NCBI GenBank assembly: GCA_017403885.1
Contig: JAFRDM010000066.1
Span: 21,558-85,557, forward strand
From: Oscillospiraceae bacterium
GTDB lineage: Bacteria > Bacillota > Clostridia > Oscillospirales > Oscillospiraceae
DNA: 64,000 nt
Reading direction: 5' to 3'
Both the position numbers and the translations under genes were made by a program. The stretch's first letter is position 1. Every line of letters starts with the position of its first letter. Positions 1 to 64,000 of this stretch are shown piece by piece. The notes below the pieces were generated by a model. It was not told the DNA's origin and did not search any database. It saw nothing but the letters and a program-made list of their open reading frames with translations.

Positions 1-111
1 CTGCGGGTCTTCTTTTTCCTCCTGCGCGGGCGCGGCGGCGAGGGCCGCGGGGGAGAACGAGACAAGCAGCAGCGCCGCGAGCAGCTCCGCGAGGATCCGT
101 TTTGTTTTCAT
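1..111 (-). CDS. 5' end of an exported-protein gene that runs off the window (signal peptide only)
   Basis: Reverse-strand ATG at 109-111 overlaps the stop of the upstream MMPL gene (ATGA coupling). Translation is MKTKRILAELLAALLLVSFSPAALAAAPAQEEKEDPQ, i.e. a basic n-region, a hydrophobic core and an AxA-like site. Confidence 0.4.
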   Translation of the reverse strand, partial: MKTKRILAELLAALLLVSFSPAALAAAPAQEEKEDPQ

Positions 112-2414
112 ATCTCTTCCTCCTCTCGAAGGCTCAGACGAAAGCGCGTCTTCTCCACAGCTCCGTCGAGCAGCACCAGCAGCTGCGGCAGAACGCTCAA
201 AACCAGAATGACCGAACAGAAGGCGCCGCGCCCGACGGCGAGTCCGATATGGCTGACGTACACGTCGCTGACACGCAGGCCGATCAGCAGCCCGGCGATC
301 GTCATGATCGAGCCGGAGGTCAGCACCGTGGCGAAGCTCTCGTTCACGGCGAGAGCCATGGCCTCGCGGTTTGCCCGGCTCTTCTTCAGCGCCTGATAGC
401 GGTTCATCAACACGATGGCGTAATCGATCGTCGCGCCCATCTGGATGGCCGAGACGATCATGTTGGTGACAAAGGAGGGGCTGACGTGCTGCAGATAGGG
501 GAAGGAGAAGTTGATCCAGATGCTTCCCTGGATTACGAACACCAGGATCATCGCGCCCACGACCGTGCGGAAGGTGAAGAGAAGGATCGTGAAGACAAAG
601 ACGATCGAAAGGATGCTGATCAGCAGCGAGTCGCCCGTATAGGAGTCGCCGAGGTCGCGCGCGGAGGTGATGTCGCCGACGACCAGCACCTCTCCGGCTG
701 GATAATGCGCTTCGGCAATCGTGCGGATCTGTTCGACGAGGGCGCGGCTGCGCTCACCCTCCACGGGCAGGTCGACGGAGAGGAGCATACGGTTGTAATG
801 CTCGCCGCGCAGCTGCCTCTGGGCAAAGTTGAGCTCCTCGCGCAGCTCGTCCACGCGCGCGCTCTGCTCGTCCGAGAGCGTCACGACCCCGTGGTCGATC
901 AGATCGAAGAGAAAGCCGAAGAGATCAACGAGCGGAACGCGGTAGCTCTCGCGCCCGGCGGAAAAGAGGGCCTGATACTCCTCGTGGCGCAGGCCGTAGG
1001 CCTGGAAGAGCAGCTCGGCTTCTTCCTGGGACAGATTGAGAAGCTCGGCGAACTCGCGCGCGCCGTAGCGGTCGGTCAGCACATGCTCGTCGTCGACCCG
1101 GATGCTCGCAAGACCCATCGCGCCGGTGATCTCGTCGATGTCCCCGAGCTGGCGCAGGATATCCTTTTCGGCCTCGAGGTCCTCATGCGGAACGATCAGC
1201 ACGACGCTTGTGGAGCGGCGGAAGGTCTGCTCAATCTTGCGCATGGCGGCGCGGGACTCGGAATAGACAAGCTCGGTCACCGAGCTGTCGGAAAAGGCGT
1301 AGTCCACGTGACGCGCGCCGTAGAAGGCCAACGGGACGACAAGGATGAACAGCCACACGAAGCAGGCGTGCGAGCGCATCAGAAAGCGGCCCCAGGGCGT
1401 GATGTCGGGGATCAGCGTGCGGTGCGCGCTGCGGCGGATGGCCCGGGGGAAGAACAGGATCAGACCCGGCATCAGTAAAAATACGGTCAGCAGGCTGCAC
1501 ACGATGCTCTTTGAGAGCACGACGCCCAGGTCATAACCGAGGCGGAACTGCATCATCATCAGCGCCACGAGACCGGAGATGGTCGTCAGACTCGAGGAGC
1601 TGATCTCAAGGATCGACTTCGCCAGCGCCTCCTCAAGCGCTTCGCGCGCCGAGGAAAAGTGCGCGCACTCGTCCTGATAGCGGTGCGAGAAGATGATCGC
1701 GTAGTCGATCGCGAGCGCGAGCTGCATGATCACGGCGATGGTGTGCGTGATCATCGAGATCTCGCCGAGCCAGAAGTTCGTGCCCATGTTCAGCAGCGCC
1801 GCGAAAACGAAAACGATGAAGAAGATCACGACCTCGAAATAGCTGCGGGAGGTGAAGAGCAGGATCACCGCGATGACCGCCGCGGCGATCGCGATGACGC
1901 TCACCATTTCGCCCGCGAGCTGCTGGGAATAGTGCTTGAGGTCCATCGAATAGGTATAACTGTCGTAGGGGGCGAGCAGAGCCCGGATCTTCTCACGCGC
2001 CGCGGCGACGCCCGGGTCCTCGTCCGGCGCGTCGAAGGCGATCGTAAAGAGCGCCGCGGAGCTGGTGTAGTGCGCCTCGGTGGAATCAAAGCTCACGGAA
2101 AACACATGCTCATAGCCGCGGATCTCCTCGGCCAGCGCCTCCGCCCGCTCAAAGGTGAGGTTCGCGACCATCACGTCCTCGGAGGCGCATGTGACGAAAT
2201 CCTCCTCCATGATCGTGATGCCGCGGCGCGTTTCGGTGTCTGCGGCGAGGAAGAAGGTCAGGTCGGAATTGACCTTCACGCGGGAGAGCGAAAGGCCGCA
2301 GTACACCGCCGCAACCAGAAACAGCAGCATGAAAAGCCCCCGCCATCTGACGATGGCAGCGGCTATCATATGCATGGCATCTTTTTTGACGTTCGTTTCC
2401 ACGGAGCAGGACAC
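108..2414 (-). CDS. MMPL/RND-superfamily membrane transporter (efflux-type)
   Basis: 768-aa ORF with two blocks of hydrophobic helices separated by large soluble loops, typical of MMPL/RND exporters. A TetR gene lies divergently upstream. Start is uncertain (GTG 2414, ATG 2375 or ATG 2369). Confidence 0.8.
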   Translation of the reverse strand: MSCSVETNVKKDAMHMIAAAIVRWRGLFMLLFLVAAVYCGLSLSRVKVNSDLTFFLAADTETRRGITIMEEDFVTCASEDVMVANLTFERAEALAEEIRGYEHVFSVSFDSTEAHYTSSAALFTIAFDAPDEDPGVAAAREKIRALLAPYDSYTYSMDLKHYSQQLAGEMVSVIAIAAAVIAVILLFTSRSYFEVVIFFIVFVFAALLNMGTNFWLGEISMITHTIAVIMQLALAIDYAIIFSHRYQDECAHFSSAREALEEALAKSILEISSSSLTTISGLVALMMMQFRLGYDLGVVLSKSIVCSLLTVFLLMPGLILFFPRAIRRSAHRTLIPDITPWGRFLMRSHACFVWLFILVVPLAFYGARHVDYAFSDSSVTELVYSESRAAMRKIEQTFRRSTSVVLIVPHEDLEAEKDILRQLGDIDEITGAMGLASIRVDDEHVLTDRYGAREFAELLNLSQEEAELLFQAYGLRHEEYQALFSAGRESYRVPLVDLFGFLFDLIDHGVVTLSDEQSARVDELREELNFAQRQLRGEHYNRMLLSVDLPVEGERSRALVEQIRTIAEAHYPAGEVLVVGDITSARDLGDSYTGDSLLISILSIVFVFTILLFTFRTVVGAMILVFVIQGSIWINFSFPYLQHVSPSFVTNMIVSAIQMGATIDYAIVLMNRYQALKKSRANREAMALAVNESFATVLTSGSIMTIAGLLIGLRVSDVYVSHIGLAVGRGAFCSVILVLSVLPQLLVLLDGAVEKTRFRLSLREEEEI

Positions 2415-2532
2415 TTCCTTGACAAGTGTTGAAATTTCGTTTATAGTCCAATTATAGTAAGCCGCGCGGGACTGTCAATCGTTAATCTGCGCGAAAGTGA
2501 CGAACAATCAACAAATTGGAAAAATCTGTTGA

Positions 2533-3153
2533 ATGAGAGAAGGGAAAAACGTGAACAAATCCGGGACGGACAACCGCAGCGTGCGAAACACCAAACGCCG
2601 TCTGCGTGAAGGGCTGCTGCGTCTGCTGGAGGAAAAGCCGATCAACGAGATCTCCGTCAAGGAGCTCAGCGAACAGGTGGATGTCAACCGCGGCACCTTC
2701 TACTTTCACTATCAGGACATCTATGACCTGCTGCGCGATATGGAGCAGGAATTTTTCGAGCAGTTTGACCGTACGCTCGGCGAAAACACTCCCGCGCTCG
2801 ACGGCGAGGGTCCGCCGGCCTTTGACAGGGAGGGCTCGCCCTATTTGCTGGAGATCTTTTCGTTTATTGAGGCCAACCGCGATTTCTGCCGGATCATGCT
2901 CTCCCCGCACGGAGATATGAAATTTGTCGAGTTGGTCAAGCGCAGGATCGACGAGCAATGCCGGTTTTTCTGGCGGATCCTTGCCCCCGGCGCGGACGAA
3001 AAGCGCCGCGGGATGTACAACGCCTTTCTCATCAACGGCCTCATCGGGCTGATCCAGGAGTGGGTCAACGAACGGCGCGATCTGAGCGTCGAGAGCATCA
3101 GTGAACTGACGGCCACGCTGATTTTGGCCAGCGTGGGTCCATGTATTGCATAG
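2533..3153 (+). CDS. TetR/AcrR-family transcriptional regulator
   Basis: N-terminal HTH ISVKELSEQVDVNRGTFYFHYQDIYDL. Divergent from the MMPL transporter. An alternative GTG start at 2551 has a better-spaced GAAGGGA RBS. Confidence 0.85.
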   Translation: MREGKNVNKSGTDNRSVRNTKRRLREGLLRLLEEKPINEISVKELSEQVDVNRGTFYFHYQDIYDLLRDMEQEFFEQFDRTLGENTPALDGEGPPAFDREGSPYLLEIFSFIEANRDFCRIMLSPHGDMKFVELVKRRIDEQCRFFWRILAPGADEKRRGMYNAFLINGLIGLIQEWVNERRDLSVESISELTATLILASVGPCIA

Positions 3154-3166
3154 GAGGATCATCGAT

Positions 3167-4198
3167 ATGGCAAAAAAGACTTGCCCGGCCTGCGGCGCGC
3201 CCGTCAGCCCGGGAGAGGACTTCTGCTCCTTCTGCGGGGCGCTCATCCCCCGCAACGAGGCGGCGCCTCAGACGGCCCAGAGCGCGGCGGCGCAGGCCGT
3301 CCAGGGCCAGAGCGCACAGGAGACGGAGGCGAAACGCCCCGTGCGGCGCGTGCAGACCCCGAAGACCATCGACGAGCTGCTTGCTTTCTGCGAACGGCAC
3401 GAGCTGCCGCTGTCGAAGATGCGTTTTTTCATCGGGCTGGACTACCCCGGCGCGAAGGCCTTCGGCATCTACCAGGACAAAAACGGAGACTTCGTGGTCT
3501 ATAAGAACAAGGCCGACGGCAGCCGCGCCGTGCGATACCGCGGCCCCGACGAGGCCTATGCCGTCAACGAGATCTTCCAGAAGCTCAAGGACGAGGCCAC
3601 GGGGCAGCGCGCGCGCGTCGCCTCGGCCAGGAAGCCCGGCTATGCGGCGAGCACGGCGCACGACAACAACCCTTACAACTTCGCGGACGGCACGAAAAGC
3701 GCCCGCCGCGCCGGCAGGCGGAAGGCGAACAAGCTGCTGATCTGCCTGATCGCCGCGGCCGCGGCGATCACGATCGGCCGCACCGCCGCCGCCATCCACC
3801 AGAACGCGCCGGCCCATCCCTCCACGGGATACTATCATTACAACGACCAGTATTATTACAACCAGAACGACGACTGGTATCTCTACAACAACGACATCGA
3901 CGCCTGGTATCCGATCTACACGGTCGACGACGAGCTGACGGGCAACTACGGCGACTACTATACCTCCTACTCCTACGACGACGGCTACGGTGTGGAGAGC
4001 TTTTCCGACAGCAGCTATTACGACAGCGACGTCGGCTCGTCGAGCTACTCAAACGACTGGGACAGCGGCGGCGACAGCGGAAGCTCCTGGAGCTGGGACT
4101 GGGATTGGGACGACGATGACGACTGGGACAGCAACGACGACTGGGACTGGGACAACGACTGGGACAGCGGCTGGACCGACTGGGACGACGACTGGTAA
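3167..4198 (+). CDS. Zinc-ribbon membrane protein with Tyr/Asp-rich region and Trp/Asp-repeat C-terminal tail
   Basis: Starts MAKKTCPACGAPVSPGEDFCSFCGALIP (CxxC...CxxC). One hydrophobic helix LLICLIAAAAAITIGRTAAAI. C-terminal low-complexity Y/D/N stretch followed by a W/D tract. Terminator immediately downstream. Confidence 0.7.
   Translation: MAKKTCPACGAPVSPGEDFCSFCGALIPRNEAAPQTAQSAAAQAVQGQSAQETEAKRPVRRVQTPKTIDELLAFCERHELPLSKMRFFIGLDYPGAKAFGIYQDKNGDFVVYKNKADGSRAVRYRGPDEAYAVNEIFQKLKDEATGQRARVASARKPGYAASTAHDNNPYNFADGTKSARRAGRRKANKLLICLIAAAAAITIGRTAAAIHQNAPAHPSTGYYHYNDQYYYNQNDDWYLYNNDIDAWYPIYTVDDELTGNYGDYYTSYSYDDGYGVESFSDSSYYDSDVGSSSYSNDWDSGGDSGSSWSWDWDWDDDDDWDSNDDWDWDNDWDSGWTDWDDDW
4055..4195 (+). 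repeat. Coding low-complexity tract: 47-aa Trp/Asp repeat built from reiterated gactgggac units
   Basis: Peptide DWDSGGDSGSSWSWDWDWDDDDDWDSNDDWDWDNDWDSGWTDWDDDW. The gactgggac motif recurs in the DNA. Confidence 0.8.
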
Positions 4199-4208
4199 AA
4201 AATAAAAA

Positions 4209-4244
4209 ATGCACCCGGAAGGACACTCTTCCGGGTGCATTTTG
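4209..4244. terminator. Bidirectional rho-independent terminator between convergent genes
   Basis: 12-bp stem tgcacccggaag/cttccgggtgca with 6-nt loop, preceded by an A-run and followed by ttttgtg. Confidence 0.75.
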
Positions 4245-4252
4245 TGTGCGTG

Positions 4253-7200
4253 TTACGGCTCGGCGGTCGGCGGCACGGCCTCGGCGCGGGCCGGATTGCC
4301 GGGCCAGAGCGGCGCTTGAAAAGACAGGCAGGCCACGCGGAGATTCTCCGGGTCCGCAGGATCTCCGACGGGAAAGAGGGCGATCAGATGATCGCAGAAG
4401 GTGTCCCCGTAGATACACTCGCCGAACTCGTCGAGCGACGCGGCGGCGACGCGCCGACGGAAATCTTCGATCCCGTTCTCTGTATAAAAGCCCTCGTCCT
4501 GCATGGAGTTGACAAACTCGGTCTCTGTCCAGAGATGGAAGCTGTTCTCGCCGGAATAGACGGCCAGCGGGTAGTACATCTTTTTTGACAGAGCCTCCCA
4601 GTCGCCGTCCGCGATCAGGCGCCGGATCTCTTCGGCGAAGAGCATCACCGGGCTGCCCGGATCATACGAATGGGCAGGGTCGTAAAAGTTCGGGTTTTCC
4701 AGCTCTGCGATCGACGCGGGAGTTGCCAGATCCACCTCTGCCTTCCACGCTGCCAGAGCAGACTCTGCCGCGAGGCCGGACGCCGGATCGACGGGCGTCT
4801 GGTTTTCGTCGATATCGAACTGCATACCGATGAGCGCCTCGCCGTTCCAGCTCACATCGCGGCAGTCGCTGAAATAGAGCGCGGGGGAGGGCACGTCCGT
4901 CACGACGCAGCCGGAGAAGGCGATCCCATCTGTGCCGCTGAAGCTGCCCGCTCCCTGCGAGCACTCGTAGATCCTGGTCGATTCGATCCGCAGGTCCTGA
5001 CAGTTCCGCGTCTGCAGGCCGAGGATGCCGCAGCCGAAGAGACGGCAGCGCTCGATCAGCACGCCGCCGCAGTTCTCAAACAGCAGCACGCCGCCGGAGC
5101 AGGAGCCGGGCTCCTTCGTGTGGCCCGCGGTGAAGCCGGAGAGCGTGATGTCCTCACAGTCGACGAAGCTCAGCACGTCGGCGTAGCGCGGCACGGCGGA
5201 AATCGTCGTTTCGCGGGGAGAATCCGCCTCGGTCCTGATCGTCAGGCCCTTCACGCCCTTGACGACCAGCGCGGGCCCGTCGAAGTTCTCTCTCCAGTAG
5301 TAGTACTCCCCGCCCTTCGAGCCGTAGTTGGCAGCCTCCGAGAGGTCAAAGAGCTCGGCCTTAAGCACGATCGTGCGCTCCGGGCCGATTGCCTTGAGGA
5401 ACTCGTCCACGGTCGAGACCGGGATCTCCTCGCCGGAGGGGACCGCAGCGGCCTGCTCCGCCCGGACGGGCGGGAAAACGCTGTTGGGATCGATCTCTTC
5501 GAGCGTCATCGCCTCAAGCGCGGCGGCGGAAAGCGAGTCGCCGTTTCGATCAACGACGTCAAACTCACGGCTCTGTATCCAGAGCGGTTTTTTCCCGCCG
5601 TCACCGCCGCTGTTGTCGCGGAAGGCGCAGCCGTCCACCACGCCGGGATACCGATCGAAGGAAAACACGGCGGATTCAAAGCGGTTGTCGTGCACCTCGT
5701 TCGTCAGGAAAAAGGCGTTCTGCGTAAAGACGCAGTTCAGCAGATACTGCGCGGCGTTTCCGTACACGCTGTTGCCGCAAACGACAAAGCCGTCGGTGTT
5801 GGCCGCGGAAAAGAGCGCGACCGCGGAGCCCTGTCCCTCCCGCACGCCGTGACGATAGACCTCGTTTCCCGACACGCGCACGTTGCGGCAGCGCGTGACG
5901 TTGACGGCAAAGTTGCTGCACTCGTAGACATGGCAGTCCGCCACGCTCAAATCGCTGCAGTCGGCGGCGGACACGCCTGTCGTGCCGCAGCCGTAAAGTC
6001 CGCAGTACAGCACGGAGATCTCACTGCAGTCGACAAGCTTGATCACGCCGCCGGAGCAGAAGCCGGGCTCTGTTGTGTGGCCCGCGGTAAGCTCTGAGAG
6101 GGTAAGACCGTCGCAGCGGTAAAAATGCAGGACATTGGCGTATCTCGGCTCGGCAGAGATCGTCGTCTTGTCCGTGCCCGCGCCGAAGATACTGAGATTG
6201 TCGGCGTTGTGGATCACCAGCTCATAGCCGGGATGATCCTTTGCGTTATCCACCTGCGTCCACGAGTAATAGGGGCTGGGATCCTCCTGCGCGCCGTATG
6301 TCGAGGCGGCGGAGAGATCATAGACGCCCTCTTCCAGAAGAATGAGTGTGTTCGGCGCGATAGCCGCGAGAAATTCGTCGACGCTGCTCACGCTTACGGC
6401 GTCGGCGCCCTCGGGAAGGGAGGCCCCCTTCGTCCTTTCTGCCGCGGGGCCTGCCGCCAGACCGCAGCCGGCGAGCAGCGCGAGCGTCAGCACGGCGGCG
6501 ATCACGCGCGCCGCGCTTTTCTTATAGGTCATGATCTGCTCCAATCTTTCTTTCAGGTTTTTCTTCTCGGTCGAGAAGGTCGTGGCGACGACGCCGGCCG
6601 GGAGCGCACCGGCGGCCGCCGTATTCAGAAGCGTGTTTCCGTAAGACTGCTTTTCGAAGCGTGACATGCCGCGCAGCAGCATCTCGTCGCAGCTCAGCTC
6701 GCAGGCGCGGCCGATCTCGCGGCGGATGAGCCAGCTCAGCGGATTGAACCAGTGCGCGCTGAGAATGAAGGCCGCCAGCCACTTGTACATGGGGTCGCGC
6801 CTGCGGTAATGCATAAGCTCATGGCGCAGGATGTTGCCGAGCTGTTCTTCGTCGTACTCCCGCTCCGGCAGTACGATCTTCGCGGAAAAGACGCCGTACA
6901 TCAGAGGCGTTTTGACCGCGCGGCTGCACCAAAGCGCGGGTTTTCCGCCCGGAAGCGAGGCGTAGACCGTTCGGGTGAAGTGGTCGGCTCTCCGAAGCGT
7001 CTGCCGCAGCCGCCGCGTGAAGCTCAGATAGGCGCACACGGTAATGGAGAGACTGAATACCGCGCCGAGCGCCCATACGGCCAGCCACAGGGCGGGAGAA
7101 CGCCAGTTGAAGCTGCGCGGCGCCGTTTGCGCGTCCTGAGCGGCGACGACAGGCGCGGCCTCCGTCCGCGCAGCCGTCGGCTCGGCCGGGACTGCGTATC

Positions 7201-7477
7201 CGGGCGTGACGGCGTTTTCGGGCAGAGGAAAAATGATCGGATCAGCTTCTTCCTCGACGGGTGCGGCGCCGTAGACCGGGGCGGCGGCCGGGGATTCGGC
7301 CTGACGCAGCTCCGCCGGCATCAGACCGGGGAGCGGCAGCGCGAAGCGCAGCAGCACCAGCAGCCAGGCATAGTAATACACCGTGCTCGGCATCTTCCGG
7401 AAGATGAAATAACGCAGAGCCAGCAGCAGAAGAGCAAGCGCGCTGCCGCCGAGCGTCATGAAAAGCAGCATCTTCAT
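4253..7477 (-). CDS. BlaR1/MecR1-like M56 peptidase signal transducer with non-canonical duplicated beta-helix sensor region
   Basis: N-terminal multi-TM M56 domain with HELMH zinc motif (aa 219-223, nt 6809-6823). After a further TM come two homologous modules of roughly 190 aa (aa 362-560 and 686-870), rich in C/G/N beta-helix-like repeats. Immediately downstream of a BlaI-type repressor. Confidence 0.85.
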   Translation of the reverse strand: MKMLLFMTLGGSALALLLLALRYFIFRKMPSTVYYYAWLLVLLRFALPLPGLMPAELRQAESPAAAPVYGAAPVEEEADPIIFPLPENAVTPGYAVPAEPTAARTEAAPVVAAQDAQTAPRSFNWRSPALWLAVWALGAVFSLSITVCAYLSFTRRLRQTLRRADHFTRTVYASLPGGKPALWCSRAVKTPLMYGVFSAKIVLPEREYDEEQLGNILRHELMHYRRRDPMYKWLAAFILSAHWFNPLSWLIRREIGRACELSCDEMLLRGMSRFEKQSYGNTLLNTAAAGALPAGVVATTFSTEKKNLKERLEQIMTYKKSAARVIAAVLTLALLAGCGLAAGPAAERTKGASLPEGADAVSVSSVDEFLAAIAPNTLILLEEGVYDLSAASTYGAQEDPSPYYSWTQVDNAKDHPGYELVIHNADNLSIFGAGTDKTTISAEPRYANVLHFYRCDGLTLSELTAGHTTEPGFCSGGVIKLVDCSEISVLYCGLYGCGTTGVSAADCSDLSVADCHVYECSNFAVNVTRCRNVRVSGNEVYRHGVREGQGSAVALFSAANTDGFVVCGNSVYGNAAQYLLNCVFTQNAFFLTNEVHDNRFESAVFSFDRYPGVVDGCAFRDNSGGDGGKKPLWIQSREFDVVDRNGDSLSAAALEAMTLEEIDPNSVFPPVRAEQAAAVPSGEEIPVSTVDEFLKAIGPERTIVLKAELFDLSEAANYGSKGGEYYYWRENFDGPALVVKGVKGLTIRTEADSPRETTISAVPRYADVLSFVDCEDITLSGFTAGHTKEPGSCSGGVLLFENCGGVLIERCRLFGCGILGLQTRNCQDLRIESTRIYECSQGAGSFSGTDGIAFSGCVVTDVPSPALYFSDCRDVSWNGEALIGMQFDIDENQTPVDPASGLAAESALAAWKAEVDLATPASIAELENPNFYDPAHSYDPGSPVMLFAEEIRRLIADGDWEALSKKMYYPLAVYSGENSFHLWTETEFVNSMQDEGFYTENGIEDFRRRVAAASLDEFGECIYGDTFCDHLIALFPVGDPADPENLRVACLSFQAPLWPGNPARAEAVPPTAEP

Positions 7478-7483
7478 GCCCCT

Positions 7484-7861
7484 TTATTCCTCCACGCGGA
7501 ACATATTTCGCAGTTCCTCGATATCGTCCCGGCTCAGTCCTTCCGACTGGACGAGAGCAGCGACGAGATCGCGGGCGCTGCCGTGATACAGCTTGCGGAT
7601 GAGGTTGTCCGTTGCCCAGGCGTTGTACTCCTCCTCGCTGATCAGCGGGGAATAGTAAAAGACGTTCCGCTTTTCCTGCCGGATCGCGCCCTTCGCAGCA
7701 AGGCGACCGATCAGCGTCTTGACCGTGGTGGGCTCCCAGCCGCGGTCTTTCTGCAGGGTCTCGCGGATCACGTTGACAGGCAGAGCGTCCCCCGCCCGCC
7801 ACAGCACTTTCATGACCTCCAGTTCGGAATCGGAGATCTTGTCGGCTAAAAACTGAGACAT
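7484..7861 (-). CDS. BlaI/MecI/CopY-family transcriptional repressor
   Basis: 125 aa with winged helix SELEVMKVLW...TTVKTLIGRLAAKGAI. Sits 6 nt upstream of the M56 gene, the classic two-gene arrangement. Confidence 0.9.
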   Translation of the reverse strand: MSQFLADKISDSELEVMKVLWRAGDALPVNVIRETLQKDRGWEPTTVKTLIGRLAAKGAIRQEKRNVFYYSPLISEEEYNAWATDNLIRKLYHGSARDLVAALVQSEGLSRDDIEELRNMFRVEE

Positions 7862-7884
7862 GGCTCTTTCCTCCTCGGAGAGAT

Positions 7885-7934
7885 TACACGTGTAGTCTAG
7901 ACAACTGCATCATACCGCAGCAGACTACAATTGT
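7885..7934. promoter_or_regulatory. Candidate BlaI-type operator region
   Basis: Palindromes TACACGTGTA (7885-7894) and ACAATTGT (7927-7934), plus GTAGTC (7892-7897) / GACTAC (7923-7928) inverted repeat. All lie just upstream of the repressor gene, and BlaI/MecI operators contain TACA/TGTA dyads. Confidence 0.45.
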
Positions 7935-8025
7935 CAACTAGCTGAATTCTTAAGATTTGGGAATTCTTCCCTCCGGCCGCCCGGACAAAAAAGGCCCGGG
8001 CACAGCCCGGGCGTCTGTCTGTTTT

Positions 8026-8502
8026 TTATCCGTTCTTTTTTCGTGCCTTGGCGGTAAATTCCTCCGCATCGATCCGAATTACCGTCACGGCGGCGGCCAT
8101 CTGCGGCGTAAAGGAATAGGCCTCGCCGGTCTGCGTCTGCATCAGCAGCGACAGCGCGCGGCATTTTTCCTCCCCGTCCTCGACGATCGAGGCCCTGCCG
8201 CGGCCCATCACGCTTGAATAGCACGCGCCCCATGCGCAGGCGGTCTCGCCGGGGAGCAGCGCCTCGTCCGTGTCGATCTCGACGAAGACGCGGCCGTCGC
8301 GGCGAAGAAGATCCAGCTTGTGCCCCTCTTTGGCGCAGTGGGTGTAGAGCGTCAGCTTCCCCTCCTCGAGGAAAAAGCCGTAGTGCATCGGCACGACGTA
8401 AGGATACTCCCCGTCGAGCATGCCGAGGTGCAGCACGCGCGCCCGCGCAAGGATGGAGCGGATCGCGCTCTCGTCGGCGATCTCGCGGTCTTTTCTTCTC
8501 AT
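8026..8502 (-). CDS. Pyridoxamine 5'-phosphate oxidase-family protein (Nim-like nitroimidazole reductase family)
   Basis: Starts MRRKDREIADESAIRSILARARVLHLGMLDGEYPYVVPMHYGF... A GAGGTGAGGG RBS precedes the ATG at 8502; the longer ORF-track start at 8550 lacks an RBS. Confidence 0.75.
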   Translation of the reverse strand: MRRKDREIADESAIRSILARARVLHLGMLDGEYPYVVPMHYGFFLEEGKLTLYTHCAKEGHKLDLLRRDGRVFVEIDTDEALLPGETACAWGACYSSVMGRGRASIVEDGEEKCRALSLLMQTQTGEAYSFTPQMAAAVTVIRIDAEEFTAKARKKNG

Positions 8503-8628
8503 ATCCCTCACCTCTTTGCTTATCATAAAACCCGGCGCGGCAAAATGCAAGGGCGGCGCCCTTCATCTTGCGCTCGTGATAGGAAAATGGTATAATCAAT
8601 TTGATAAAGACAAGGAGGTCGTACGACA

Positions 8629-10278
8629 ATGATCCTTTATTTTTCTGCGACGGGCAACTGCGCTTTCGCGGCCAGACGGATCGCGGAAAAGATCGGCGAC
8701 GAGGCCGTCAGCCTTCTGCCGAAATTCCGCGGGAACGACCACAGCCCGCTGCATTCCGACAAGCCCTGGGTCGTGGTGGCGCCGGTGTATGTGGCCGAGA
8801 TGCCGCGTCTCGTGCGCGACTGGCTGCTGGCGACGCCGCTTACCGGCAGCCGCGACATCTTCTTCGTTTTCACCTGCGCCAGCGAGATGAGCTGCTCGGG
8901 TTATTTCGCCAGACAGCTGGCCGGGGAAAAGGGCCTCGTCTACCACGGAAGCGCCAGCGTGAAGATGCCGACGAACTATCCCATCTTCTTCACGGTCAAG
9001 GAGGACTACGAATGCCGCCGCCTGGTCGAGGAGGCGATCCCCGTCATCGACAAGGCCGCCGAGATCATCTCCCTGAACGGAGTGATCCCGGAGAAGCGGC
9101 CGAGCAAGGCGATCCTGGGCTGCACGATCCCCGTCAACGAGCTTTACTATAAATATTTCGTCAAGGCGGAGGGTTTTTACGCCACCGACGCGTGCATCGC
9201 CTGCGGCAAATGCACGACGGTCTGCCCGTATACGAACATCCGTCTCAATGACGGAAAGCCCGTGTGGGGCGATAAATGCACCCACTGCATGGCCTGTCTC
9301 TCGGCCTGCCCGAAGGAGGCCATCGAGTACCGCGGCAAGACCGAGGGCAAACGGCGCTATCACTTTCCCAGGCCGGAGAGAGGCACGCAGAACAAAGAGA
9401 ACTACGAAGAAACGAAAGGGAGCGGTAAAATGAAAGTCGTTTTGGCGGGCGCCTTCGGACACCTGGGCGTCGACATTCTGCGCGAGCTGGTCCGCCAGGG
9501 CCACGAGGTCGTGGCGACGGGCCGCACGATCCGCCGCCCGAAGGACTGCGAAGGCGGTTACGACGCCGTCGCGGCGGACATGCAGAACCCCGAGAGCCTG
9601 CGCGGCCTCTGCGACGGGGCGGATATCGTGATCTCCACCGTCGGTCTGACCAAGGCCAGCGCCGAGGTCAGCTGCTATGACGTGGACTATCAGGGCAACA
9701 TGAATCTGCTGGCCGAGGCCAAGCGCGCCGGCGTGAAACAGTTTGCCTACGTCTCGGTCCTCAAGGCTGACGGCAACCCCTCCGTCCCGATGCTGGACGC
9801 CAAGGCCAAATTTGAAGAGCAGCTCAAGACCAGCGGTCTCGGCTGGGTCATCTTCCGTCCGAGCGGGTATTTCTACGACATCGCCAAGGTCTTCATGCCG
9901 ATGATCGAAAAGGGCAAGGTCACGCTGCTGGGCGACAAGGACGTGCACTGCAACGTCGTCGACACGCCGGACTTCGCCGCCTTTATCGTCGAGCACATGA
10001 ACGATAAAGGCAAGCTCTACAACGTCGGCGGCAAAGAGACCTGGAGCTATGAAGAGCTGGCGCGCATGTTCTTCGCCGCCGCCGGCAAGGAGCCGAAGAT
10101 CAGCCGCGCGCCCGTGTGGCTTTTCGACGTGCTGGCCTGGGTCAACAAGAAAAAGAAAAACGGCAAGGAGGCCATCATCCGCTTCTCCAAGTGGACGCTG
10201 ACCGAGGAGATGGTCGGCGACACCGTCGTCGGCGAGGCCAGCTTTGCCGAGTATATCAAAAACTGCTACCGAAAGTGA
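8629..10278 (+). CDS. Fusion protein: flavodoxin-like domain + 2x[4Fe-4S] ferredoxin domain + NAD(P)-binding atypical SDR (NmrA-like) domain
   Basis: Single 549-aa ORF with no in-frame stop. Contains CIACGKCTTVCP and CTHCMACLSACP cluster motifs, then MKVVLAGAFGHLG (GxxGxxG Rossmann) from aa 268. An internal ATG at 9430 is preceded by aaagggag. Confidence 0.7.
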   Translation: MILYFSATGNCAFAARRIAEKIGDEAVSLLPKFRGNDHSPLHSDKPWVVVAPVYVAEMPRLVRDWLLATPLTGSRDIFFVFTCASEMSCSGYFARQLAGEKGLVYHGSASVKMPTNYPIFFTVKEDYECRRLVEEAIPVIDKAAEIISLNGVIPEKRPSKAILGCTIPVNELYYKYFVKAEGFYATDACIACGKCTTVCPYTNIRLNDGKPVWGDKCTHCMACLSACPKEAIEYRGKTEGKRRYHFPRPERGTQNKENYEETKGSGKMKVVLAGAFGHLGVDILRELVRQGHEVVATGRTIRRPKDCEGGYDAVAADMQNPESLRGLCDGADIVISTVGLTKASAEVSCYDVDYQGNMNLLAEAKRAGVKQFAYVSVLKADGNPSVPMLDAKAKFEEQLKTSGLGWVIFRPSGYFYDIAKVFMPMIEKGKVTLLGDKDVHCNVVDTPDFAAFIVEHMNDKGKLYNVGGKETWSYEELARMFFAAAGKEPKISRAPVWLFDVLAWVNKKKKNGKEAIIRFSKWTLTEEMVGDTVVGEASFAEYIKNCYRK

Positions 10279-10285
10279 GGGAAAC

Positions 10286-10927
10286 ATGAACGCGAGAGTT
10301 TTTACGGCCGCCGCCGCGCGCTTCCCGCTGCGGGAGAAAGACATCGGCGCGTTTTCCCGTCTCGGCGGACGCGGCATGACTTTTCGCGTAAAGGTCTATG
10401 AAGCCCCCGGCACGGGCAGCCTGTGCCTGATGGAAATGCGCGCCATGGCGGGCCTGATGCGCATGGAAACAGCCGTGTTCTCGCCCACCGGGATAGACGG
10501 GCCGCTGCTGAGCATGGACGCGATCGCGGCCATGGGGCAGGACACGCTGCTTCTGGAGCTGTACGACACCACGCTTGCCCACCCGGACTTCGCCGCGCTC
10601 GGCGAGATCAAGACGCGCTACGCCGACCTTCCCGATTACGACCCGGGCGAGCATTGGTACGACGCGATGCGTCTCGAGGGGTCGGCCTACAAGAAGGGGT
10701 GCGGGCTTTCCGGCGCGTACGACCCCTTCGTGCGGGATTACGCGCAGCGCTATTTCGAGCTGCTCGCGCACTGTCCGCGCTGCGGCGAGGAGGAGAAGAA
10801 AAAGCAAAACGCCGTCTTTGCCGACGGTCTGCTGCAGAACGGCGGCCCTGCGGTCAACCAGTTCCGCAAGATGCTGGGCGAGGAAAAAACGGCGGAATTC
10901 CTGCATAAGATCATGTTCTGCACCTGA
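10286..10927 (+). CDS. Hypothetical protein, tentatively ferredoxin-dependent bilin reductase (FDBR)-like
   Basis: GAGGGA RBS before the ATG at 10286. The C-terminal ...QNAVFADGLLQNGGPAVNQFRKMLGEEKTAEFLHKIMF resembles, from memory, the FDBR C-terminal ...ND....L...FGE.W.E.F....LF region. Central ...LLSMDAIA... has an Asp where PcyA has a catalytic Asp. The family call is weak. Confidence 0.5.
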   Translation: MNARVFTAAAARFPLREKDIGAFSRLGGRGMTFRVKVYEAPGTGSLCLMEMRAMAGLMRMETAVFSPTGIDGPLLSMDAIAAMGQDTLLLELYDTTLAHPDFAALGEIKTRYADLPDYDPGEHWYDAMRLEGSAYKKGCGLSGAYDPFVRDYAQRYFELLAHCPRCGEEEKKKQNAVFADGLLQNGGPAVNQFRKMLGEEKTAEFLHKIMFCT

Positions 10928-10940
10928 AAAGAGCAGGCAA

Positions 10941-10976
10941 ACAGCCCGGAGACGGCGGCCTCCGGGCTGTTTATAT
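10941..10976. terminator. Rho-independent terminator between convergent genes
   Basis: 11-bp stem acagcccggag/ctccgggctgt followed by tttatatat. Confidence 0.7.
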
Positions 10977-10983
10977 ATATCCG

Positions 10984-11922
10984 CTATACCCAGTCGCCGG
11001 CCGTCCGGCGGCAGAGCGAGATGAAGTCCATCACCGCGGGGGCGTGATAGCCCTTTTCGAGAAAGGCCACGGCCAGCGTGCCGTTCGTATCCTCCGCGGG
11101 CAGGGGCAGCAGGTCGATCCTCACGTTCTCCGCGGCGTGGAGGGTGTTGAGGAAAAGCTCGGGATAGACCGTGACGCCCATGCCCTGCTCGGCGAGGGCG
11201 AAGGCTGTTTCGATGTTCTCGGTCTCAAGCAGAGTTTCGGGCATAAAATCCTTTTTCTCAAGATAGGAATCGAACAGCGTGCGGATGCGGTTGCCGCTCT
11301 TGAGCAGGATGAAGGGACAGCCGCGCAGCGCGCGGATATCGAAGCCGCTCCAGCCGCCGCGGCGCTTTTCTTCGGCCTCCGCTCCGAAGACCTCGTCTGT
11401 GATCGTCCGCGGGCAGGCAAGGAAAAGCCGCTCCTGCAGCAGCGGATAGACCACCGCGCCGGACACGTCGATCGGAGCGTAGCCCAGCACCACGTCCACC
11501 TCCCCGGCGGCCAGCCACTCGTTGAGCTTCTGGTGGTTGCCCTCCATCAGGCTGATTTCCACCAGCGGATGCCCCGCGCGGAAGTCCGGCAGCAGACGCG
11601 GCAGGATCGCATGGCCGCAGGTATAGGAGATGCCCAGCCGCAGCCGTCCGCGGCGGCGGTCGGAGATCTCGCCCGTCTCGCGCAGGATCTCCTGCTCGAG
11701 AGAGCAGATGCGCTGGGCCAGCAGATACAGCCGCTCGCCCGCGTAGGTGAGCTTCAGCTCGCTGCCGCGCTCGAAGAGAGAAACGCCAAGCTCCTCCTCG
11801 AGCTTGGCGACATGCCCCGAGAGAGACTGCTGGGAGATATAGAGCTTCTGCGCCGCCCGGGTGATGTTTTTTTCTTCCGCCGCGCGCAGAAAGTACTGCA
11901 GATTGCGAAAATTCATGCTCAT
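10984..11922 (-). CDS. LysR-family transcriptional regulator
   Basis: N-terminal HTH ITRAAQKLYISQQSLSGHVAKLEEELG plus a LysR substrate-binding-like C-terminal region. Divergent from the oxidoreductase operon. Confidence 0.9.
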   Translation of the reverse strand: MSMNFRNLQYFLRAAEEKNITRAAQKLYISQQSLSGHVAKLEEELGVSLFERGSELKLTYAGERLYLLAQRICSLEQEILRETGEISDRRRGRLRLGISYTCGHAILPRLLPDFRAGHPLVEISLMEGNHQKLNEWLAAGEVDVVLGYAPIDVSGAVVYPLLQERLFLACPRTITDEVFGAEAEEKRRGGWSGFDIRALRGCPFILLKSGNRIRTLFDSYLEKKDFMPETLLETENIETAFALAEQGMGVTVYPELFLNTLHAAENVRIDLLPLPAEDTNGTLAVAFLEKGYHAPAVMDFISLCRRTAGDWV

Positions 11923-11944
11923 CGCTCCTTTTCCCCCATCATAT

Positions 11945-11962
11945 CACAGGTGTTTTCCTGTG
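11945..11962. promoter_or_regulatory. Inverted repeat, candidate LysR-type binding site in the divergent intergenic region
   Basis: CACAGG-N6-CCTGTG dyad 22 nt upstream of the LysR start codon. Confidence 0.3.
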
Positions 11963-12082
11963 GCAAGGGCAAGGGAAAAGGTGTTGGTCTTTTTCCGAAA
12001 AATGGTGTTTAATGAAACCGTATCCGAGCGTCGCGGCGGCCTTCTCGCAGAAGCGCGCCGCGGGAAAAAAGGAGGATCCGTC

Positions 12083-12283
12083 ATGTACGGACGAAAAAAA
12101 CTCGTCATCGAAGAAAAGTGGTGCAAGGGCTGCGGGATCTGCGCCGCCTTCTGCCCCAAAGAGGTTTTGGAGATCCGCGCCGAGAAGGTCGCCGTCAGGG
12201 ACGTAGAACAATGTATTTCCTGTGGACTGTGCGAACTGCGCTGTCCCGACTACGCGATCTATCTCGTGAACATGGAAGAGTAA
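12083..12283 (+). CDS. 2-oxoacid:ferredoxin oxidoreductase delta subunit (2x[4Fe-4S] ferredoxin)
   Basis: AAGGAGG RBS. Contains CKGCGICAAFCP and CISCGLCELRCP motifs. First gene of the operon. Confidence 0.85.
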   Translation: MYGRKKLVIEEKWCKGCGICAAFCPKEVLEIRAEKVAVRDVEQCISCGLCELRCPDYAIYLVNMEE

Positions 12284-12296
12284 GGAGGGGAAAGAG

Positions 12297-13448
12297 ATGT
12301 CGAAGACAGTCCTGATGCAGGGCAACGAGGCTGCGGTGGAAGGCGCGATCGCCGCCGGCATGCGCTTTTTCGCGGGCTATCCCATCACGCCCTCCACGGA
12401 GATCGCGGAGACCTGCGCGCTCCGCCTGCCGCAGGAGGGAGGCAAGTTCATCCAGATGGAGGACGAGATCTCCTCCATCGCCGCTGTACTCGGCGCCTCC
12501 GCCGCCGGCATGAAGGCTATGACGGCCACCTCCGGCCCGGGCTTTTCGCTGATGCAGGAGAACCTCGGCTACGGCGCGATGGCGGAGATCCCCTGCGTGA
12601 TCGTGGATGTGCAGCGCAGCGGCCCCTCGACCGGGCTGCCGACCAGCCCCTCGCAGGGCGACTACATGCAGGCCAGATGGGGCACGCACGGCGACCACCC
12701 GGTCATCGCGCTCTCGCCCGCTTCGGTCCTGGAGACATATACGCTGATGATCCGCGCCTTCAACCTGGCGGAAAAATACCGCACGCCCGTGATTTTTCTC
12801 ATGGACGAGATCGTGGGCCACATGCGCGAAGGAGTCGAGCTGCCTGATCCGGGCAAGCTGATCATCAACCAGCGGAAGATGAGCTTCCACGACGGCGCGA
12901 ACAAGCAGTGCTACTTTGTCCCGGAGGGAGAGTACGTGCCCGCGATGAAGCCCTTCGGCCAGGGCGAGCGCTACAACATCACGGGCCTGGCGCACGACGA
13001 GTCGGGCTTTCCGGTGAACTCCAGCGAGATCGCCGGCAGGCTGGTCAAGCGCCTTCTCGACAAGGTGGAAAAGAACACCGACCACATCTGCCGCGTCGAG
13101 GAGATCGAAATGGACGATGCCGAGACCGCGATCGTCTGCTTCGGCGGAACGACCCGCGCCGCCAGAGACGCGGTGAACGCGGCGAGAGCCGTGGGGAAAA
13201 AGGTCGGCATGTTCCGGCCCGTCACGGTCTGGCCCTTCCCGGAGAAGCAGCTCCGGGCGCGTCTTCCGCAGCTCAAGAGGATCCTGGTGGTCGAGCACAA
13301 CCACGGCCAGATGCTGCTGGAGGTGCAGCGCTGCGTCGGCGGCGCGCTGCCTGTCGGCTTCCTGGGCCGCATCGACGGCACCGTGATCTCCCCGCGCGAT
13401 ATTCTTGCCAGATTGGGCGAAATGGAGGGAATGCATCATGCCGAGTGA
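12297..13448 (+). CDS. 2-oxoacid (probably 2-oxoglutarate):ferredoxin oxidoreductase alpha subunit
   Basis: MSKTVLMQGNEAAVEGAIAAGMRFFAGYPITPSTEI... is the typical KorA/VorA N-terminus. Confidence 0.9.
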   Translation: MSKTVLMQGNEAAVEGAIAAGMRFFAGYPITPSTEIAETCALRLPQEGGKFIQMEDEISSIAAVLGASAAGMKAMTATSGPGFSLMQENLGYGAMAEIPCVIVDVQRSGPSTGLPTSPSQGDYMQARWGTHGDHPVIALSPASVLETYTLMIRAFNLAEKYRTPVIFLMDEIVGHMREGVELPDPGKLIINQRKMSFHDGANKQCYFVPEGEYVPAMKPFGQGERYNITGLAHDESGFPVNSSEIAGRLVKRLLDKVEKNTDHICRVEEIEMDDAETAIVCFGGTTRAARDAVNAARAVGKKVGMFRPVTVWPFPEKQLRARLPQLKRILVVEHNHGQMLLEVQRCVGGALPVGFLGRIDGTVISPRDILARLGEMEGMHHAE

Positions 13449-14283
13449 TCTTGTCCATCTGTATATGCGCATCGACCACCTTCCGCAGATCTGGTGTCCC
13501 GGCTGCGGCAATGGCGTGATCATGCGCGATGTGGCCGTCGCGATAGACGAGCTGATCCACGACGAGGAAAACAGCATCAACCGCGAGGACATCGTCATCG
13601 TCTCCGGCATCGGCTGCTCGTCCCGCGCGGCCGGCTATCTCGACTTCAACTCGATCCACACGACGCACGGCCGGGCGATCGCTTTCGCCTCGGGCATCAA
13701 AATGGCGAACCCGAAGCTGCACGTCATCGTCCTTACGGGCGACGGCGACTGCTCCGCCATCGGCGGCAACCATCTGATCCACGCGGCGCGCCGCAACCTC
13801 GGTCTGACCGTGGTCTGCTTCAATAACGACATCTACGGCATGACGGGCGGGCAGTACTCGCCTACCACGCCCCACGGCGACAGGGCCACGACCGCGCCCT
13901 ACGGCAACGTCGACCGCCCCTTTGACATTGCCAACCTCGCTTCCGGCGCGGGCGCGTCCTTCTCCGCCCGCGGCGACGTCTACCACGCGCGCGAGACCAT
14001 CGACATCATCAAACAGGCCATCCTGCACAAGGGCTTTTCGCTCGTGGACGTGTATTCGATCTGCCCGACCTACTACGGCCGCAAAAACAAAAAGGGCGAC
14101 GCCGTGGAGATGCTGAAATGGCAGAAGGAAAATCTGGTTCCGACCGCCCGCTACTACAGCATGAGCGAAGGCGAGCGCGCGAACAAAAAGCTCATCGGTA
14201 TCCTGTCCTTCAACGACTATCCCGAATATACCGAAGAATACGCCAGGATTATCGCGCTCTGCCGCAAGGCAAAGAAAAAGTGA
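13438..14283 (+). CDS. 2-oxoacid:ferredoxin oxidoreductase beta subunit (TPP-binding)
   Basis: WCPGCGNG and GDGD (LTGDGDCSAIGGNH) TPP motifs. Start overlaps the alpha-subunit stop. Confidence 0.9.
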   Translation: MPSDLVHLYMRIDHLPQIWCPGCGNGVIMRDVAVAIDELIHDEENSINREDIVIVSGIGCSSRAAGYLDFNSIHTTHGRAIAFASGIKMANPKLHVIVLTGDGDCSAIGGNHLIHAARRNLGLTVVCFNNDIYGMTGGQYSPTTPHGDRATTAPYGNVDRPFDIANLASGAGASFSARGDVYHARETIDIIKQAILHKGFSLVDVYSICPTYYGRKNKKGDAVEMLKWQKENLVPTARYYSMSEGERANKKLIGILSFNDYPEYTEEYARIIALCRKAKKK

Positions 14284-14292
14284 GGGGCGAAG

Positions 14293-14865
14293 ATGAAGAA
14301 CGAACGGTATGAAATGCGCTTTGCCGGTTCCGGCGGGCAGGGCGTGATCCTGGCGAGCGTCATCCTCGCCGAGGCCGCGGTCATCGCCGGGCTGCGCACC
14401 GTGCAGTCCCAGGCCTACGGGCCGGAGGCGCGCGGCGGCGTCAGCAAGGCGGAAACAATCCTCAGCCGCGAAGAGATCTGGTATTCCAAGGTCACGCGGC
14501 CCGATTTCCTGCTGGCGCTGACGCAGGCCTCTCTCGAGGCTTATACGAAGACCCTCGCGAAAGGCGCCGTCGTGATGATGGACGACTCGCTGGACAGGCC
14601 CGCAGGGCTGGACGGGACGCGCGTGATCGCGATCCCCATCCTCCACACCGCGAAAGAGGTCGTGGGCAAGTCCTTTACGGCGAACATCGTTGCCGTCGGC
14701 GCGATCAACGCCGCGCTGGGGCTCTTTGACGACGAAAGCCTCGTCGAGGCCGTGCGCCGCCATATCCCGGCCGGAACCGAGGAGATCAACAGGAAGGCCC
14801 TTGACGCAGGCGCCGCGCTGATCTCGGAAGAACAGGCCGCGGCTTTTGCGCAGAAACTCGGGTGA
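14293..14865 (+). CDS. 2-oxoacid:ferredoxin oxidoreductase gamma subunit
   Basis: RFAGSGGQGVILASVILAEAA... is typical of the gamma subunit. Confidence 0.9.
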   Translation: MKNERYEMRFAGSGGQGVILASVILAEAAVIAGLRTVQSQAYGPEARGGVSKAETILSREEIWYSKVTRPDFLLALTQASLEAYTKTLAKGAVVMMDDSLDRPAGLDGTRVIAIPILHTAKEVVGKSFTANIVAVGAINAALGLFDDESLVEAVRRHIPAGTEEINRKALDAGAALISEEQAAAFAQKLG

Positions 14866-14870
14866 GCGCC

Positions 14871-16409
14871 ATGGAGCTTACTGGAAGACTGCGCTGCAGG
14901 GCCCTGGAGGAAAAACTCATGGGGGCGGATGCGGCGGCGGCGCTGATCGGCGACGGGATGACCGTTGCCGTCAGCGGCTTCACGCCCGCGGGCTGCCCCA
15001 AGGCCGTGCCGCTCGCGCTCGCCGCACAGGTGCGGAGCGGACAGAGAAAACTGCGTCTGACGCTGCTTTCCGGCGCCTCCACGGGCGAGGAGCTGGACAA
15101 CGCCTGGGCAGAGCTGGGCATGATTGCGCGCCGTGCGCCCTATATGACGAGCAAAGCGCTGCGCGCCGCCGTCAACGGAGGCGCGGAGGAGGAGATCGCC
15201 TATACCGATCTCCATCTCGGCGAATTCGCGCAGAACGCGCGCTGCGGCTTTTACGGAAAGATCGATTTCGCGCTCGTCGAGGCCGCGGCGATCACGGAAG
15301 AAGGGAATATCGTCCCGACGACCGCGCTCGGCTGCTCGCAGAGCTGGATCGATCTGGCGGACCGCGTCATCGTCGAGCTGAATCTCCGCCAGCCCGCCGC
15401 GCTCGAGGGCTTTCACGACGTGTACCGCCCTGCCGATCCCCCGCGGCGCGAACCCATCCCGCTGACCGGGGTCGGAGAGCGCATCGGCACGCCGTATCTG
15501 TCCTGCCCCGCGGAAAAGATCGCCGCCGTGGTCGTGAGCGAGTGCGAGGAAAAGCCGCGGCCCTTCCCGCCGGCCGACGCGGTCTCCGAGGCCATCGCAC
15601 GCAACATCGTGCGATTCCTTCTCCGCGAAAAGGAGCAGGGACGCCTTTCGGCCGACCGTGTGCCGCTGCAGAGCGGCGTCGGCGCGGTGGCCAACGCCGT
15701 GCTGCTCGGGCTGAAGGATTCCCCGCTGGAGCATCTGAGCTTTTATTCCGAGGTCATGCAGGACGGCATCCTCGATCTGATCGACGCGGGCAAGGCAGAC
15801 TTTGCCTCGGCGACCTCGCTGTCGCTGTCAAAGGAGGGGCTCGCGCGGCTCTTCGCCGATATCGAGCGCTACCGCGGCAGGCTCGTGCTGCGCGACTCGG
15901 AGATATCCAACAGCGCGGAGGTGATCCGGCGGCTGGGCGTGATCGCGATGAACACCGCCGTCGAGGCAGACATCTACGGCAACGTCAACTCCTCGCAGAT
16001 GAACGGATCGACGGTGTATAACGGCATCGGCGGTTCGGGCGACTATGCAAGGAACGCGCTGATCTCGATCTTCATGACGCCCTCCGCCGCGAAGGGCGGA
16101 AGGATCTCCTGCATCGTGCCGATGGTTACGCATGTGGACCATACCGAGCACGACGTGGACGTGCTCGTGACCGAGCAGGGCTGGGCCGATCTGCGCGGCC
16201 TCAGCCCGAAGGAACGCGCGCGTCTGATCATCGAGCGCTGCGCGCATCCCGACTACCGCGAGGCGCTGCGCGCCTATTTTGAGGCGGCCTGCGCCGCCAC
16301 CCACGGCGCGCAGACGCCCCACATCCTGTCCGAGAGCTTCCGCTTTCACGAAAACCTGGCGCAGAGCGGGACGATGCGGGAGGAGAAGAAAGGAGACGCA
16401 AAATGCTGA
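14871..16409 (+). CDS. Acetyl-CoA hydrolase/transferase-family protein (succinyl-CoA:acetate CoA-transferase-like)
   Basis: ...IGDGMTVAVSGFTPAGCPKAVP... and overall Cat1/ASCT-like sequence. The ORF track starts at GTG 14862; the ATG at 14871 is preferred here. Confidence 0.85.
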   Translation: MELTGRLRCRALEEKLMGADAAAALIGDGMTVAVSGFTPAGCPKAVPLALAAQVRSGQRKLRLTLLSGASTGEELDNAWAELGMIARRAPYMTSKALRAAVNGGAEEEIAYTDLHLGEFAQNARCGFYGKIDFALVEAAAITEEGNIVPTTALGCSQSWIDLADRVIVELNLRQPAALEGFHDVYRPADPPRREPIPLTGVGERIGTPYLSCPAEKIAAVVVSECEEKPRPFPPADAVSEAIARNIVRFLLREKEQGRLSADRVPLQSGVGAVANAVLLGLKDSPLEHLSFYSEVMQDGILDLIDAGKADFASATSLSLSKEGLARLFADIERYRGRLVLRDSEISNSAEVIRRLGVIAMNTAVEADIYGNVNSSQMNGSTVYNGIGGSGDYARNALISIFMTPSAAKGGRISCIVPMVTHVDHTEHDVDVLVTEQGWADLRGLSPKERARLIIERCAHPDYREALRAYFEAACAATHGAQTPHILSESFRFHENLAQSGTMREEKKGDAKC

Positions 16410-16717
16410 CCATAGCGAGCTTTCTGGAGATGATCATGCTCATCTGCTTCGGCCTTTCCTGGCCGATCAACATCGCCAAGGCATGGAAAGCCCGCAGCAC
16501 GCGCGGTATCAGCGTGCTGTTCTACAGTTTTATCCTGCTGGGCTATCTCGTCGGGATCGCGGCCAAGCTGGTTCTGATCGCCTATCACGCCCCGACGCCC
16601 TGGTATGAGACGGTGCACTGGTATGTGCTGTTCTTCTACGTGCTCAACACGCTGATGGTGGCCGCCGGCGTTGCGATCTATTTCCGCAACCGCGCGCTGG
16701 AGAAAACGGCGGATTGA
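16403..16717 (+). CDS. Small 3-TM PQ-loop / SemiSWEET-like membrane protein
   Basis: 104 aa. WPINIAKAWKARSTRGIS resembles the PQ-loop signature (PQ.......KST.G.S). AAAGGAG RBS. Overlaps the CoA-transferase stop by 7 nt. Confidence 0.55.
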   Translation: MLTIASFLEMIMLICFGLSWPINIAKAWKARSTRGISVLFYSFILLGYLVGIAAKLVLIAYHAPTPWYETVHWYVLFFYVLNTLMVAAGVAIYFRNRALEKTAD

Positions 16718-16824
16718 GCCCCGCGGGGGGAACGCTTCGGGAAAGCGGTCGTCGGGCGCTTTTTTACGCGCCCGCCGCGCCGCGGCCGATCCTGCCGATC
16801 GGAGACAAGCGGACAAAGGTCAGA

Positions 16825-16866
16825 AAAGGGGCTATTTGTGTGTGGACAAACAGCCCCTTTTTATTT
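16825..16866 (+). terminator. Rho-independent terminator of the oxidoreductase/CoA-transferase operon
   Basis: 9-bp stem aaaggggct/agccccttt followed by a T-run; TATAAT (16866-16871) follows. Confidence 0.6.
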
Positions 16867-16910
16867 ATAATACAGGTATTCCCGAAAACGATCAAATCAA
16901 GGAGGGCTCT

Positions 16911-18596
16911 ATGAAAAAATTCGTTTCTCTTCTCCTGCTTCTGGCGATGGTCTTCACGCTTTTCTGCGGAGCGGCCTTTGCCGACGACGCCCCCGCCGAG
17001 GAGGCGCCGGAGCGCAGCGCCGACGTGGTGATCCTCTTCACCAGCGACATCCACTGCGGCGTCGATCAGGGCTTCGGTTATGCCGGGCTTGAGGCGGTCC
17101 GCGACTATCTGGTCGCCCAGGGCAACGACGTTATCCTTGTCGACAACGGCGACAATATCCAGGGCGAGCCGATCGGTACGATGTCCAAGGGCGAGGAGCT
17201 TGTCAAGCTGATGGACCAGATGGGCTACGCGCTGGCGATCCCCGGCAACCACGAGTTCGACTACGGCATGGATCAGTTCCTTGCGCTGGCCGGGAAGGCC
17301 AAATTCGAGTATCTCAGCTGCAACTTCAACCGTGAGGGCGAACTGGTGTTCCGGCCTTACGCGATCAAGGATCTGGGCGGCGCAAAGGTCGCCTTCGTCG
17401 GTGTGACCACACCCAAGACGCTTACCAGCTCCACCCCGAAGTATTTCCAGAATGAAGACGGCGAGTTCATCTACGGCTTCTTCCAGGACGAGACGGGCGA
17501 GGGCGTCTATAACGCCGTGCAGAAAGCCGTCGACGACGCCCGCGCGGAGGGAGCCGACTACGTGGTCGTGATGGGCCACATGGGCGACGAGCTCGAGTGC
17601 GCTCCCTGGAAATATGACGACGTGATCAGCCATGTCAGCGGCATCGACGTCTTCCTTGACGGCCACAGCCACGACACCAACCAGGTCGTCATGAAGGACA
17701 AGGACGGCAAGGAGGTTATCCGCTCCGCCTGCGGCACCAAGCTGGCCTGCATCGGCTGGTGCCGGATCGACGTCGAGGGCAAGATCACGGCCGGCGTCTA
17801 CACCTGGAACAACGACGCTCCCGTGCCCGAGATGCTCGGACTCCAGAACAAGATGTCCAAGGCGGTCGACGCCTCGAAGACCGCTCTTGACAAGAAGCTC
17901 AAAGAGGTCGTCGCCTCCTCCGCCGTACTGCTGACGGTCAACGATCCCGAGGCGGTCGACGAGAACGGCAAGCCCGTCCGCATGGTCCGCCGCGCCGAGA
18001 CCAACCTCGGCGACCTCTGCGCGGACGCCTACCGCATCCAGTCCGGCGCCGACATCGCGTTCGTCAACGGCGGCGGCGTGCGTGCGAACATCGGCGCGGG
18101 CAACGTCACGCTCAACGATATCCTCAAGGTGCACCCCTTCGGCAACGCCATGTGCGTGGTCGAGGTCAAGGGCCAGCAGATCCTTGACGCGCTCGAGTGG
18201 GGCGCCCGCAAGGTGCCCGGCGAGAACGGCGGCTTCCTGCAGGTCTCCGGCCTGAGCTACGAGATCCACAGCTATCTGCCCGATCCCTGCAAGGTGGACG
18301 AGAACACGATGTGCGCCGGATTCGAGGGCGAGCGCCGTGTGAAGAACGTCCTGGTGGGCGGCGAGCCCATCGATCCCGAGGCCACTTACACGCTGGCCAG
18401 CCATGACTACATGCTGCTCAACAACGGCGACGGCTACACCGCTTTCGACGGAGCCACGCTGCTGCAGGATCGCGTCAAGCTGGACAATCAGGTGCTGATC
18501 GACTACATCGTCGAAGATCTCGGCGGTGTGATCGGCGAGGAATATGAAGATCTCACAGGCGACGGCCGCATCGTCATCATCGACGAGGCGCCCTGA
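16911..18596 (+). CDS. Secreted bifunctional metallophosphatase/5'-nucleotidase (UshA family)
   Basis: GGAGGG RBS. Signal peptide MKKFVSLLLLLAMVFTLFCGAAFA. Metallophosphatase motifs DIHCG, GDN and GNHEF, plus a C-terminal 5'-nucleotidase domain. Confidence 0.9.
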   Translation: MKKFVSLLLLLAMVFTLFCGAAFADDAPAEEAPERSADVVILFTSDIHCGVDQGFGYAGLEAVRDYLVAQGNDVILVDNGDNIQGEPIGTMSKGEELVKLMDQMGYALAIPGNHEFDYGMDQFLALAGKAKFEYLSCNFNREGELVFRPYAIKDLGGAKVAFVGVTTPKTLTSSTPKYFQNEDGEFIYGFFQDETGEGVYNAVQKAVDDARAEGADYVVVMGHMGDELECAPWKYDDVISHVSGIDVFLDGHSHDTNQVVMKDKDGKEVIRSACGTKLACIGWCRIDVEGKITAGVYTWNNDAPVPEMLGLQNKMSKAVDASKTALDKKLKEVVASSAVLLTVNDPEAVDENGKPVRMVRRAETNLGDLCADAYRIQSGADIAFVNGGGVRANIGAGNVTLNDILKVHPFGNAMCVVEVKGQQILDALEWGARKVPGENGGFLQVSGLSYEIHSYLPDPCKVDENTMCAGFEGERRVKNVLVGGEPIDPEATYTLASHDYMLLNNGDGYTAFDGATLLQDRVKLDNQVLIDYIVEDLGGVIGEEYEDLTGDGRIVIIDEAP

Positions 18597-18609
18597 TCCG
18601 ACGCAAGGA

Positions 18610-18661
18610 CCCGAAGAAAAGACCTGCGGTGAAAACCGCAGGTCTTTTCTTCGGGATTTTT
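18610..18661. terminator. Bidirectional rho-independent terminator
   Basis: 20-bp stem cccgaagaaaagacctgcgg/ccgcaggtcttttcttcggg followed by attttt. Confidence 0.8.
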
Positions 18662-18662
18662 C

Positions 18663-20135
18663 TTATTTCATTTTCAGCGCGTTCCCGCGATTCCACAGCC
18701 GGTCGTAGGAAAAGCCCGTGACCTTTTCGCATACCGCGATCTCTTCGGGGGTGATCACGCTGCCGTCCTCGCCTTTGCGCCGGGAGATCTCGCGGCGGAT
18801 CACCTGAAATTCCTCTTTGCTCATGGGGAACTTCGCCGTGAAAAAGATCGTGACGAGACACAGCAGGATCGGCACAAAGATGTAGATATAGGCGATGCCC
18901 GTCTGCGTCGCGGCGGCCTGCCGCGCGCCGGCGGAGGCGATCGTCTCGTCATAGCCCACCATTGAGAGCAGCACGCCGATGATGAACACGCTCAGTCCCG
19001 CGCAGATCTTGCGGATAAAGGTCGCCATGCCGGAGCAGATGCCGGGGCGGTTGATGGAGGTGATCAGCTCGTCCACATCCGCCATGTCCGCGAGGATCGC
19101 GTAGATCGTCGTGGAGGAGCCGGCCATGCCCAGACCGATGATGAAGGTCAGGCCAAGGATCACGGGGAAGCTGGCGCCCTCGTGAGAGAAGGCCAGCATC
19201 GCCAGCGTCGCGGCGATGCGCACCGGGAAGCCGATGAGGATCGGCGTCTTCTTGTTGGTCCTCGCCATAACGGGATTGAAGATCAGCATACCGATGAACT
19301 GGGAGATGAGGATCACGCCCATAAGGTAGGTAAAGCGCCCGCCCCCGTATGCGTTGAGCGTCTCGTCCACATAGTACACCGCAAGGCCGGTCACAAAGTC
19401 GGTGGCCGCCTGACCGAAGATGAATATCGCGATGAAGAAGCGGAAAGCGCGGCTCTTGTACGCGGTAAAGGACTGGACGAAGCTCTCCCTCAGGCTGACC
19501 TTCAGGACGGGCTTCTGCTTTTCCCAGGTTCCGAAGAAGGTCAGCAGGATCGCGATGCAGAAGATGATGCCGAAGATGAAGGCTACGATCAGATAACGGC
19601 TGCTGTCGGTGTTGTCGGTGATGATCAGCGTGGACAGAAGCGCCGCGATGATGTTGCCGAAGGCCGAGAAAGCCATGCGCGTGCCGGTAAAGCGCCCGCG
19701 CAGGGTATAGTCGTCCACCATGTCCGGCAGCAGCGCATTGTAGGGAACCATCACGATCGTGAAGCCAGTAGAGAAGAGCATATACATCAGCATATAGAAG
19801 ATGTACTTCAGCCCCATTTCCGCCTGCGGCAGCGGGACCCACATCAGGATAAAGGTGATTGCCGAGACGATGCTGCCGATGAGGATGTAGAAGCGCTTCG
19901 CGCCGAAGCGGGACTGCGTGCGGTCGGTGATGTTGCCCATGACCGGGTCGGTCACAGCGTCCCAGACCTTGCCGAGCAGAGGGATCGTGCCGGCCAGCGC
20001 CGGCGACATACCGAGAGCCTTGGTGAGGAACACCGTAAAGAAAGTGCCGATGACGACGAAAGCGCCGCCGCCGTAGATGTCCGCCGCGCCGTAGGCGCAG
20101 CGGGCGAGCAAGCTGTGTTCGCGGTCTTTTTTCAT
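18663..20135 (-). CDS. MFS transporter, glycoside-pentoside-hexuronide (GPH):cation symporter family
   Basis: GKVWDAVTDPVMGNITDRTQSRFGAKR signature region; 12 predicted helices; AAGGGGA RBS. Confidence 0.85.
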   Translation of the reverse strand: MKKDREHSLLARCAYGAADIYGGGAFVVIGTFFTVFLTKALGMSPALAGTIPLLGKVWDAVTDPVMGNITDRTQSRFGAKRFYILIGSIVSAITFILMWVPLPQAEMGLKYIFYMLMYMLFSTGFTIVMVPYNALLPDMVDDYTLRGRFTGTRMAFSAFGNIIAALLSTLIITDNTDSSRYLIVAFIFGIIFCIAILLTFFGTWEKQKPVLKVSLRESFVQSFTAYKSRAFRFFIAIFIFGQAATDFVTGLAVYYVDETLNAYGGGRFTYLMGVILISQFIGMLIFNPVMARTNKKTPILIGFPVRIAATLAMLAFSHEGASFPVILGLTFIIGLGMAGSSTTIYAILADMADVDELITSINRPGICSGMATFIRKICAGLSVFIIGVLLSMVGYDETIASAGARQAAATQTGIAYIYIFVPILLCLVTIFFTAKFPMSKEEFQVIRREISRRKGEDGSVITPEEIAVCEKVTGFSYDRLWNRGNALKMK

Positions 20136-20217
20136 GTTTTTTCCCCTTTTGCTTTCCTGCAGACGGACTATCCATAAAATACCATAGACGCGCTGCGTTT
20201 ACAAGCCGCGGCGGACG

Positions 20218-20255
20218 CAAAAAGGACCTGCGGCACGCCGCCGAGGTCCTTTTTT
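20218..20255. terminator. Rho-independent terminator (A-run/T-run flanked hairpin)
   Basis: Stem aaaaggacct/aggtcctttt located after the stop of the 20264-20860 gene. Confidence 0.6.
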
Positions 20256-20263
20256 GCTTTTGC

Positions 20264-20860
20264 TTATTCCTTTGTGCCGATGCGGATCGTATCAAGCAGC
20301 TCCCGGAGATCCTCTCCCCCGGCGAGCTCCTCGATCGTCTTGTCGCAGCCCTGCGCCTTGAGCAGCGTGAGCAGCAGATAGCTGTACTCGTCCACGCCCA
20401 GACAGAAGCAGACGCCGTCGCCCTCGCGGTAGCGGAAGCCCTCGACGCCGTTGAAGGAGACGCGCGCGAAGCCGGGATATTTCTTCTCCGCCGCGGCGGT
20501 GATGAAGGGAAGATCCTCGCCTTTGTAGTAGGAGGCGTATTCCATCTGCATCGAGAAATCCTCGCCGGTGACGACGGCGACGTGCGAATCGCTGGAATAG
20601 CTGAGAAAATCCTCGCCGATCACGTCGAAGCCGAAGCGCAGCGCGTCGTAGTCGAGCAGGACCTCCACGGTCCTGGCATCCTGAAAACCGGAGACGAAGC
20701 TGTACTCGCCCGTTTTCATCATCCTCTCGCGCGGCACGGCTTTCTTTTCGGCGGGGGCGCTTTTGGCTCCGCCCTCGTCCCGCTTCTTCAGCAGCAGCGC
20801 CGCGGCGGCGCCGCCGACGGCCAGCAGGCCCAACGGCGCGATCACTTTCCATTTGTTCAT
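20264..20860 (-). CDS. Hypothetical membrane-anchored protein
   Basis: GGAGGG RBS and an N-terminal anchor helix MNKWKVIAPLGLLAVGGAAAALLL. No recognisable family. Confidence 0.6.
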   Translation of the reverse strand: MNKWKVIAPLGLLAVGGAAAALLLKKRDEGGAKSAPAEKKAVPRERMMKTGEYSFVSGFQDARTVEVLLDYDALRFGFDVIGEDFLSYSSDSHVAVVTGEDFSMQMEYASYYKGEDLPFITAAAEKKYPGFARVSFNGVEGFRYREGDGVCFCLGVDEYSYLLLTLLKAQGCDKTIEELAGGEDLRELLDTIRIGTKE

Positions 20861-20916
20861 GACAGTCCCTCCGTTTCTCGCTTTGGATTTACTATATCAC
20901 GAACAGGGCGCTTTGT

Positions 20917-21951
20917 TCAAGCCTGCGGAGCATCCTTGTTCTGTCCGGCGGGCTGTTTTTCGCGCTTCGCTCTGACGCGGCGGCGGATACGGCGCACAAG
21001 GAGGACGACGAGCACGACGATCACGCCCAGGAGGATCAGCGCCGGCAGCGCCTCGATCAGCCAGAGCAGCAGATCGCGGAAGAACTCGCCGACGGACTTC
21101 AGCCCGCGGCTGAGCGCCAGCCCAAGCTGCTGAACGAAGGAGAGCTTCGCCTCGGGCGTGTACTCCTGCACCTCCTCCACGGACAGGGAGATCGTGCTGT
21201 AGCTGACCTGGCGGTCCCAGTTCGTCAGCTGGGACTGGAGGCTTTCGATATGATAGCGCACGTCGGAAAGCTGGTCCTGGATCTCCAGCAGATCGGAGAC
21301 GGTCTCGGCCTTCTCCATCATGTCCAGCAGGCTCTGCTCCTGCGTGCGGAAAGCGTTGAGCCGCGCCTGCACGTCGTAGTACTGGCTGGTGATGTTTTCG
21401 GTATAGGTATTGCTGTAAGGGACGTTGCCAAGCGTGGAGAGGGCGTTCATGATCGAGGCAAAGTCGCGGCTGGGGATGCGGATGCGGTAATCCGCGCTGC
21501 GGGAGGAAGCGTAGCCGTGCGAGCTGTGGTAATAATTGTTGCCGCTGACGCTGCTCGACTCGATAAAGCCGCCGTACTGGGCGATCATCGCTTCGAGCTT
21601 TTCGAGCGTATCGTCAAAGTCGGTGGTCTCCACGGTGGCGCTGGCCGAGTAGATGATCTTGTCCACGGCGATGTCGCCGGCGTCGGGCGTTTTTCCGCTC
21701 TCGGAACCGGCGAGCGCCGCGGCGTTTGCCGAGCCGTTCGACGAGGAGAAGCCTCCCCAGGCCGCTTCTTCCGCGTCCATGGGATATTCCGGTTCGGGAA
21801 CGGGAAGCCCGTCATAGGCGGCGCTGCTGCTGTAGGCCGGCGCGGCGGCCGGGGAGGAGTAATAGCTCTGGCCCTTCGCGGCGGCCTGGCCGCAGCCCGC
21901 GAGGGAGAGAAGGATCACAAGAGCGAGAAGCAGGGAAAAGGTCTTTTTCAT
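20917..21951 (-). CDS. DUF4349-like lipoprotein with C-terminal TM anchor
   Basis: Lipobox LLSLAGC; coiled-coil-like segment ...VQARLNAFRTQEQSLLDMMEKA...; C-terminal helix; AAGGAGG RBS. Confidence 0.7.
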   Translation of the reverse strand: MKKTFSLLLALVILLSLAGCGQAAAKGQSYYSSPAAAPAYSSSAAYDGLPVPEPEYPMDAEEAAWGGFSSSNGSANAAALAGSESGKTPDAGDIAVDKIIYSASATVETTDFDDTLEKLEAMIAQYGGFIESSSVSGNNYYHSSHGYASSRSADYRIRIPSRDFASIMNALSTLGNVPYSNTYTENITSQYYDVQARLNAFRTQEQSLLDMMEKAETVSDLLEIQDQLSDVRYHIESLQSQLTNWDRQVSYSTISLSVEEVQEYTPEAKLSFVQQLGLALSRGLKSVGEFFRDLLLWLIEALPALILLGVIVVLVVLLVRRIRRRVRAKREKQPAGQNKDAPQA

Positions 21952-22045
21952 GGTTTTTTTCCTCCTTTTGTTGCTTGTTTTGTTATGATCGGGATCGTCT
22001 TACGCCCTATAGACGGTATACGGCGGGAAAAGTTCCCGGCAGGGG

Positions 22046-22084
22046 AGAAGAAAAACGGACCGAAAGCACGGCTTTCGATCCGTT
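22046..22084 (-). terminator. Rho-independent terminator of the PPIase gene
   Basis: 14-bp stem with one mismatch (aacggaccgaaagc/gctttcgatccgtt), with a T-run on the minus strand. Confidence 0.65.
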
Positions 22085-22101
22085 TTCTGCTTTGGCGGCG
22101 A

Positions 22102-23667
22102 TCAGCCGACGAGCTTCGCCCAGTAGCGCAGAACGGGCTCGAGGCCCTCGGTCTGCGCGGCGAGGAAGTCGCTCATGGCCGTGTTGGTCAAGGCGCTGCG
22201 TGCAATCGTGTTGCTGTAAAGATCGCCCTCGCCGACGAAGTAGACGAGATGGTAGCCGGCATAGCCGCCGTTCTCGCCGTAAACGACGCCGACGTCGCCG
22301 CTCTTGTGGCCGGAGAAGCAGAAGTCGTTGAACTCTTCCACCATCTGGCCCTGATAGATATTCTCGTACAGGCCGCCGTTCGTGTTCGAGCCGGCGTCCT
22401 CGGAGTACTTCTCGGCCAGCGCGGCAAAGCTCTCCTCGCTCCTGTCGCCCGCCTCGAACTCAGCCTTGATCTCGTTGATGCGGTCGAGCGCGACCTGCTT
22501 GGCCTTGTCGGAGAAGCTGCCGTCCTCAGAGGCGGCGGCCTTGATCAGGATATGACGCACGGAGACGGTGGGATAATGGTTGTCGTTGCGCGAGAGGAAC
22601 ACGGCCACGTGGTAGCCCGTGCCGTCGGAGGATTCAATCACGCTGATATCGCCGTTTTTGCGCGCGCTGTCACGCAGCCAGTCGCTCAGGTCGCCCAGAC
22701 TGCCGCCGGACACGCTGCTGCGCACGGTGGCGGAGCCGGCGTCGTACTCGGCCTCGATCGCGGCGTCGAGCCGCTCGACCGGGTCGTCGATATCATAGCC
22801 GTCCCGATAGGCCATCTCGATTGCCTCGGCGGTCATGCGGGCCTCGAGCAGGGTCTGCTCGGTCGGCGCGGCCTGCGCGTCCTCGCCCTCGCCCTCCGCG
22901 GGGACGGTCTCGGCGGCCACGGTGTAAACGGCATAGTCAAACAGATCGCTGCTGCCCTCGAGCGAGGCGTAATACTCCTCGAGCTCCTCGTCGGAATAGT
23001 CCAGCGAATCGGAGTAGGCCTGCAGCACCTTGGAGGCGAGCGTGCTTTCCGCCGTCATCGAACGGACGAGACGGGTGTTGACGCCCGTGCCGTACTGCGC
23101 GGCGAGGAAGCGGTTGGCGCTGGCATAGCCGTAGGACCTGGCGGCCTCGTCGAGCGCGGCGAGATCCTCGTCGAGCGCGGCGAGATCGGCTTCGTCGAGC
23201 GAGATCCCGTTCTGATCGGCGTAGTTCTTCAGCGCGGTGACCTGCAGAAGACTGTTCTCGGCGTTCTGGAGGAAGTAATCACGCCAGGTCTTGCCTTCCT
23301 CCAGCATGGGGCAGCTCTGCTGCGAGAGCGAAGCGACGCCCTGCGAGGTGTCCAGCCCGAAGAGGGAGGCATAGCTGCCGTAGTTGTTCAGAAAGCTGGT
23401 GTACTGACCGACATAGGAATAACTCAGCTCCGCTGGGGAGTAGTTCCGCCCTCCGACGGAGAGAGCGGCGGTGTGTTTGTAGAGAAAGCCGGAGTTGAGC
23501 AGAATGATGACGATCAGCAGGATCGCGACAAGGATCGATCCGATCGTCCAGCGGCGGCGGCTCTTGGCGGCCTTCTTCTCAGCCTCCTGCTGGGCGAGCA
23601 TTTTCTTGTCCGTGCCGGCCTCGCGTGCGGCGGCGCGGTTTTTTCTTTCGGTAGATGCGCTCATGAC
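22102..23667 (-). CDS. Membrane-anchored peptidylprolyl isomerase (PpiC/parvulin-type, PrsA/SurA-like)
   Basis: N-terminal TM WTIGSILVAILLIVIILL. Parvulin domain ...VRHILIK...GGLYENIYQGQMVEEFNDFCF...GYHLVYF. Start chosen at MSAST for RBS spacing; 23673 and 23685 are also possible. Confidence 0.8.
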   Translation of the reverse strand, partial: VMSASTERKNRAAAREAGTDKKMLAQQEAEKKAAKSRRRWTIGSILVAILLIVIILLNSGFLYKHTAALSVGGRNYSPAELSYSYVGQYTSFLNNYGSYASLFGLDTSQGVASLSQQSCPMLEEGKTWRDYFLQNAENSLLQVTALKNYADQNGISLDEADLAALDEDLAALDEAARSYGYASANRFLAAQYGTGVNTRLVRSMTAESTLASKVLQAYSDSLDYSDEELEEYYASLEGSSDLFDYAVYTVAAETVPAEGEGEDAQAAPTEQTLLEARMTAEAIEMAYRDGYDIDDPVERLDAAIEAEYDAGSATVRSSVSGGSLGDLSDWLRDSARKNGDISVIESSDGTGYHVAVFLSRNDNHYPTVSVRHILIKAAASEDGSFSDKAKQVALDRINEIKAEFEAGDRSEESFAALAEKYSEDAGSNTNGGLYENIYQGQMVEEFNDFCFSGHKSGDVGVVYGENGGYAGYHLVYFVGEGDLYSNTIARSALTNTAMSDFLAAQTEGLEPVLRYWAKLVG

Positions 23668-23828
23668 ATTCATCCTTTTTTCCATTTGATGCAAGCTTAG
23701 AGAAACAAGCCTGCATATTATAACGCAAAGCGACGCGCTGTTCAAGAGAGAAAGATAAAAAAGACCCCTCATATTTGCCGGATTTGCCGCATAGAATGAC
23801 GGTATGTCGGGATAAGGGAGGTCGAAGC

Positions 23829-23891
23829 ATGGAAAAGGACGTCGACGATTTCATTTTCGAGGACTGCGAAAGCTGCGTCAGCGGACGGTAA
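23829..23891 (+). CDS. Candidate 20-aa small ORF (MEKDVDDFIFEDCESCVSGR)
   Basis: Strong AAGGGAGG RBS 7 nt upstream of the ATG, with the stop abutting a terminator hairpin. Too short for the ORF track and there is no homology evidence. Confidence 0.3.
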   Translation: MEKDVDDFIFEDCESCVSGR

Positions 23892-23920
23892 AACGGGGAG
23901 TTAAGACACTCCCCGTTTTT
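23892..23920. terminator. Rho-independent terminator (serves prfB on the minus strand, and the small ORF on the plus strand)
   Basis: 10-bp stem aacggggagt/actccccgtt, with a T-run on plus and a 4-nt A-run upstream. Confidence 0.7.
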
Positions 23921-23940
23921 CTCTGTTGAGCAGGTTATTC

Positions 23941-25047
23941 TCAGGTCCCCGCCTTCATCGACAGGAAGGCGTTGATAAAGCCGTCAAGGTCGCCGTCCAT
24001 CACGCTCTGGATGTTGCCGGTCTCATACTCGGTGCGCAGGTCCTTGACGAGCTGATAGGGCATGAAGACGTAGGAGCGGATCTGGCTGCCCCATTCGATC
24101 TTCATCTGCACGCCCTTGATGTCGCTGATCTTTTCGAGATGCTCGCGCTCCTTGATCTCGGCAAGGCGCGCGCGCAGCATGTTGCGGCAGTTCTCAAGAT
24201 TCTGGAAATGGCTGCGCTCGACCTGGCTGGACACGACGATGCCCGTGGGGATGTGCGTCAGGCGAACGGCCGAGGAGGTCTTGTTGACCTTCTGCCCGCC
24301 CGCGCCGGAGGAGCGGAACACGTCCATCTTGATGTCCTCCTCGCGCAGCTCTATCTCGCCGGGATCGGAGATCTCGGGCATGACCTCGACCGCGGCGAAG
24401 GAGGTGTGCCGCCGCCCGGCCGCGTCAAAGGGGCTCACGCGCACGAGACGGTGCACGCCGTGCTCGCTCTTGAGAAAGCCGTAGGCGTTGTCGCCCTCGA
24501 TCATGATCGTGGCGCTCTTGATGCCCGCCTCGTCGCCGTCGAGATAGTCCATGACCTTGACCTTGTAGCCGTGGCGCTCGGCCCACATGTTGTACATGCG
24601 GTAGAGCATCGAGGCCCAGTCCTGCGCCTCGGTGCCGCCCGCGCCGGCGTGGAAGGTCAGGATCGCGTTGTTCGCGTCGTACTCGCCCGTCAGCAGGGTG
24701 GACAGGCGCATGGCCTCCGCCTTTTCGGAAAAGACGGCGAACTCGCTCTGCAGTTCTTCGAGCATCGACTCGTCGTTCTCCTCTATGGCCATCTCGCAGA
24801 GCGTGTACATATCGTCCCAGGACGCGCAGAGCTTTTCATAGCTCTCGACCTTGTTTTTGAGCGTCTTGAGACGCTTCTGCACCTTCTGGGATTTTTCCAC
24901 GTCGTTCCAGAAGCCGTCGCGCGCGCTCATGGTCTCAAGCTCTTCGATCTCCTTCGCCGCGCTCTCAAGCTTCAGCGCGCCGCGCAGGACTTCGAGCGTC
25001 GGCTTCGCGGCGTTCAGTTTGGCTTTGTATTCTTCAAATTCCAGCAT
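23941..25047 (-). CDS. prfB: Peptide chain release factor 2
   Basis: SPF tripeptide (RLVRVSPFD), GGQ motif (SSGAGGQKVNKT) and full-length similarity to RF2. Uninterrupted ORF from MLEFEEYKAKL. Confidence 0.92.
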   Translation of the reverse strand: MLEFEEYKAKLNAAKPTLEVLRGALKLESAAKEIEELETMSARDGFWNDVEKSQKVQKRLKTLKNKVESYEKLCASWDDMYTLCEMAIEENDESMLEELQSEFAVFSEKAEAMRLSTLLTGEYDANNAILTFHAGAGGTEAQDWASMLYRMYNMWAERHGYKVKVMDYLDGDEAGIKSATIMIEGDNAYGFLKSEHGVHRLVRVSPFDAAGRRHTSFAAVEVMPEISDPGEIELREEDIKMDVFRSSGAGGQKVNKTSSAVRLTHIPTGIVVSSQVERSHFQNLENCRNMLRARLAEIKEREHLEKISDIKGVQMKIEWGSQIRSYVFMPYQLVKDLRTEYETGNIQSVMDGDLDGFINAFLSMKAGT

Positions 25048-25258
25048 ATCGCTTACCACTTTCAGCAGTTTTTCAGACTTTACTATTATATACAAAAAGC
25101 AAGGAGTTGTAAATCGCTATTTTTATCTGCTTTTTTGCCCGGAGTTTCCGCCTTTTCTCTTCCCAAGAAGCGGAAAGTATGGTAAGATTACCGTGTATTA
25201 CTGCGAGTTCCGCCGCAGAACAGGCGCGGCGGAGAATGAATGGATGAGGAGAAAAAAC

Positions 25259-26221
25259 ATGATCGCACACGGCAAGGAAATCAAAGTTTTCTGCGGCAAT
25301 TCCAATCCCGCTCTGGCCGAAGAGATCTGCAGCCAGCTCTATACCAGGCTCGGCGAAGCGAGCGTCTCCCAGTTTGCCGACGGTGAATGCTCCATCTCCG
25401 TCGGGGAACCCGTCCGCGGCAAGGATGTGTTCATCGTCCAGTCCACCTGCAACCCGGTCAACGACCATCTCATGGAGCTGCTGGTCATGACCGACGCCAT
25501 GCGCCGCGCCTCCGCGGGACGCATCACCGCCGTGATCCCCTATTTCGGCTATGCGCGGCAGGACCGCAAAGCCAAAAGCAGAGATCCCATTTCCGCCAAG
25601 CTGGTGGCAAACCTGATCACCGCCGCCGGCGCCGACCGTGTCCTGACGATGGATCTCCACGCCGCCCAGATCCAGGGCTTTTTCGACATCCCCGTGGACA
25701 ACCTCATGGGCGCGCACCTGTTTGCCAAGCACTATATCAAGCAGTACGGAAAGAACAACGAAGAAGTGATGGTCGTCTCCCCGGACGTGGGCAGCACGGC
25801 CCGCGCCCGCGCCTTTTCGATGAAGCTGGGCGTGAACATGGCCATCGTGGACAAGCGCCGCGAAAAGGCCAACCAGTCCGAAGTCATGAACATCATCGGC
25901 AACGTCGAGGGCAAGAAGTGCATTCTGCTCGACGATATCGTCGACACCGCCGGCTCGCTCGTCGGCGCCGCGAAGGCGATCTCCGAGATCGGCGGCGCGA
26001 AGGAGGTCTACGCCTGCGCCACGCACGGCGTGCTCTCCGGCCCCGCGATCGAGCGCATCGAGAACAGCTGCATCAAAGAGCTGCTCTTCCTCGACACGAT
26101 CCCCTATCCCAAGGACAAGCCCAAATGTGACAAGATCCGCTACCTCTCCACCGCGCCGGTCTTCGCCGAGGCGATCCGCCGCATTTACGAGGAGGTCTCG
26201 ATCTCCAACCTGTTTGATTAA
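25259..26221 (+). CDS. prs: Ribose-phosphate pyrophosphokinase
   Basis: ...IKVFCGNSNPALAEEI..., GYARQDRK and the PRPP-binding loop LLDDIVDTAGS. GAGGAG RBS. Confidence 0.93.
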   Translation: MIAHGKEIKVFCGNSNPALAEEICSQLYTRLGEASVSQFADGECSISVGEPVRGKDVFIVQSTCNPVNDHLMELLVMTDAMRRASAGRITAVIPYFGYARQDRKAKSRDPISAKLVANLITAAGADRVLTMDLHAAQIQGFFDIPVDNLMGAHLFAKHYIKQYGKNNEEVMVVSPDVGSTARARAFSMKLGVNMAIVDKRREKANQSEVMNIIGNVEGKKCILLDDIVDTAGSLVGAAKAISEIGGAKEVYACATHGVLSGPAIERIENSCIKELLFLDTIPYPKDKPKCDKIRYLSTAPVFAEAIRRIYEEVSISNLFD

Positions 26222-26226
26222 GGGAC

Positions 26227-26820
26227 ATGTTTTTCAGAAAAAGCGGCGGGGCGTCCTGGCTGATCGTCTTTCTGGGCAATCCTGGCCGGGAGTATGAAAA
26301 TACCCGCCACAACGCCGGCTTCCTCGCGGCGGACGCGATGGAAAAGCGTCTCGGCGTCAGGATCAACAAGCTCAAATTCCGCTCGCTCACGGCGCTGGTA
26401 AAGGTCGGGGGCGAGGGGGTGCTGCTCCTCAAGCCCCAGACCTATATGAACCTCTCGGGCCAGGCCGCGGGCGAGGCCGCGCGCTTTTATAAGATCCCGC
26501 CCGAGCGCGTCATCGTGATCTCGGACGAGACGGCGCTGCCCCTGGGCCGTATCCGTGTGCGCCGCTCCGGCTCCGCGGGCGGACACAACGGGCTGAAGGA
26601 CGTCATCGCCGCCCTCGGGACCGAGGATTTCCCGCGTATCCGGCTCGGCGTCGGCGGCAAGCCGCACGAGGACTACGACATGCGCGACTGGGTGCTCTCC
26701 CGCTTCGCGGGAAAGGACGCCGAGACGATCGCCGACGCGGCCGACCGCGCCGCAGAGGCCGCGCTGTGCTACATCGAAAAAGGTCCCGACGAGGCCATGA
26801 ACCGGTATAATCAAAAATAA
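26227..26820 (+). CDS. pth: Peptidyl-tRNA hydrolase
   Basis: LIVFLGNPGREYENTRHNAGF... is the canonical Pth N-terminus. Confidence 0.93.
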   Translation: MFFRKSGGASWLIVFLGNPGREYENTRHNAGFLAADAMEKRLGVRINKLKFRSLTALVKVGGEGVLLLKPQTYMNLSGQAAGEAARFYKIPPERVIVISDETALPLGRIRVRRSGSAGGHNGLKDVIAALGTEDFPRIRLGVGGKPHEDYDMRDWVLSRFAGKDAETIADAADRAAEAALCYIEKGPDEAMNRYNQK

Positions 26821-26867
26821 GAAACCATTTCACGCAGCAAAAAAAACGGAAGGAAGAAGAGTGAAGC

Positions 26868-28061
26868 ATGAAAAAAAGCTGTATCGCCATGCTCCTCGCC
26901 GGCGGACAGGGCTCACGCCTGTACGCGCTGACGCAGGACGTGGCAAAGCCGAGCGTCCCCTTCGGCGGTAAATACCGCATCATCGATTTCCCGCTTTCCA
27001 ACTGCGCCAACTCCGGCATCGACACGGTCGGCGTGCTGACCCAGTACCGCCCGCTGAAGCTCAACAGCTACATCGGCAACGGCCAGCCCTGGGACCTCGA
27101 CGTGTCCGACGGCGGCGTGTACATCCTGCCGCCCTATCTCGGCGCGCACGAGCAGGGCTCCTGGTTCTCCGGCACGGCGAACGCGATCTACCAGAACATC
27201 GCCTTCATCGAGATGTACGACCCCGACAACGTGCTGATCCTTTCCGGCGACCACATCTACAAGATGGACTATGCCGAGATGCTGCGCGTGCATTTGGACA
27301 ATGAGGCGGCCTGCACGATCGCCGTGCAGCAGGTCTCGATGGCCGAGGCTACGCGCATGGGCATTATGAGCGTTGACGAAAAGGACTTCATCACCGAGTT
27401 CGAGGAAAAGCCCAAGCAGCCCAAGAGCGATCTGGCCTCGATGGGCATTTACATCTTCAACTGGAAGAAGCTGCGCGCTGCCCTGATCGAGGATGAGAAC
27501 GACCCGAACTCCAGCAAGGACTTCGGCAAGAACATCATCCCGAAGATGCTCGCCGCGGGCGAGCGGATGCTGGCCTTCCGCTTCAAGGGCTATTGGCGCG
27601 ACGTCGGCACGATCACCTCGCTTTGGGATGCAAACATGGACATGCTCTCCCCGGATCTGATCAACCTGTTCGATCCCGACTGGCCCATCAGCTCCCGCAG
27701 CCCGGTCTGCCCGCCGCACTTTACGAGCAAAGACGCGAGGATCGTCCACTCGATCGTCACCGAGGGCTGCGAGATCTTCGGCGAGGTCGAGAACTCCGTG
27801 CTCTCATCCTCCTGCAAGGTCGGCAGGGGAGCGAAGGTGCTTTACAGTGTGCTGATGCCCGGCGCCGTCGTCGGAGACGGCGCGGTCGTGGAATACGCGA
27901 TCGTCGGCGAAAACACCGTGATCGGAGCCGGCGCGCACATCGGCGCTCCCCCCGACGGGACGGACGCCTGGGGCGTTGCGACCTGCGGCCCGGACATCAC
28001 GATCCGCGCGGGCGCCGTCGTGCCCGCCTCGGCCATGATCTACAGCGGCGAGGAGGTTTGA
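26868..28061 (+). CDS. glgC: Glucose-1-phosphate adenylyltransferase catalytic subunit
   Basis: [13 protein letters not shown] and [19 protein letters not shown] motifs. Confidence 0.93.
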
Positions 28062-28064
28062 GTC

Positions 28065-29177
28065 ATGAATAATTTCCATGGTGTCATCTTTGCCTACAGC
28101 GCCTCCCCCGAGCTGCGTGAGCTCGTCAGCCACCGTACCGCGGCCTCGATGCCGATCTTCGGCCGCTACCGCGTGATCGACTTTGCCCTCTCCTCGCTGA
28201 TGAACGCAGGCATCCACGACGTCGGCGTGATCATGCAGCGCGACTACCAGTCGCTGATGGATCATCTCCGCAACGGCAAAGCCTGGGACATGAGCCGCAA
28301 AGACGGCGGACTGCGTCTGCTGCCGCCCTTCGGCATGCCCGGCTACCACAGCGGGAACTACTTCGGTACGATGGAAGCGCTCAACGGCGTGGGTGAGTAT
28401 ATCCGTGACATCCCGCAGAAATATGTCGTTCTGCTGCTCGGCAGCATGTGCGCCAACCTCGATCTGCGCGCGGCGGCCAGGATGCATCTGCACTCCGGCG
28501 CGCCGATCACCGCGATCTGCAGCACCACGGTGCCTGACGCGCCGCAGCACCGCTACATCGTCGGCCCGGACGGCTATGTCAAGGAGGCGCTCTTCTACGT
28601 CGAGGGCGAGAGCCGCGGCTTCACCTCGCTGGAGGGCTACATCATCGACAAGGACCTGCTTGTGAAGATGATGGAAGAGTGCGCGGCGAAGAACCTCTAC
28701 CGCTTCCACCGCGACGCGATCGCGTCTTACCTCGCCGGAGGCGGGAAGATGGACGTCTATCTGCACGAGGGCTACTATATGCCCATCCGCTCGGTCGACC
28801 TGTATTACCGCGCCAACCGCGACATGCTCGACACCGACAAGCGGCACGACCTTTTCTGTGCCGAGCGCCCGGTCCGTACGCGTCACCATTCCCTCGTTTC
28901 CACCTACTACGGCGAGAAGGCCGTCTCCTCGAACAGCCTCGTGGGCGACAACTGCCGCATCATGGGCACCGTCGAGGACTGTGTCCTCTCGTCCGAAGTC
29001 GTTGTCGAGGAGGGCGCGTACCTCAAGGACTGCGTCGTCATGCGCCGCACGACGATCGGCAAGGGAGCCCGGCTCGAGAACGTGATCGTCGACAAAAACT
29101 GCATCATCTCTTCAGATACTGCGCTCAAGGGCAACGAAAAGCTGCCGCTCGTGGTCCCGAAGGGATCTCGAATCTGA
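28065..29177 (+). CDS. glgD: Glucose-1-phosphate adenylyltransferase subunit GlgD
   Basis: Paralogue of GlgC that lacks the GGxGxRL loop, located directly downstream of glgC (Firmicutes arrangement). Confidence 0.88.
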   Translation: MNNFHGVIFAYSASPELRELVSHRTAASMPIFGRYRVIDFALSSLMNAGIHDVGVIMQRDYQSLMDHLRNGKAWDMSRKDGGLRLLPPFGMPGYHSGNYFGTMEALNGVGEYIRDIPQKYVVLLLGSMCANLDLRAAARMHLHSGAPITAICSTTVPDAPQHRYIVGPDGYVKEALFYVEGESRGFTSLEGYIIDKDLLVKMMEECAAKNLYRFHRDAIASYLAGGGKMDVYLHEGYYMPIRSVDLYYRANRDMLDTDKRHDLFCAERPVRTRHHSLVSTYYGEKAVSSNSLVGDNCRIMGTVEDCVLSSEVVVEEGAYLKDCVVMRRTTIGKGARLENVIVDKNCIISSDTALKGNEKLPLVVPKGSRI

Positions 29178-29200
29178 AAGGCAGACACATAGCAGACCAG

Positions 29201-29240
29201 ACAAGCGCCCGTGAGAGCGGAAGCTTTCACGGGCGCTTGT
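29201..29240 (+). terminator. Strong hairpin after glgD (terminator or RNA-stability element; no U-tract)
   Basis: 14-bp perfect stem acaagcgcccgtga/tcacgggcgcttgt with a 12-nt loop, followed by tcaaaaag. Confidence 0.35.
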
Positions 29241-29475
29241 TCAAAAAGCCTTTCAGGCGTTTGTGAACCGCGCGCCTGCCGCCGTGCGTTTTCCCTTTTC
29301 CGGGCGAATACGCCTGCCCTGAAAGGGAATGCCGTATACCCCTCGCACCGGCGGTTTATCATACGCGAGGCAGGCCTTGCCCCCTCGCGCTCCCCCGCCG
29401 CCCTGCCGATCCCCTGCCTGATCGCAGCAGCGGGCAGAGATCTTTACATTCAGACTATCGGAGGACAAGCTTGTT

Positions 29476-31881
29476 ATGACCAGCCAAATCTCTAAAGACG
29501 AAGTCAGAAGCGCGATCGAGGATCGCCTCTGCGCGTATTTTGCCGTGACCGGAGAGACCGCCACCGACGACCAGATCTTCCAGGCCTCGGCGATGGTCAT
29601 CCGCGAGATCATGAGCCGCCTGCTCGCCGTCGAGAGCCCGCGGGCAAAAAACAAAGAAGTACATTACATGTCCATGGAGTTCCTCATGGGCCGCAGCCTG
29701 ATGAAGAACGCCTTCAATCTCGGTCTCTCCGAGGCCTTGATCGGCGCGCTCGCGGACATGGGCAAGAACGCCACGGACATTTTTGAGACCGAACCCGACG
29801 CAGGCCTCGGCAACGGCGGTCTGGGCCGCCTCGCCGCCTGCTATATGGACAGCATGGCCACGCTCGGCATGGAGGCCACCGGCTATTCCATCTGCTACGA
29901 GCTGGGCATTTTCCGCCAGCGCTTCAAGGACGGCAAGCAGACCGAGGTGGCCGACAACTGGCGCCTCGCGTCCGAAGGCTGGCTCGTTCCGTGCTATGCG
30001 GACGCGGTCGAGGTCCGTTTCGGCGGGCAGATCTCCGCGCACTGGGACGAATACGGCCATTACAGCGCCGTGCACACGGACTATACGCCCGTCACCGCGA
30101 TCCCGCGCGACATGCTCATCGCCGGCTACGAGGGAAAGGAGATCAACAAGCTCCGCCTCTGGGACGCCAAGAGCCCCAGCCAGTTGGACATGTATCTGTT
30201 CTCCAACGCCGAGTATGTCAAGAGCCTCGAGGAACGCACGATGGCCGAGGTCATCACCAAGGTGCTCTATCCCGCCGACGAAAAGATCGAGGGCAAGATC
30301 CTGCGTCTCAAGCAGCAGTATTTCTTCGTCTCCGCCACCGCGCAGGACATCGTGCGCAAGCACATCGAAAAGTGGGGCGACATCCGCTCCTTCGGCGAAC
30401 ATCACACGATCCAGATCAACGACACGCATCCCACGCTCATCATCCCCGAGCTGATGAGGCTCTTCATGGACGAGCACGATCTCGGCTGGGACGAGGCATG
30501 GGAGATCGTCAAGAAGAGCGTGGCCTACACCAACCACACGGTCATGAGCGAGGCGCTCGAGCGCTGGCCGCAGCAGATCATCCAGCAGCTCCTGCCCCGC
30601 ATCTGGGAGATCCTCTGCGAGATCAACCGCCGCTGGGTCAGCTACCTCATCTACAACTTCGGCCAGGACGAGCGCGTGGGCCGCAACCTGATCATCCGCG
30701 ACGACCAGGTGCTGATGGCCAATCTCTGCCTTGCCGCCTGCTACATGGTCAACGGCGTGTCCCGCCTGCACGGCGAGATCCTGCGCAACGACCTCTTCCG
30801 CGACCTCTGCGCTCTGCGCCCCGACCGCTTCACCTATGTCACCAACGGCATCGACCATCGCCGCTGGCTGGCGCAGATCAACCCCGGTCTGCACGGCCTC
30901 GTGTGCGAGCTGCTCGGCGGAGAGGAATATCTCACCGAGCCCGAGCGTCTCTCGGAGCTGGCCAAGTTCGCCGATGACGCCGAGGTACGCCGCCGCATAC
31001 TTGCCATCAAGGCCGAGAACAAGCGCCGCTTTGCCGATTTTGCCCGCCGCAACGACGGCTTTGCCTTCGATCCCGAGGGCATCATGGATGTGCAGGTCAA
31101 GCGCCTGCACGAGTACAAGCGCCAGCTGCTGTGCGCCATGCATATCGCAAGCCTGCAGCTGCAGCTGCACGACGATCCCAAGCGCGCCTTCACGCCGCGC
31201 ACCTTCGTCTTCGGCGCAAAGGCGGCCGCCGGTTACAAAACGGCGAAGCGCATCATCGAGCTGCTGCTGTCGATGGCCGCCGACATCAACAGCGATCCGC
31301 TCTGCCGCGGCAAGCTGCAGGTCTATTTCGTGGAGAACTACCGCGTCAGCGCGGCCGAGGCCATCGTGCCCGCCGCCCAGGTGTCCGAGCAGATCTCCAC
31401 GGCCGGCAAGGAGGCCTCCGGCACCGGCTGCATGAAGCTGATGATGAACGGCGCCGTCACGATCGGCACGCTCGACGGCGCGAACGTCGAGATGTACGAG
31501 CGCCTCGGCGATGAGAACATGTTCCTCTTCGGCCTGCACACCGATGAGATCGCCGCTCTGAAGGCGAAAGGCTACGATCCCGCGCGCGTCGCCGCGCAGG
31601 ACTGGGAGATCCAGCGTGTGCTCGACCGCTTCTCCCAGGGCTTCCGCGACGGCAAGAGCTATTCCGATCTTGTTTCCATGCTGCTTTACGGCGGCGACCA
31701 GTATATGCTGATCGCGGATTACCGCGCCTACGCCGACACCCAGAATCGTCTCTACGAGCGCATCGCCGACGAGGGCGAGCTCGGACGCCTCGCGATCATG
31801 AACACCGCGATGAGCGGCTTCTTTGCCGCCGACCGCGCGATCAGGGAATACGCGGACCACATATGGAAGCTCGATGCGTGA
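29476..31881 (+). CDS. glgP: Glycogen/alpha-glucan phosphorylase
   Basis: 801 aa with the PLP-lysine motif EASGTGCMKLMMNGA and GNGGLGRLAAC. Confidence 0.93.
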   Translation: MTSQISKDEVRSAIEDRLCAYFAVTGETATDDQIFQASAMVIREIMSRLLAVESPRAKNKEVHYMSMEFLMGRSLMKNAFNLGLSEALIGALADMGKNATDIFETEPDAGLGNGGLGRLAACYMDSMATLGMEATGYSICYELGIFRQRFKDGKQTEVADNWRLASEGWLVPCYADAVEVRFGGQISAHWDEYGHYSAVHTDYTPVTAIPRDMLIAGYEGKEINKLRLWDAKSPSQLDMYLFSNAEYVKSLEERTMAEVITKVLYPADEKIEGKILRLKQQYFFVSATAQDIVRKHIEKWGDIRSFGEHHTIQINDTHPTLIIPELMRLFMDEHDLGWDEAWEIVKKSVAYTNHTVMSEALERWPQQIIQQLLPRIWEILCEINRRWVSYLIYNFGQDERVGRNLIIRDDQVLMANLCLAACYMVNGVSRLHGEILRNDLFRDLCALRPDRFTYVTNGIDHRRWLAQINPGLHGLVCELLGGEEYLTEPERLSELAKFADDAEVRRRILAIKAENKRRFADFARRNDGFAFDPEGIMDVQVKRLHEYKRQLLCAMHIASLQLQLHDDPKRAFTPRTFVFGAKAAAGYKTAKRIIELLLSMAADINSDPLCRGKLQVYFVENYRVSAAEAIVPAAQVSEQISTAGKEASGTGCMKLMMNGAVTIGTLDGANVEMYERLGDENMFLFGLHTDEIAALKAKGYDPARVAAQDWEIQRVLDRFSQGFRDGKSYSDLVSMLLYGGDQYMLIADYRAYADTQNRLYERIADEGELGRLAIMNTAMSGFFAADRAIREYADHIWKLDA

Positions 31882-32750
31882 CCGTCATCGGCGGCGCCAA
31901 CACCGACATCTGCGGCCGACCTGATCGTGCGCTCGTCCGACACGACTCCGCCCCCGGGCGCGTCAGCGTCCGGCACGGCGGCGTGGGGCGCAACATCGCC
32001 TGCGACCTGGCGCGGCTGGGGCTTCGGACGCGCTTTGTCACGGCCCTCGGCGACGACGGTCTTGGCGCCTCGCTGCGGGAGAGCTGCCTGCGCTGCGGCG
32101 TGGATATGAGCCTTTCGCTCACGATCGGCGGCGCGCGCAGCCCGGTCTATCTGTACCTCAGCGACGAGAGAGGAGAGATGGATTCCGCGGTAGCCGACAT
32201 GGAGACCGCGGAGCGGCTTACGCCTGCGGCGCTGCGCGGTCTGCTCGGAGAGATCAACGCCTCCGACGCGGTCGTGATCGACGGCAACCTCCCGGCGGAG
32301 ACGATCGCCTTCCTCTGCGAAAAGCTCCGCGTCCCCATCGTCGCCGACCCGGTCTCCACGGCCAAGGCGCCGCGCTTTGCTCCTGTGCTCGACTGCCTCG
32401 CGGCGATCAAGCCCAATCTGATGGAGGCGCAGACCCTGACGGGAAAGAAAAACGCCGAGGACTGCGCCGAGGCGCTTCTGAAAGCGGGCGTGGGCAGCGT
32501 CTATCTCTCGCTTGGCGCGGGCGGGCTGCTCGCGGCCGCCGGAGAGGAGCGCATACTGCTGCCCGGTGAGAAGGCAAAGCTCGTCAGCGCCACCGGCGCG
32601 GGCGACGCAGCTACGGCCGCCGTTGCCTGGGCGCTCGTGCAGGGGCTCGACCTCGCCTCCGCGGCCCGCGCCGCCGTCGTGGCCGGCGCGATCACCGTCG
32701 AGAGCGAGGAGGCCGACAGCCCCCTGCTCCGCGCGGATCGGCTGCTATAA
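31863..32750 (+). CDS. PfkB-family carbohydrate/nucleoside kinase (pseudouridine-kinase-like)
   Basis: VIGGANTDI..., GGVGRNIA and C-terminal GAGDA motifs. Overlaps the glgP end by 19 nt. Confidence 0.8.
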   Translation: MEARCVTVIGGANTDICGRPDRALVRHDSAPGRVSVRHGGVGRNIACDLARLGLRTRFVTALGDDGLGASLRESCLRCGVDMSLSLTIGGARSPVYLYLSDERGEMDSAVADMETAERLTPAALRGLLGEINASDAVVIDGNLPAETIAFLCEKLRVPIVADPVSTAKAPRFAPVLDCLAAIKPNLMEAQTLTGKKNAEDCAEALLKAGVGSVYLSLGAGGLLAAAGEERILLPGEKAKLVSATGAGDAATAAVAWALVQGLDLASAARAAVVAGAITVESEEADSPLLRADRLL

Positions 32751-32756
32751 TTGAGC

Positions 32757-32798
32757 AAAAAAAAAGAAGGCACAGAATACTCTGTGCCTTCTTTTTTG
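32757..32798. terminator. Bidirectional rho-independent terminator
   Basis: 12-bp stem aagaaggcacag/ctgtgccttctt flanked by an A-run and a T-run. Confidence 0.8.
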
Positions 32799-32804
32799 CT
32801 GCGA

Positions 32805-34604
32805 TCACTCTTCGACCTCGAGCGGGGAGAAGCAGAACTTCGTGCAGTCGACGAGACCGCGGTCGGTCAGCCGCAGTTCCGGCAGGCAGGCCAGGGGAAT
32901 GAGCGCCATCGTCATAAAGGGGGAGACGATGTCGCAGCCGATCTCCTTCCAGGCTTCGGAGAGGACGGCGACCTTTTCACTCATCTCCTCGGCGCTCAGC
33001 GGGTTCATCAAGCCCGCGAGCGGCAGCTCGACGCAGCCGAGTATCTTTCCCTCCCGCACGGCGCACATGCCGCCGCCGCAGCGGATCAGCGTGTTGGCCG
33101 CGAGCGCCATATCCTCGTCGTTCGTCCCGACGACCAGCAGATTGTGCGCGTCGTGGGCGACCGTCGACGCCATTGCGCCGCACTTGATATCGAAGCCCTT
33201 GACAAAGCCGACGCCGTGCTTGCCGGTGTCGTGGTGACGCTCGAAAACAAAGGTCTTGAGCACGTCCTGCTCCACGTCGGACTCCAGCGCGCCGTCTTTG
33301 ACTTTCAGCGTCATATGGCGCTCATAGTCGCCCACGTGCGCGGGGATGATCTCGATCACGCGCACGAGAGCCTCGTCCTTCCTGTCGGTCTGCACGCGGA
33401 AGGTCGCGGGCGTGATCTCCTCGCCGACGTGCATCGTGTGCATCGCGCTTTCGGGGTAAGCATAGGGCGCGAACTCGCGCAGCATTTTCCCGTCCTCGGC
33501 GACGACCTCGCCGTCGATCATCATGCGGAAGGGCCGGAAGTCGTTCAGATCGCGTGAAAAGACGATATCCGCGCACTTTCCCGGCGCGATCGAGCCGAGC
33601 TCGTGGTCGAGCTGGAAGCACTGAGCGCAGTTGATCGTGACCATCTGGATCGCCGTGATCGGATCGACGCCGAAGGAGACCGCGCGGCGCACGATATGGT
33701 CGAGATGACCGTCGTTGACGAGGGTATAGGGGTGTGTGTCGTCGGAGATCATGATCGCAAAGCGGGTGTCGATCTCATGCTCGCGGATCGAGCGGCTGAC
33801 CTCCTGCAGATCGTGCCAGGCCGAGCCCTCGCGGAACATCGCATACATGCCCAGACGCATTTTCGCCAGCGCGTCCTCCATGCGGGTGGACTCGTGGCAG
33901 CAGCGGATGCCGCTTGCGATAAAGGCGTTGAGCGCCGCTCCGGTGTCGGGGATCGAGAAGTGGCCCGTCACGGTCTTGCCGGCCTTGAGCGTCTCGCCGG
34001 TGATGGCGTGCGTCTCCGGGACGGAATAGATGATGCCGGGGAAGTTCATCATCTCGCCCAGACCCACAACCTCGTCGCGCTTCATCTCCGAGGCGATATC
34101 GGCGGAGCTGATGGTACTGCCCGCGTCCTCAAAGCCGGGGACGGCGGGGACGCAGGAGGGCGTGGTCAGCATGGCCTTGAGAGGCGTGCGCGCGGCGTCC
34201 GCCACCATCAGGTCGACGCCCGGAAGGCCCATGACGTTGCAGATCTCATGCGGATCATAGAAAATGCCGGAGGTGCCGTGCGGGATGACGGAGCGGGCGT
34301 ATTCACCGGCGGAGAGCATGGACGACTCGATGTGGATGTGGCCGTCGAGCATACCCGGGGAGATGTACGCGCCGGCGGCGTCGATGACCTTCGTCCCCTC
34401 GCCGATACAGTGCTTCGCGTCGCCCACGAGCGCGATGCGCCCGCTGTGGATCGCGACGTCGGTGTGCTCGAGGATCTCATGCGTGCAGACGTTGACCAGC
34501 CTCGCGTCGGTGATGACCGTCTCGGCGGGGATCCTGCCCATCGCGACGGAGGAGAGAGCGGCGGAGCATTCCCAGAGAGGGACCTTGCAGAATTTGTTGA
34601 TCAT
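32805..34604 (-). CDS. ade: Adenine deaminase (amidohydrolase superfamily)
   Basis: ...ISPGMLDGHIHIESSML... metal-binding motif, about 600 aa. AAAGGA RBS before MINKF; the longer ORF-track N-terminus is Arg-rich and unlikely. Confidence 0.88.
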   Translation of the reverse strand: MINKFCKVPLWECSAALSSVAMGRIPAETVITDARLVNVCTHEILEHTDVAIHSGRIALVGDAKHCIGEGTKVIDAAGAYISPGMLDGHIHIESSMLSAGEYARSVIPHGTSGIFYDPHEICNVMGLPGVDLMVADAARTPLKAMLTTPSCVPAVPGFEDAGSTISSADIASEMKRDEVVGLGEMMNFPGIIYSVPETHAITGETLKAGKTVTGHFSIPDTGAALNAFIASGIRCCHESTRMEDALAKMRLGMYAMFREGSAWHDLQEVSRSIREHEIDTRFAIMISDDTHPYTLVNDGHLDHIVRRAVSFGVDPITAIQMVTINCAQCFQLDHELGSIAPGKCADIVFSRDLNDFRPFRMMIDGEVVAEDGKMLREFAPYAYPESAMHTMHVGEEITPATFRVQTDRKDEALVRVIEIIPAHVGDYERHMTLKVKDGALESDVEQDVLKTFVFERHHDTGKHGVGFVKGFDIKCGAMASTVAHDAHNLLVVGTNDEDMALAANTLIRCGGGMCAVREGKILGCVELPLAGLMNPLSAEEMSEKVAVLSEAWKEIGCDIVSPFMTMALIPLACLPELRLTDRGLVDCTKFCFSPLEVEE

Positions 34605-34728
34605 GCTGTTTCCTTTCCGATCCTGCGGATCACGGTTTTTTTGGGAAAAAGAAAAGGAGCTGCAGTTTAGCCTGCCCTCCTCAAAAACCGAACATGCGGC
34701 GGCGCGCCTGCGCCTCCGCAAAGGAAAA

Positions 34729-34799
34729 CCAGTAGTCGGACAGATCAGAGGGCTGTCCGGTAGAAACTCGGAGCCCCGTGATCGCTCCCATTATACCGG
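34729..34799 (-). promoter_or_regulatory. Purine riboswitch aptamer (guanine/hypoxanthine class, C at the specificity position) in the ade leader
   Basis: Minus-strand CCGGUA-UAAU-GGGAGC-GAUCACGG-GGCUCC-GAGUUUCUACC-GGACAG-CCCUCUGAU-CUGUCC-GACU-ACUGG aligns block-by-block with the B. subtilis xpt aptamer as recalled from memory (UAUAAU, GAU..GG, AGUUUCUACC, CCGACUA). Confidence 0.8.
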
Positions 34800-34824
34800 A
34801 TATGAACTTGTTTGCCACGCCATT

Positions 34825-34854
34825 AGTATACCCTGCGCCGCGGCGCGCTGGCAA
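34825..34854 (-). promoter_or_regulatory. Putative sigma-70-type promoter of the riboswitch-ade transcript
   Basis: Minus-strand TTGCCA, 18 nt, TATACT, about 25 nt upstream of the aptamer P1. Confidence 0.45.
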
Positions 34855-34970
34855 TTGTCATTCCCGCCAAACATGAAGGCGGCGGGGCCCGGGTTTTATA
34901 ACTCTTTTTCCCTAAGAGGGGATCGGTCTGCCGTGTCCGCGGGCATGCGCTCCGCGGACGGGAGTTTGGC

Positions 34971-34999
34971 TTGCAAATGACGCGGCGCGCCCCTATAAT
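34971..34999 (+). promoter_or_regulatory. Near-consensus sigma-70-type promoter of the TIR gene
   Basis: TTGCAA (34971-34976), 17 nt, TATAAT (34994-34999). Confidence 0.55.
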
Positions 35000-35073
35000 A
35001 CAATCAGCAGGGATATGACAGGCAGGCACAGCCTATATAAAAAAGGCTTCCGCCTTCCGGAAAGAGAGAGATC

Positions 35074-38000
35074 ATGGCTCGACAATACAAGGCCTTTATC
35101 AGCTATCGTCATCTGCCGCTGGACATGGACGTCGCAAAAAAAGTGCACCGCGCCATCGAGCATTTCGTCCTCCCACGGGCGCTGCGGAAGGACGGATGCC
35201 GGCGGCTCGGCTATGTATTCCGTGACGAAGACGAGCTGCCCATCTCCGGTGAACTGACGGAAAACATCCGCCTTGCGTTGGAGAACTCGGAATATCTTAT
35301 CGTGATATGCACCCCGGAAACCTCCAAATCCACCTGGGTGCTCAAGGAGATAGACACCTTCCTGTCGCTCCGCGACCATTCCCATGTTCTGCTGGTGCTG
35401 GCAGACGGCACTCCGGCAGAATCCTTCCCCCGCGCTCTCACCGAGCTGCGGGACGAGAGCGGCGCCGTCATCGGGGAATATGAGCCGCTCGCGGCCAACC
35501 TGGTCGCCCCTACGCCCTATGCCCGGAACAGAAGATTCAAGACGGAGATCCTCCGCATCCTGGCCGCGCTGGTGGGCTGTTCTTTCGACGAGCTTTACCA
35601 GAGGGAACGGCGCTATCAGCGGAGAAGGACCGGTCTGCTGCTTTCGCTGGCCGCGCTGGTGGCTGCGGTGTTCATCGGGGTGCTGCTGAACCGGAACGCG
35701 GAGATCAGCCGCCAGCTGCGGCAATCCAGGATCAACGAATCGGAATCACTGGCCGCCTTGTCAGAAAATGCGTTTCGGAAGGGCGACGTCACGCAGGCTT
35801 TGAACTATGCGCTGGACGCGCTGCCGGGAACGGGCGGCGAACGCCCCTATGTGGCCGCGGCGGAGGCCGCGCTGTGGAAAACGCTCAGACCGTACGGCAG
35901 TTCCATTTTTGCCTTTTCCAGCTCCATCGGGCAGGAGACGGCGATCGTCGGCATGGTCGCGTCGGGGGACGGACAGAAGGTCTATACAGGGGATCCTTAT
36001 GCGAAGATCCGCGCCTTCGATCTGAATAACGGCAGCTGTCTCTGGAGCTTTTCCCCGGAGCCCGGCCGGAGAATCGACGGCGCGCAGACGACCGGCGCGG
36101 GGGATCGGCTGCTGGTCGTTTATGCGGATGACGGATGCTGTCTGCTCTCCGGAGAGGACGGCTCCGTGCTTTGGGAGCGTGACGACCTCGACGCTTTTCT
36201 CCCTCCCCGGGACTGTGGGAGCTTCCTTGCGGTGGGCAGGGATGATCCGCAGGACCTCCGGCTGGTGGACGCGGAGGAAGGGAAAACGCTTATTCACTTC
36301 CCGCTGCACGCATACGGCACGGACGGGATTCGCCTTGCCGCGATCTCTCCGGATGAGAGCCGCGGCGCGGTCATGCTCTACGATGACGACAGCACGCTTC
36401 TGCTGCTGGATCTGTCCTCCGGCAAGATCGTGAAGCTCGCTGCGGAGATCCCTTCGGAGGTAGGATCAACATATATGATCCGCTTCTCCGAGCGGAACGA
36501 CCTGGCGATCGCGCGCGTCCCGCGGAATGATCAGGCCGAGATCTATGTGTTTTCCTGCCGGGAAGGATGGAGAGAGCAGAAGACGATCCTGACGGGGTAT
36601 CAAGTCCGTTATTCGGATGATTTTTCCCTTTCCATCAACGTCCCGCTCTTTGCCTGGAGCGGGGACGACATCGTCCTGGGGATGCAGACGGCTTTTCGTT
36701 CCTTCGATGCGAAAAGCGGAGAAATAAACTGGTCGATCGACCTGCCGGGCAATCTCTGCGCCGCCGAGGTCTATGACAACAACTCTTTCGGACTTGTGCT
36801 GGATAACGGCCGGGTCTGCTTTTCGAGCGGCGGCTATCTTTTCGCCTCGGCGTCCGCGACATCCTTCAACTGCAGCTTTGAGGTGGACCGGGCGCTGATC
36901 TGCGGCCAACGCTATTTGTACAGCAGCACGCTCGTGATCCCGCAGGAGGATGAGAACAGGATCGCCGTGATCCGCGCGCCTCAGCACGACGACTGGGAAA
37001 TGATCGCCGCCTCCGAGGAAGATTTTCCCGCGGGCGCCGGCCCGATCTTTTCTCCCTCCGGAAAAAAGCTGGTCCTGTTCAATTCCGATTATGTGACGCT
37101 CAGCGGAACGGCCTTCGACCTGGAGGAGGGAAGCAGCTTCCCCTTCTCCATCGAGCTGCCGCCGAGATACAACGAAACGACGTATAAGGGATACTTCTTC
37201 ACGGCCGATCGCTATTCCGGCACCGACGGGCATTTCTCCCTGACGGAGGATTTTGTCCTGATGAACGGGCCCGTCCTGTTCCGGCTGCGGGAGAACAGCG
37301 TGGACACGCTGCCCGCCGTAGAGGGCAGGGAACGTCCGTACGACGGCGTATACTGCTCCACGACCGACGCTGCCGGACATGTCGTCACCGTCACGGTCGA
37401 CGGCGGCGAGGGGATCCTTTTCCGCTGGCTGGACGGCGAGGCGCAGGACTGCCTCCCTCTCCCGGAGGAGGCATCCTCCGCGGTCTGCGGCGGCGTTGGC
37501 GCCGACGGCCGGGTGCTTCTGCTGTCGGACGACGCCGACGGGAACGGCGTCTGCCGCGTCTATTCTCCGGTCTCCGGCAGCTGCAGCCCGCTCGCGGAGA
37601 CGGAGGGCGAGAGGGAAGTGCTCTGCTTCGGCTTGCAAAAGCCCCGGCTTGCCCTGGTCGACGAAGCCGGACCGGCGCTTTTCGATCTCGAAAGCGGCGC
37701 GCTGCTGCGGCGCTTCGACTCCGAACTCCCGGCCGATTCCCTGGTGCGGCTCTGCTTTGTCCGCGACGACAGCCTCCTGCTGGCCTTTTCCAAGCAGGGA
37801 GACGTTCTGATCTTTGACGCGGAGAGCGGCGCGCTGCTCAAACGCGTCGGCTTCACCCCCACGGGACTTACTTTGAGCAAGACGTCCCGCATCTCCGTTC
37901 GGGAAGCGCCGGAACGCAATCTGCTGATGATCTTCTGTTATGAAGACATTTATACGGAGTCCGCCTGCGCTTTTCTGGATGCGGAGAGCTTTCAGCTGTT

Positions 38001-38148
38001 CGATCTGTATTGCTCTCCCATCGGCTGCGACCCTGTCAGCGGCCGTCTGCTGTTAAGCCGCTATAAAGACGGCCTGTATTCCGCGCCGCTTTATACACTC
38101 GAGGAGCTGACGGAGCAGGCCATGCAGCGGATCGGACATACGGATTGA
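35074..38148 (+). CDS. TIR-domain transmembrane protein with large C-terminal beta-propeller-like (PQQ/WD40-like) repeat region
   Basis: N-terminus KAFISYRH...LIVICTPETSKSTWVLKEID is TIR_2-like (Glu92). An RERRYQRRR basic stretch is followed by one TM (aa 187-205). After that come repeated ...D..SG..LW... blade-like units across about 810 aa. Confidence 0.8.
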   Translation: MARQYKAFISYRHLPLDMDVAKKVHRAIEHFVLPRALRKDGCRRLGYVFRDEDELPISGELTENIRLALENSEYLIVICTPETSKSTWVLKEIDTFLSLRDHSHVLLVLADGTPAESFPRALTELRDESGAVIGEYEPLAANLVAPTPYARNRRFKTEILRILAALVGCSFDELYQRERRYQRRRTGLLLSLAALVAAVFIGVLLNRNAEISRQLRQSRINESESLAALSENAFRKGDVTQALNYALDALPGTGGERPYVAAAEAALWKTLRPYGSSIFAFSSSIGQETAIVGMVASGDGQKVYTGDPYAKIRAFDLNNGSCLWSFSPEPGRRIDGAQTTGAGDRLLVVYADDGCCLLSGEDGSVLWERDDLDAFLPPRDCGSFLAVGRDDPQDLRLVDAEEGKTLIHFPLHAYGTDGIRLAAISPDESRGAVMLYDDDSTLLLLDLSSGKIVKLAAEIPSEVGSTYMIRFSERNDLAIARVPRNDQAEIYVFSCREGWREQKTILTGYQVRYSDDFSLSINVPLFAWSGDDIVLGMQTAFRSFDAKSGEINWSIDLPGNLCAAEVYDNNSFGLVLDNGRVCFSSGGYLFASASATSFNCSFEVDRALICGQRYLYSSTLVIPQEDENRIAVIRAPQHDDWEMIAASEEDFPAGAGPIFSPSGKKLVLFNSDYVTLSGTAFDLEEGSSFPFSIELPPRYNETTYKGYFFTADRYSGTDGHFSLTEDFVLMNGPVLFRLRENSVDTLPAVEGRERPYDGVYCSTTDAAGHVVTVTVDGGEGILFRWLDGEAQDCLPLPEEASSAVCGGVGADGRVLLLSDDADGNGVCRVYSPVSGSCSPLAETEGEREVLCFGLQKPRLALVDEAGPALFDLESGALLRRFDSELPADSLVRLCFVRDDSLLLAFSKQGDVLIFDAESGALLKRVGFTPTGLTLSKTSRISVREAPERNLLMIFCYEDIYTESACAFLDAESFQLFDLYCSPIGCDPVSGRLLLSRYKDGLYSAPLYTLEELTEQAMQRIGHTD

Positions 38149-38180
38149 GCCCGCGCGGCGTCCGTCCCTTTGCCGTATGA

Positions 38181-38216
38181 AAAAAAGATCCGGAACATTC
38201 GTTCCGGATCTTTTTG
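38181..38216. terminator. Bidirectional rho-independent terminator (TIR gene / rplL)
   Basis: Stem gatccggaac/gttccggatc flanked by aaaaaa and ttttt. Confidence 0.8.
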
Positions 38217-38238
38217 GTGTCTGAGAGTAAGGATCGTC

Positions 38239-38613
38239 TTACTTGAGCTCGACAGTGGCGCCGACGCCTTCGAGCTGGGCCTTGAGAGCCTCGGCGTCTT
38301 CCTTGGAGATGGCTTCCTTGATCTTGGCGTTCGGGGCGCTCTCGACAAGAGCCTTCGCCTCGGCCAGGCCGAGACCGGTGATGGCGCGGACTTCCTTGAT
38401 GACCTTGATCTTCTCAGCGCCGAAGCTGGTCATGACGACGTCAAACTCGGTCTTCTCTTCGACGACCGGGCCGGCGGCGGCGACGGCGGGGCCGGCGGCG
38501 ACAGCGGCGGCGGAAACGCCGAAGGTATCCTCGAGGGCATGGACGAGCTCGCTGAGCTCAAGAACGGTGAGACCCTTGATCTCCTCGATCATAGCGGTGA
38601 TTTTTTCGCTCAT
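38239..38613 (-). CDS. rplL: 50S ribosomal protein L7/L12
   Basis: ...[27 protein letters not shown]...GATVELK. Confidence 0.96.
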
Positions 38614-38650
38614 TGTTATTTTTCCTCCAAAATGTTTTTTCTTGCTGCGA

Positions 38651-39187
38651 TCATTCCGCAGCGGCTTCGGGAGCAGCGGACTCGAGAGAGCCGCCCTTCT
38701 GCTCCAGGATCTGGCCGAGGCAGACGGCCAGGCCGGTGATGGGTGCGATCATGGTGCCCAGGACCTTCGCGTACAGAGCGTCCTTGGAAGGAAGCGCCGC
38801 GATCTCCGCGATCTCGGACTCGCTCAGAATCTGTCCGTCCATAAAGGCGGCCTTGATGTTGAAGCGCTCCTTGAGTTTTTCGGAGTAGTCGCTGATGATA
38901 CGGAAAGGCGCGATGGGATCACCCGCGGTGGTAGCCAGAGAAGTCGTGCCGTTGAGCACGTCGTCCAGACCGCTCATTCCAAGCTTGTCCAGAGCCTTTC
39001 TGGTCAGGGTGTTTTTGACGACCGTGTAGTCGATGCCTTCCTTGCGCATTTCGGCGCGCAGAGCGGTATCCTCCAGAACCGTGATGCCACGGTAATCGAC
39101 CAGGATGCCGGAACCTGCGGACTTGATACGCTCGGCCAGCGCTTCGACGATCGCCTGCTTTTCGCTGAGAACCTTTGCGTTCGGCAT
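38651..39187 (-). CDS. rplJ: 50S ribosomal protein L10
   Basis: Typical L10 sequence located immediately upstream of rplL. Confidence 0.95.
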
Positions 39188-39340
39188 GTGTGTTTTTTCA
39201 CCTCCACACGATTGATGGCGCCCAAAAAGAAAACCCCTGCATCCAAAGGACGCAAAGGCACAATAACAATGAAGGAACTCGATTGTTGTTGTCCTCGGCA
39301 GGATTTACGGCCCTGAGGCCACCTGCTGTCTTCGGAGCGC
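39188..39340 (-). promoter_or_regulatory. rplJ 5' leader (probable L10-leader autoregulatory RNA)
   Basis: A structured untranslated leader of about 150 nt lies between the promoter and rplJ. L10/L12 operons in Firmicutes carry such a leader. The structure was not verified here. Confidence 0.45.
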
Positions 39341-39346
39341 TCGTAT

Positions 39347-39375
39347 AATATATCCTATCGTCCCGCTAAAGTCAA
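39347..39375 (-). promoter_or_regulatory. Putative rplJL promoter
   Basis: Minus-strand TTGACT, 17 nt, TATATT. Confidence 0.55.
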
Positions 39376-39403
39376 GGCTTTTTTCAAGTTTTTCCGCTTT
39401 TCG

Positions 39404-39432
39404 TTGACAGTGCCGGGCGGGGATGCTACAAT
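39404..39432 (+). promoter_or_regulatory. Consensus-like promoter of mntP
   Basis: TTGACA (39404-39409), 17 nt, TACAAT (39427-39432). Confidence 0.6.
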
Positions 39433-39472
39433 GTGCGAGTTCTTACTTTTTTCGTGTTTCGGGAGACTTCCG

Positions 39473-40063
39473 ATGAAGCTTGGTTTCGCTTTTTTCCTCA
39501 ACAGCGTGCTCTTCGGCGTCGGTCTTGCGATGGACGCTTTTTCCGTCTCGATCGCCAATGCGATCGCCGACCCGGACATGAAGCACGGCCAGCGCCTTCG
39601 CATCGCGGGCTGCTTTGCGCTCTTTCAGGTGCTCATGCCGCTCGCCGGCTGGCTCTGCGTCCGCACGATCGCCGAGAGCTTCACCGCTTTTCAGAGATTT
39701 ATCCCCTGGATCGCGCTGATCCTGCTGCTCTGGATCGGCGGCAAGATGCTGTTCGAAGGGATCCGCGGCCGCGCGGAGGGAGAAGCGGAGGAAACAAAAA
39801 CGCTCGGCCGCGGCACACTGCTGCTCCAGGGTGTGGCGACTTCGATCGACGCGCTCTCCGTCGGCTTCACGATCGAGGAGTATCCCCTCCCCGCCGCGCT
39901 GATCGAGTCGCTGATCATCGGCGCAGTCACGCTCGCGATATGCCTCGCCGGGCTTTTTCTGGGCCGGACGATCGGGCGAAAGCTCGACCGCATCGCACCC
40001 ATCCTCGGCGGGATCATCCTCATCGGCATCGGGGTCGAGATCTTTCTCACAGGCATTTTCTGA
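39473..40063 (+). CDS. mntP: Manganese efflux pump MntP
   Basis: ...GLAMDAFSVSIA... and ...SIDALSVGF... duplicated DUF204 motifs; six hydrophobic helices; GGGAGA RBS. Confidence 0.88.
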   Translation: MKLGFAFFLNSVLFGVGLAMDAFSVSIANAIADPDMKHGQRLRIAGCFALFQVLMPLAGWLCVRTIAESFTAFQRFIPWIALILLLWIGGKMLFEGIRGRAEGEAEETKTLGRGTLLLQGVATSIDALSVGFTIEEYPLPAALIESLIIGAVTLAICLAGLFLGRTIGRKLDRIAPILGGIILIGIGVEIFLTGIF

Positions 40064-40073
40064 AGAAAACGAT

Positions 40074-40115
40074 AAAACGCAGGCCGCATCCTCTCGGATG
40101 CGGCCTGCGTTTTTG
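40074..40115. terminator. Bidirectional rho-independent terminator
   Basis: 14-bp stem acgcaggccgcatc/gatgcggcctgcgt flanked by aaa and tttt. Confidence 0.8.
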
Positions 40116-40151
40116 CGCCGGCTTCGTTATGCGGAAAGAGAAACGACGCTG

Positions 40152-41498
40152 TCAATTCCGCCATTCGGCGGGATCGAGGTTTTCCATCAGGTCTCTCCGT
40201 TCCCTGTCCGGTCCCACGAGGCTGCGATACAGCCCGAAGCTGTGACAGTCATAAGCATGGCCGCTCTCGTAAACGCGGAAGGAGAGCTCCGCCTGCGAGG
40301 CGTGCAGTGCGAAGGCCTCCTCGGCGACCGTGAAGGCCGTTTTGCCGCCGAAGGCGTCGAGCGGTGTTTCAAAATCCAAAACCGTTCTCTCTTTCTCGTT
40401 GCCGTAGAGGTGCAGATAGGTCTTCGGCGTGTCCCATACGCCCCAGCGCGCCGCGCTCTCGCTCTGATAGCTCTCGTCGGCGGCGAGAACAACGGCCCGC
40501 TCCATACTCAGCGCGGAGAGTATGTGACAGCCCTGCTTGTATTCTCCGTTTTCGGCATGTGTCACGATGACCAGCGGGCGGAAGCGGCGGATCTGTTCGA
40601 CCTGAAAATCCAAAAAGGAAGTTTTGCCGTAAATATACTCCGCGTCTCCGAGAGAGTAGATCTCGCGGTCCGGCGCGTCGTTCACGACGGGATAGTGGCG
40701 GATCCCCGCAAACCATAGCGCATCAAGCAGCTCATGACAGCGGATGCGCAGGCTTCCGTAGTGGGAGATCATATAGACCAGCTGCACGTCCAGTCCCCGC
40801 TCGGCCGCGTAAAGAGGGATGATCCCGCCGAAGAAGATGAACTCGTCGTCGGCATGAGCGGGGAAAAGCAGGATGTCAGCCTGTTCGCAGGGACTCTGCC
40901 AGATCTGCACGTCGTCCGGCATGCGGCCGGGCGAATAGGCGCGGATCTCGCTCAAACGAATGCTCTCCGTCTGCGGAAAACGGATCGTCAGCTCCCGCTC
41001 GCCGCGCGGAAGCGGAACAAATTCGTGCAGAAAGCCCTGCGCGCCGCAGGAAAGGCTCTCGGCGGAAAGCTCCAGCGTCCAGAGCTGCGGACGGTCGTAC
41101 CAGAGGAGATACAGCGCGCCGATGTCTTCGTCGGCCGTAACGAGAAGCTCTGCGCCCTCCGCAAAGCGGCAGCAGGTCTCAGGATTGCCGTCGAGGAGCT
41201 GAGCCGTTGCTTCTCCGGCCGACAGTCTGATTTCCAAACGCCTCGCTTCCGGTTCCGCCGAGGGGAGAGGCTCCGCTGCGGAAGAACTCTCCGGTGTAAG
41301 GGCGGGCTCCGGTGTAAGGACGGGCTCCGGTGCGGAAGAGGGCTCCGGCGCGGCCGCCGCCGGGAGAGAGGCCGCGACGGATTCGACCGGGACGGGCGCA
41401 AGCGCCTCCCGATCCGCGGCGCAGGCGCACAACGGCAGGAGCCCGAGCGCAAGCAGCACCGAGAGCAAGCGTCTCCATCCGGATGTTTTTCTGAACAT
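40152..41498 (-). CDS. PIG-L/LmbE-family deacetylase lipoprotein
   Basis: Lipobox LLPLCAC; Pro/Ser/Glu-rich linker; catalytic-region motif LLFPAHADDEFIFFGG; GAGGAGAGG RBS. Confidence 0.8.
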   Translation of the reverse strand: MFRKTSGWRRLLSVLLALGLLPLCACAADREALAPVPVESVAASLPAAAAPEPSSAPEPVLTPEPALTPESSSAAEPLPSAEPEARRLEIRLSAGEATAQLLDGNPETCCRFAEGAELLVTADEDIGALYLLWYDRPQLWTLELSAESLSCGAQGFLHEFVPLPRGERELTIRFPQTESIRLSEIRAYSPGRMPDDVQIWQSPCEQADILLFPAHADDEFIFFGGIIPLYAAERGLDVQLVYMISHYGSLRIRCHELLDALWFAGIRHYPVVNDAPDREIYSLGDAEYIYGKTSFLDFQVEQIRRFRPLVIVTHAENGEYKQGCHILSALSMERAVVLAADESYQSESAARWGVWDTPKTYLHLYGNEKERTVLDFETPLDAFGGKTAFTVAEEAFALHASQAELSFRVYESGHAYDCHSFGLYRSLVGPDRERRDLMENLDPAEWRN

Positions 41499-41510
41499 GT
41501 TTGCCTCTCC

Positions 41511-43532
41511 TCAGCCCATATGCAGTTGCCGGAACGCGTGAAAGCTCAGATCCATCCGCACAAGCGGCTTGCCGCAGGCGGCGCAGCAGATGAGAGCCTC
41601 GCAGCCGCCGTCCGGCGTACGCAGGATCTCCGCCTTGCCCGGCGTGTGACGCGGCGGCGTATAGCTGTCGATCCAGAAATAGCCGCAGCCTTGACAAACG
41701 TGCTCGGTATGACCCCAGTTTTCGCAGTCAGGCGCGATAAGAGCTTCCGTATAGCGCGGCTCGGCGCAGCTCTCCGGCGAGAGGAGCACGCTGAAGTCAA
41801 AGCGCTCATCCCGCTTGAAACCGGAGATGTCGTTGTTCTCGTTGATTACAAGATCGACCTGCTCGCCTGCGAAGCCGCGGCAGTAGGCACGCCGGGTGAA
41901 GTTGTTTTCAAAAAAGCTGATTGTTCCGACGACCGTATTGTCTTTGACGCTCATCATTCGATCGCGAACGAGCCCATAGCCGCAGTACATGCCGACCATG
42001 CCGCCGGTATGAACGAAGCCGTTGACGGAAGCGTAGCCGCGGATGTCGATGAAGCAGCGCTCTGCCGAGAATTTTCCGGAGGCGACGAGCCCGCCGAGAA
42101 ACTGTTCGCAGTGCAGGGCCGTATTGCGGTCTTCAAAAACCAGCTCCACGTCGGAGCGGCAGTCGGTAAACCAACCGCTGCCAAAGCCGACCATGCCGCC
42201 GACACCGACGATCTTGCCGTGGGCGTAAAGATGCAGTCGGCCCTCGACGCTGACGTTTTCGGCTGTCAGGTCAAAGGCATAGCCCGCGAGCGCAGCAACG
42301 AAGCAGTTGTCTTCGCTCTCCACTTCTGCCAGTACGCCCCTGAGCTGCAGGTCGCGGACGGCCGCGTTCTTTGCGACGGAGAACAGGCCGGCGTAGCGCG
42401 CGTCATAGGGAAGATTGTTGCCGTCGCGGCACTCGGCGATCTCCGTACCGACCGTGCGCAGCGTCAGATTGTAGATGGTGTGCCCCGCGCCGTCGAGCGT
42501 CCCGTAAAAGGGGATCGGCGTCCAGTCTGTCCCGGAGAGATCGATATCCGCCGTGAGACGGTAGCTGCCCTCCGGCGCAAGGGCGATGCCGCGCAGTGCG
42601 TCAGCGTCTCCGATTTCATAAAAGCCGTCCGCGCCCTGCGGCGGGAGAGCTGGTTCGGGAGCCGGAGGCTCGGCTTCCGGCTCGGGGATCGGAGCGGAGC
42701 CCGGCTCCGGCATCGGCGTTGCGGCGTCCTGATCTGCGAGGTATTCGGCGTAGTCCATCGCGATGCGCGCGATCTCGCCCAGCACACGGTCGGCGTCGCC
42801 AAGACCGCTGCTCATCACCGTGAGCAGGAAGGGCCGTGCGGTATAGACGATGCCTGTATCGCAGATAAAGCCCAGCGCGTTTCCGGTCTTGTGAGCGACC
42901 TCATACGCGCCGCGATAACGGCTGAAGCAGCCGGTCGGCTGCGCCTGCTTCATATACTCCAGCAGCCAGCCGTATTTTTCGCTGTTGTTCCAGAGCGTAC
43001 GCAGCGTTCCGATCAGAAAGCGCGGCGAAAACTGGTTGGCGGTGTAGTAACCGCTCGGCAGCTCCGCCGGGTCGAGACCGCAGTTGACCGCGATCGCGGT
43101 GCGGTACGTCACCTGATCGTCTGAGACGCCGGAGCGCAGCGCGTCGGCGGCGTTGTTGCTGGAATTGACAAGGGCTTCCCGGACGGCCAGATCCACCGTA
43201 TAGGCGCCGAGACGGTCCTCGCGCGTGAGGCTGCCCTCCGCGACGCGGTCTGCATAGAGCATGGCAAGCGGAAGCTTGTAGGTGCTTGCGCCTTCCATAA
43301 ACACGTCCGCGCCGAGATACCATTCCTCGCCGCTCTCAATGTCCTCCCAGCCGATCGTGACGCTGCGCGAGGCGATCCCCTTTTCGGCAAGATAGCGCTC
43401 GATCGTCCCGCCCAGACCGTCGGCGGCGAAGTCCGCATCGAAGTGCCATTGCGCCTGCTCCTGAGCGGGCACGGCGGCGATCAGCAGCGCGGCGACAAGA
43501 AGCAGGCCCAGTATTTCGGCGATCTTTTTCAT
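41511..43532 (-). CDS. Secreted class-A beta-lactamase-fold serine hydrolase fused to GLUG-like repeat region and Cys-rich C-terminus
   Basis: SxxK (STYK), SxN (SSN) and KTG (HKTG) motifs in the N-terminal 270 aa. A Pro-rich linker leads to ...FYGTLDGAGHTIYNL... repeats. The C-terminus carries CQGC...CCAACG. Confidence 0.78.
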   Translation of the reverse strand: MKKIAEILGLLLVAALLIAAVPAQEQAQWHFDADFAADGLGGTIERYLAEKGIASRSVTIGWEDIESGEEWYLGADVFMEGASTYKLPLAMLYADRVAEGSLTREDRLGAYTVDLAVREALVNSSNNAADALRSGVSDDQVTYRTAIAVNCGLDPAELPSGYYTANQFSPRFLIGTLRTLWNNSEKYGWLLEYMKQAQPTGCFSRYRGAYEVAHKTGNALGFICDTGIVYTARPFLLTVMSSGLGDADRVLGEIARIAMDYAEYLADQDAATPMPEPGSAPIPEPEAEPPAPEPALPPQGADGFYEIGDADALRGIALAPEGSYRLTADIDLSGTDWTPIPFYGTLDGAGHTIYNLTLRTVGTEIAECRDGNNLPYDARYAGLFSVAKNAAVRDLQLRGVLAEVESEDNCFVAALAGYAFDLTAENVSVEGRLHLYAHGKIVGVGGMVGFGSGWFTDCRSDVELVFEDRNTALHCEQFLGGLVASGKFSAERCFIDIRGYASVNGFVHTGGMVGMYCGYGLVRDRMMSVKDNTVVGTISFFENNFTRRAYCRGFAGEQVDLVINENNDISGFKRDERFDFSVLLSPESCAEPRYTEALIAPDCENWGHTEHVCQGCGYFWIDSYTPPRHTPGKAEILRTPDGGCEALICCAACGKPLVRMDLSFHAFRQLHMG

Positions 43533-45154
43533 TCCTGCTTCCCCGTCCCCGTGCCGCCCGGCTGATAGAACATGCCAAAGGCGTTTCTCATCTCATAGTA
43601 GGCCTCGGCCGTGCGCCAGCCCCCGCCGGTCGAGCCGTCGGGATCGGAGCTGGGCAGATAGCAGAGCGTGTTCGGCAGCGCCGCGGCAAGAGAGGCACAG
43701 TTTTCCTTTCCCATCCGGTTTCCCGGATACCAGAGTCTTTCCAGCCAGTCCATCTCCCACAGCGGCGCGGGGTCGTAACCGCGCGTGTAGCCGACGTTGA
43801 GGTGCCGCAGTTTTTTGCAGTTCAGCAGAGGGGAGATGTCGGTGATGTTGTTGTTGAAGATCTCGAGGTATTCCAGCTCCTCGAGCGTCCCGAGCACGGA
43901 GATGTCGCGGAAGCGCTCTTCGACGATGATCAGGATCTTGAGATGCCTGAGCCCTTCGAGGAAGCTCAGATCGTCGAAAAACATATGGCCGAGATCAAGC
44001 GCGACAAGGTCGGTGCAATAGCGCAGCGGCGAGAGTTCCGCGCTGGTGGCTCTGGGCGCAATGAAGCCGCGGCTCGGCAGGTCCGAGGCGCAGAAGACCG
44101 TCGCGTCGGTGCGCAGGGAGTAGACGGAAAAATGCACGGTCCAGACAAAGCGCGTCTCCGGGTGGCGCTCGCCGAGGGCGGCCATTTCCTCATCGGGGAT
44201 CCCACAGTCGCACATGACGAGCTTTTTCAGCTGCGGCAGAAGGGCCACGGCGCTCTCCAGCGCGTCGAGATCGTCTATCGTTACGCCGCTGAGGTCGATC
44301 TCCTCGGTATCTTTGTCATAACGCTCGCCGCAGAGCGGCACAAGATAGCGCGTTTCTGCCGGACAAAGCGCCAGCAGCTCGCCGAGCTCGTCCGCGGACA
44401 GCTCCGCGCCGCGCAGATCTGCGCTTGTCAGGGCATCAAGCCGCCGCAGCGCGTCTGCGAGCTCTGCGGGATCTCCGTCCGCGCCCGTTTCGAGCGTGAG
44501 CGCGCGGCAGTCGGAGGAGACCTCTTTTCCCCAGAAGCGCACCGTGTAAAGGATCTGCAGCGTCGGCCGCTCCGCTCGCAGGGCGTCGATCTCCCCGGCC
44601 GAGAGCGTGCTTTCGCGAAGATCGAGCGTCCTCAGCTTCGGCAGCAGAGGCAGCAGGGCGCGCAGCTCGTCATAGCCGGCGGCGCGGACGATCAGCGTCT
44701 CGGCATTGCCGTCGACGGGCCCGTCGGCGCTCGGGATGCTCCACCGGATCTCCGTCTCCGGAAGAAACCGCACGGCGGCGGCCAGCGCGGGATAATCCGT
44801 GCAGCTTTGTGCGTCGACCATTTTCAACCGCGGGAAATACTGCAGCAGCGCCACGTCCTCCTCCGGCAGGGAGGAGAGCGTCAGCGTCTCGGAAAAGCTG
44901 TCGAGGCGCTCGCCCCCGATGGGGACGCTCCAGCGGATCGTGCTCCCGGGCAGCGCGGCGGCCGCCGCGTCGTAGTCCGCGGCAGAAAGAGAGGCTTCGC
45001 GCGCGTCGATCAGCTCCGCTCGGCGGTAAAATCGCCCGCCGATCCGCACCGTGAGGAGAAGCAGCGCCGCAGTCGCCGCCGCGGCGAGGACGAGCGTGAT
45101 CGCCGCGATCCAAAGCCACCGGCGTTTTTTGGTTTTCGATCCGCCTGTCTCCAT
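43529..45154 (-). CDS. Membrane-anchored leucine-rich-repeat (LRR) protein
   Basis: TM WLWIAAITLVLAAAATAALLLL followed by repeated L..L..L.L....I.D.. units. Its stop overlaps the downstream start (ATGA). The ATG at 45154 has an AGAGGGAGAG RBS; the ORF-track TTG at 45184 is less likely. Confidence 0.78.
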   Translation of the reverse strand: METGGSKTKKRRWLWIAAITLVLAAAATAALLLLTVRIGGRFYRRAELIDAREASLSAADYDAAAAALPGSTIRWSVPIGGERLDSFSETLTLSSLPEEDVALLQYFPRLKMVDAQSCTDYPALAAAVRFLPETEIRWSIPSADGPVDGNAETLIVRAAGYDELRALLPLLPKLRTLDLRESTLSAGEIDALRAERPTLQILYTVRFWGKEVSSDCRALTLETGADGDPAELADALRRLDALTSADLRGAELSADELGELLALCPAETRYLVPLCGERYDKDTEEIDLSGVTIDDLDALESAVALLPQLKKLVMCDCGIPDEEMAALGERHPETRFVWTVHFSVYSLRTDATVFCASDLPSRGFIAPRATSAELSPLRYCTDLVALDLGHMFFDDLSFLEGLRHLKILIIVEERFRDISVLGTLEELEYLEIFNNNITDISPLLNCKKLRHLNVGYTRGYDPAPLWEMDWLERLWYPGNRMGKENCASLAAALPNTLCYLPSSDPDGSTGGGWRTAEAYYEMRNAFGMFYQPGGTGTGKQE

Positions 45155-45483
45155 GACGCTCTCCCTCTGCGTGCGTTCGTTCAAAAAGCAGAGCCGGGCG
45201 ATCCGACCCTGCCGTTCGCATTATACACCGCCTGCGGTCAAAAGTCGAGTGCAAACGCCGACTCCATCGTCTTCGGCAGCTCCCGGACAGTCTGCGCCCC
45301 GGCCTCGTTCATTTTCCCTGCAATACACAAAGCGTTCTTGAAGAAAAGCGCCATTGCCGGAACACGGTTTTTCTCAGATTCCGCTCTCTTCGACGGGATC
45401 GTCGTCTGCCTCGAAACGAAGCTTCGCCACAGCATGCAAGGGCGCCCAAAAAACGGACTCTGCTCTGCGTTGCCACAGCCGGG

Positions 45484-45531
45484 AAACAAAATACGATTCC
45501 CCAAAATCGCAATCCATACGATTTTGGGGAA
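45484..45531 (-). terminator. Rho-independent terminator of tRNA array 1
   Basis: 13-bp perfect stem ttccccaaaatcg/cgattttggggaa followed on the minus strand by tcgtattttgttt. Confidence 0.75.
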
Positions 45532-45543
45532 CCGCGGGAAATA

Positions 45544-45631
45544 TGGTGGGAGAAGTTGGATTTGAACCAACGCAGCCTTGCGGCAACGGATTTACAGTCC
45601 GCCCCATTTGACCGGACTCTGGCATTCTCCC
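45544..45631 (-). tRNA. tRNA-Tyr(GTA)
   Basis: Minus-strand cloverleaf with anticodon loop CUGUAAA, long variable arm and encoded CCA. 85/88 identical to the copy at 61864-61951. Confidence 0.85.
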
Positions 45632-45636
45632 ATATG

Positions 45637-45712
45637 TGGCGGGCTCTCCGGGAATCGAACCTGGGACGCGCAGATCTTCAGCCTGCCGCTCTACCGACTG
45701 AGCTAAGAGCCC
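45637..45712 (-). tRNA. tRNA-Phe(GAA), variant copy
   Basis: Anticodon loop CUGAAGA and encoded CCA. It has G73 and an A-C mismatch in the T-stem, unlike the copy at 61957-62032. Confidence 0.7.
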
Positions 45713-45715
45713 ATG

Positions 45716-45792
45716 TGGGGTGTGAGAGCGGACTTGAACCGCCGACATCCGGCGCCACAAATCGGCGCTCTACCAACTGAGCTGCTCACACC
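45716..45792 (-). tRNA. tRNA-His(GTG)
   Basis: Encoded G-1 opposite C73; loop UUGUGGC; A-C mismatch in the anticodon stem; encoded CCA. Confidence 0.72.
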
Positions 45793-45797
45793 ATGAA

Positions 45798-45872
45798 TGG
45801 TTGCAGGGGCGGGAGTTGGACCCGCTTGGGGCAGCTTATGAAGCCGCTGCATTACCGGTCTGCCACCCTGCA
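45798..45872 (-). tRNA. tRNA with CAT anticodon (Met elongator or Ile2-lysidine type), variant copy
   Basis: Loop UUCAUAA; U1-A72; atypical T-loop UCCAACU (the array-2 copy has UUCAACC). Confidence 0.6.
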
Positions 45873-45943
45873 TCGGTGCGCCCCGCTGCGTTGCAAACCG
45901 CCCTCCTTTTTGAGGAGACACCAAGGCCGTTGTGATACGGGGC
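45873..45943 (-). pseudogene. tRNA-like remnant / mini-tRNA-like element filling the Met-Leu spacer
   Basis: Minus strand has GCCCCGU...GCGGGGC acceptor-like pairing and an anticodon-arm-like hairpin UCUCC-UCAAAAA-GGAGG, but only about 15 nt where the variable and T arms should be, and no CCA. The corresponding spacer in array 2 is 3 nt. Confidence 0.3.
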
Positions 45944-46032
45944 TGGTGCACGAAGTGAGACTCGAACTCACAAGCCCATGACGGGCACCAGGTCCTTAGC
46001 CTGGCGCGTATTCCTCCTTCCGCCATTCGTGC
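45944..46032 (-). tRNA. tRNA-Leu(AAG) (A34)
   Basis: Type II tRNA with A73 and encoded CCA. Anticodon arm is CCAGG-CUAAGGA-CCUGG, so positions 34-36 are AAG. Confidence 0.75.
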
Positions 46033-46035
46033 ATA

Positions 46036-46111
46036 TGGTGCGCCTTGAGGGGCTCGAACCCACGGCCTTCGGATTAAGGATCCGCTGCTCTGCCGACTGA
46101 GCAAAAAGCGC
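46036..46111 (-). tRNA. tRNA-Lys(CTT)-like, atypical (C33)
   Basis: Anticodon arm GCGGA-UCCUUAA-UCCGA gives CUU at 34-36 but C at position 33. There is a U-U mismatch in the T-stem. CCA is encoded. Confidence 0.55.
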
Positions 46112-46114
46112 ATA

Positions 46115-46171
46115 TGGTACACCCTGCGGGGCTCGAACCCGCAATTGTGGGCACCGGCATCTGAGCCCGGC
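46115..46171 (-). pseudogene. 5'-truncated tRNA fragment (3' part matches tRNA-Lys of array 2)
   Basis: The first 28 nt on the plus strand, tggtacaccctgcggggctcgaacccgc, match the 3' end of tRNA-Lys(TTT) at 62445 and 62524 at 27/28 positions. An anticodon-arm-like hairpin is present, but there is no D-arm or 5' acceptor strand. Confidence 0.5.
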
Positions 46172-46204
46172 ATATTTTTTTTCTACCACAAATATTGACA
46201 TAGA

Positions 46205-46242
46205 GCAAAAAACAGCCCATCCGTTTTTTACCGGACGGGCTG
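46205..46242 (-). terminator. Rho-independent terminator of the AEC transporter gene
   Basis: 11-bp stem with one mismatch (cagcccatccg/cggacgggctg) and a TTTTTTG run on the minus strand. Confidence 0.7.
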
Positions 46243-46419
46243 CAAAACAGATATCAGATAAATCGTGTGAGAATAGGTTGCTTTCTCCTTTCAGAATGGC
46301 GTGTCGCGACTTCATTCTTCCGGAGTCTGCAAGCTATGTCTCAAGTTTTTACCTATTCAAATTTGCGCAACTTATTGAACCTTATCGGTCTTTTGACTGC
46401 GTGTCCGCTCCCCGTGGCG

Positions 46420-47361
46420 TCAAAACATCCCAAGCGTTTTGAACAGCAGAACCCAGACGAAAAAGCTGAACAGGCTGAAGGCTGTGGTGACCACCACCAG
46501 ATCCCCGGCCAGCTCCGCGTCGCCGCATTCCATCTGCTGGACCATGGTGAAGGAATTAACGGCAGTCGGAGAGGCAAAGGCGCCCAGGATGCCCACAAAG
46601 GCCGCTCCGCGAAAGCCGATCAGCGCGGCCGTGCCCAGCAGCAGCCCCGGGATCACGCAGAGCTTCAGTATCGTTACGACGATCAGCGGCTTCAGATAAC
46701 GTTTCAGCCCCTCAAAGCGGAAAAAGGCGCCGAGCAGAAACAGCTGCAGGGGGGAGGCGACGCTTCCCAGAGAGAGCAGGACGCCCTCCAACAGCGCGGG
46801 GAGCCGCAGGCGTACGAGCTGGGTGAGGAGGCCGAGAATCGTGCCGACGATCAGCGGATTCTTCAGGACGGCCAGCAGCATCTCTTTCTTATCCGTCTTT
46901 ACGCTGCTGTAGCGTTCGAGAACGACGACGGAGGTGACGTTGAACAGCGGGCCCATCAGGGCCATCAGGATCGTTACGAGACCCAGTTCATTGTCCGGCA
47001 GAAGCGCTGCGGCTATCGGAAGACCGAGAATCAGAAAATTGCTGCGGTAAAGAGATTGGGCGATCACGCCTTTGTGCTCCTGCTGCTTTACGAGACGGTC
47101 ACAGGAGAGAACGGAGACGAAAGCGACAAAAAAGAAGCCCAGCGCGGCGAAGAGGATCGCGTCCATGCGAAAAACGCTGTTCAGATCCGACTGATAGATG
47201 CTGTAGAACAGCATGCACGGCAAGAACACCCGGTAAGCCAGCTTGTTGACCTGCGGGACCTCTTCGCGGGAGATGATACCGGCCGTTCGCGAGACGAAGC
47301 CCGCGCCGACAAGCAAAAACATCGGCACGATCGCGTTTATCGTCAGGAGAAAATGATTCAC
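46420..47361 (-). CDS. AEC (auxin efflux carrier)-family transporter
   Basis: 313 aa with about 10 helices; N-terminus ...INAIVPMFLLVGAGFV... is typical of the AEC family. GTG start with AGGAAGGGAG RBS. Confidence 0.8.
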   Translation of the reverse strand: MNHFLLTINAIVPMFLLVGAGFVSRTAGIISREEVPQVNKLAYRVFLPCMLFYSIYQSDLNSVFRMDAILFAALGFFFVAFVSVLSCDRLVKQQEHKGVIAQSLYRSNFLILGLPIAAALLPDNELGLVTILMALMGPLFNVTSVVVLERYSSVKTDKKEMLLAVLKNPLIVGTILGLLTQLVRLRLPALLEGVLLSLGSVASPLQLFLLGAFFRFEGLKRYLKPLIVVTILKLCVIPGLLLGTAALIGFRGAAFVGILGAFASPTAVNSFTMVQQMECGDAELAGDLVVVTTAFSLFSFFVWVLLFKTLGMF

Positions 47362-47393
47362 GCCCGTCTCCCTTCCTGGCGGCGCTCCCTGGA

Positions 47394-48344
47394 TCAGGCG
47401 AACTGTTTGTCGTAAGAGCCCTGGATCACCTTCATGAGCTTATAGACCGTGTCGTTGACCGGCGTGGGGATTCCGTGGCGTCTGCCGATCATGCCGATAG
47501 CGCCGTTGAGATAGTCCGCCTCCGTTGCACGGCGGTTCAGCGCGTCGAGAGCGGCGGACGGATACTGCGCGGCGACCGCGGGGAGAGAGACGTTGACATA
47601 TTTGTTCCACAGCGCATCGAAATCGAAGTGGATCCCCTCCGCGTCCGCCACAGCGACGCATTCCTGGAAGATCAGCTTCTGCAGCTCGAGTCCTTCCTCA
47701 ATGGCGCTAAGCTCGCCTGTATGAAGGCGCGTGATCGCACAGGGGAGATTGCCCGCGCAGTTGATCATCACTTTGTTCCAGATCTCGTTGTCACAGTTGT
47801 GATCGAACACCGCGCCGATCCCGCCTGCGCGGAAATAGGCTTCCACGGCCTTGAACTTGTCCTCATACGCGCCTTCAACCACGTTCTTGAAGTAGACTGA
47901 GTTCCTCTCCAGCGGATGCAGCTTTGCCCAGATATGGCCGGGGCCGCGCATGTGGCCAGACAGATGCATGACGCCGTAGCCGATGTTCTCCTTTTTGAAA
48001 TAGGGGAACAGATTTTCAATATTGCCCAGACCGTTCTGGAAGGTGATGACCACCGTGTCAGGGCCGAACAAGCCGGGCGCCTGCTCGACGGCGATGCGCG
48101 TATGCATGCCCTTCGTCAGCACGATCACCACGTCGAATGGTTCGCAGTCGACGGCCGGATAGAGCGTTTTCATAACGATGGTTTCCGGCTCGCCGATATT
48201 CTTTTCCATATACAGACCTTCCGTGCTAATCTTCTCCATGTGCTCCCGATAGGGATCCACCAGAAGAATATCCGCACCGCCTTTCTGAAGGACGGCACCG
48301 GCCATGCTACCGGTCCCGCCTGAGCCCAGGATCGCGATTCTCAT
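47394..48344 (-). CDS. 2-dehydropantoate 2-reductase-family (ApbA/PanE) oxidoreductase
   Basis: MRIAILGSGGTGSMAG Rossmann N-terminus; AAAGGAG RBS 8 nt before this ATG. Confidence 0.8.
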   Translation of the reverse strand: MRIAILGSGGTGSMAGAVLQKGGADILLVDPYREHMEKISTEGLYMEKNIGEPETIVMKTLYPAVDCEPFDVVIVLTKGMHTRIAVEQAPGLFGPDTVVITFQNGLGNIENLFPYFKKENIGYGVMHLSGHMRGPGHIWAKLHPLERNSVYFKNVVEGAYEDKFKAVEAYFRAGGIGAVFDHNCDNEIWNKVMINCAGNLPCAITRLHTGELSAIEEGLELQKLIFQECVAVADAEGIHFDFDALWNKYVNVSLPAVAAQYPSAALDALNRRATEADYLNGAIGMIGRRHGIPTPVNDTVYKLMKVIQGSYDKQFA

Positions 48345-48363
48345 GTTGTACACTCCTTTTCAA

Positions 48364-49404
48364 TCAATTAAACAGGTCATGGATCGTTCCGCTCTCGGGT
48401 ATGCCGCCGAGCTTTTTATACAGAGACAGGACCTCCTCTGCGACCTGCACGCGCAGATCGATGCCTTCGCTGCGGGCACGGAGCTCGTTTTTGTATTCGA
48501 TTTCGCCGGGCAGAAAGATCTCGTTGACGTCGTCCCTGCGCGGGGAGTTTTTGATCTTGTCGAAATAGGTGTCAAGATCTGTTTTCAGTTCGTCCAGGGG
48601 ACGGATGATGGTCGGGTCGATACACATCATCAGCGCACCCTCATAGTCCATCCCCGAAAGGATGGCGGCCAAGAGCTCTACGATCACGGTAAGGCAGTAT
48701 CCCTTGTGCGCCGCGATCAGCTGCAGGGAGCCGTGCTTTCTGTGCTCAAAGGCAAAAGGATCGCTGGTCGGTCTTCCGTTGTCATCCAGGATCCAGTCGA
48801 GCGGGATCTCGCGCTTATCGCGCTGCGCCATCTCCACTTTGCCGCCCGCGACTACCGTCGTGGCCATATCGAACATGATGCCCGGCGTGCGATGCCCTGC
48901 GGGGAAGGCGATGCTGTGGGGACTGTTGCCGAGCAGGAAACCCTTGCCTCCGTAGGGCGCCGAATTCGGCCCCGTCTTAACGAAGCACAGACCGATTAGA
49001 TCCCGGTCGGAGCACATCAGCGGATAATAGCCCTGGATGCCGCAGTGAGTCATGTGGATCATGGAGCACATACCGACGCCGCTCGTCCGTGCTTTTTCGA
49101 TGGCGATTTCCATCGCCGCCGGGGCAGTACAGATGCCTAGACCACGATCCGTGTCCAGAACTGCCGCCACAGGGCCGTCTTTCACAAGACGGACCTCTGG
49201 CGCGACCTGCGCCACGCCCTTGGCGACCAGGTTGGCATAGTGGTTCAGTCTGGCGATGCCGTGCGTGTCCACACCGCGCAGATCCGCCTTGTTCAGAACG
49301 TCTGCGCCGTTTCTGGCCTGCTCCTTGTCGACGCCGATGAGCAGCAGCGCGTCGTATGCGACTTTCCACATCCTTTCGGCCGTTACATGGATAGTTTCAA
49401 CCAT
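48364..49404 (-). CDS. Ldh_2-family (malate/L-lactate/sulfolactate dehydrogenase type 2) oxidoreductase
   Basis: ...ADLRGVDTHGIARL... motif. Start at ATG 49404 by RBS spacing; the ORF track gives GTG 49413. Confidence 0.8.
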   Translation of the reverse strand: MVETIHVTAERMWKVAYDALLLIGVDKEQARNGADVLNKADLRGVDTHGIARLNHYANLVAKGVAQVAPEVRLVKDGPVAAVLDTDRGLGICTAPAAMEIAIEKARTSGVGMCSMIHMTHCGIQGYYPLMCSDRDLIGLCFVKTGPNSAPYGGKGFLLGNSPHSIAFPAGHRTPGIMFDMATTVVAGGKVEMAQRDKREIPLDWILDDNGRPTSDPFAFEHRKHGSLQLIAAHKGYCLTVIVELLAAILSGMDYEGALMMCIDPTIIRPLDELKTDLDTYFDKIKNSPRRDDVNEIFLPGEIEYKNELRARSEGIDLRVQVAEEVLSLYKKLGGIPESGTIHDLFN

Positions 49405-49518
49405 TTTGGTCACTCCTTTCTTGAAAAAATGCCGATTTTAATTAATTCCAGCTGCGGGAGATTCCACAGCTGGAATTAACGTTATTTGTACTGTCTGTGA
49501 CGGAGAAACTGCGGGATC

Positions 49519-50835
49519 TTACTTGAAGGAAATCAGGCTGTACAGACCCAGGAAGTTCAGCACCAGGCAGACGGCGATGCAGCCGAAGGCCAGCGCGAAC
49601 TGCAGGTTGAAGCACTTGTCACGCAGCTCGGGGTCGACCTGCGCGATGAACAGCGAGCCGGAGGTTCCGAGCGGGGAGATGGCGCTGGAGCAGGCGGTGA
49701 CGGCCACGGCGGTGAACACGCCGCCGGCGGACAATCCGGCGACAGGCGCCACGGCGTCCACGATCGGGAACATGAGCGGGCAGACCACCGACACGGCGCC
49801 GACGAAGAAGGTCATCAGACCGGCGATGAGGCTCATCAGCGGCGAGATCAGCCAAGAGGCGATATTTGTGGCGATCGCGTTCGCCAGGATGTCGATCAGG
49901 CCGATCTCCTGAAGCAGGTTCATCAGCATCGTGAAGCCGCAGGCCAGGATGATCGTGCCCCAGTTGACGCGGTTCTTGATGACGGTGGTGGACGGCGCAT
50001 ACTTCAGCAGGAAGGCGATGACCGAGCCGAAGAGCATCAGCGTGGCCACGTCAAAGCGGTTGGAGAAGGCTTTGACGGCGGGAGCAGTCGTGAAGGTCGT
50101 GATGATGGCGGGAATGAGGATGCAGGCAAGGACGAGCAGGATCATGATGAACGAGCCCCTCTGCTCGCGGGTCATCTTGACCTTCGTCGTATCCACCTCG
50201 ATGTTGGGAAGCTTGTAGCCGCCCCAAACAAAGTAGGCGATCAGGAAGATGATGAACATGCTCAGGAAGCTTCCGAAGAAGAAGGACCAGGCCGTGTCCA
50301 TGCCGTGCGTGGGGTAGTTGGCGGAGTTCTCCACCAGCGTTTTGACGACCGTGTTTCCGTAGCCGCCGACAAAGTTCGAGCCGGCCATGGTGCCTGCTGA
50401 GCAGCAGATGATTGTCAGCGGGAGCTTCATGTTGATCTTCTTCGCCATCGCAAAGGCGATCGGCGCAACGAAAGCGATGATGGTGTAGCCGGTCGCACCC
50501 ATCATGGTGGGAACGAGACCTGTTGCAAACAAAACGAAGGGGATCAGTTTTCCTCTGCCTTTACTCAGTTTCAGCAGCGAGTCTGCGATCCACAGGACCG
50601 TTCCGTTCTCCATGGCGATACCGAAGAACATGGTGATCGACATGATCGTAAAGAAGAGCTTTACCGGGAACAGCTTGTAGAAGTGGTTGATGTTGGCATC
50701 ACCGAGACAGAAATAGCAGATCAGGATCGAAAATACCATGGCAAACAAGCCGCCGTTGATCTTCGTCGTTGCCGCTAAGACGATCGACACGATGATGGCC
50801 AATACGCAAATGATAAGAAGTGCGCTGGTTGACAT
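49519..50835 (-). CDS. Ion-transporter-superfamily permease (organic anion/carboxylate carrier type)
   Basis: 438 aa, highly hydrophobic with more than 10 helices. GAGGAGG RBS. The family call is approximate. Confidence 0.65.
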   Translation of the reverse strand: MSTSALLIICVLAIIVSIVLAATTKINGGLFAMVFSILICYFCLGDANINHFYKLFPVKLFFTIMSITMFFGIAMENGTVLWIADSLLKLSKGRGKLIPFVLFATGLVPTMMGATGYTIIAFVAPIAFAMAKKINMKLPLTIICCSAGTMAGSNFVGGYGNTVVKTLVENSANYPTHGMDTAWSFFFGSFLSMFIIFLIAYFVWGGYKLPNIEVDTTKVKMTREQRGSFIMILLVLACILIPAIITTFTTAPAVKAFSNRFDVATLMLFGSVIAFLLKYAPSTTVIKNRVNWGTIILACGFTMLMNLLQEIGLIDILANAIATNIASWLISPLMSLIAGLMTFFVGAVSVVCPLMFPIVDAVAPVAGLSAGGVFTAVAVTACSSAISPLGTSGSLFIAQVDPELRDKCFNLQFALAFGCIAVCLVLNFLGLYSLISFK

Positions 50836-51051
50836 TGCTCGTTCCTCCTCTTTTTTATTTTTGAGTTATTAAGGACTGTTCGGGAGCCCGCTTTCTCACG
50901 CAGGCAAAAGTGCGGACACTTTCTCAATGTACTGAGCCCCAAGTTATCAGTTTATTCATAATGCGTCAAAAAAGATTCAATTTCCGCATACAAATGTAAA
51001 AAAGGAGGCTTGAAGCAAAAAACCGCGCCGAACGAGAAACAACCCGCCGTC

Positions 51052-51810
51052 TCACAGAAACAGCTGGGTGGGGTTGTTCAGGGACATCAGGAACATATGC
51101 GCCGAGGTCGCAGCTGTGGGGCTGCGGTTATAGATCGCATGGTAGATCAGATAATGCTCGTAGCTGATCTGGGTTTTGAACAGATAAGTCCTGTGCTTGT
51201 CAAATTCCACGCCTATGTGGACGAAGGGGTACTTTTCTTCCGGGAGCTTCGCGGCCTCCATTTGTTTCCAGCTGCGCGTCACATACTTCCGGAAGCGCTG
51301 GATCTGCAGCTCGATGGAGGAGTAAGCCTTGAGAAGATATTCGTTGTGCGCGCACTCGATGAGATGCCGGTGAAAATTGTCCTCTGCAACATCCGATTCG
51401 TTGTCGCCGTAATGCTGGTAGGCCTTGTCCATTTCCACACAGTAACGGAACAGCTTTCTGAGATCCTGTGCCGTGGCCCTTTCGCAGGCCTGCCCGCAGG
51501 CCTGCCGTTCCAGAATATAACGGACGCGAAACAAATCGCTGAAGACAGAGGCGTCATAGGGGGCGACAAAGGCGCCCGTCGAGGCCTTCAAATAGATGAA
51601 TCCCTGCCTCTCCAACTCTTCAAATGCCTGCTTGACTGGAGTGCGGCTGGTGCCGAAGGCGTCGGCGATTTTATATTCGACCAGCCTGTAATGCGGAGCG
51701 TAGACTCCAGCGATGATGTCGTCGCGGATGATGTGGCAGATGGCCTCCTTATAGGAGATAAATGGATTGACCTCCAGCGTTGTCGCCAGTCTTTCCTTGT
51801 AATCGTTCAT
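51052..51810 (-). CDS. GntR-family (FadR/FCD-type) transcriptional regulator
   Basis: wHTH ...YRLVEYKIADAFGTSRTPVKQAFEELERQGFI... plus a helical FCD-like C-terminus. GGAGGAGGGGG RBS before MNDYK. The 419-aa ORF-track extension overlaps the upstream gene and was rejected. Confidence 0.85.
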   Translation of the reverse strand: MNDYKERLATTLEVNPFISYKEAICHIIRDDIIAGVYAPHYRLVEYKIADAFGTSRTPVKQAFEELERQGFIYLKASTGAFVAPYDASVFSDLFRVRYILERQACGQACERATAQDLRKLFRYCVEMDKAYQHYGDNESDVAEDNFHRHLIECAHNEYLLKAYSSIELQIQRFRKYVTRSWKQMEAAKLPEEKYPFVHIGVEFDKHRTYLFKTQISYEHYLIYHAIYNRSPTAATSAHMFLMSLNNPTQLFL

Positions 51811-51833
51811 ATTCGTCCCCCTCCTCCAGAGAG

Positions 51834-53111
51834 TCAGAAAGAGAATCCGTACAAAAGTGGAATCACAAACAGAATAAACAGATATCCCAAAAGCCACAGC
51901 GGGAAGCCGACCCTGGAATAATCCCGGAAGCGGTATCCACCGCTGAGCGTCATGGCCACGGCGGGCGTTCCCACGGGCGTAAGGTACGCCAGGTTGCAGG
52001 CGAATACCAGCGCGTAGAGCATAGTGACAGGATTGATGTGATAAAAGACTGCGAGGCTCAGAAACGTGGGGCCGAGCAGCGCCTGCGTGGCGATGTTGTC
52101 CAGAATATTGGTGAGGAACGAGGCCAGCAGCATGCACAGAGCGAAGATCAGCATCGGAGAGGCGCCGCTTCCCATGACGCGGATCACGCTGTTCACGATC
52201 AGCTCTCCCGCGCCGCTGTTGTTGAAGCCCTTCGTCATGGCGAAGAGACCGCCCAGCATCAGGCAGATCGGCCAGTTGATACAGTCGAGCGCGTCCTCCA
52301 GAGAGAGGCATCTGCTCGCGACGACGAGAACCGCACCCAGCAGAGCGCCTTCGCCGCTCCCCAGCACGCCCGCGGCGATGCAGGACACCGTTCCGACAAG
52401 GATGACGCCGGAAAGGATCATCCGAAAGCTGAGCTTTTCCGGCCCTTCCTCTGCCGGGGCGGGGAGCTCCCGGTCTTTCGGATCCTCAAAATCGAAGACC
52501 TTTTTTTCCAGGCGGTACCCGATAGTGCAGAAATACAGGGCCATGACCGCCATCATCAGCAATGTGGCGGGCGTTCCGAAAAAGAAGCTCATCAGGGGAT
52601 AGCCGGCTTCCTGCAGCAGATCCTGTGCGAGCAGATGCTGCGACGGAGAGCCGACAAGCGTCGCACAACCGCCCAGGGTCGCGGCGTATCCGATGCACAG
52701 AAATGTGTTTTTACGGCTGATACGCCCGTTGCTGTCTCTGGCTACAGACGCTGCCAGAGGCAGGAACATGGCCGCGCAGGTGGTATTGCTCAAAAAGCCC
52801 GACATGAGCGTGACCGTCACGATCAGGACGACGATCAGCAGCCTTTCGTTATTCTGTCCTCTGAGCACAAGGCGGCCGATCTTCTTCGCCAGGCCGGTTT
52901 TGAAAATGGCTCCGCCCACGACCATCATGCCGGGGACGCAGAAGAAGGTGCCTGTGCCGAACTGGGCCAGGATCTCCTTCGGCGTGATCATCCCGAACAC
53001 CGCCATTAGGAAGGCCGAAAGCAGCGCCGTCACCGCCAGCGGGAAAATCTGCAGGATCATCAGGATCAATGTGAGCAGTACGATCAGTAAGGCAAGAATA
53101 CCGGTTGACAT
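51834..53111 (-). CDS. SLC13/DASS-family (di/tricarboxylate or sulfate type) permease
   Basis: 425 aa, with ...SGFLSNTTCAAMFLP... and ...SFLTNILDNIATQALL... hairpin-type motifs. AAAGGAG RBS. Confidence 0.8.
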   Translation of the reverse strand: MSTGILALLIVLLTLILMILQIFPLAVTALLSAFLMAVFGMITPKEILAQFGTGTFFCVPGMMVVGGAIFKTGLAKKIGRLVLRGQNNERLLIVVLIVTVTLMSGFLSNTTCAAMFLPLAASVARDSNGRISRKNTFLCIGYAATLGGCATLVGSPSQHLLAQDLLQEAGYPLMSFFFGTPATLLMMAVMALYFCTIGYRLEKKVFDFEDPKDRELPAPAEEGPEKLSFRMILSGVILVGTVSCIAAGVLGSGEGALLGAVLVVASRCLSLEDALDCINWPICLMLGGLFAMTKGFNNSGAGELIVNSVIRVMGSGASPMLIFALCMLLASFLTNILDNIATQALLGPTFLSLAVFYHINPVTMLYALVFACNLAYLTPVGTPAVAMTLSGGYRFRDYSRVGFPLWLLGYLFILFVIPLLYGFSF

Positions 53112-53170
53112 TGCGGCGCTCCTTTCAGATTATCGTCTCCGTTCCGCCTGCCGGTCGGCCCGGCAGGGCT

Positions 53171-53887
53171 TCAGATGCAGATCCTGGCCTTTCCTCTGAC
53201 ATACAGCCCGGCACCGGGCGGCTTGTTCGGCGGGCCGTCTTCCGGCGCGGGCAAAGCTGCCGGGCCGGCGCCGCGGCAGAGCTCGTCCGCAAGGAGGTAC
53301 ATCTCGTCAATCAGCTCTGGGCCGACCGAGAGCTCGCCGTGAGAGGCGTAGCAACGGTCGAACGCACCCTTCATGGCCTGCAGCTTCTGCAGGCTGAGCC
53401 TGAGAGCGGCCAGGTTCCTTCCGGTCCCAAACATATAGACCGGGTCGGCCTGGATCGTGTCTCCGCCGAGAAGGAAGCGGCGCTTTCTCTCCAGCAGAGC
53501 GATGCTCCCGGGCGTATGTCCGGGCAGGTGGATCACCTCAAAGCAAAAGCGGCCTATATCGAAAACGCTTCCTTCCCAAAGCGGCAGGGAATCGGCCTTT
53601 TGCCCGGTCCTCGCTTCCATGGTTGAGAACTCCGCGGGGTGCATATAGCTCTCGTCGAACTGTCTCATGCAGCCGATGTGATCTCCGTCGCCGTGCGTCA
53701 GCACCAGCTTGACGGGCGTGCCGGCTTTGCTTTCGCAAAGCGCTTTCAGATCGCCGCCGAGACAGGAATCGACCAGAAGAGAAACTGTTTCGCCGACGAA
53801 TAGAAAGCATCTGGCATGCGCCTGCTCAAAGCACCAAATGTTGTCGTCGATTATTCTTTCCCGAAAATCCATTTTTCCGATCCGCAT
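53171..53887 (-). CDS. MBL-fold metallo-hydrolase
   Basis: LVLTHGDGDHIGC (HxHxDH-type variant) and ...HLPGHTPGS... motifs. Confidence 0.8.
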   Translation of the reverse strand: MRIGKMDFRERIIDDNIWCFEQAHARCFLFVGETVSLLVDSCLGGDLKALCESKAGTPVKLVLTHGDGDHIGCMRQFDESYMHPAEFSTMEARTGQKADSLPLWEGSVFDIGRFCFEVIHLPGHTPGSIALLERKRRFLLGGDTIQADPVYMFGTGRNLAALRLSLQKLQAMKGAFDRCYASHGELSVGPELIDEMYLLADELCRGAGPAALPAPEDGPPNKPPGAGLYVRGKARICI

Positions 53888-54104
53888 TCAGAACGCACCC
53901 CCCCGTTTTTGACTGTCATCAGCCGTCGGACATGATTCAAGTTATAATACGGAGATTATATCATCAAATGGGATTACGGAGATTATACCATCAAATTGGA
54001 TATTGTTCTTTTTTCCATGCAATTTCCTTTACCTCCGTGCCGGGAATCGCTTCGGCAGAGCGTTGCTTGGGGAAACTTTGACGCAGTTATGCCGCGAGGC
54101 TACC

Positions 54105-54539
54105 ATGTCCGTATGGAATAACGGGTTTTCGGAAGGATACGGTGACGGCATGGATACACAAACAAAAAGGTTCCCTCCTTGGTGGCTTGTGACCGCGACG
54201 CTCCTGCTGCTTCTGCCGCTGGGGCTGGTTCTGCTGCTCTTCAAGCTGATTCGGGAGAGAAAAATACCCGCGCTCAACGTCCGGCCCCTGCGGCTGCTGA
54301 GCATTGTGTTTTTTGTCATGGGCGCCTTCTTCATCGTGCAGTACGCGCAGGGAACGCTCCCCGCGGACGTGGGAGGAAGCGTCCAGGTCGCACTTGCGCT
54401 GCGTCTTCTTTTATATTTCGGCTGCGCGCTCGTCTTTCTTGCCGTGTCCCTGCTGCTGCAGAAAAAGGCACGCGCCGACGCGGCAAAGGCAAAAGAAATC
54501 ACTTCCTGTGTCTCCGCCAATGATCACTCCTCTCTGTAA
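54105..54539 (+). CDS. Hypothetical 4-TM membrane protein
   Basis: ORF with four hydrophobic segments. Start taken at MSVWNNGF, and both the start and the function are uncertain. Confidence 0.45.
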   Translation: MSVWNNGFSEGYGDGMDTQTKRFPPWWLVTATLLLLLPLGLVLLLFKLIRERKIPALNVRPLRLLSIVFFVMGAFFIVQYAQGTLPADVGGSVQVALALRLLLYFGCALVFLAVSLLLQKKARADAAKAKEITSCVSANDHSSL

Positions 54540-54795
54540 GCGGAGATTCTTCCGGGGTCGTCGTTCCGTTCCGTCTGCAGAATGGCCGGGCGGCGACCCC
54601 GGCCGCCTGTCGCTTCCTCAGGTGGCTTCAGCGCATCCCGCCTTCCTTTTTCCTCTGAAAACTATGCAAGAATGATTCGATGCCTGATATGTTTCCACAT
54701 TAGACATCGATCGATCATGGCATATATACCGGGCGGTGAAGAACCCGGCGCAGTTTTTTTCTTTTCGGCGGGACAAAACCCGCATCCGCTGCGCA

Positions 54796-54990
54796 TCAGC
54801 TCTTCGGTTGCTCATTATTCATTTCTTCAGCTTCGCTTTCGGGGTTTTCGACAAAGTACGCATACAGCAGACCCATGCCGGCAACGGCGGCGAAGGCCGC
54901 TCCCTTTCCGAAGAGCAGGGAAGCAAGCAGAGCCGCGCCCGCAAGCAGAGACAGCAGGACCGCCAAAACAGGGCTTCTCTTTTTCATCAT
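54796..54990 (-). CDS. Candidate small membrane protein (64 aa)
   Basis: AAGGGGG RBS; two hydrophobic segments followed by an acidic tail ENPESEAEEMNNEQPKS. Confidence 0.35.
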   Translation of the reverse strand: MMKKRSPVLAVLLSLLAGAALLASLLFGKGAAFAAVAGMGLLYAYFVENPESEAEEMNNEQPKS

Positions 54991-55275
54991 GCCACCCCCT
55001 TATCGTCCTGTATCGTAACACGGCGGGAAAAAAGCGTCAAGCCCTCAAATGGTTAATTATTCATTTTCAACTGCTCCTTGTCCGCCGCGGAGGGGGGAAG
55101 ACTCTGCGCCTCCGGCGCGCGGGAAACGCTTTTGAATCCTATAAAAAACAATGGTATCGCAAAGAGAGGCAAAGATCCTCCGAAAGTAGGGGATTGCTCA
55201 TTATTTGACGCTCGCAGACTTGAACGGCACAATATACTCGGGAACAAAATAGCTAAGCTTAAGGAGATTGTACTC

Positions 55276-56586
55276 ATGGGATGGAAAGAAGAATACCGCA
55301 GCAAACTGATGAGTATCCCGGAGGCGCTCTCGCTCATCCGCTCGGACGATGTGATCCTCACGCAGAACGGTGTCGCCATGCCCTGCGCCTTGATCGAGGG
55401 GCTGTATGAGCTTCGCGGCCGCGTTGAAAATGTCGAGCTGAATCTCGGCGTGACGAAGCGCGATTTCCGTGTCTTTGGCAAGGAGTCGAACGGCTGCATC
55501 GACATCCGCACCAATTTCCTCTATCCCGGTGAGAGAAATGCCATTCTGCAGGGCTCGCGCATGGGTGTACTGCTCATCGACCTGCACGACACCTTTGCCG
55601 ACAAGCGGGACCACATGTGCCCGAACGTTGCACTGGCAGGAGTCGTCGGTCCGGACGAAAACGGTTATTTCAGCATGGGCCTGCACGGAGGGGACATCCC
55701 TGCCCTCAAGGACCGCTTCGACAGGATCATCGTTCAGGTCAACAACAACTCTCCCTACGTATACGGCGAGGGGAATCTGCTGCACGTCAACGACGTGGAC
55801 GCGATCGTGGAATATGACGAGCCTCTGCAGGAGCTTCCGGTCAAGACGGCGAACGAGCTCGATGAAAAGATCGCCTCCTTCATCATCGACCGGATCCCGG
55901 ACGGCGCCACCATCCAGTTCGGCGTCGGCGGTCCCGGCATGGTGGTGGGGAAAAACCTCACGCACAAGCACGACCTGGGCATCCACACGGAGATGTTCTG
56001 CGACACGATGGTGGATCTGCTCAAGTGCGGCGCGGCCAACAACAGCAAGAAGAAGCTGCTGCCCGGGATTTCCGTCTTCGGCTTCTGCCAGGGCAAGCAG
56101 TCCACCTATGATTTCATCGACCACAACAAGGATTTCGAGTGCCGTTCCTTCTCCTGGGTCAACGACCCCTACATCATCGGACAGAACGACAACGTAGTCT
56201 CGATCAACTCCGCGCTTGCAGTGGATCTGACCGGTCAGGTCTGCGCCGAGAGCATCGGCCTGCGGCAATACAGCGGCACCGGCGGGCACTGCGACTTCGT
56301 TCGCGGCGCGCGCATCAGCCACGGCGGCCAGTCCTTCATCACCTTCTACTCCACCTTCAAGAAGAAAGACGGTACCATCGGCTCGAAGATCGATCTGACG
56401 CTCCCGCTCGGCTCGGCCGTTACGACGAGACGGAACGACGTCCATTGCATCGTCACCGAATACGGCATCGCCGATCTTCGCTACGCGACGATCGAACAGC
56501 GCGTCGAGCGCATGATTTCGATCGCGCATCCCGATTTCCGCGACGAGCTTCGCTTCCGGGCGAAGAAGAACGGTCTGCTCTATTAA
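55276..56586 (+). CDS. Acetyl-CoA hydrolase/transferase-family CoA-transferase (4-hydroxybutyrate CoA-transferase-like)
   Basis: AAGGAG RBS. Motifs ...IPDGATIQFGVGG..., ...INSALAVDLTGQVCAES... and ...YSGTGGHCDF... Confidence 0.85.
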   Translation: MGWKEEYRSKLMSIPEALSLIRSDDVILTQNGVAMPCALIEGLYELRGRVENVELNLGVTKRDFRVFGKESNGCIDIRTNFLYPGERNAILQGSRMGVLLIDLHDTFADKRDHMCPNVALAGVVGPDENGYFSMGLHGGDIPALKDRFDRIIVQVNNNSPYVYGEGNLLHVNDVDAIVEYDEPLQELPVKTANELDEKIASFIIDRIPDGATIQFGVGGPGMVVGKNLTHKHDLGIHTEMFCDTMVDLLKCGAANNSKKKLLPGISVFGFCQGKQSTYDFIDHNKDFECRSFSWVNDPYIIGQNDNVVSINSALAVDLTGQVCAESIGLRQYSGTGGHCDFVRGARISHGGQSFITFYSTFKKKDGTIGSKIDLTLPLGSAVTTRRNDVHCIVTEYGIADLRYATIEQRVERMISIAHPDFRDELRFRAKKNGLLY

Positions 56587-56654
56587 CTTCGTATGATTTC
56601 AGAAGCGAGCCTTCTGACATTATATAAACCTGAAGAACAACGGGAGGATTGTTT

Positions 56655-56858
56655 ATGGCAAAAATTGTCGTCGACTCTGAAGCCTGCAAGGGCTGCGGTC
56701 TTTGCTTTTCCGCCTGTCCGAAGAAGCTGATCAAGGCGGGAGAGGACATCAATTCCAGCGGGTTCAACTATGCCGTCCAGGTCAACGCGGAGCAGTGCAT
56801 AGCCTGTAAATTCTGCGCCATCGTATGTCCTGACGCGGCCATATCGGTCTACAGGTAA
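56655..56858 (+). CDS. 2-oxoacid:ferredoxin oxidoreductase delta subunit (2x[4Fe-4S])
   Basis: CKGCGLCFSACP and CIACKFCAIVCP motifs; GGGAGG RBS. Confidence 0.85.
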   Translation: MAKIVVDSEACKGCGLCFSACPKKLIKAGEDINSSGFNYAVQVNAEQCIACKFCAIVCPDAAISVYR

Positions 56859-56879
56859 AGTAAGGGGGGAAATGAACAA

Positions 56880-57935
56880 ATGGCAAAAAAGGTACTGATG
56901 CAGGGCAACGTCGCCGCTGCGGAAGCGGCGATCCGGGCCGGACTGAATCTCTACGCCGGATATCCGATCACCCCGCAGACGACTTTGACCGAGTACATGT
57001 CCTGGCGTCTGCCGGAGGCGGGCGGCCAGTTCATTCAGGCAGAATGTGAGCCTGCTGCGATCAACATGGTCCTCGGGGCATCGGTCGGCGGCGCGAGAGC
57101 GCTGACCGCCACCTCAGGACCGGGCTTCTCTCTGATGCAGGAAGGCATCAGCGCGATGTGCGGCGGTAAGCTTCCGGGCGTGATCATCAACGTGATGCGT
57201 TCAGGAGCCGGCGGCGGCAGCATCGTCTCCTCTCAGGCGGACTACAACCTGGCCGTCAAGTCGGCCGGCCACGGCGGTCTGCGCAGCCTTGTCCTTGCGC
57301 CATATTCCGTGCAGGAGTTTGTGGACATGGTCTACAACTCTTTCGATCTTGCCGAGAAGTACAACAATCCGGTCGTCATCCTGGCGGACGGCATGATCGG
57401 ACAGATGCACGAGCCCGTCATCATCCCTGAATTCAAGACCGGCACGGACGCGCGGCTGAAGGCGCGCGGCCCCGGCGAAAAGGGTCGGCCCAAGAGAGTG
57501 TTCAAGGACACCGTCTCTGTCCCCGCCCTTGTCGAGAAAGAGTACGACGCCGCCTGCGCCAAGTATGATCTGTGGCAGAAGGAGGCCGTCGAGTATGAAG
57601 ACATGCTTACCGAAGACGCGGAATATCTGATCATCGCGTTCGGCAGCGCCGCAAGGATCTCCTCTGGTGCGGTCAAAGCGCTGCGTGAGGAGGGCGTCAA
57701 GATCGGCATGGTGCGTCCGAAGACACTGTATCCTTTCCCGAAGGAAAGGATCAAGGCGATCGACAAGAATCAGGTGAAAGCGGTCCTCACCGTCGAGATG
57801 GCGCGGCCGGTCATGTTCTATGACGACGTTGCGCTGTATCTTGACCGCGACATCCCGCATTACTCTTGCACACGAGCCGGCGGCGTCATCATTACGCCGG
57901 ACGAGGTGGAAGAGGCTGTCAGAAAGATTCTGTAA
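56880..57935 (+). CDS. 2-oxoacid:ferredoxin oxidoreductase alpha subunit (second set)
   Basis: MAKKVLMQGNVAAAEAAIRAGLNLYAGYPITPQT... is paralogous to 12297-13448. Confidence 0.9.
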   Translation: MAKKVLMQGNVAAAEAAIRAGLNLYAGYPITPQTTLTEYMSWRLPEAGGQFIQAECEPAAINMVLGASVGGARALTATSGPGFSLMQEGISAMCGGKLPGVIINVMRSGAGGGSIVSSQADYNLAVKSAGHGGLRSLVLAPYSVQEFVDMVYNSFDLAEKYNNPVVILADGMIGQMHEPVIIPEFKTGTDARLKARGPGEKGRPKRVFKDTVSVPALVEKEYDAACAKYDLWQKEAVEYEDMLTEDAEYLIIAFGSAARISSGAVKALREEGVKIGMVRPKTLYPFPKERIKAIDKNQVKAVLTVEMARPVMFYDDVALYLDRDIPHYSCTRAGGVIITPDEVEEAVRKIL

Positions 57936-57950
57936 GAAGGGGGAAGAACG

Positions 57951-58700
57951 ATGGAATGTATCTACAAAAAGCCTGCGACTCTCGATCCAAAAGGGAAAAG
58001 CGGCTTTTGTCCCGGCTGCACATACGGCACCGTGGTCAAGCTGATCGCGGAAGTGGTCGAAGAACTGGACATCCGTGAAAGGACCATGCTCCCGATGGGC
58101 GTCGGCTGCGCCGTTTCGGCGAGAGACTGGGTCGACTTCGATTCGATGATGAGCCTTCACGGCCGGACCACGGCCAGCGGTCTGGGCTACAAGCGTGTCC
58201 ACCCCGAGGGGGTCACGATCATCCTGCAGGGCGACGGTGACGCCGTGGCCATCGGCATGGCTGAGTCGGTACACACCGCCAATCGCGGCGAACCCGTCAC
58301 GGTGATCCTTGTCAACAACCAGATCTATGGCCGCACTGGCGGCCAGATGGCTCCGACCACGCTGATCGGGCAGAAATCGACGACCTCCGTCGCCGGAAAG
58401 CGCGTCGAGGACGCTGGTTATCCGATCCACATGGCCGAGCTGATCGCCACGCTGAAGACGCCTCGTTTTGTCGCAAGAGGCAGCGTCCATAATGTCAAGG
58501 AGATCCTCAAGACCAAGGAGCTGATCAAAAAAGCCGTCCGGATCCAGATGGAAGAGAACGCCTACTCCTTTGTGGAGATCGTCACGGCCTGCACGACGAA
58601 CCTGGGCATCCCGACCTCTGAGGTTCCCTCCTATATCGAAGACGTCGTCTTGAAGGAATTCAAGACGGGCGTCATCAAAGACGAGAGCAATCTTAATTAA
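57951..58700 (+). CDS. 2-oxoacid:ferredoxin oxidoreductase beta subunit (TPP-binding, second set)
   Basis: FCPGCTYG and LQGDGDAVAIG motifs. Confidence 0.9.
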   Translation: MECIYKKPATLDPKGKSGFCPGCTYGTVVKLIAEVVEELDIRERTMLPMGVGCAVSARDWVDFDSMMSLHGRTTASGLGYKRVHPEGVTIILQGDGDAVAIGMAESVHTANRGEPVTVILVNNQIYGRTGGQMAPTTLIGQKSTTSVAGKRVEDAGYPIHMAELIATLKTPRFVARGSVHNVKEILKTKELIKKAVRIQMEENAYSFVEIVTACTTNLGIPTSEVPSYIEDVVLKEFKTGVIKDESNLN

Positions 58701-58756
58701 TTCTAAGAGAAAGGAGCAGGTATCGGGCACAGATCCCGTGCCCGAACGGTACTGAT

Positions 58757-59299
58757 ATGGAAACCAGTTTCCTCATGGCCGGATTCGGCGGTCAGGGTGT
58801 ACAGACGCTTGGCAAGGTGCTTGCATACGCGGCAAATGAAGCCGGGAAAAACACGACCTTTCTTCCGGAATACGGCGGAGCCATGCGCGGCGGCACCTCG
58901 AACTGCACCGTCGTGATCGGCGAAGACGATATCGCTTCCCCCTCCCGCCGCAACTACAATTATGTCGTTGCGCTCAACATGCCTTCTTACGAGAAGTTCA
59001 AAAAGAACGTTCTTCCCGGCGGAACGCTGATCGTAAACTCCTCTATCGTGGACTGCCCCGATGAGATCGAGGGGATACACGTTCTGAAGATCCCCGCCAA
59101 CGAGCTGGCGCACCAGGCCGGGTCGATGGTGACGCTCGGCGTCGTCATGATCGGCTTCCTTGTTGCAAAGACCGGCGTGATCCCGCTGGACGAAGCCAAA
59201 GAGCAGACGATCCGTCGCCTCTCCAAGAAAGAGCAGTTCACCGAAATGAACCGGACCGCGTTCGACCTGGGCGCGGGATTCGCGGCACAGGGCTCCTGA
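58757..59299 (+). CDS. 2-oxoacid:ferredoxin oxidoreductase gamma subunit (second set)
   Basis: ...MAGFGGQGVQTLGKVLA... is typical of the gamma subunit. Confidence 0.88.
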   Translation: METSFLMAGFGGQGVQTLGKVLAYAANEAGKNTTFLPEYGGAMRGGTSNCTVVIGEDDIASPSRRNYNYVVALNMPSYEKFKKNVLPGGTLIVNSSIVDCPDEIEGIHVLKIPANELAHQAGSMVTLGVVMIGFLVAKTGVIPLDEAKEQTIRRLSKKEQFTEMNRTAFDLGAGFAAQGS

Positions 59300-59350
59300 G
59301 TCGTATTCCTTTTCGTCCTCTCTTCTTTTTACTCCTTTTCCATAAAAATG

Positions 59351-59388
59351 GAACACCTCCTGATGCTGGGGAGCATCAGGAGGTGTTC
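59351..59388. terminator. Bidirectional terminator hairpin between convergent genes
   Basis: 17-bp perfect stem gaacacctcctgatgct/agcatcaggaggtgttc with a 4-nt loop. Confidence 0.75.
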
Positions 59389-59395
59389 TGTCATT

Positions 59396-60025
59396 TTATT
59401 TTACCGCATTTCTGAGCGCTTCGCTCAACGGGATGCCGCTCCTGACCGCCTGGGCGATCAGCTCGTCCCGCCGTTCTCTCGCCTCCGCCAGCTCACACGC
59501 CCGCTCGGCGAGCACCGCCGGGATGACGAGCACGCCGCTGCCGTCTCCGAAGATCCAGTCGCCCGGTCGTATGGTTTTCCCGCAGACCGTTACCGCGACG
59601 CCTGAACGCGCAAACTTGACGCGCCCCTTTCCCGTCGTCATGCTGCTGCCGCGCGAAAACACGGGAAAGCCGGTCCGCTCCACGCCGTCGACGTCCCGGA
59701 AAGCGCCGTCGATCACAACGGCCTCGATCCCGCGGACCGAAGCGTAAAGAGAGGTGAGATCCCCCCAGACGGAACAGTCCGTCCGCCCGCGGTTGTCGAG
59801 CACAAGGATCTGCCCAGGGGCGGCGTTCCCCACGAAGTCACCAAGCCCGCCTTTCCCGTCGAAAGCCTCGTAGCTCGCGGTGTACGCCGGCCCACAGACG
59901 GTCCCGCTTCCGCACATGCGCTTGATGCCGTACAGTTCGCCCGGCGCGCCCAACTGATCCAGCGCGTCAGAAAGCGCGGAGGAGGAGAGCGCTTTCATCC
60001 TTTCACGCAGTTTCGTATCGTCCAT
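59396..60025 (-). CDS. RraA-family protein (class II aldolase / oxaloacetate decarboxylase-like)
   Basis: ...LSDALDQLG..., ...GQILVLDN...VWGDL... and ...VVIDGAFRD... motifs; GGAGGGG RBS. Confidence 0.8.
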   Translation of the reverse strand: MDDTKLRERMKALSSSALSDALDQLGAPGELYGIKRMCGSGTVCGPAYTASYEAFDGKGGLGDFVGNAAPGQILVLDNRGRTDCSVWGDLTSLYASVRGIEAVVIDGAFRDVDGVERTGFPVFSRGSSMTTGKGRVKFARSGVAVTVCGKTIRPGDWIFGDGSGVLVIPAVLAERACELAEARERRDELIAQAVRSGIPLSEALRNAVK

Positions 60026-60037
60026 GGTGCCCCTCCG

Positions 60038-60874
60038 TTATGACAGCACGCCGGCGGCCGTCAAGACAGCGCTCGTGCTCTCCAGACCGATCCGGAAGGA
60101 TTCCTCCACCGGCAGCTCCCAAAGCTTCGGGTCGAACATCTCCACGCTTACCGCCCAGTCGTATCCGATGCTCTTCAGGTTTTGAAGGATCCTGAGGAGC
60201 GGTACGTCTCCCGTTCCCGGCCAGCAGCGTTCCGCGCGCTTTGCCGTCCCGGGCGCGCGCTTCGGGCAATCGCCGATATGGACGTCAAAGATCTGCTCGC
60301 CCTTTGCCATCAGGATGCCCTCGGGATCGGAGCCCATTCCGTAAAAATGGAAGGTGTCCAGCAGGATCCCGACGTTGTCCCTGCCGACCATGTTGATGAT
60401 CTCAAGGGACTGCTTGAAGGTGTTTACCGAGAAATTCGGAAAGCCGATGAACTCGAAGGCACAGCGCACGTCGTAATCGCGGGCGATGTCGGACAGCAGG
60501 CACAGCGCCTCCGCCGTCCCCTGGCTGATCTCGTCATAGCTCCTGCCGCTGATATCCGCGGAGGGCACGACTTCGAGGTTGTGACAGCCGATCTCACGGC
60601 CGCAGTAGAACAGAAATTCGCACAGCTCCTTGGTCTGCAGCCAGCCCTCCTTGTCCCGGAAAGAGATCTCGTGCACGGCATTGAAGCAGACCGGCTGGAT
60701 CCGGTTTGCCTCTAACAGCTCTTTTACGTCTTCCAGCCGATTGCGGCGAAGAAAGGCGAGAAGTTTGTCTTCCCGGATCTCCATCAGGTCAAATCCGAAT
60801 TTTGCGCAGTTTTCAATATCGCTCCTGAGGTCTCCGTGCTTCATGGCAGTCGTTTCATTAAAGCAAGGTCTCAT
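60038..60874 (-). CDS. Sugar phosphate isomerase/epimerase (xylose-isomerase-like TIM barrel) family protein
   Basis: 278 aa with ...FELMEIR..., ...LEVVP..., ...FEFIGFP... and ...LLDTFHF... pattern. Confidence 0.75.
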   Translation of the reverse strand: MRPCFNETTAMKHGDLRSDIENCAKFGFDLMEIREDKLLAFLRRNRLEDVKELLEANRIQPVCFNAVHEISFRDKEGWLQTKELCEFLFYCGREIGCHNLEVVPSADISGRSYDEISQGTAEALCLLSDIARDYDVRCAFEFIGFPNFSVNTFKQSLEIINMVGRDNVGILLDTFHFYGMGSDPEGILMAKGEQIFDVHIGDCPKRAPGTAKRAERCWPGTGDVPLLRILQNLKSIGYDWAVSVEMFDPKLWELPVEESFRIGLESTSAVLTAAGVLS

Positions 60875-61022
60875 GCATTCACATCCTTTTTTGTTAGTAT
60901 TCGGAGCGGTTTGATTGTATCATTCCCCTCAAAACTGCTTCAAAAAAAGAGCAATCGCACGCCGTGCCGCGTTCGTGTTTTGCGTCCTGAGATTCAACAC
61001 CGGGACAGCAAAAAAACAGACG

Positions 61023-61040
61023 GACCGGCCGCGGCCGGTC
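61023..61040. repeat. Perfect 18-bp palindrome (possible minus-strand terminator)
   Basis: GACCGGCCGCGGCCGGTC, with a TTTTTTT run 6 nt downstream on the minus strand. Confidence 0.5.
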
Positions 61041-61327
61041 GTTCTTCCCGCACGACATGGCGCAGGACTTGCCGCATTCGGCATGGCAGCAGGAGCAGCC
61101 GCTCTTCCGCATGAGAAAGGCGGCCAGGATCCCCGCCGGAAGAGCCTGCAGCCGGGAGAAGATCGACGGTCACCATTCCGCTATGGCCAGCAAGGTCTCA
61201 CGCGGTCTTATGAGCGCAGAGGATCTGGCCGCGATCTTTTCCAGAGGATTAACAGTGACCACGGTGCTGTCCGATGATCGAATGTATCAGGCGGCAGGAA
61301 AAAACAATGTGAATCTTTGATTCTATG

Positions 61328-61372
61328 CAGACAGGTACCTGGATATATGCTTTTCAGGTATCTGTCTGTTTT
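61328..61372 (+). terminator. Strong plus-strand rho-independent terminator-like hairpin in a non-coding region
   Basis: 14-bp stem cagacaggtacctg/caggtatctgtctg (one G-U) followed by ttttg. No convincing upstream plus-strand gene. Confidence 0.5.
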
Positions 61373-61863
61373 GCTGTCTCATATACCCAACAAATCCAGG
61401 GAAAACTTCAACGAACCCGACTCCTGCAACAGGATCACAAAACCACATAAAAGGGAAAAGCCTGCCCCAGACAACCCGAGATCGGCCATGAACGCTGAAG
61501 AGCCCGGAAATGCTGTGGTTTTTACAAAGACAGTACCCTGATTCTGTAATAATCAGGGCGCAGTTTCTGTGTTTTCACACCAAAAAGCACCAAGAAAAGG
61601 GATATTGGTGCACTGGATTCTTTTTTGTGCATTTACGTTTTCTCTTTGGTGCATAGTCAAAGACCCGTGCAGGGGAGGGTCAGCTGTAAGTCATATCACG
61701 CTGAACAATGGAAAAAGGCGATGATCCGTCAGTGATCGCCCAACTCGCATGATTGGGAAATATAACAGTATCATCGCCCGGCAACGCGTCCGACAACACA
61801 AAGTCTGGAATTACCATGCGAGATGAAGTTACCAGGGGGTCGGAAAAGAGCGTTGCCTTTTTC

Positions 61864-61951
61864 TGGTGGGAGAAGTTGGATTTGAACCAACGCAGCCTTG
61901 CGGCAACGGAGTTACAGTCCGCCCCTTTTGACCGGACTCAGGCATTCTCCC
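61864..61951 (-). tRNA. tRNA-Tyr(GTA)
   Basis: Loop CUGUAAC, long variable arm, encoded CCA. Confidence 0.88.
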
Positions 61952-61956
61952 GTATG

Positions 61957-62032
61957 TGGTGGGACCTCCAGGGCTCGAACCTGGGACGCGCAGATCTTCA
62001 GCCTACCGCTCTACCAACTGAGCTAAGGTCCC
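61957..62032 (-). tRNA. tRNA-Phe(GAA)
   Basis: Loop CUGAAGA, A73, perfect T-stem, encoded CCA. Confidence 0.88.
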
Positions 62033-62033
62033 G

Positions 62034-62111
62034 TGGGGTGCGTGACCGGTCTCGAACCGGTGACCTCCAGGGCCACAACCTGGCGCTCTATCCGTCTGAG
62101 CTACACGCAAC
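62034..62111 (-). tRNA. tRNA-His(GTG)
   Basis: Arm CCAGG-UUGUGGC-CCUGG; encoded G-1 opposite C73; U1-C72 mismatch; encoded CCA. Confidence 0.8.
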
Positions 62112-62116
62112 ATAGA

Positions 62117-62191
62117 TGGTTGCAGGGGAGGGGGTTGAACCCTCATGGGGCAGCTTATGAAGCTGTTGCATTTCCGTTCTGCCACCCTGCA
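62117..62191 (-). tRNA. tRNA with CAT anticodon (Met elongator or Ile2-lysidine type)
   Basis: Loop UUCAUAA, U1-A72, T-loop UUCAACC, encoded CCA. Confidence 0.78.
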
Positions 62192-62194
62192 AAA

Positions 62195-62283
62195 TGGTGC
62201 ACGAAGTGAGACTCGAACTCACAAGCCCGGTGCGGGCACCAGATCCTTAGTCTGGCGCGTATTCCTCCTTCCGCCATTCGTGC
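62195..62283 (-). tRNA. tRNA-Leu(AAG) (A34)
   Basis: Type II tRNA with A73. The arm CCAGA-CUAAGGA-UCUGG differs from the array-1 copy by compensatory changes. Confidence 0.8.
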
Positions 62284-62286
62284 ATA

Positions 62287-62362
62287 TGGTACGCCCTCGG
62301 AGATTCGAACTCCGCACTTCCGAATTATAAGTTCGGCGTTCTGCCAACTGAACTAAAGGCGC
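62287..62362 (-). tRNA. tRNA-Ile(TAT)
   Basis: Arm CCGAA-CUUAUAA-UUCGG, so the anticodon is UAU. CCA is encoded. Confidence 0.8.
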
Positions 62363-62365
62363 ATG

Positions 62366-62441
62366 TGGCGCGCTCTACAGGGCTCGAACCTGTGACATGC
62401 GGATTAACAGTCCGCCGCTCTACCGACTGAGCTAAGAACGC
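62366..62441 (-). tRNA. tRNA-Asn(GTT)
   Basis: Arm GCGGA-CUGUUAA-UCCGC; encoded CCA. Confidence 0.88.
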
Positions 62442-62444
62442 ATA

Positions 62445-62520
62445 TGGTACGCCCTGCGGGGCTCGAACCCGCGACCTGCGGTTTAAAAGACCGCTGCTCT
62501 GCCAACTGAGCTAAGAACGC
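62445..62520 (-). tRNA. tRNA-Lys(TTT) copy 1
   Basis: Arm GCGGU-CUUUUAA-ACCGC; encoded CCA. Confidence 0.85.
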
Positions 62521-62523
62521 ATA

Positions 62524-62599
62524 TGGTACGCCCTGCGGGGCTCGAACCCGCGACCTGCGGTTTAAAAGACCGCTACTCTGCCAACTGAGCTAAGAACGT
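62524..62599 (-). tRNA. tRNA-Lys(TTT) copy 2
   Basis: Tandem near-identical copy with two substitutions by hand alignment. Confidence 0.85.
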
Positions 62600-62602
62600 A
62601 TA

Positions 62603-62679
62603 TGGCACGCCCTCCAGGATTCGAACCCGGGACACGCGGATTAGAAATCCGCTGCTCTGTCCGGCTGAGCTAAGGACGT
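62603..62679 (-). tRNA. tRNA-Arg(TCT)
   Basis: Arm GCGGA-UUUCUAA-UCCGC; encoded CCA. Confidence 0.85.
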
Positions 62680-62682
62680 ATA

Positions 62683-62771
62683 TGGCGGAGTGAGAGCGGC
62701 TCGAACGCTCAAGCGCATTTCTGCGCCGCCTCCTTAGCGGGGAGGTCCCTTACCGGTCAGGGTATCACTCC
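62683..62771 (-). tRNA. tRNA-Ser(GCT), with C33
   Basis: Type II tRNA with G73. The arm CCUCC-CCGCUAA-GGAGG gives GCU at 34-36 preceded by C33. Confidence 0.75.
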
Positions 62772-62774
62772 ATA

Positions 62775-64000: not shown

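Follow-up and report, generated by a model that had tools for sequence, protein, structure and literature searches.

What could a bacterial protein do that carries a TIR domain (a module that cleaves NAD in immune receptors) on its predicted cytoplasmic side and propellers on its predicted outer side? This receptor-like design is encoded in a 64,000-nucleotide stretch of DNA (the window) from an Oscillospiraceae bacterium. The best-supported reading, to which a probability of roughly 45% is given, is an outside-in TIR receptor with a role in immunity or defense, whose topology, NADase activity, clustering, cue, and defense role we infer. The earlier note on this DNA knew of no functional work on the architecture, and a full-text literature search likewise found no description of a protein that combines a TIR domain, a TM helix, and a double propeller.

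An accessory cassette at a variable site

The product of the gene is identical in sequence to NCBI entry MBQ3482019.1, [quoted passage not shown] a label that describes the fold only. The features of the locus are collected in Table 1. Both the 1024-aa reading frame and the TTGCAA-17-TATAAT promoter that the earlier note had put in front of it were found again. The promoter agrees with the consensus at 10 of 12 positions, in a region where the consensus scan finds four promoter-like sites and 0.8 are expected. The terminator stem, a perfect inverted repeat of 15 nt (AAAAAGATCCGGAAC/GTTCCGGATCTTTTT), lies between an A-run and a T-run, and its region (38140-38245) folds with −41.4 kcal/mol (z = −4.1). 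With its own predicted promoter at one end and the terminator at the other, the gene is monocistronic.

Table 1. Features of the TIR-propeller locus, in window positions
Feature	Position	Strand	Basis
Accessory cassette (promoter, gene, terminator), absent from related genomes	34875..38238	+	blastn, tblastn
Putative sigma-70-type promoter, TTGCAA-17-TATAAT	34971..34999	+	consensus match alone; read directly and by consensus scan
Putative purine-rich ribosome-binding region GGAAAGAGAGAG, 3 nt upstream of ATG	35059..35070	+	inference from sequence
CDS, TIR + TM helix + double-propeller protein, 1024 aa	35074..38148	+	ATG start
TIR domain, aa 1-170, predicted cytoplasmic	35074..35583	+	Pfam, AlphaFold, Foldseek, PDB-sequence profile search
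Glu92 codon, putative catalytic glutamate, in S86-x-W88-x-x-x-E92	35347..35349	+	alignment
Arg-rich helix preceding the membrane, aa 171-186 (RERRYQRRR, aa 177-185)	35584..35631	+	sequence
Single transmembrane helix, aa 187-205, GLLLSLAALVAAVFIGVLL	35632..35688	+	Kyte-Doolittle
Conserved juxtamembrane helical stalk, aa 206-275 (NRNAxI ... ALP ... RPYVxEAExAL)	35689..35898	+	AlphaFold, conservation
Propeller 1, ~aa 276-595, ~7 blades, approximate boundary, predicted extracytoplasmic	35899..36858	+	Pfam, AlphaFold strands, profile
Propeller 2, ~aa 596-1010, ~8 blades, approximate boundary, predicted extracytoplasmic	36859..38103	+	AlphaFold, Foldseek, profile
Bidirectional intrinsic terminator, common to the gene and the convergent rplJL operon	38182..38215	.	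inverted repeat, A-run/T-run

The surrounding genes of the window are glgP, pfkB, ade, rplL, and rplJ. Upstream lies ade on the minus strand with a purine riboswitch, and downstream lie rplL and rplJ, also on the minus strand, with an L10 leader. The earlier note had named ade and rplJL correctly as neighbors; the housekeeping setting that this implied did not hold, as the gene is an accessory insertion at a site that varies between strains. Three related genomes (L092, L093, and L094, ~84-85% nucleotide identity) align by blastn to window positions 28001-34874 and 38239-40063. Nothing in them aligns between 34874 and 38239, and no TIR remnant is found in them by tblastn. In L103 and L104, rplL adjoins ade as well, and in L096-L101 it adjoins pfkB. 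The phyletic patchiness that the note had suggested surveying is seen in 11 related genomes, which keep the flanking synteny and lack the strain-variable cassette of ~3.4 kb, and in one relative this site is occupied by an element with integrase and primase. At 90% identity, the cluster of the TIR-propeller protein has 4 members versus 295 for the neighboring GlgP.

Domains, membrane helix, and propellers

The N terminus is a TIR domain by every approach applied. In Pfam, both TIR_2 (32.0 bits) and ThsB_TIR (28.5 bits) are matched above their gathering thresholds of 28 and 21.2, and the AlphaFold model of aa 1-180 (pLDDT 89.9, pTM 0.88) together with Foldseek yields a flavodoxin-like alpha/beta TIR fold. 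The best 36 Foldseek matches of this segment in the PDB are TIR domains throughout (E from 8e-5 to ~4e-3, TM-score 0.35-0.55) and include TLR15, Roq1, SARM1, TLR1, TLR10, RPS4, L7, AbTir, and SPARTA. A profile search of PDB sequences with the TIR domain returns 7uxr, Roq1, and L6, with the TcpB and PdTIR structures among its weak matches. In the family profile, the SxWxxxE motif aligns with SSTWCLEEL of Roq1 and SKWCLMEL of L6. Glu92 also falls on a Glu in the TIR protein 7uxr. Position 92 is a Glu in 90 of 91 homologs, and Trp88 and Ser86 are invariant. The earlier note had described aa 5-135 as TIR_2-like, with Glu92 at the position of the catalytic NADase glutamate, and had called for a structural check of aa 1-180; fold and glutamate position both come out of this check as it proposed. 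The domain looks catalytically competent and is a putative NADase.

Many TIR domains act as scaffolds, and the nonenzymatic TIR domains of TLR15, TLR1, and TLR10 stand among the top structural matches. The TIR could be a nonenzymatic assembly module of a surface propeller protein (an adhesin, a wall-associated scaffold, or an enzyme platform) that only oligomerizes or recruits a cytoplasmic partner, as in animal TLR signaling, a reading with which the lack of an effector gene in the window also agrees. It is improbable, as the catalytic Glu and the SxW motif are typical of enzymatic TIRs and are nearly invariant here, and no TIR-adaptor partner recurs beside the gene across the family. A survey of TIR domains that covers scaffold roles further states, at the level of the group, that prokaryotic TIRs typically lack Box 2 and Box 3, two motifs of animal TIRs (PMC7075850).

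The TIR domain is joined to the membrane by the Arg-rich helix, which places six Lys/Arg in the last 10 residues ahead of the TM helix and in which D172, L174, R177, R180, R184, and R185 are each kept in at least 90% of homologs. The TM helix has a Kyte-Doolittle mean of 2.74 over 19 residues and is the sole peak above 1.6 (runner-up 1.26). A hydrophobic helix occurs at about the same position in all 120 homologs listed and is the sole one in 118. In the same 120, Lys/Arg residues are more frequent on the N-side than on the C-side (mean 6.2 versus 2.75 per 15 residues). The protein has no signal peptide. Together with the single TM helix and the positive-inside charge bias, this makes it a predicted single-pass type II protein. 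An N-in/C-out topology is argued for by the missing signal peptide, the 186-aa folded TIR part that comes first, the uniform charge bias, and a first propeller of the PQQ_2/BamB type. By these prediction rules the propellers would lie outside, which is backed by all available sequence evidence. The helix after RERRYQRRR and the cytoplasmic TIR, which the earlier note had derived from the positive-inside rule, fit both the hydrophobicity profile and the predicted topology of the family.

This predicted topology bears on a host-directed role in which the protein would, like the Tcp group (TcpB, TcpC, and TirS), serve virulence or immune evasion by interfering with TLR signaling in animals. Although the source organism is an inhabitant of the animal gut or rumen and TcpB and PdTIR occur in the profile matches, such a role is extremely unlikely. 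An N-terminal TIR without signal peptide on the predicted cytoplasmic side would be neither exposed nor secreted. The known Tcp proteins are small and soluble, and they contain nothing that corresponds to the 800-aa propeller region.

In the AlphaFold model, a single continuous helix (aa 171-235) runs through the TM segment and joins the TIR domain to the stalk, which continues with helices at 239-249 and 261-271. Stalk residues N208, I211, and P251 are invariant, and the pairwise identity of the stalk within the family is 53%. The TM residues F200, I201, G202, L204, and L205 are conserved at 87-99%, and the outer TM end and the stalk (FIGxLLNRNAxI) are nearly invariant among homologs. This constraint exceeds the need of a passive anchor and is counted in favor of coupling between outside and inside.

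The remainder of the protein folds into two tandem propellers. In the full-length AlphaFold model (pLDDT 91.4, pTM 0.79), aa 280-1005 consist of beta structure throughout, with ~7 + 8 blades by an approximate strand count; the strands of propeller 2 span aa 604-1005 with one low-confidence loop at 707-718. PQQ_2 is the best Pfam propeller match (45.2 bits, threshold 27.6, aa 288-371), ANAPC4_WD40 reaches 27.1 bits (threshold 22.9), and the BamB and PA2928 models match propeller 1 weakly. Foldseek matches the full-length model to tandem double WD40 propellers (Utp21, Pwp2, and Apaf-1) at E ~1e-20. Profile searches return the Apaf-1 WD40 region (3e-25), the Nostoc WD40 protein 2ymu (7e-25), WDR5, PkwA, and Pwp2, whereby WDR5, PkwA, and 2ymu match propeller 1 and Apaf-1 and Pwp2 match propeller 2. 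The blade-like repeats quoted in the earlier note are present, and its suggestion of probably two propellers of PQQ/WD40 type agrees with these matches. An identity as BamB or a PQQ-dependent dehydrogenase was rejected, with PF01011 at 19.9 bits (threshold 26.7), TIGR03300 BamB at 23.6 (cut-off 285), and TIGR03075 at 13.9 (cut-off 480).

The best matches, Apaf-1 followed by WDR5 and Pwp2, are cytoplasmic WD40 proteins, and the bacterial TIR sensors known so far work in the cytoplasm. A helix that does not span the membrane, or a reversed topology, would leave the propellers in the cytoplasm to sense an intracellular ligand, as Apaf-1 does with its WD40 sensors and bacterial TIR-STAND proteins do with their sensor repeats. 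Such an arrangement is very unlikely. The strongly hydrophobic 19-residue helix is kept in position in the 120 homologs listed, with its positive bias on the TIR side, and a single spanning helix places the two ends of the protein on opposite sides of the membrane. The 186-aa N-terminal fold without signal peptide is unlikely to be exported, and the TIR requires cytoplasmic NAD+. PQQ_2, the best Pfam match, is described as BamB, and the PQQ_2, BamB, and PA2928 families are typically extracytoplasmic.

Family, neighbors, and proposed mechanism

The family is uniform in architecture and comprises thousands of unstudied proteins of gut and rumen bacteria. It forms at least 2187 clusters at 50% identity, and species-representative genomes contain no fewer than 596 of its loci. 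Among the matches listed, the hosts are gut or rumen Bacillota only, and several genomes carry tandem or multiple paralogs. Pairwise identity is 66% in the TIR domain and 50-66% over the cytoplasmic TIR, TM, and juxtamembrane parts, whereas the propellers diverge fast (~24-25%). A conserved inside and a divergent outside would be the evolutionary pattern of a receptor.

Two kinds of neighbor recur across the family, and only these. RyR-domain/K+-channel-like membrane proteins are adjacent, on the upstream or the downstream side and on either strand, in 15 of 84 loci (~18%, by clustering), which belong to Lachnospiraceae, Oscillospiraceae, Erysipelotrichaceae, and others, and a DHH phosphoesterase (DHH/DHHA1) is adjacent in 14 of 84 (~17%). 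The commonest Pfam domains in 117 immediate neighbors are RyR (6), DHH (5), and Ion_trans_2 (4). The immediate neighbors are otherwise mainly housekeeping with a few scattered matches to defense models, which weakens the usual defense-island argument. The closest relatives (L011, L007, L017, L015, L004, and L024) have no RyR neighbor. The window holds no adjacent partner gene, no paralog, and no RyR, channel, DHH, or other effector homolog within its 64 kb, and a Thoeris-type operon of TIR gene and effector gene is absent from it and present only in some family loci. The statement of the earlier note that there is no partner gene therefore holds for the window and fails for the family, where the survey of gene neighborhoods that it had proposed finds the two recurrent partners amid largely housekeeping genes. 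These partners point to the production of a signal rather than to NAD depletion alone. A recent study found that RyR-domain proteins bind or cleave 2′- and 3′-cADPR (PMC13232231), and type X Thoeris pairs a TIR with an ion channel in anti-phage defense (doi 10.64898/2025.12.03.692087).

The same neighbors would suit a physiological sensor of an envelope, osmotic, or nutrient cue, in which a nucleotide messenger made by the TIR tunes K+ channels and is itself turned over by the DHH phosphoesterase. A parallel would be the c-di-AMP control of K+ homeostasis in Bacillota, which links c-di-AMP, K+ transport, and DHH-type phosphodiesterases. The mostly housekeeping flanks without a defense-island signature and the very strong conservation of the cytoplasmic module between bacterial families are in line with it. 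Presence and absence in close relatives and a site used by a mobile element are unusual for a homeostatic regulator, however, and the fast divergence of the ectodomain, the paralog arrays, and a window free of channel and DHH genes speak against it as well, which makes this sensor unlikely.

As an outside-in TIR receptor, the gene product would be a type II (N-in, C-out) single-pass membrane protein whose fast-evolving double propeller, outside the cytoplasmic membrane of a cell of Gram-positive lineage, binds an envelope-level cue. The likeliest cue would be a product of wall damage or a structure of an invader or competitor, for example the particle or tail tip of a phage. Clustering or reorientation driven by the ligand would be relayed via the stalk, the TM helix, and the Arg-rich helix and would bring the cytoplasmic TIRs together. 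Other TIR enzymes build their active site by self-association, and the TIRs may do so here around Glu92. The assembled TIRs would then cleave NAD+, with either depletion of NAD+ or a signal derived from ADP-ribose as the output. Where relatives have RyR-domain K+-channel-like neighbors, this signal may open or modulate the channel; in the present genome, the effector would be absent or encoded elsewhere. Several points weigh against this receptor. WD40-type propellers are usually cytoplasmic, neither the window nor the closest relatives supply the effector or RyR neighbor, and a membrane-anchored ectodomain in a thick-walled cell may not reach a phage, the cue being a guess.

Comparison with known systems

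The protein shares a bacterial TIR with a catalytic Glu with ThsB of Thoeris, and ThsB_TIR is matched above threshold. Type X Thoeris (ThsB with the ion-channel effector ThsK) has its parallel in the ~18% of family loci that pair the TIR gene with an ion-channel-type neighbor. In contrast to the TIR-propeller protein with its TM helix and predicted extracellular 800-aa double propeller, ThsB is small and soluble and senses infection in the cytoplasm, and the type X sequences in Table S1 are short ThsB-type TIRs (doi 10.64898/2025.12.03.692087). The window has neither an effector gene nor a defense island. PADLOC has no model for the TIR-propeller protein and, in unrelated models, matches no more than the TIR part; membership in Thoeris was rejected on a nonsignificant ThsB match (E = 0.026), the housekeeping neighbors, and the effector-free 64 kb.

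TIR effectors of CBASS and Pycsar are activated by a nucleotide made by a cyclase. In a Pycsar-related family, TIR and TM effectors are listed as separate effector types that are activated in this way. No SAVED, STING, or cyclase domain is found in the TIR-propeller protein or its neighbors, and the PADLOC match to SAVED_TIR is limited to the TIR part (aa 6-110, aligned with positions 15-106 of the 404-position profile). The class of CBASS/Pycsar/type III CRISPR TIR effectors (TIR-SAVED and TIR-STING), which is marked by a nucleotide sensor (SAVED, STING, or CARF) fused to the TIR or by an adjacent cyclase, was rejected.

An enzymatic TIR motif combined with ligand-sensing repeats, and activation by oligomerization, are also found in SARM1, the plant TIR-NLRs (Roq1, RPP1, and L6), and bacterial TIR-STAND proteins with WD40 or TPR repeats, and Apaf-1 has a similar 7+8-blade-like tandem propeller sensor. 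SARM1, the TIR-NLRs, and the TIR-STAND proteins are wholly cytosolic, and their sensor is linked to the TIR through a switch of NTPase or ARM/SAM type, whereas the present protein has no NTPase and a membrane helix at this place. In bacterial receptor Ser/Thr kinases of the PknD type, the output domain is N-terminal and cytoplasmic, and a single TM helix leads to an extracytoplasmic beta-propeller sensor at the C terminus. This is the same layout, with a kinase as output there and a TIR here, where no kinase family is matched. In the amoeba TirC, a TIR NADase is held at the membrane by a single helix that restrains the toxic enzyme; this helix is a tether only, without an ectodomain (PMC13142454).

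TLRs and IL-1 receptors are likewise single-pass proteins with a big repeat ectodomain outside and a TIR inside, and ligand-driven TIR association would be the expected mode of action in both cases; the TIRs of TLR15, TLR1, and TLR10 recur among the best structural matches. The orientation is reversed, as TLRs are type I proteins that begin with a signal peptide and have their TIR at the C terminus and the present protein is predicted to be type II. No LRR family is matched in it and the order is TIR (1-170), TM helix (187-205), and C-terminal propellers, which led to rejection of the metazoan Toll-like receptor class (type I, LRR). The ectodomain is a double beta-propeller instead of LRR or Ig repeats, and the TIR has an enzymatic SxWxxxE motif where that of TLRs and IL-1 receptors is an adaptor scaffold. 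The resemblance to TLRs is one of analogy, not of orthology.

The TIR domain, membrane helix and propellers

The window protein begins with a segment that the earlier note had read as a TIR domain, and this segment passes the Pfam thresholds of TIR_2 (32.0 bits, threshold 28) and ThsB_TIR (28.5 bits, threshold 21.2). Modelled by AlphaFold with 91 homologues, aa 1-180 take on a TIR fold (pLDDT 89.9). Every one of the 36 best Foldseek matches of this model in the PDB is a TIR domain, with TLR15, Roq1, SARM1, TIR-1, TLR1, RPS4, L7, RUN1, AbTir and SPARTA among the proteins matched, and TIR-STING and ThsB are found among the next matches. A family profile restricted to the TIR finds the bacterial TIR 7uxr (E = 3.5e-5), Roq1 (1e-4) and L6 (2e-4), and aligns the family motif S-x-W-v-l-r-E-i with SSTWCLEEL in Roq1 and SKWCLMEL in L6. 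By this alignment Glu92 falls on the catalytic glutamate of these two plant TIR enzymes, in agreement with the note; the residue is glutamate in 90 of 91 homologues, and S86, W88, R50, D51 and E54 are invariant across the 91. The window TIR is a member of the TIR superfamily and, as judged from its sequence motifs, of the enzymatic subclass.

The sole hydrophobic peak of the protein lies at aa 187-205 (Kyte-Doolittle mean 2.74; next highest 1.26), which bears out the single hydrophobic helix described before. A hydrophobic helix takes about the same position in 120/120 homologues listed and is the only one in 118 of them. Within 15 residues of the helix, Lys and Arg average 6.2 on the TIR side and 2.75 on the far side, and the bias is the same in all 120 homologues listed. 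The full-length AlphaFold model (pLDDT 91.4, pTM 0.79) runs through the membrane in one unbroken helix (aa 171-235) that is followed by two short helices. The outer end of the membrane helix and the first stalk residues (F200, I201, G202, L204, L205, N206, R207, N208, A209 and I211) are 81-100% conserved. This is more constraint than is expected of a passive anchor, and they probably transmit a signal or mediate helix packing.

Beyond the TIR and the helices, the full-length model consists of β-strands from aa 280 to 1005. Foldseek and profile searches relate this ectodomain to tandem double WD40 propellers (Utp21, Pwp2, Apaf-1, the Nostoc protein 2ymu and PkwA), so that the model agrees with the two propellers that had been thought probable, and strand counting in it suggests about 7 + 8 blades. 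Self-BLAST detects no internal repeats in the ectodomain. In Pfam the first propeller is matched best by PQQ_2, a family described there as BamB and taken here to be extracytoplasmic. WD40 proteins were almost absent from Firmicutes in a prokaryotic WD40 survey.

Accessory nature and variable site of the TIR gene

The TIR gene is placed between ade and rplJL, as had been proposed, in the order glgP and pfkB (+), ade (-), TIR gene (+), rplL and rplJ (-). The TTGCAA-17-TATAAT promoter claimed ahead of it is present, and a purine-rich ribosome-binding region lies just 5′ of the ATG. Since it has its own promoter and a downstream terminator, the gene forms its own transcription unit (see table). 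The riboswitch aptamer moves the true start of ade downstream of TTG 34721, where its longest ORF begins. The GC content of the TIR gene does not differ from that of its flanks, and tblastn with the N- and C-terminal parts of the protein finds no paralogue in the window. Two dense tRNA arrays are also present there.

Features of the window and of related loci. L numbers are genomic loci: those of family homologues, and L091, a relative of the window's flanks.
Feature	Locus	Position	Strand	Details
TIR gene	window	35074-38148	+	ATG start, 1024 aa
Promoter	window	34971-34999		ahead of TIR gene
Bidirectional terminator	window	38182-38215		between TIR gene and convergent rplL; perfect 15-nt inverted repeat flanked by A-run and T-run
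Purine riboswitch aptamer	window	34713-34818	-	Rfam RF00167, 43.7 bits; upstream of adenine deaminase gene ade
Ribosomal protein L10 leader	window	39219-39353	-	RF00557, 65.8 bits; upstream of rplJ, its expected place
tRNA array	window	45547-46111	-	6 genes
tRNA array	window	61867-63569	-	17 genes
Variable stretch with integrase, primase and small ORFs	L091	15459-22406		after ade leader
RyR pair	L061	2556-4436 and 4487-5986
RyR pair	L063	9343-11217 and 11214-12761
Other RyR neighbours	L016, L020, L023, L025, L037, L046, L057, L064, L065, L066, L067, L073, L082
DHH phosphoesterase	L059	4242-5771	-
DHH phosphoesterase	L075	4487-5998	+
DHH phosphoesterase	L060, L062, L068, L071, L076-L079, L083, L085, L087, L090
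Adjacent paralogues	L065	2603-5971 and 5974-9321
Paralogues about 4.7 kb apart	L033	6001-8940 and 13650-14909
Three-gene row and surface protein	L008; also L009, L010, L034	8001-16624		Erysipelotrichaceae
HTH_3 + AAA_28 gene	L007	8587-9903		directly downstream, 438 aa
HTH_3 + AAA_28 gene	L011	9078-10394		directly downstream, 438 aa
HTH_3 + AAA_28 gene	L012, L058

The 90% cluster of the window TIR protein has 4 members, that of the adjacent GlgP 295 and that of L10 93. Related contigs (GlgP at least 90% and L10 about 99% identical; about 84-85% nucleotide identity) are collinear with the window over 28001-34874 and 38239-40063 and lack the intervening 3.36 kb, which holds the promoter, the TIR gene and the terminator. 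In L092, L093, L094, L103 and L104 rplL adjoins ade; in L096-L101 it is directly beside pfkB, so that ade is missing as well. In L091 the same site is occupied by small ORFs together with a phage-type integrase and a PriCT_1/AAA_25 primase. The stretch from rplL to pfkB/ade occurs in four states in related Oscillospiraceae, which are empty, ade only, ade with the TIR cassette, and ade with the integrase/primase element. No remnant of the TIR gene is found by tblastn in any related contig without the cassette. Conserved synteny is rejected, as family homologues lie beside ade or rplJL in 0/90 other loci examined. From the absence of the cassette and of remnants in relatives, the varying content of the site and the lack of this synteny elsewhere, it follows that the TIR gene is not a housekeeping gene but cargo that varies between strains or species and is carried at a variable site. 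No convincing flanking repeats (target-site duplications or att-like) surround the cassette, and no mobility genes were found in the window.

The family and its recurrent neighbours

The exact window protein is deposited in NCBI as MBQ3482019.1, from an Oscillospiraceae MAG, under the name "PQQ-binding-like beta-propeller repeat protein" that misses the TIR domain. Named relatives are mostly called "TIR domain-containing protein", so neither public name conveys the combined TIR-TM-propeller architecture. A word-indexed search yields 242 relatives; the best 120 of these are nearly all 870-1150 aa long and nearly all combine TIR_2 with PQQ_2. Exhaustive HMMER searching with aa 1-275 retrieves 2187 clusters (50% identity) at E ≤ 1e-30 and 8504 at E ≤ 1e-10. 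Among the 150 HMMER matches listed, most are about 1000 aa, the module is N-terminal in nearly all, and about a dozen are short and probably fragments. Three homologues of 1461-1520 aa (P0189, P0223 and P0225) have about 350 extra N-terminal residues ahead of the TIR-TM module.

A one-genome-per-species scan contains the family at no fewer than 596 loci. Nearly all named hosts among the loci listed are gut or rumen Bacillota, from Oscillospiraceae/Ruminococcaceae, Lachnospiraceae, Erysipelotrichaceae/Solobacterium, Christensenella and Mogibacterium, with one MAG labelled Coriobacteriales. Several MAGs have two family copies or tandem copies. The copies lie on different contigs in RUG11238, RUG11393, RGIG8018, UBA6987 and SRR873601_bin.51, and on one contig in L065 and L033.

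Within the family, the TIR and the pre-TM helix are conserved best (66% and 67% pairwise identity), the TM and the stalk less so (50% and 53%) and the propellers least (24-25%). A different C-terminal domain in distant homologues was suggested by tblastn matching only aa 1-330 at many loci; it is rejected by clustering, as 78/78 full-length members carry homologous, very divergent propellers. A concentration of within-species substitutions in the ectodomain was likewise set aside: 13/13 differences in the homologue P0001 and 14/16 in P0237 lie at aa ≥ 237, which is not significant because the region after the TM makes up 80% of the protein.

The survey of homologues and gene neighbourhoods that the earlier note proposed combines all-against-all ORF clustering of 84 loci with an independent scan of 117 immediate neighbours, and only two adjacent gene types recur among the 84 loci. 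Membrane proteins with an RyR domain (PF02026) adjoin the family gene in 15/84, usually as a pair. The first member (about 500 aa) has an Ion_trans_2 K+-channel pore with a TVGYGD filter and a C-terminal RyR domain; the second, a paralogue (about 625 aa), has several TM helices, and its RyR-like motif is split. These neighbours occur in at least four bacterial families, on either side of the family gene and in either orientation to it, and match no PADLOC or NCBIfam family. One of their loci, L025, encodes the relative that ranks seventh in closeness to the window protein. In a 2026 preprint (PMC13232231), 2′cADPR and 3′cADPR, both of them TIR products, are bound or cleaved by RyR-domain proteins of phages, and given this evidence the RyR membrane proteins are candidate effectors for a TIR-made signal.

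The second type, a DHH/DHHA1 phosphoesterase about 500 aa long that bears a C-terminal extension (about 200 aa), adjoins the TIR gene in 14/84 loci, all in a Lachnospiraceae clade. It is found upstream or downstream and on either strand, the other neighbours there are not conserved, and it has no PADLOC match. This enzyme may degrade a signal. In the scan of 117 immediate neighbours the most frequent Pfam domains include RyR (6), DHH (5) and Ion_trans_2 (4), with two methyltransferase domains also at 4. Defence-model matches among them are scattered and led by mad2 (4 members); the mad2 matches are probably generic methyltransferase hits, as four neighbours carry methyltransferase domains.

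The earlier statement that no partner gene is present holds for the window, where tblastn and hmmsearch with family profiles against six-frame ORFs find no RyR, channel or DHH partner, but not for the family as a whole. Such neighbours are also absent at the loci of the six closest relatives.

Two further arrangements were observed. The row in L008 consists of a 1066-aa TIR-TM-propeller protein, an unannotated 883-aa protein and a 906-aa protein with TIR_2 and TPR/Sel1 repeats, and is followed by a large CW_binding_2 surface protein. The 883-aa protein (L008, L034) has N-terminal hydrophobic segments and was not counted as an RyR partner, because its resemblance to RyR is confined to a weak motif (E = 0.01). 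The HTH_3 + AAA_28 gene occurs in only four loci, two of which, L007 and L011, hold the genes that come nearest to the window gene among its genomic relatives (45% identity).

Proposed working and known systems

The TIR-TM-propeller architecture and the family-level evidence are solid and unexpected; the function given here is a proposed one. The evidence best supports a type II single-pass receptor whose topology, catalysis, activation mechanism and cue are all predicted. The fast-evolving extracytoplasmic double propeller would act as the sensor. The conserved stalk, the TM helix and the Arg-rich helix would link it to a TIR enzyme in the cytoplasm, which receptor clustering would switch on. 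Such an enzyme would either deplete NAD+ or produce an ADPR-derived signal, and the second is favoured by the RyR/channel and DHH genes next to relatives.

That the gene is accessory, its insertion site varies, paralogues occur in arrays and the ectodomain is divergent speaks for a part in conflicts with phages or competitors. The main rival is a physiological second-messenger role, with which the housekeeping-type flanks of the family genes and the K+-channel/DHH partners agree. The most far-reaching reading is an outside-in TIR receptor system in which the extracellular double propeller would detect a surface-level threat and the TIR would make a cADPR-type nucleotide; at partnered loci, RyR-domain K+ channels would be gated by this nucleotide and a DHH phosphoesterase would clear it. 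As a description of the family this full reading is a long shot, with a probability of roughly 0.15. If it is true, prokaryotes would have a counterpart both to surface sensing of the TLR kind and to signalling from cADPR to ryanodine receptors, and this would be the first bacterial immune or signalling TIR to sense outside the cytoplasm. If an enzymatic-looking TIR is wired to an extracellular, fast-evolving double propeller in thousands of gut and rumen Bacillota proteins, NAD-derived signalling or depletion may couple to envelope events such as phage adsorption, competitor attack or wall damage. The cADPR-ryanodine receptor link has long been debated, and the RyR K+-channel neighbours together with RyR binding of cADPR isomers offer a tractable bacterial model for it.

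To our knowledge, all characterised bacterial TIR systems sense and act within the cytoplasm, and TIR-coupled surface sensing has so far been an animal hallmark. No description of a TIR-TM-propeller protein was found by full-text literature searches or in Aravind-group conflict-system papers, a TIR survey, the prokaryotic WD40 survey and the 2025 Thoeris survey. A known defence system was rejected, as PADLOC matches cover only the TIR portion of the window protein. Unlike Thoeris, the window locus is without an effector or a defence island and gives no significant ThsB model match. It is set apart from CBASS/Pycsar TIR effectors because neither a nucleotide-sensor domain nor a cyclase is present. 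Type X Thoeris is a validated pair of TIR and ion channel whose signal is not known, and its ThsB proteins are short and soluble, whereas the family here is TM-anchored and carries propellers (2025 preprint, doi 10.64898/2025.12.03.692087). Compared with animal TLRs, the window protein has the opposite orientation, a propeller in place of the LRR ectodomain and an enzymatic motif in its TIR. By analogy, the closest in working would be a cross between a PknD-type receptor, with its cytoplasmic output, TM helix and extracellular propeller, and an oligomerisation-activated TIR enzyme.
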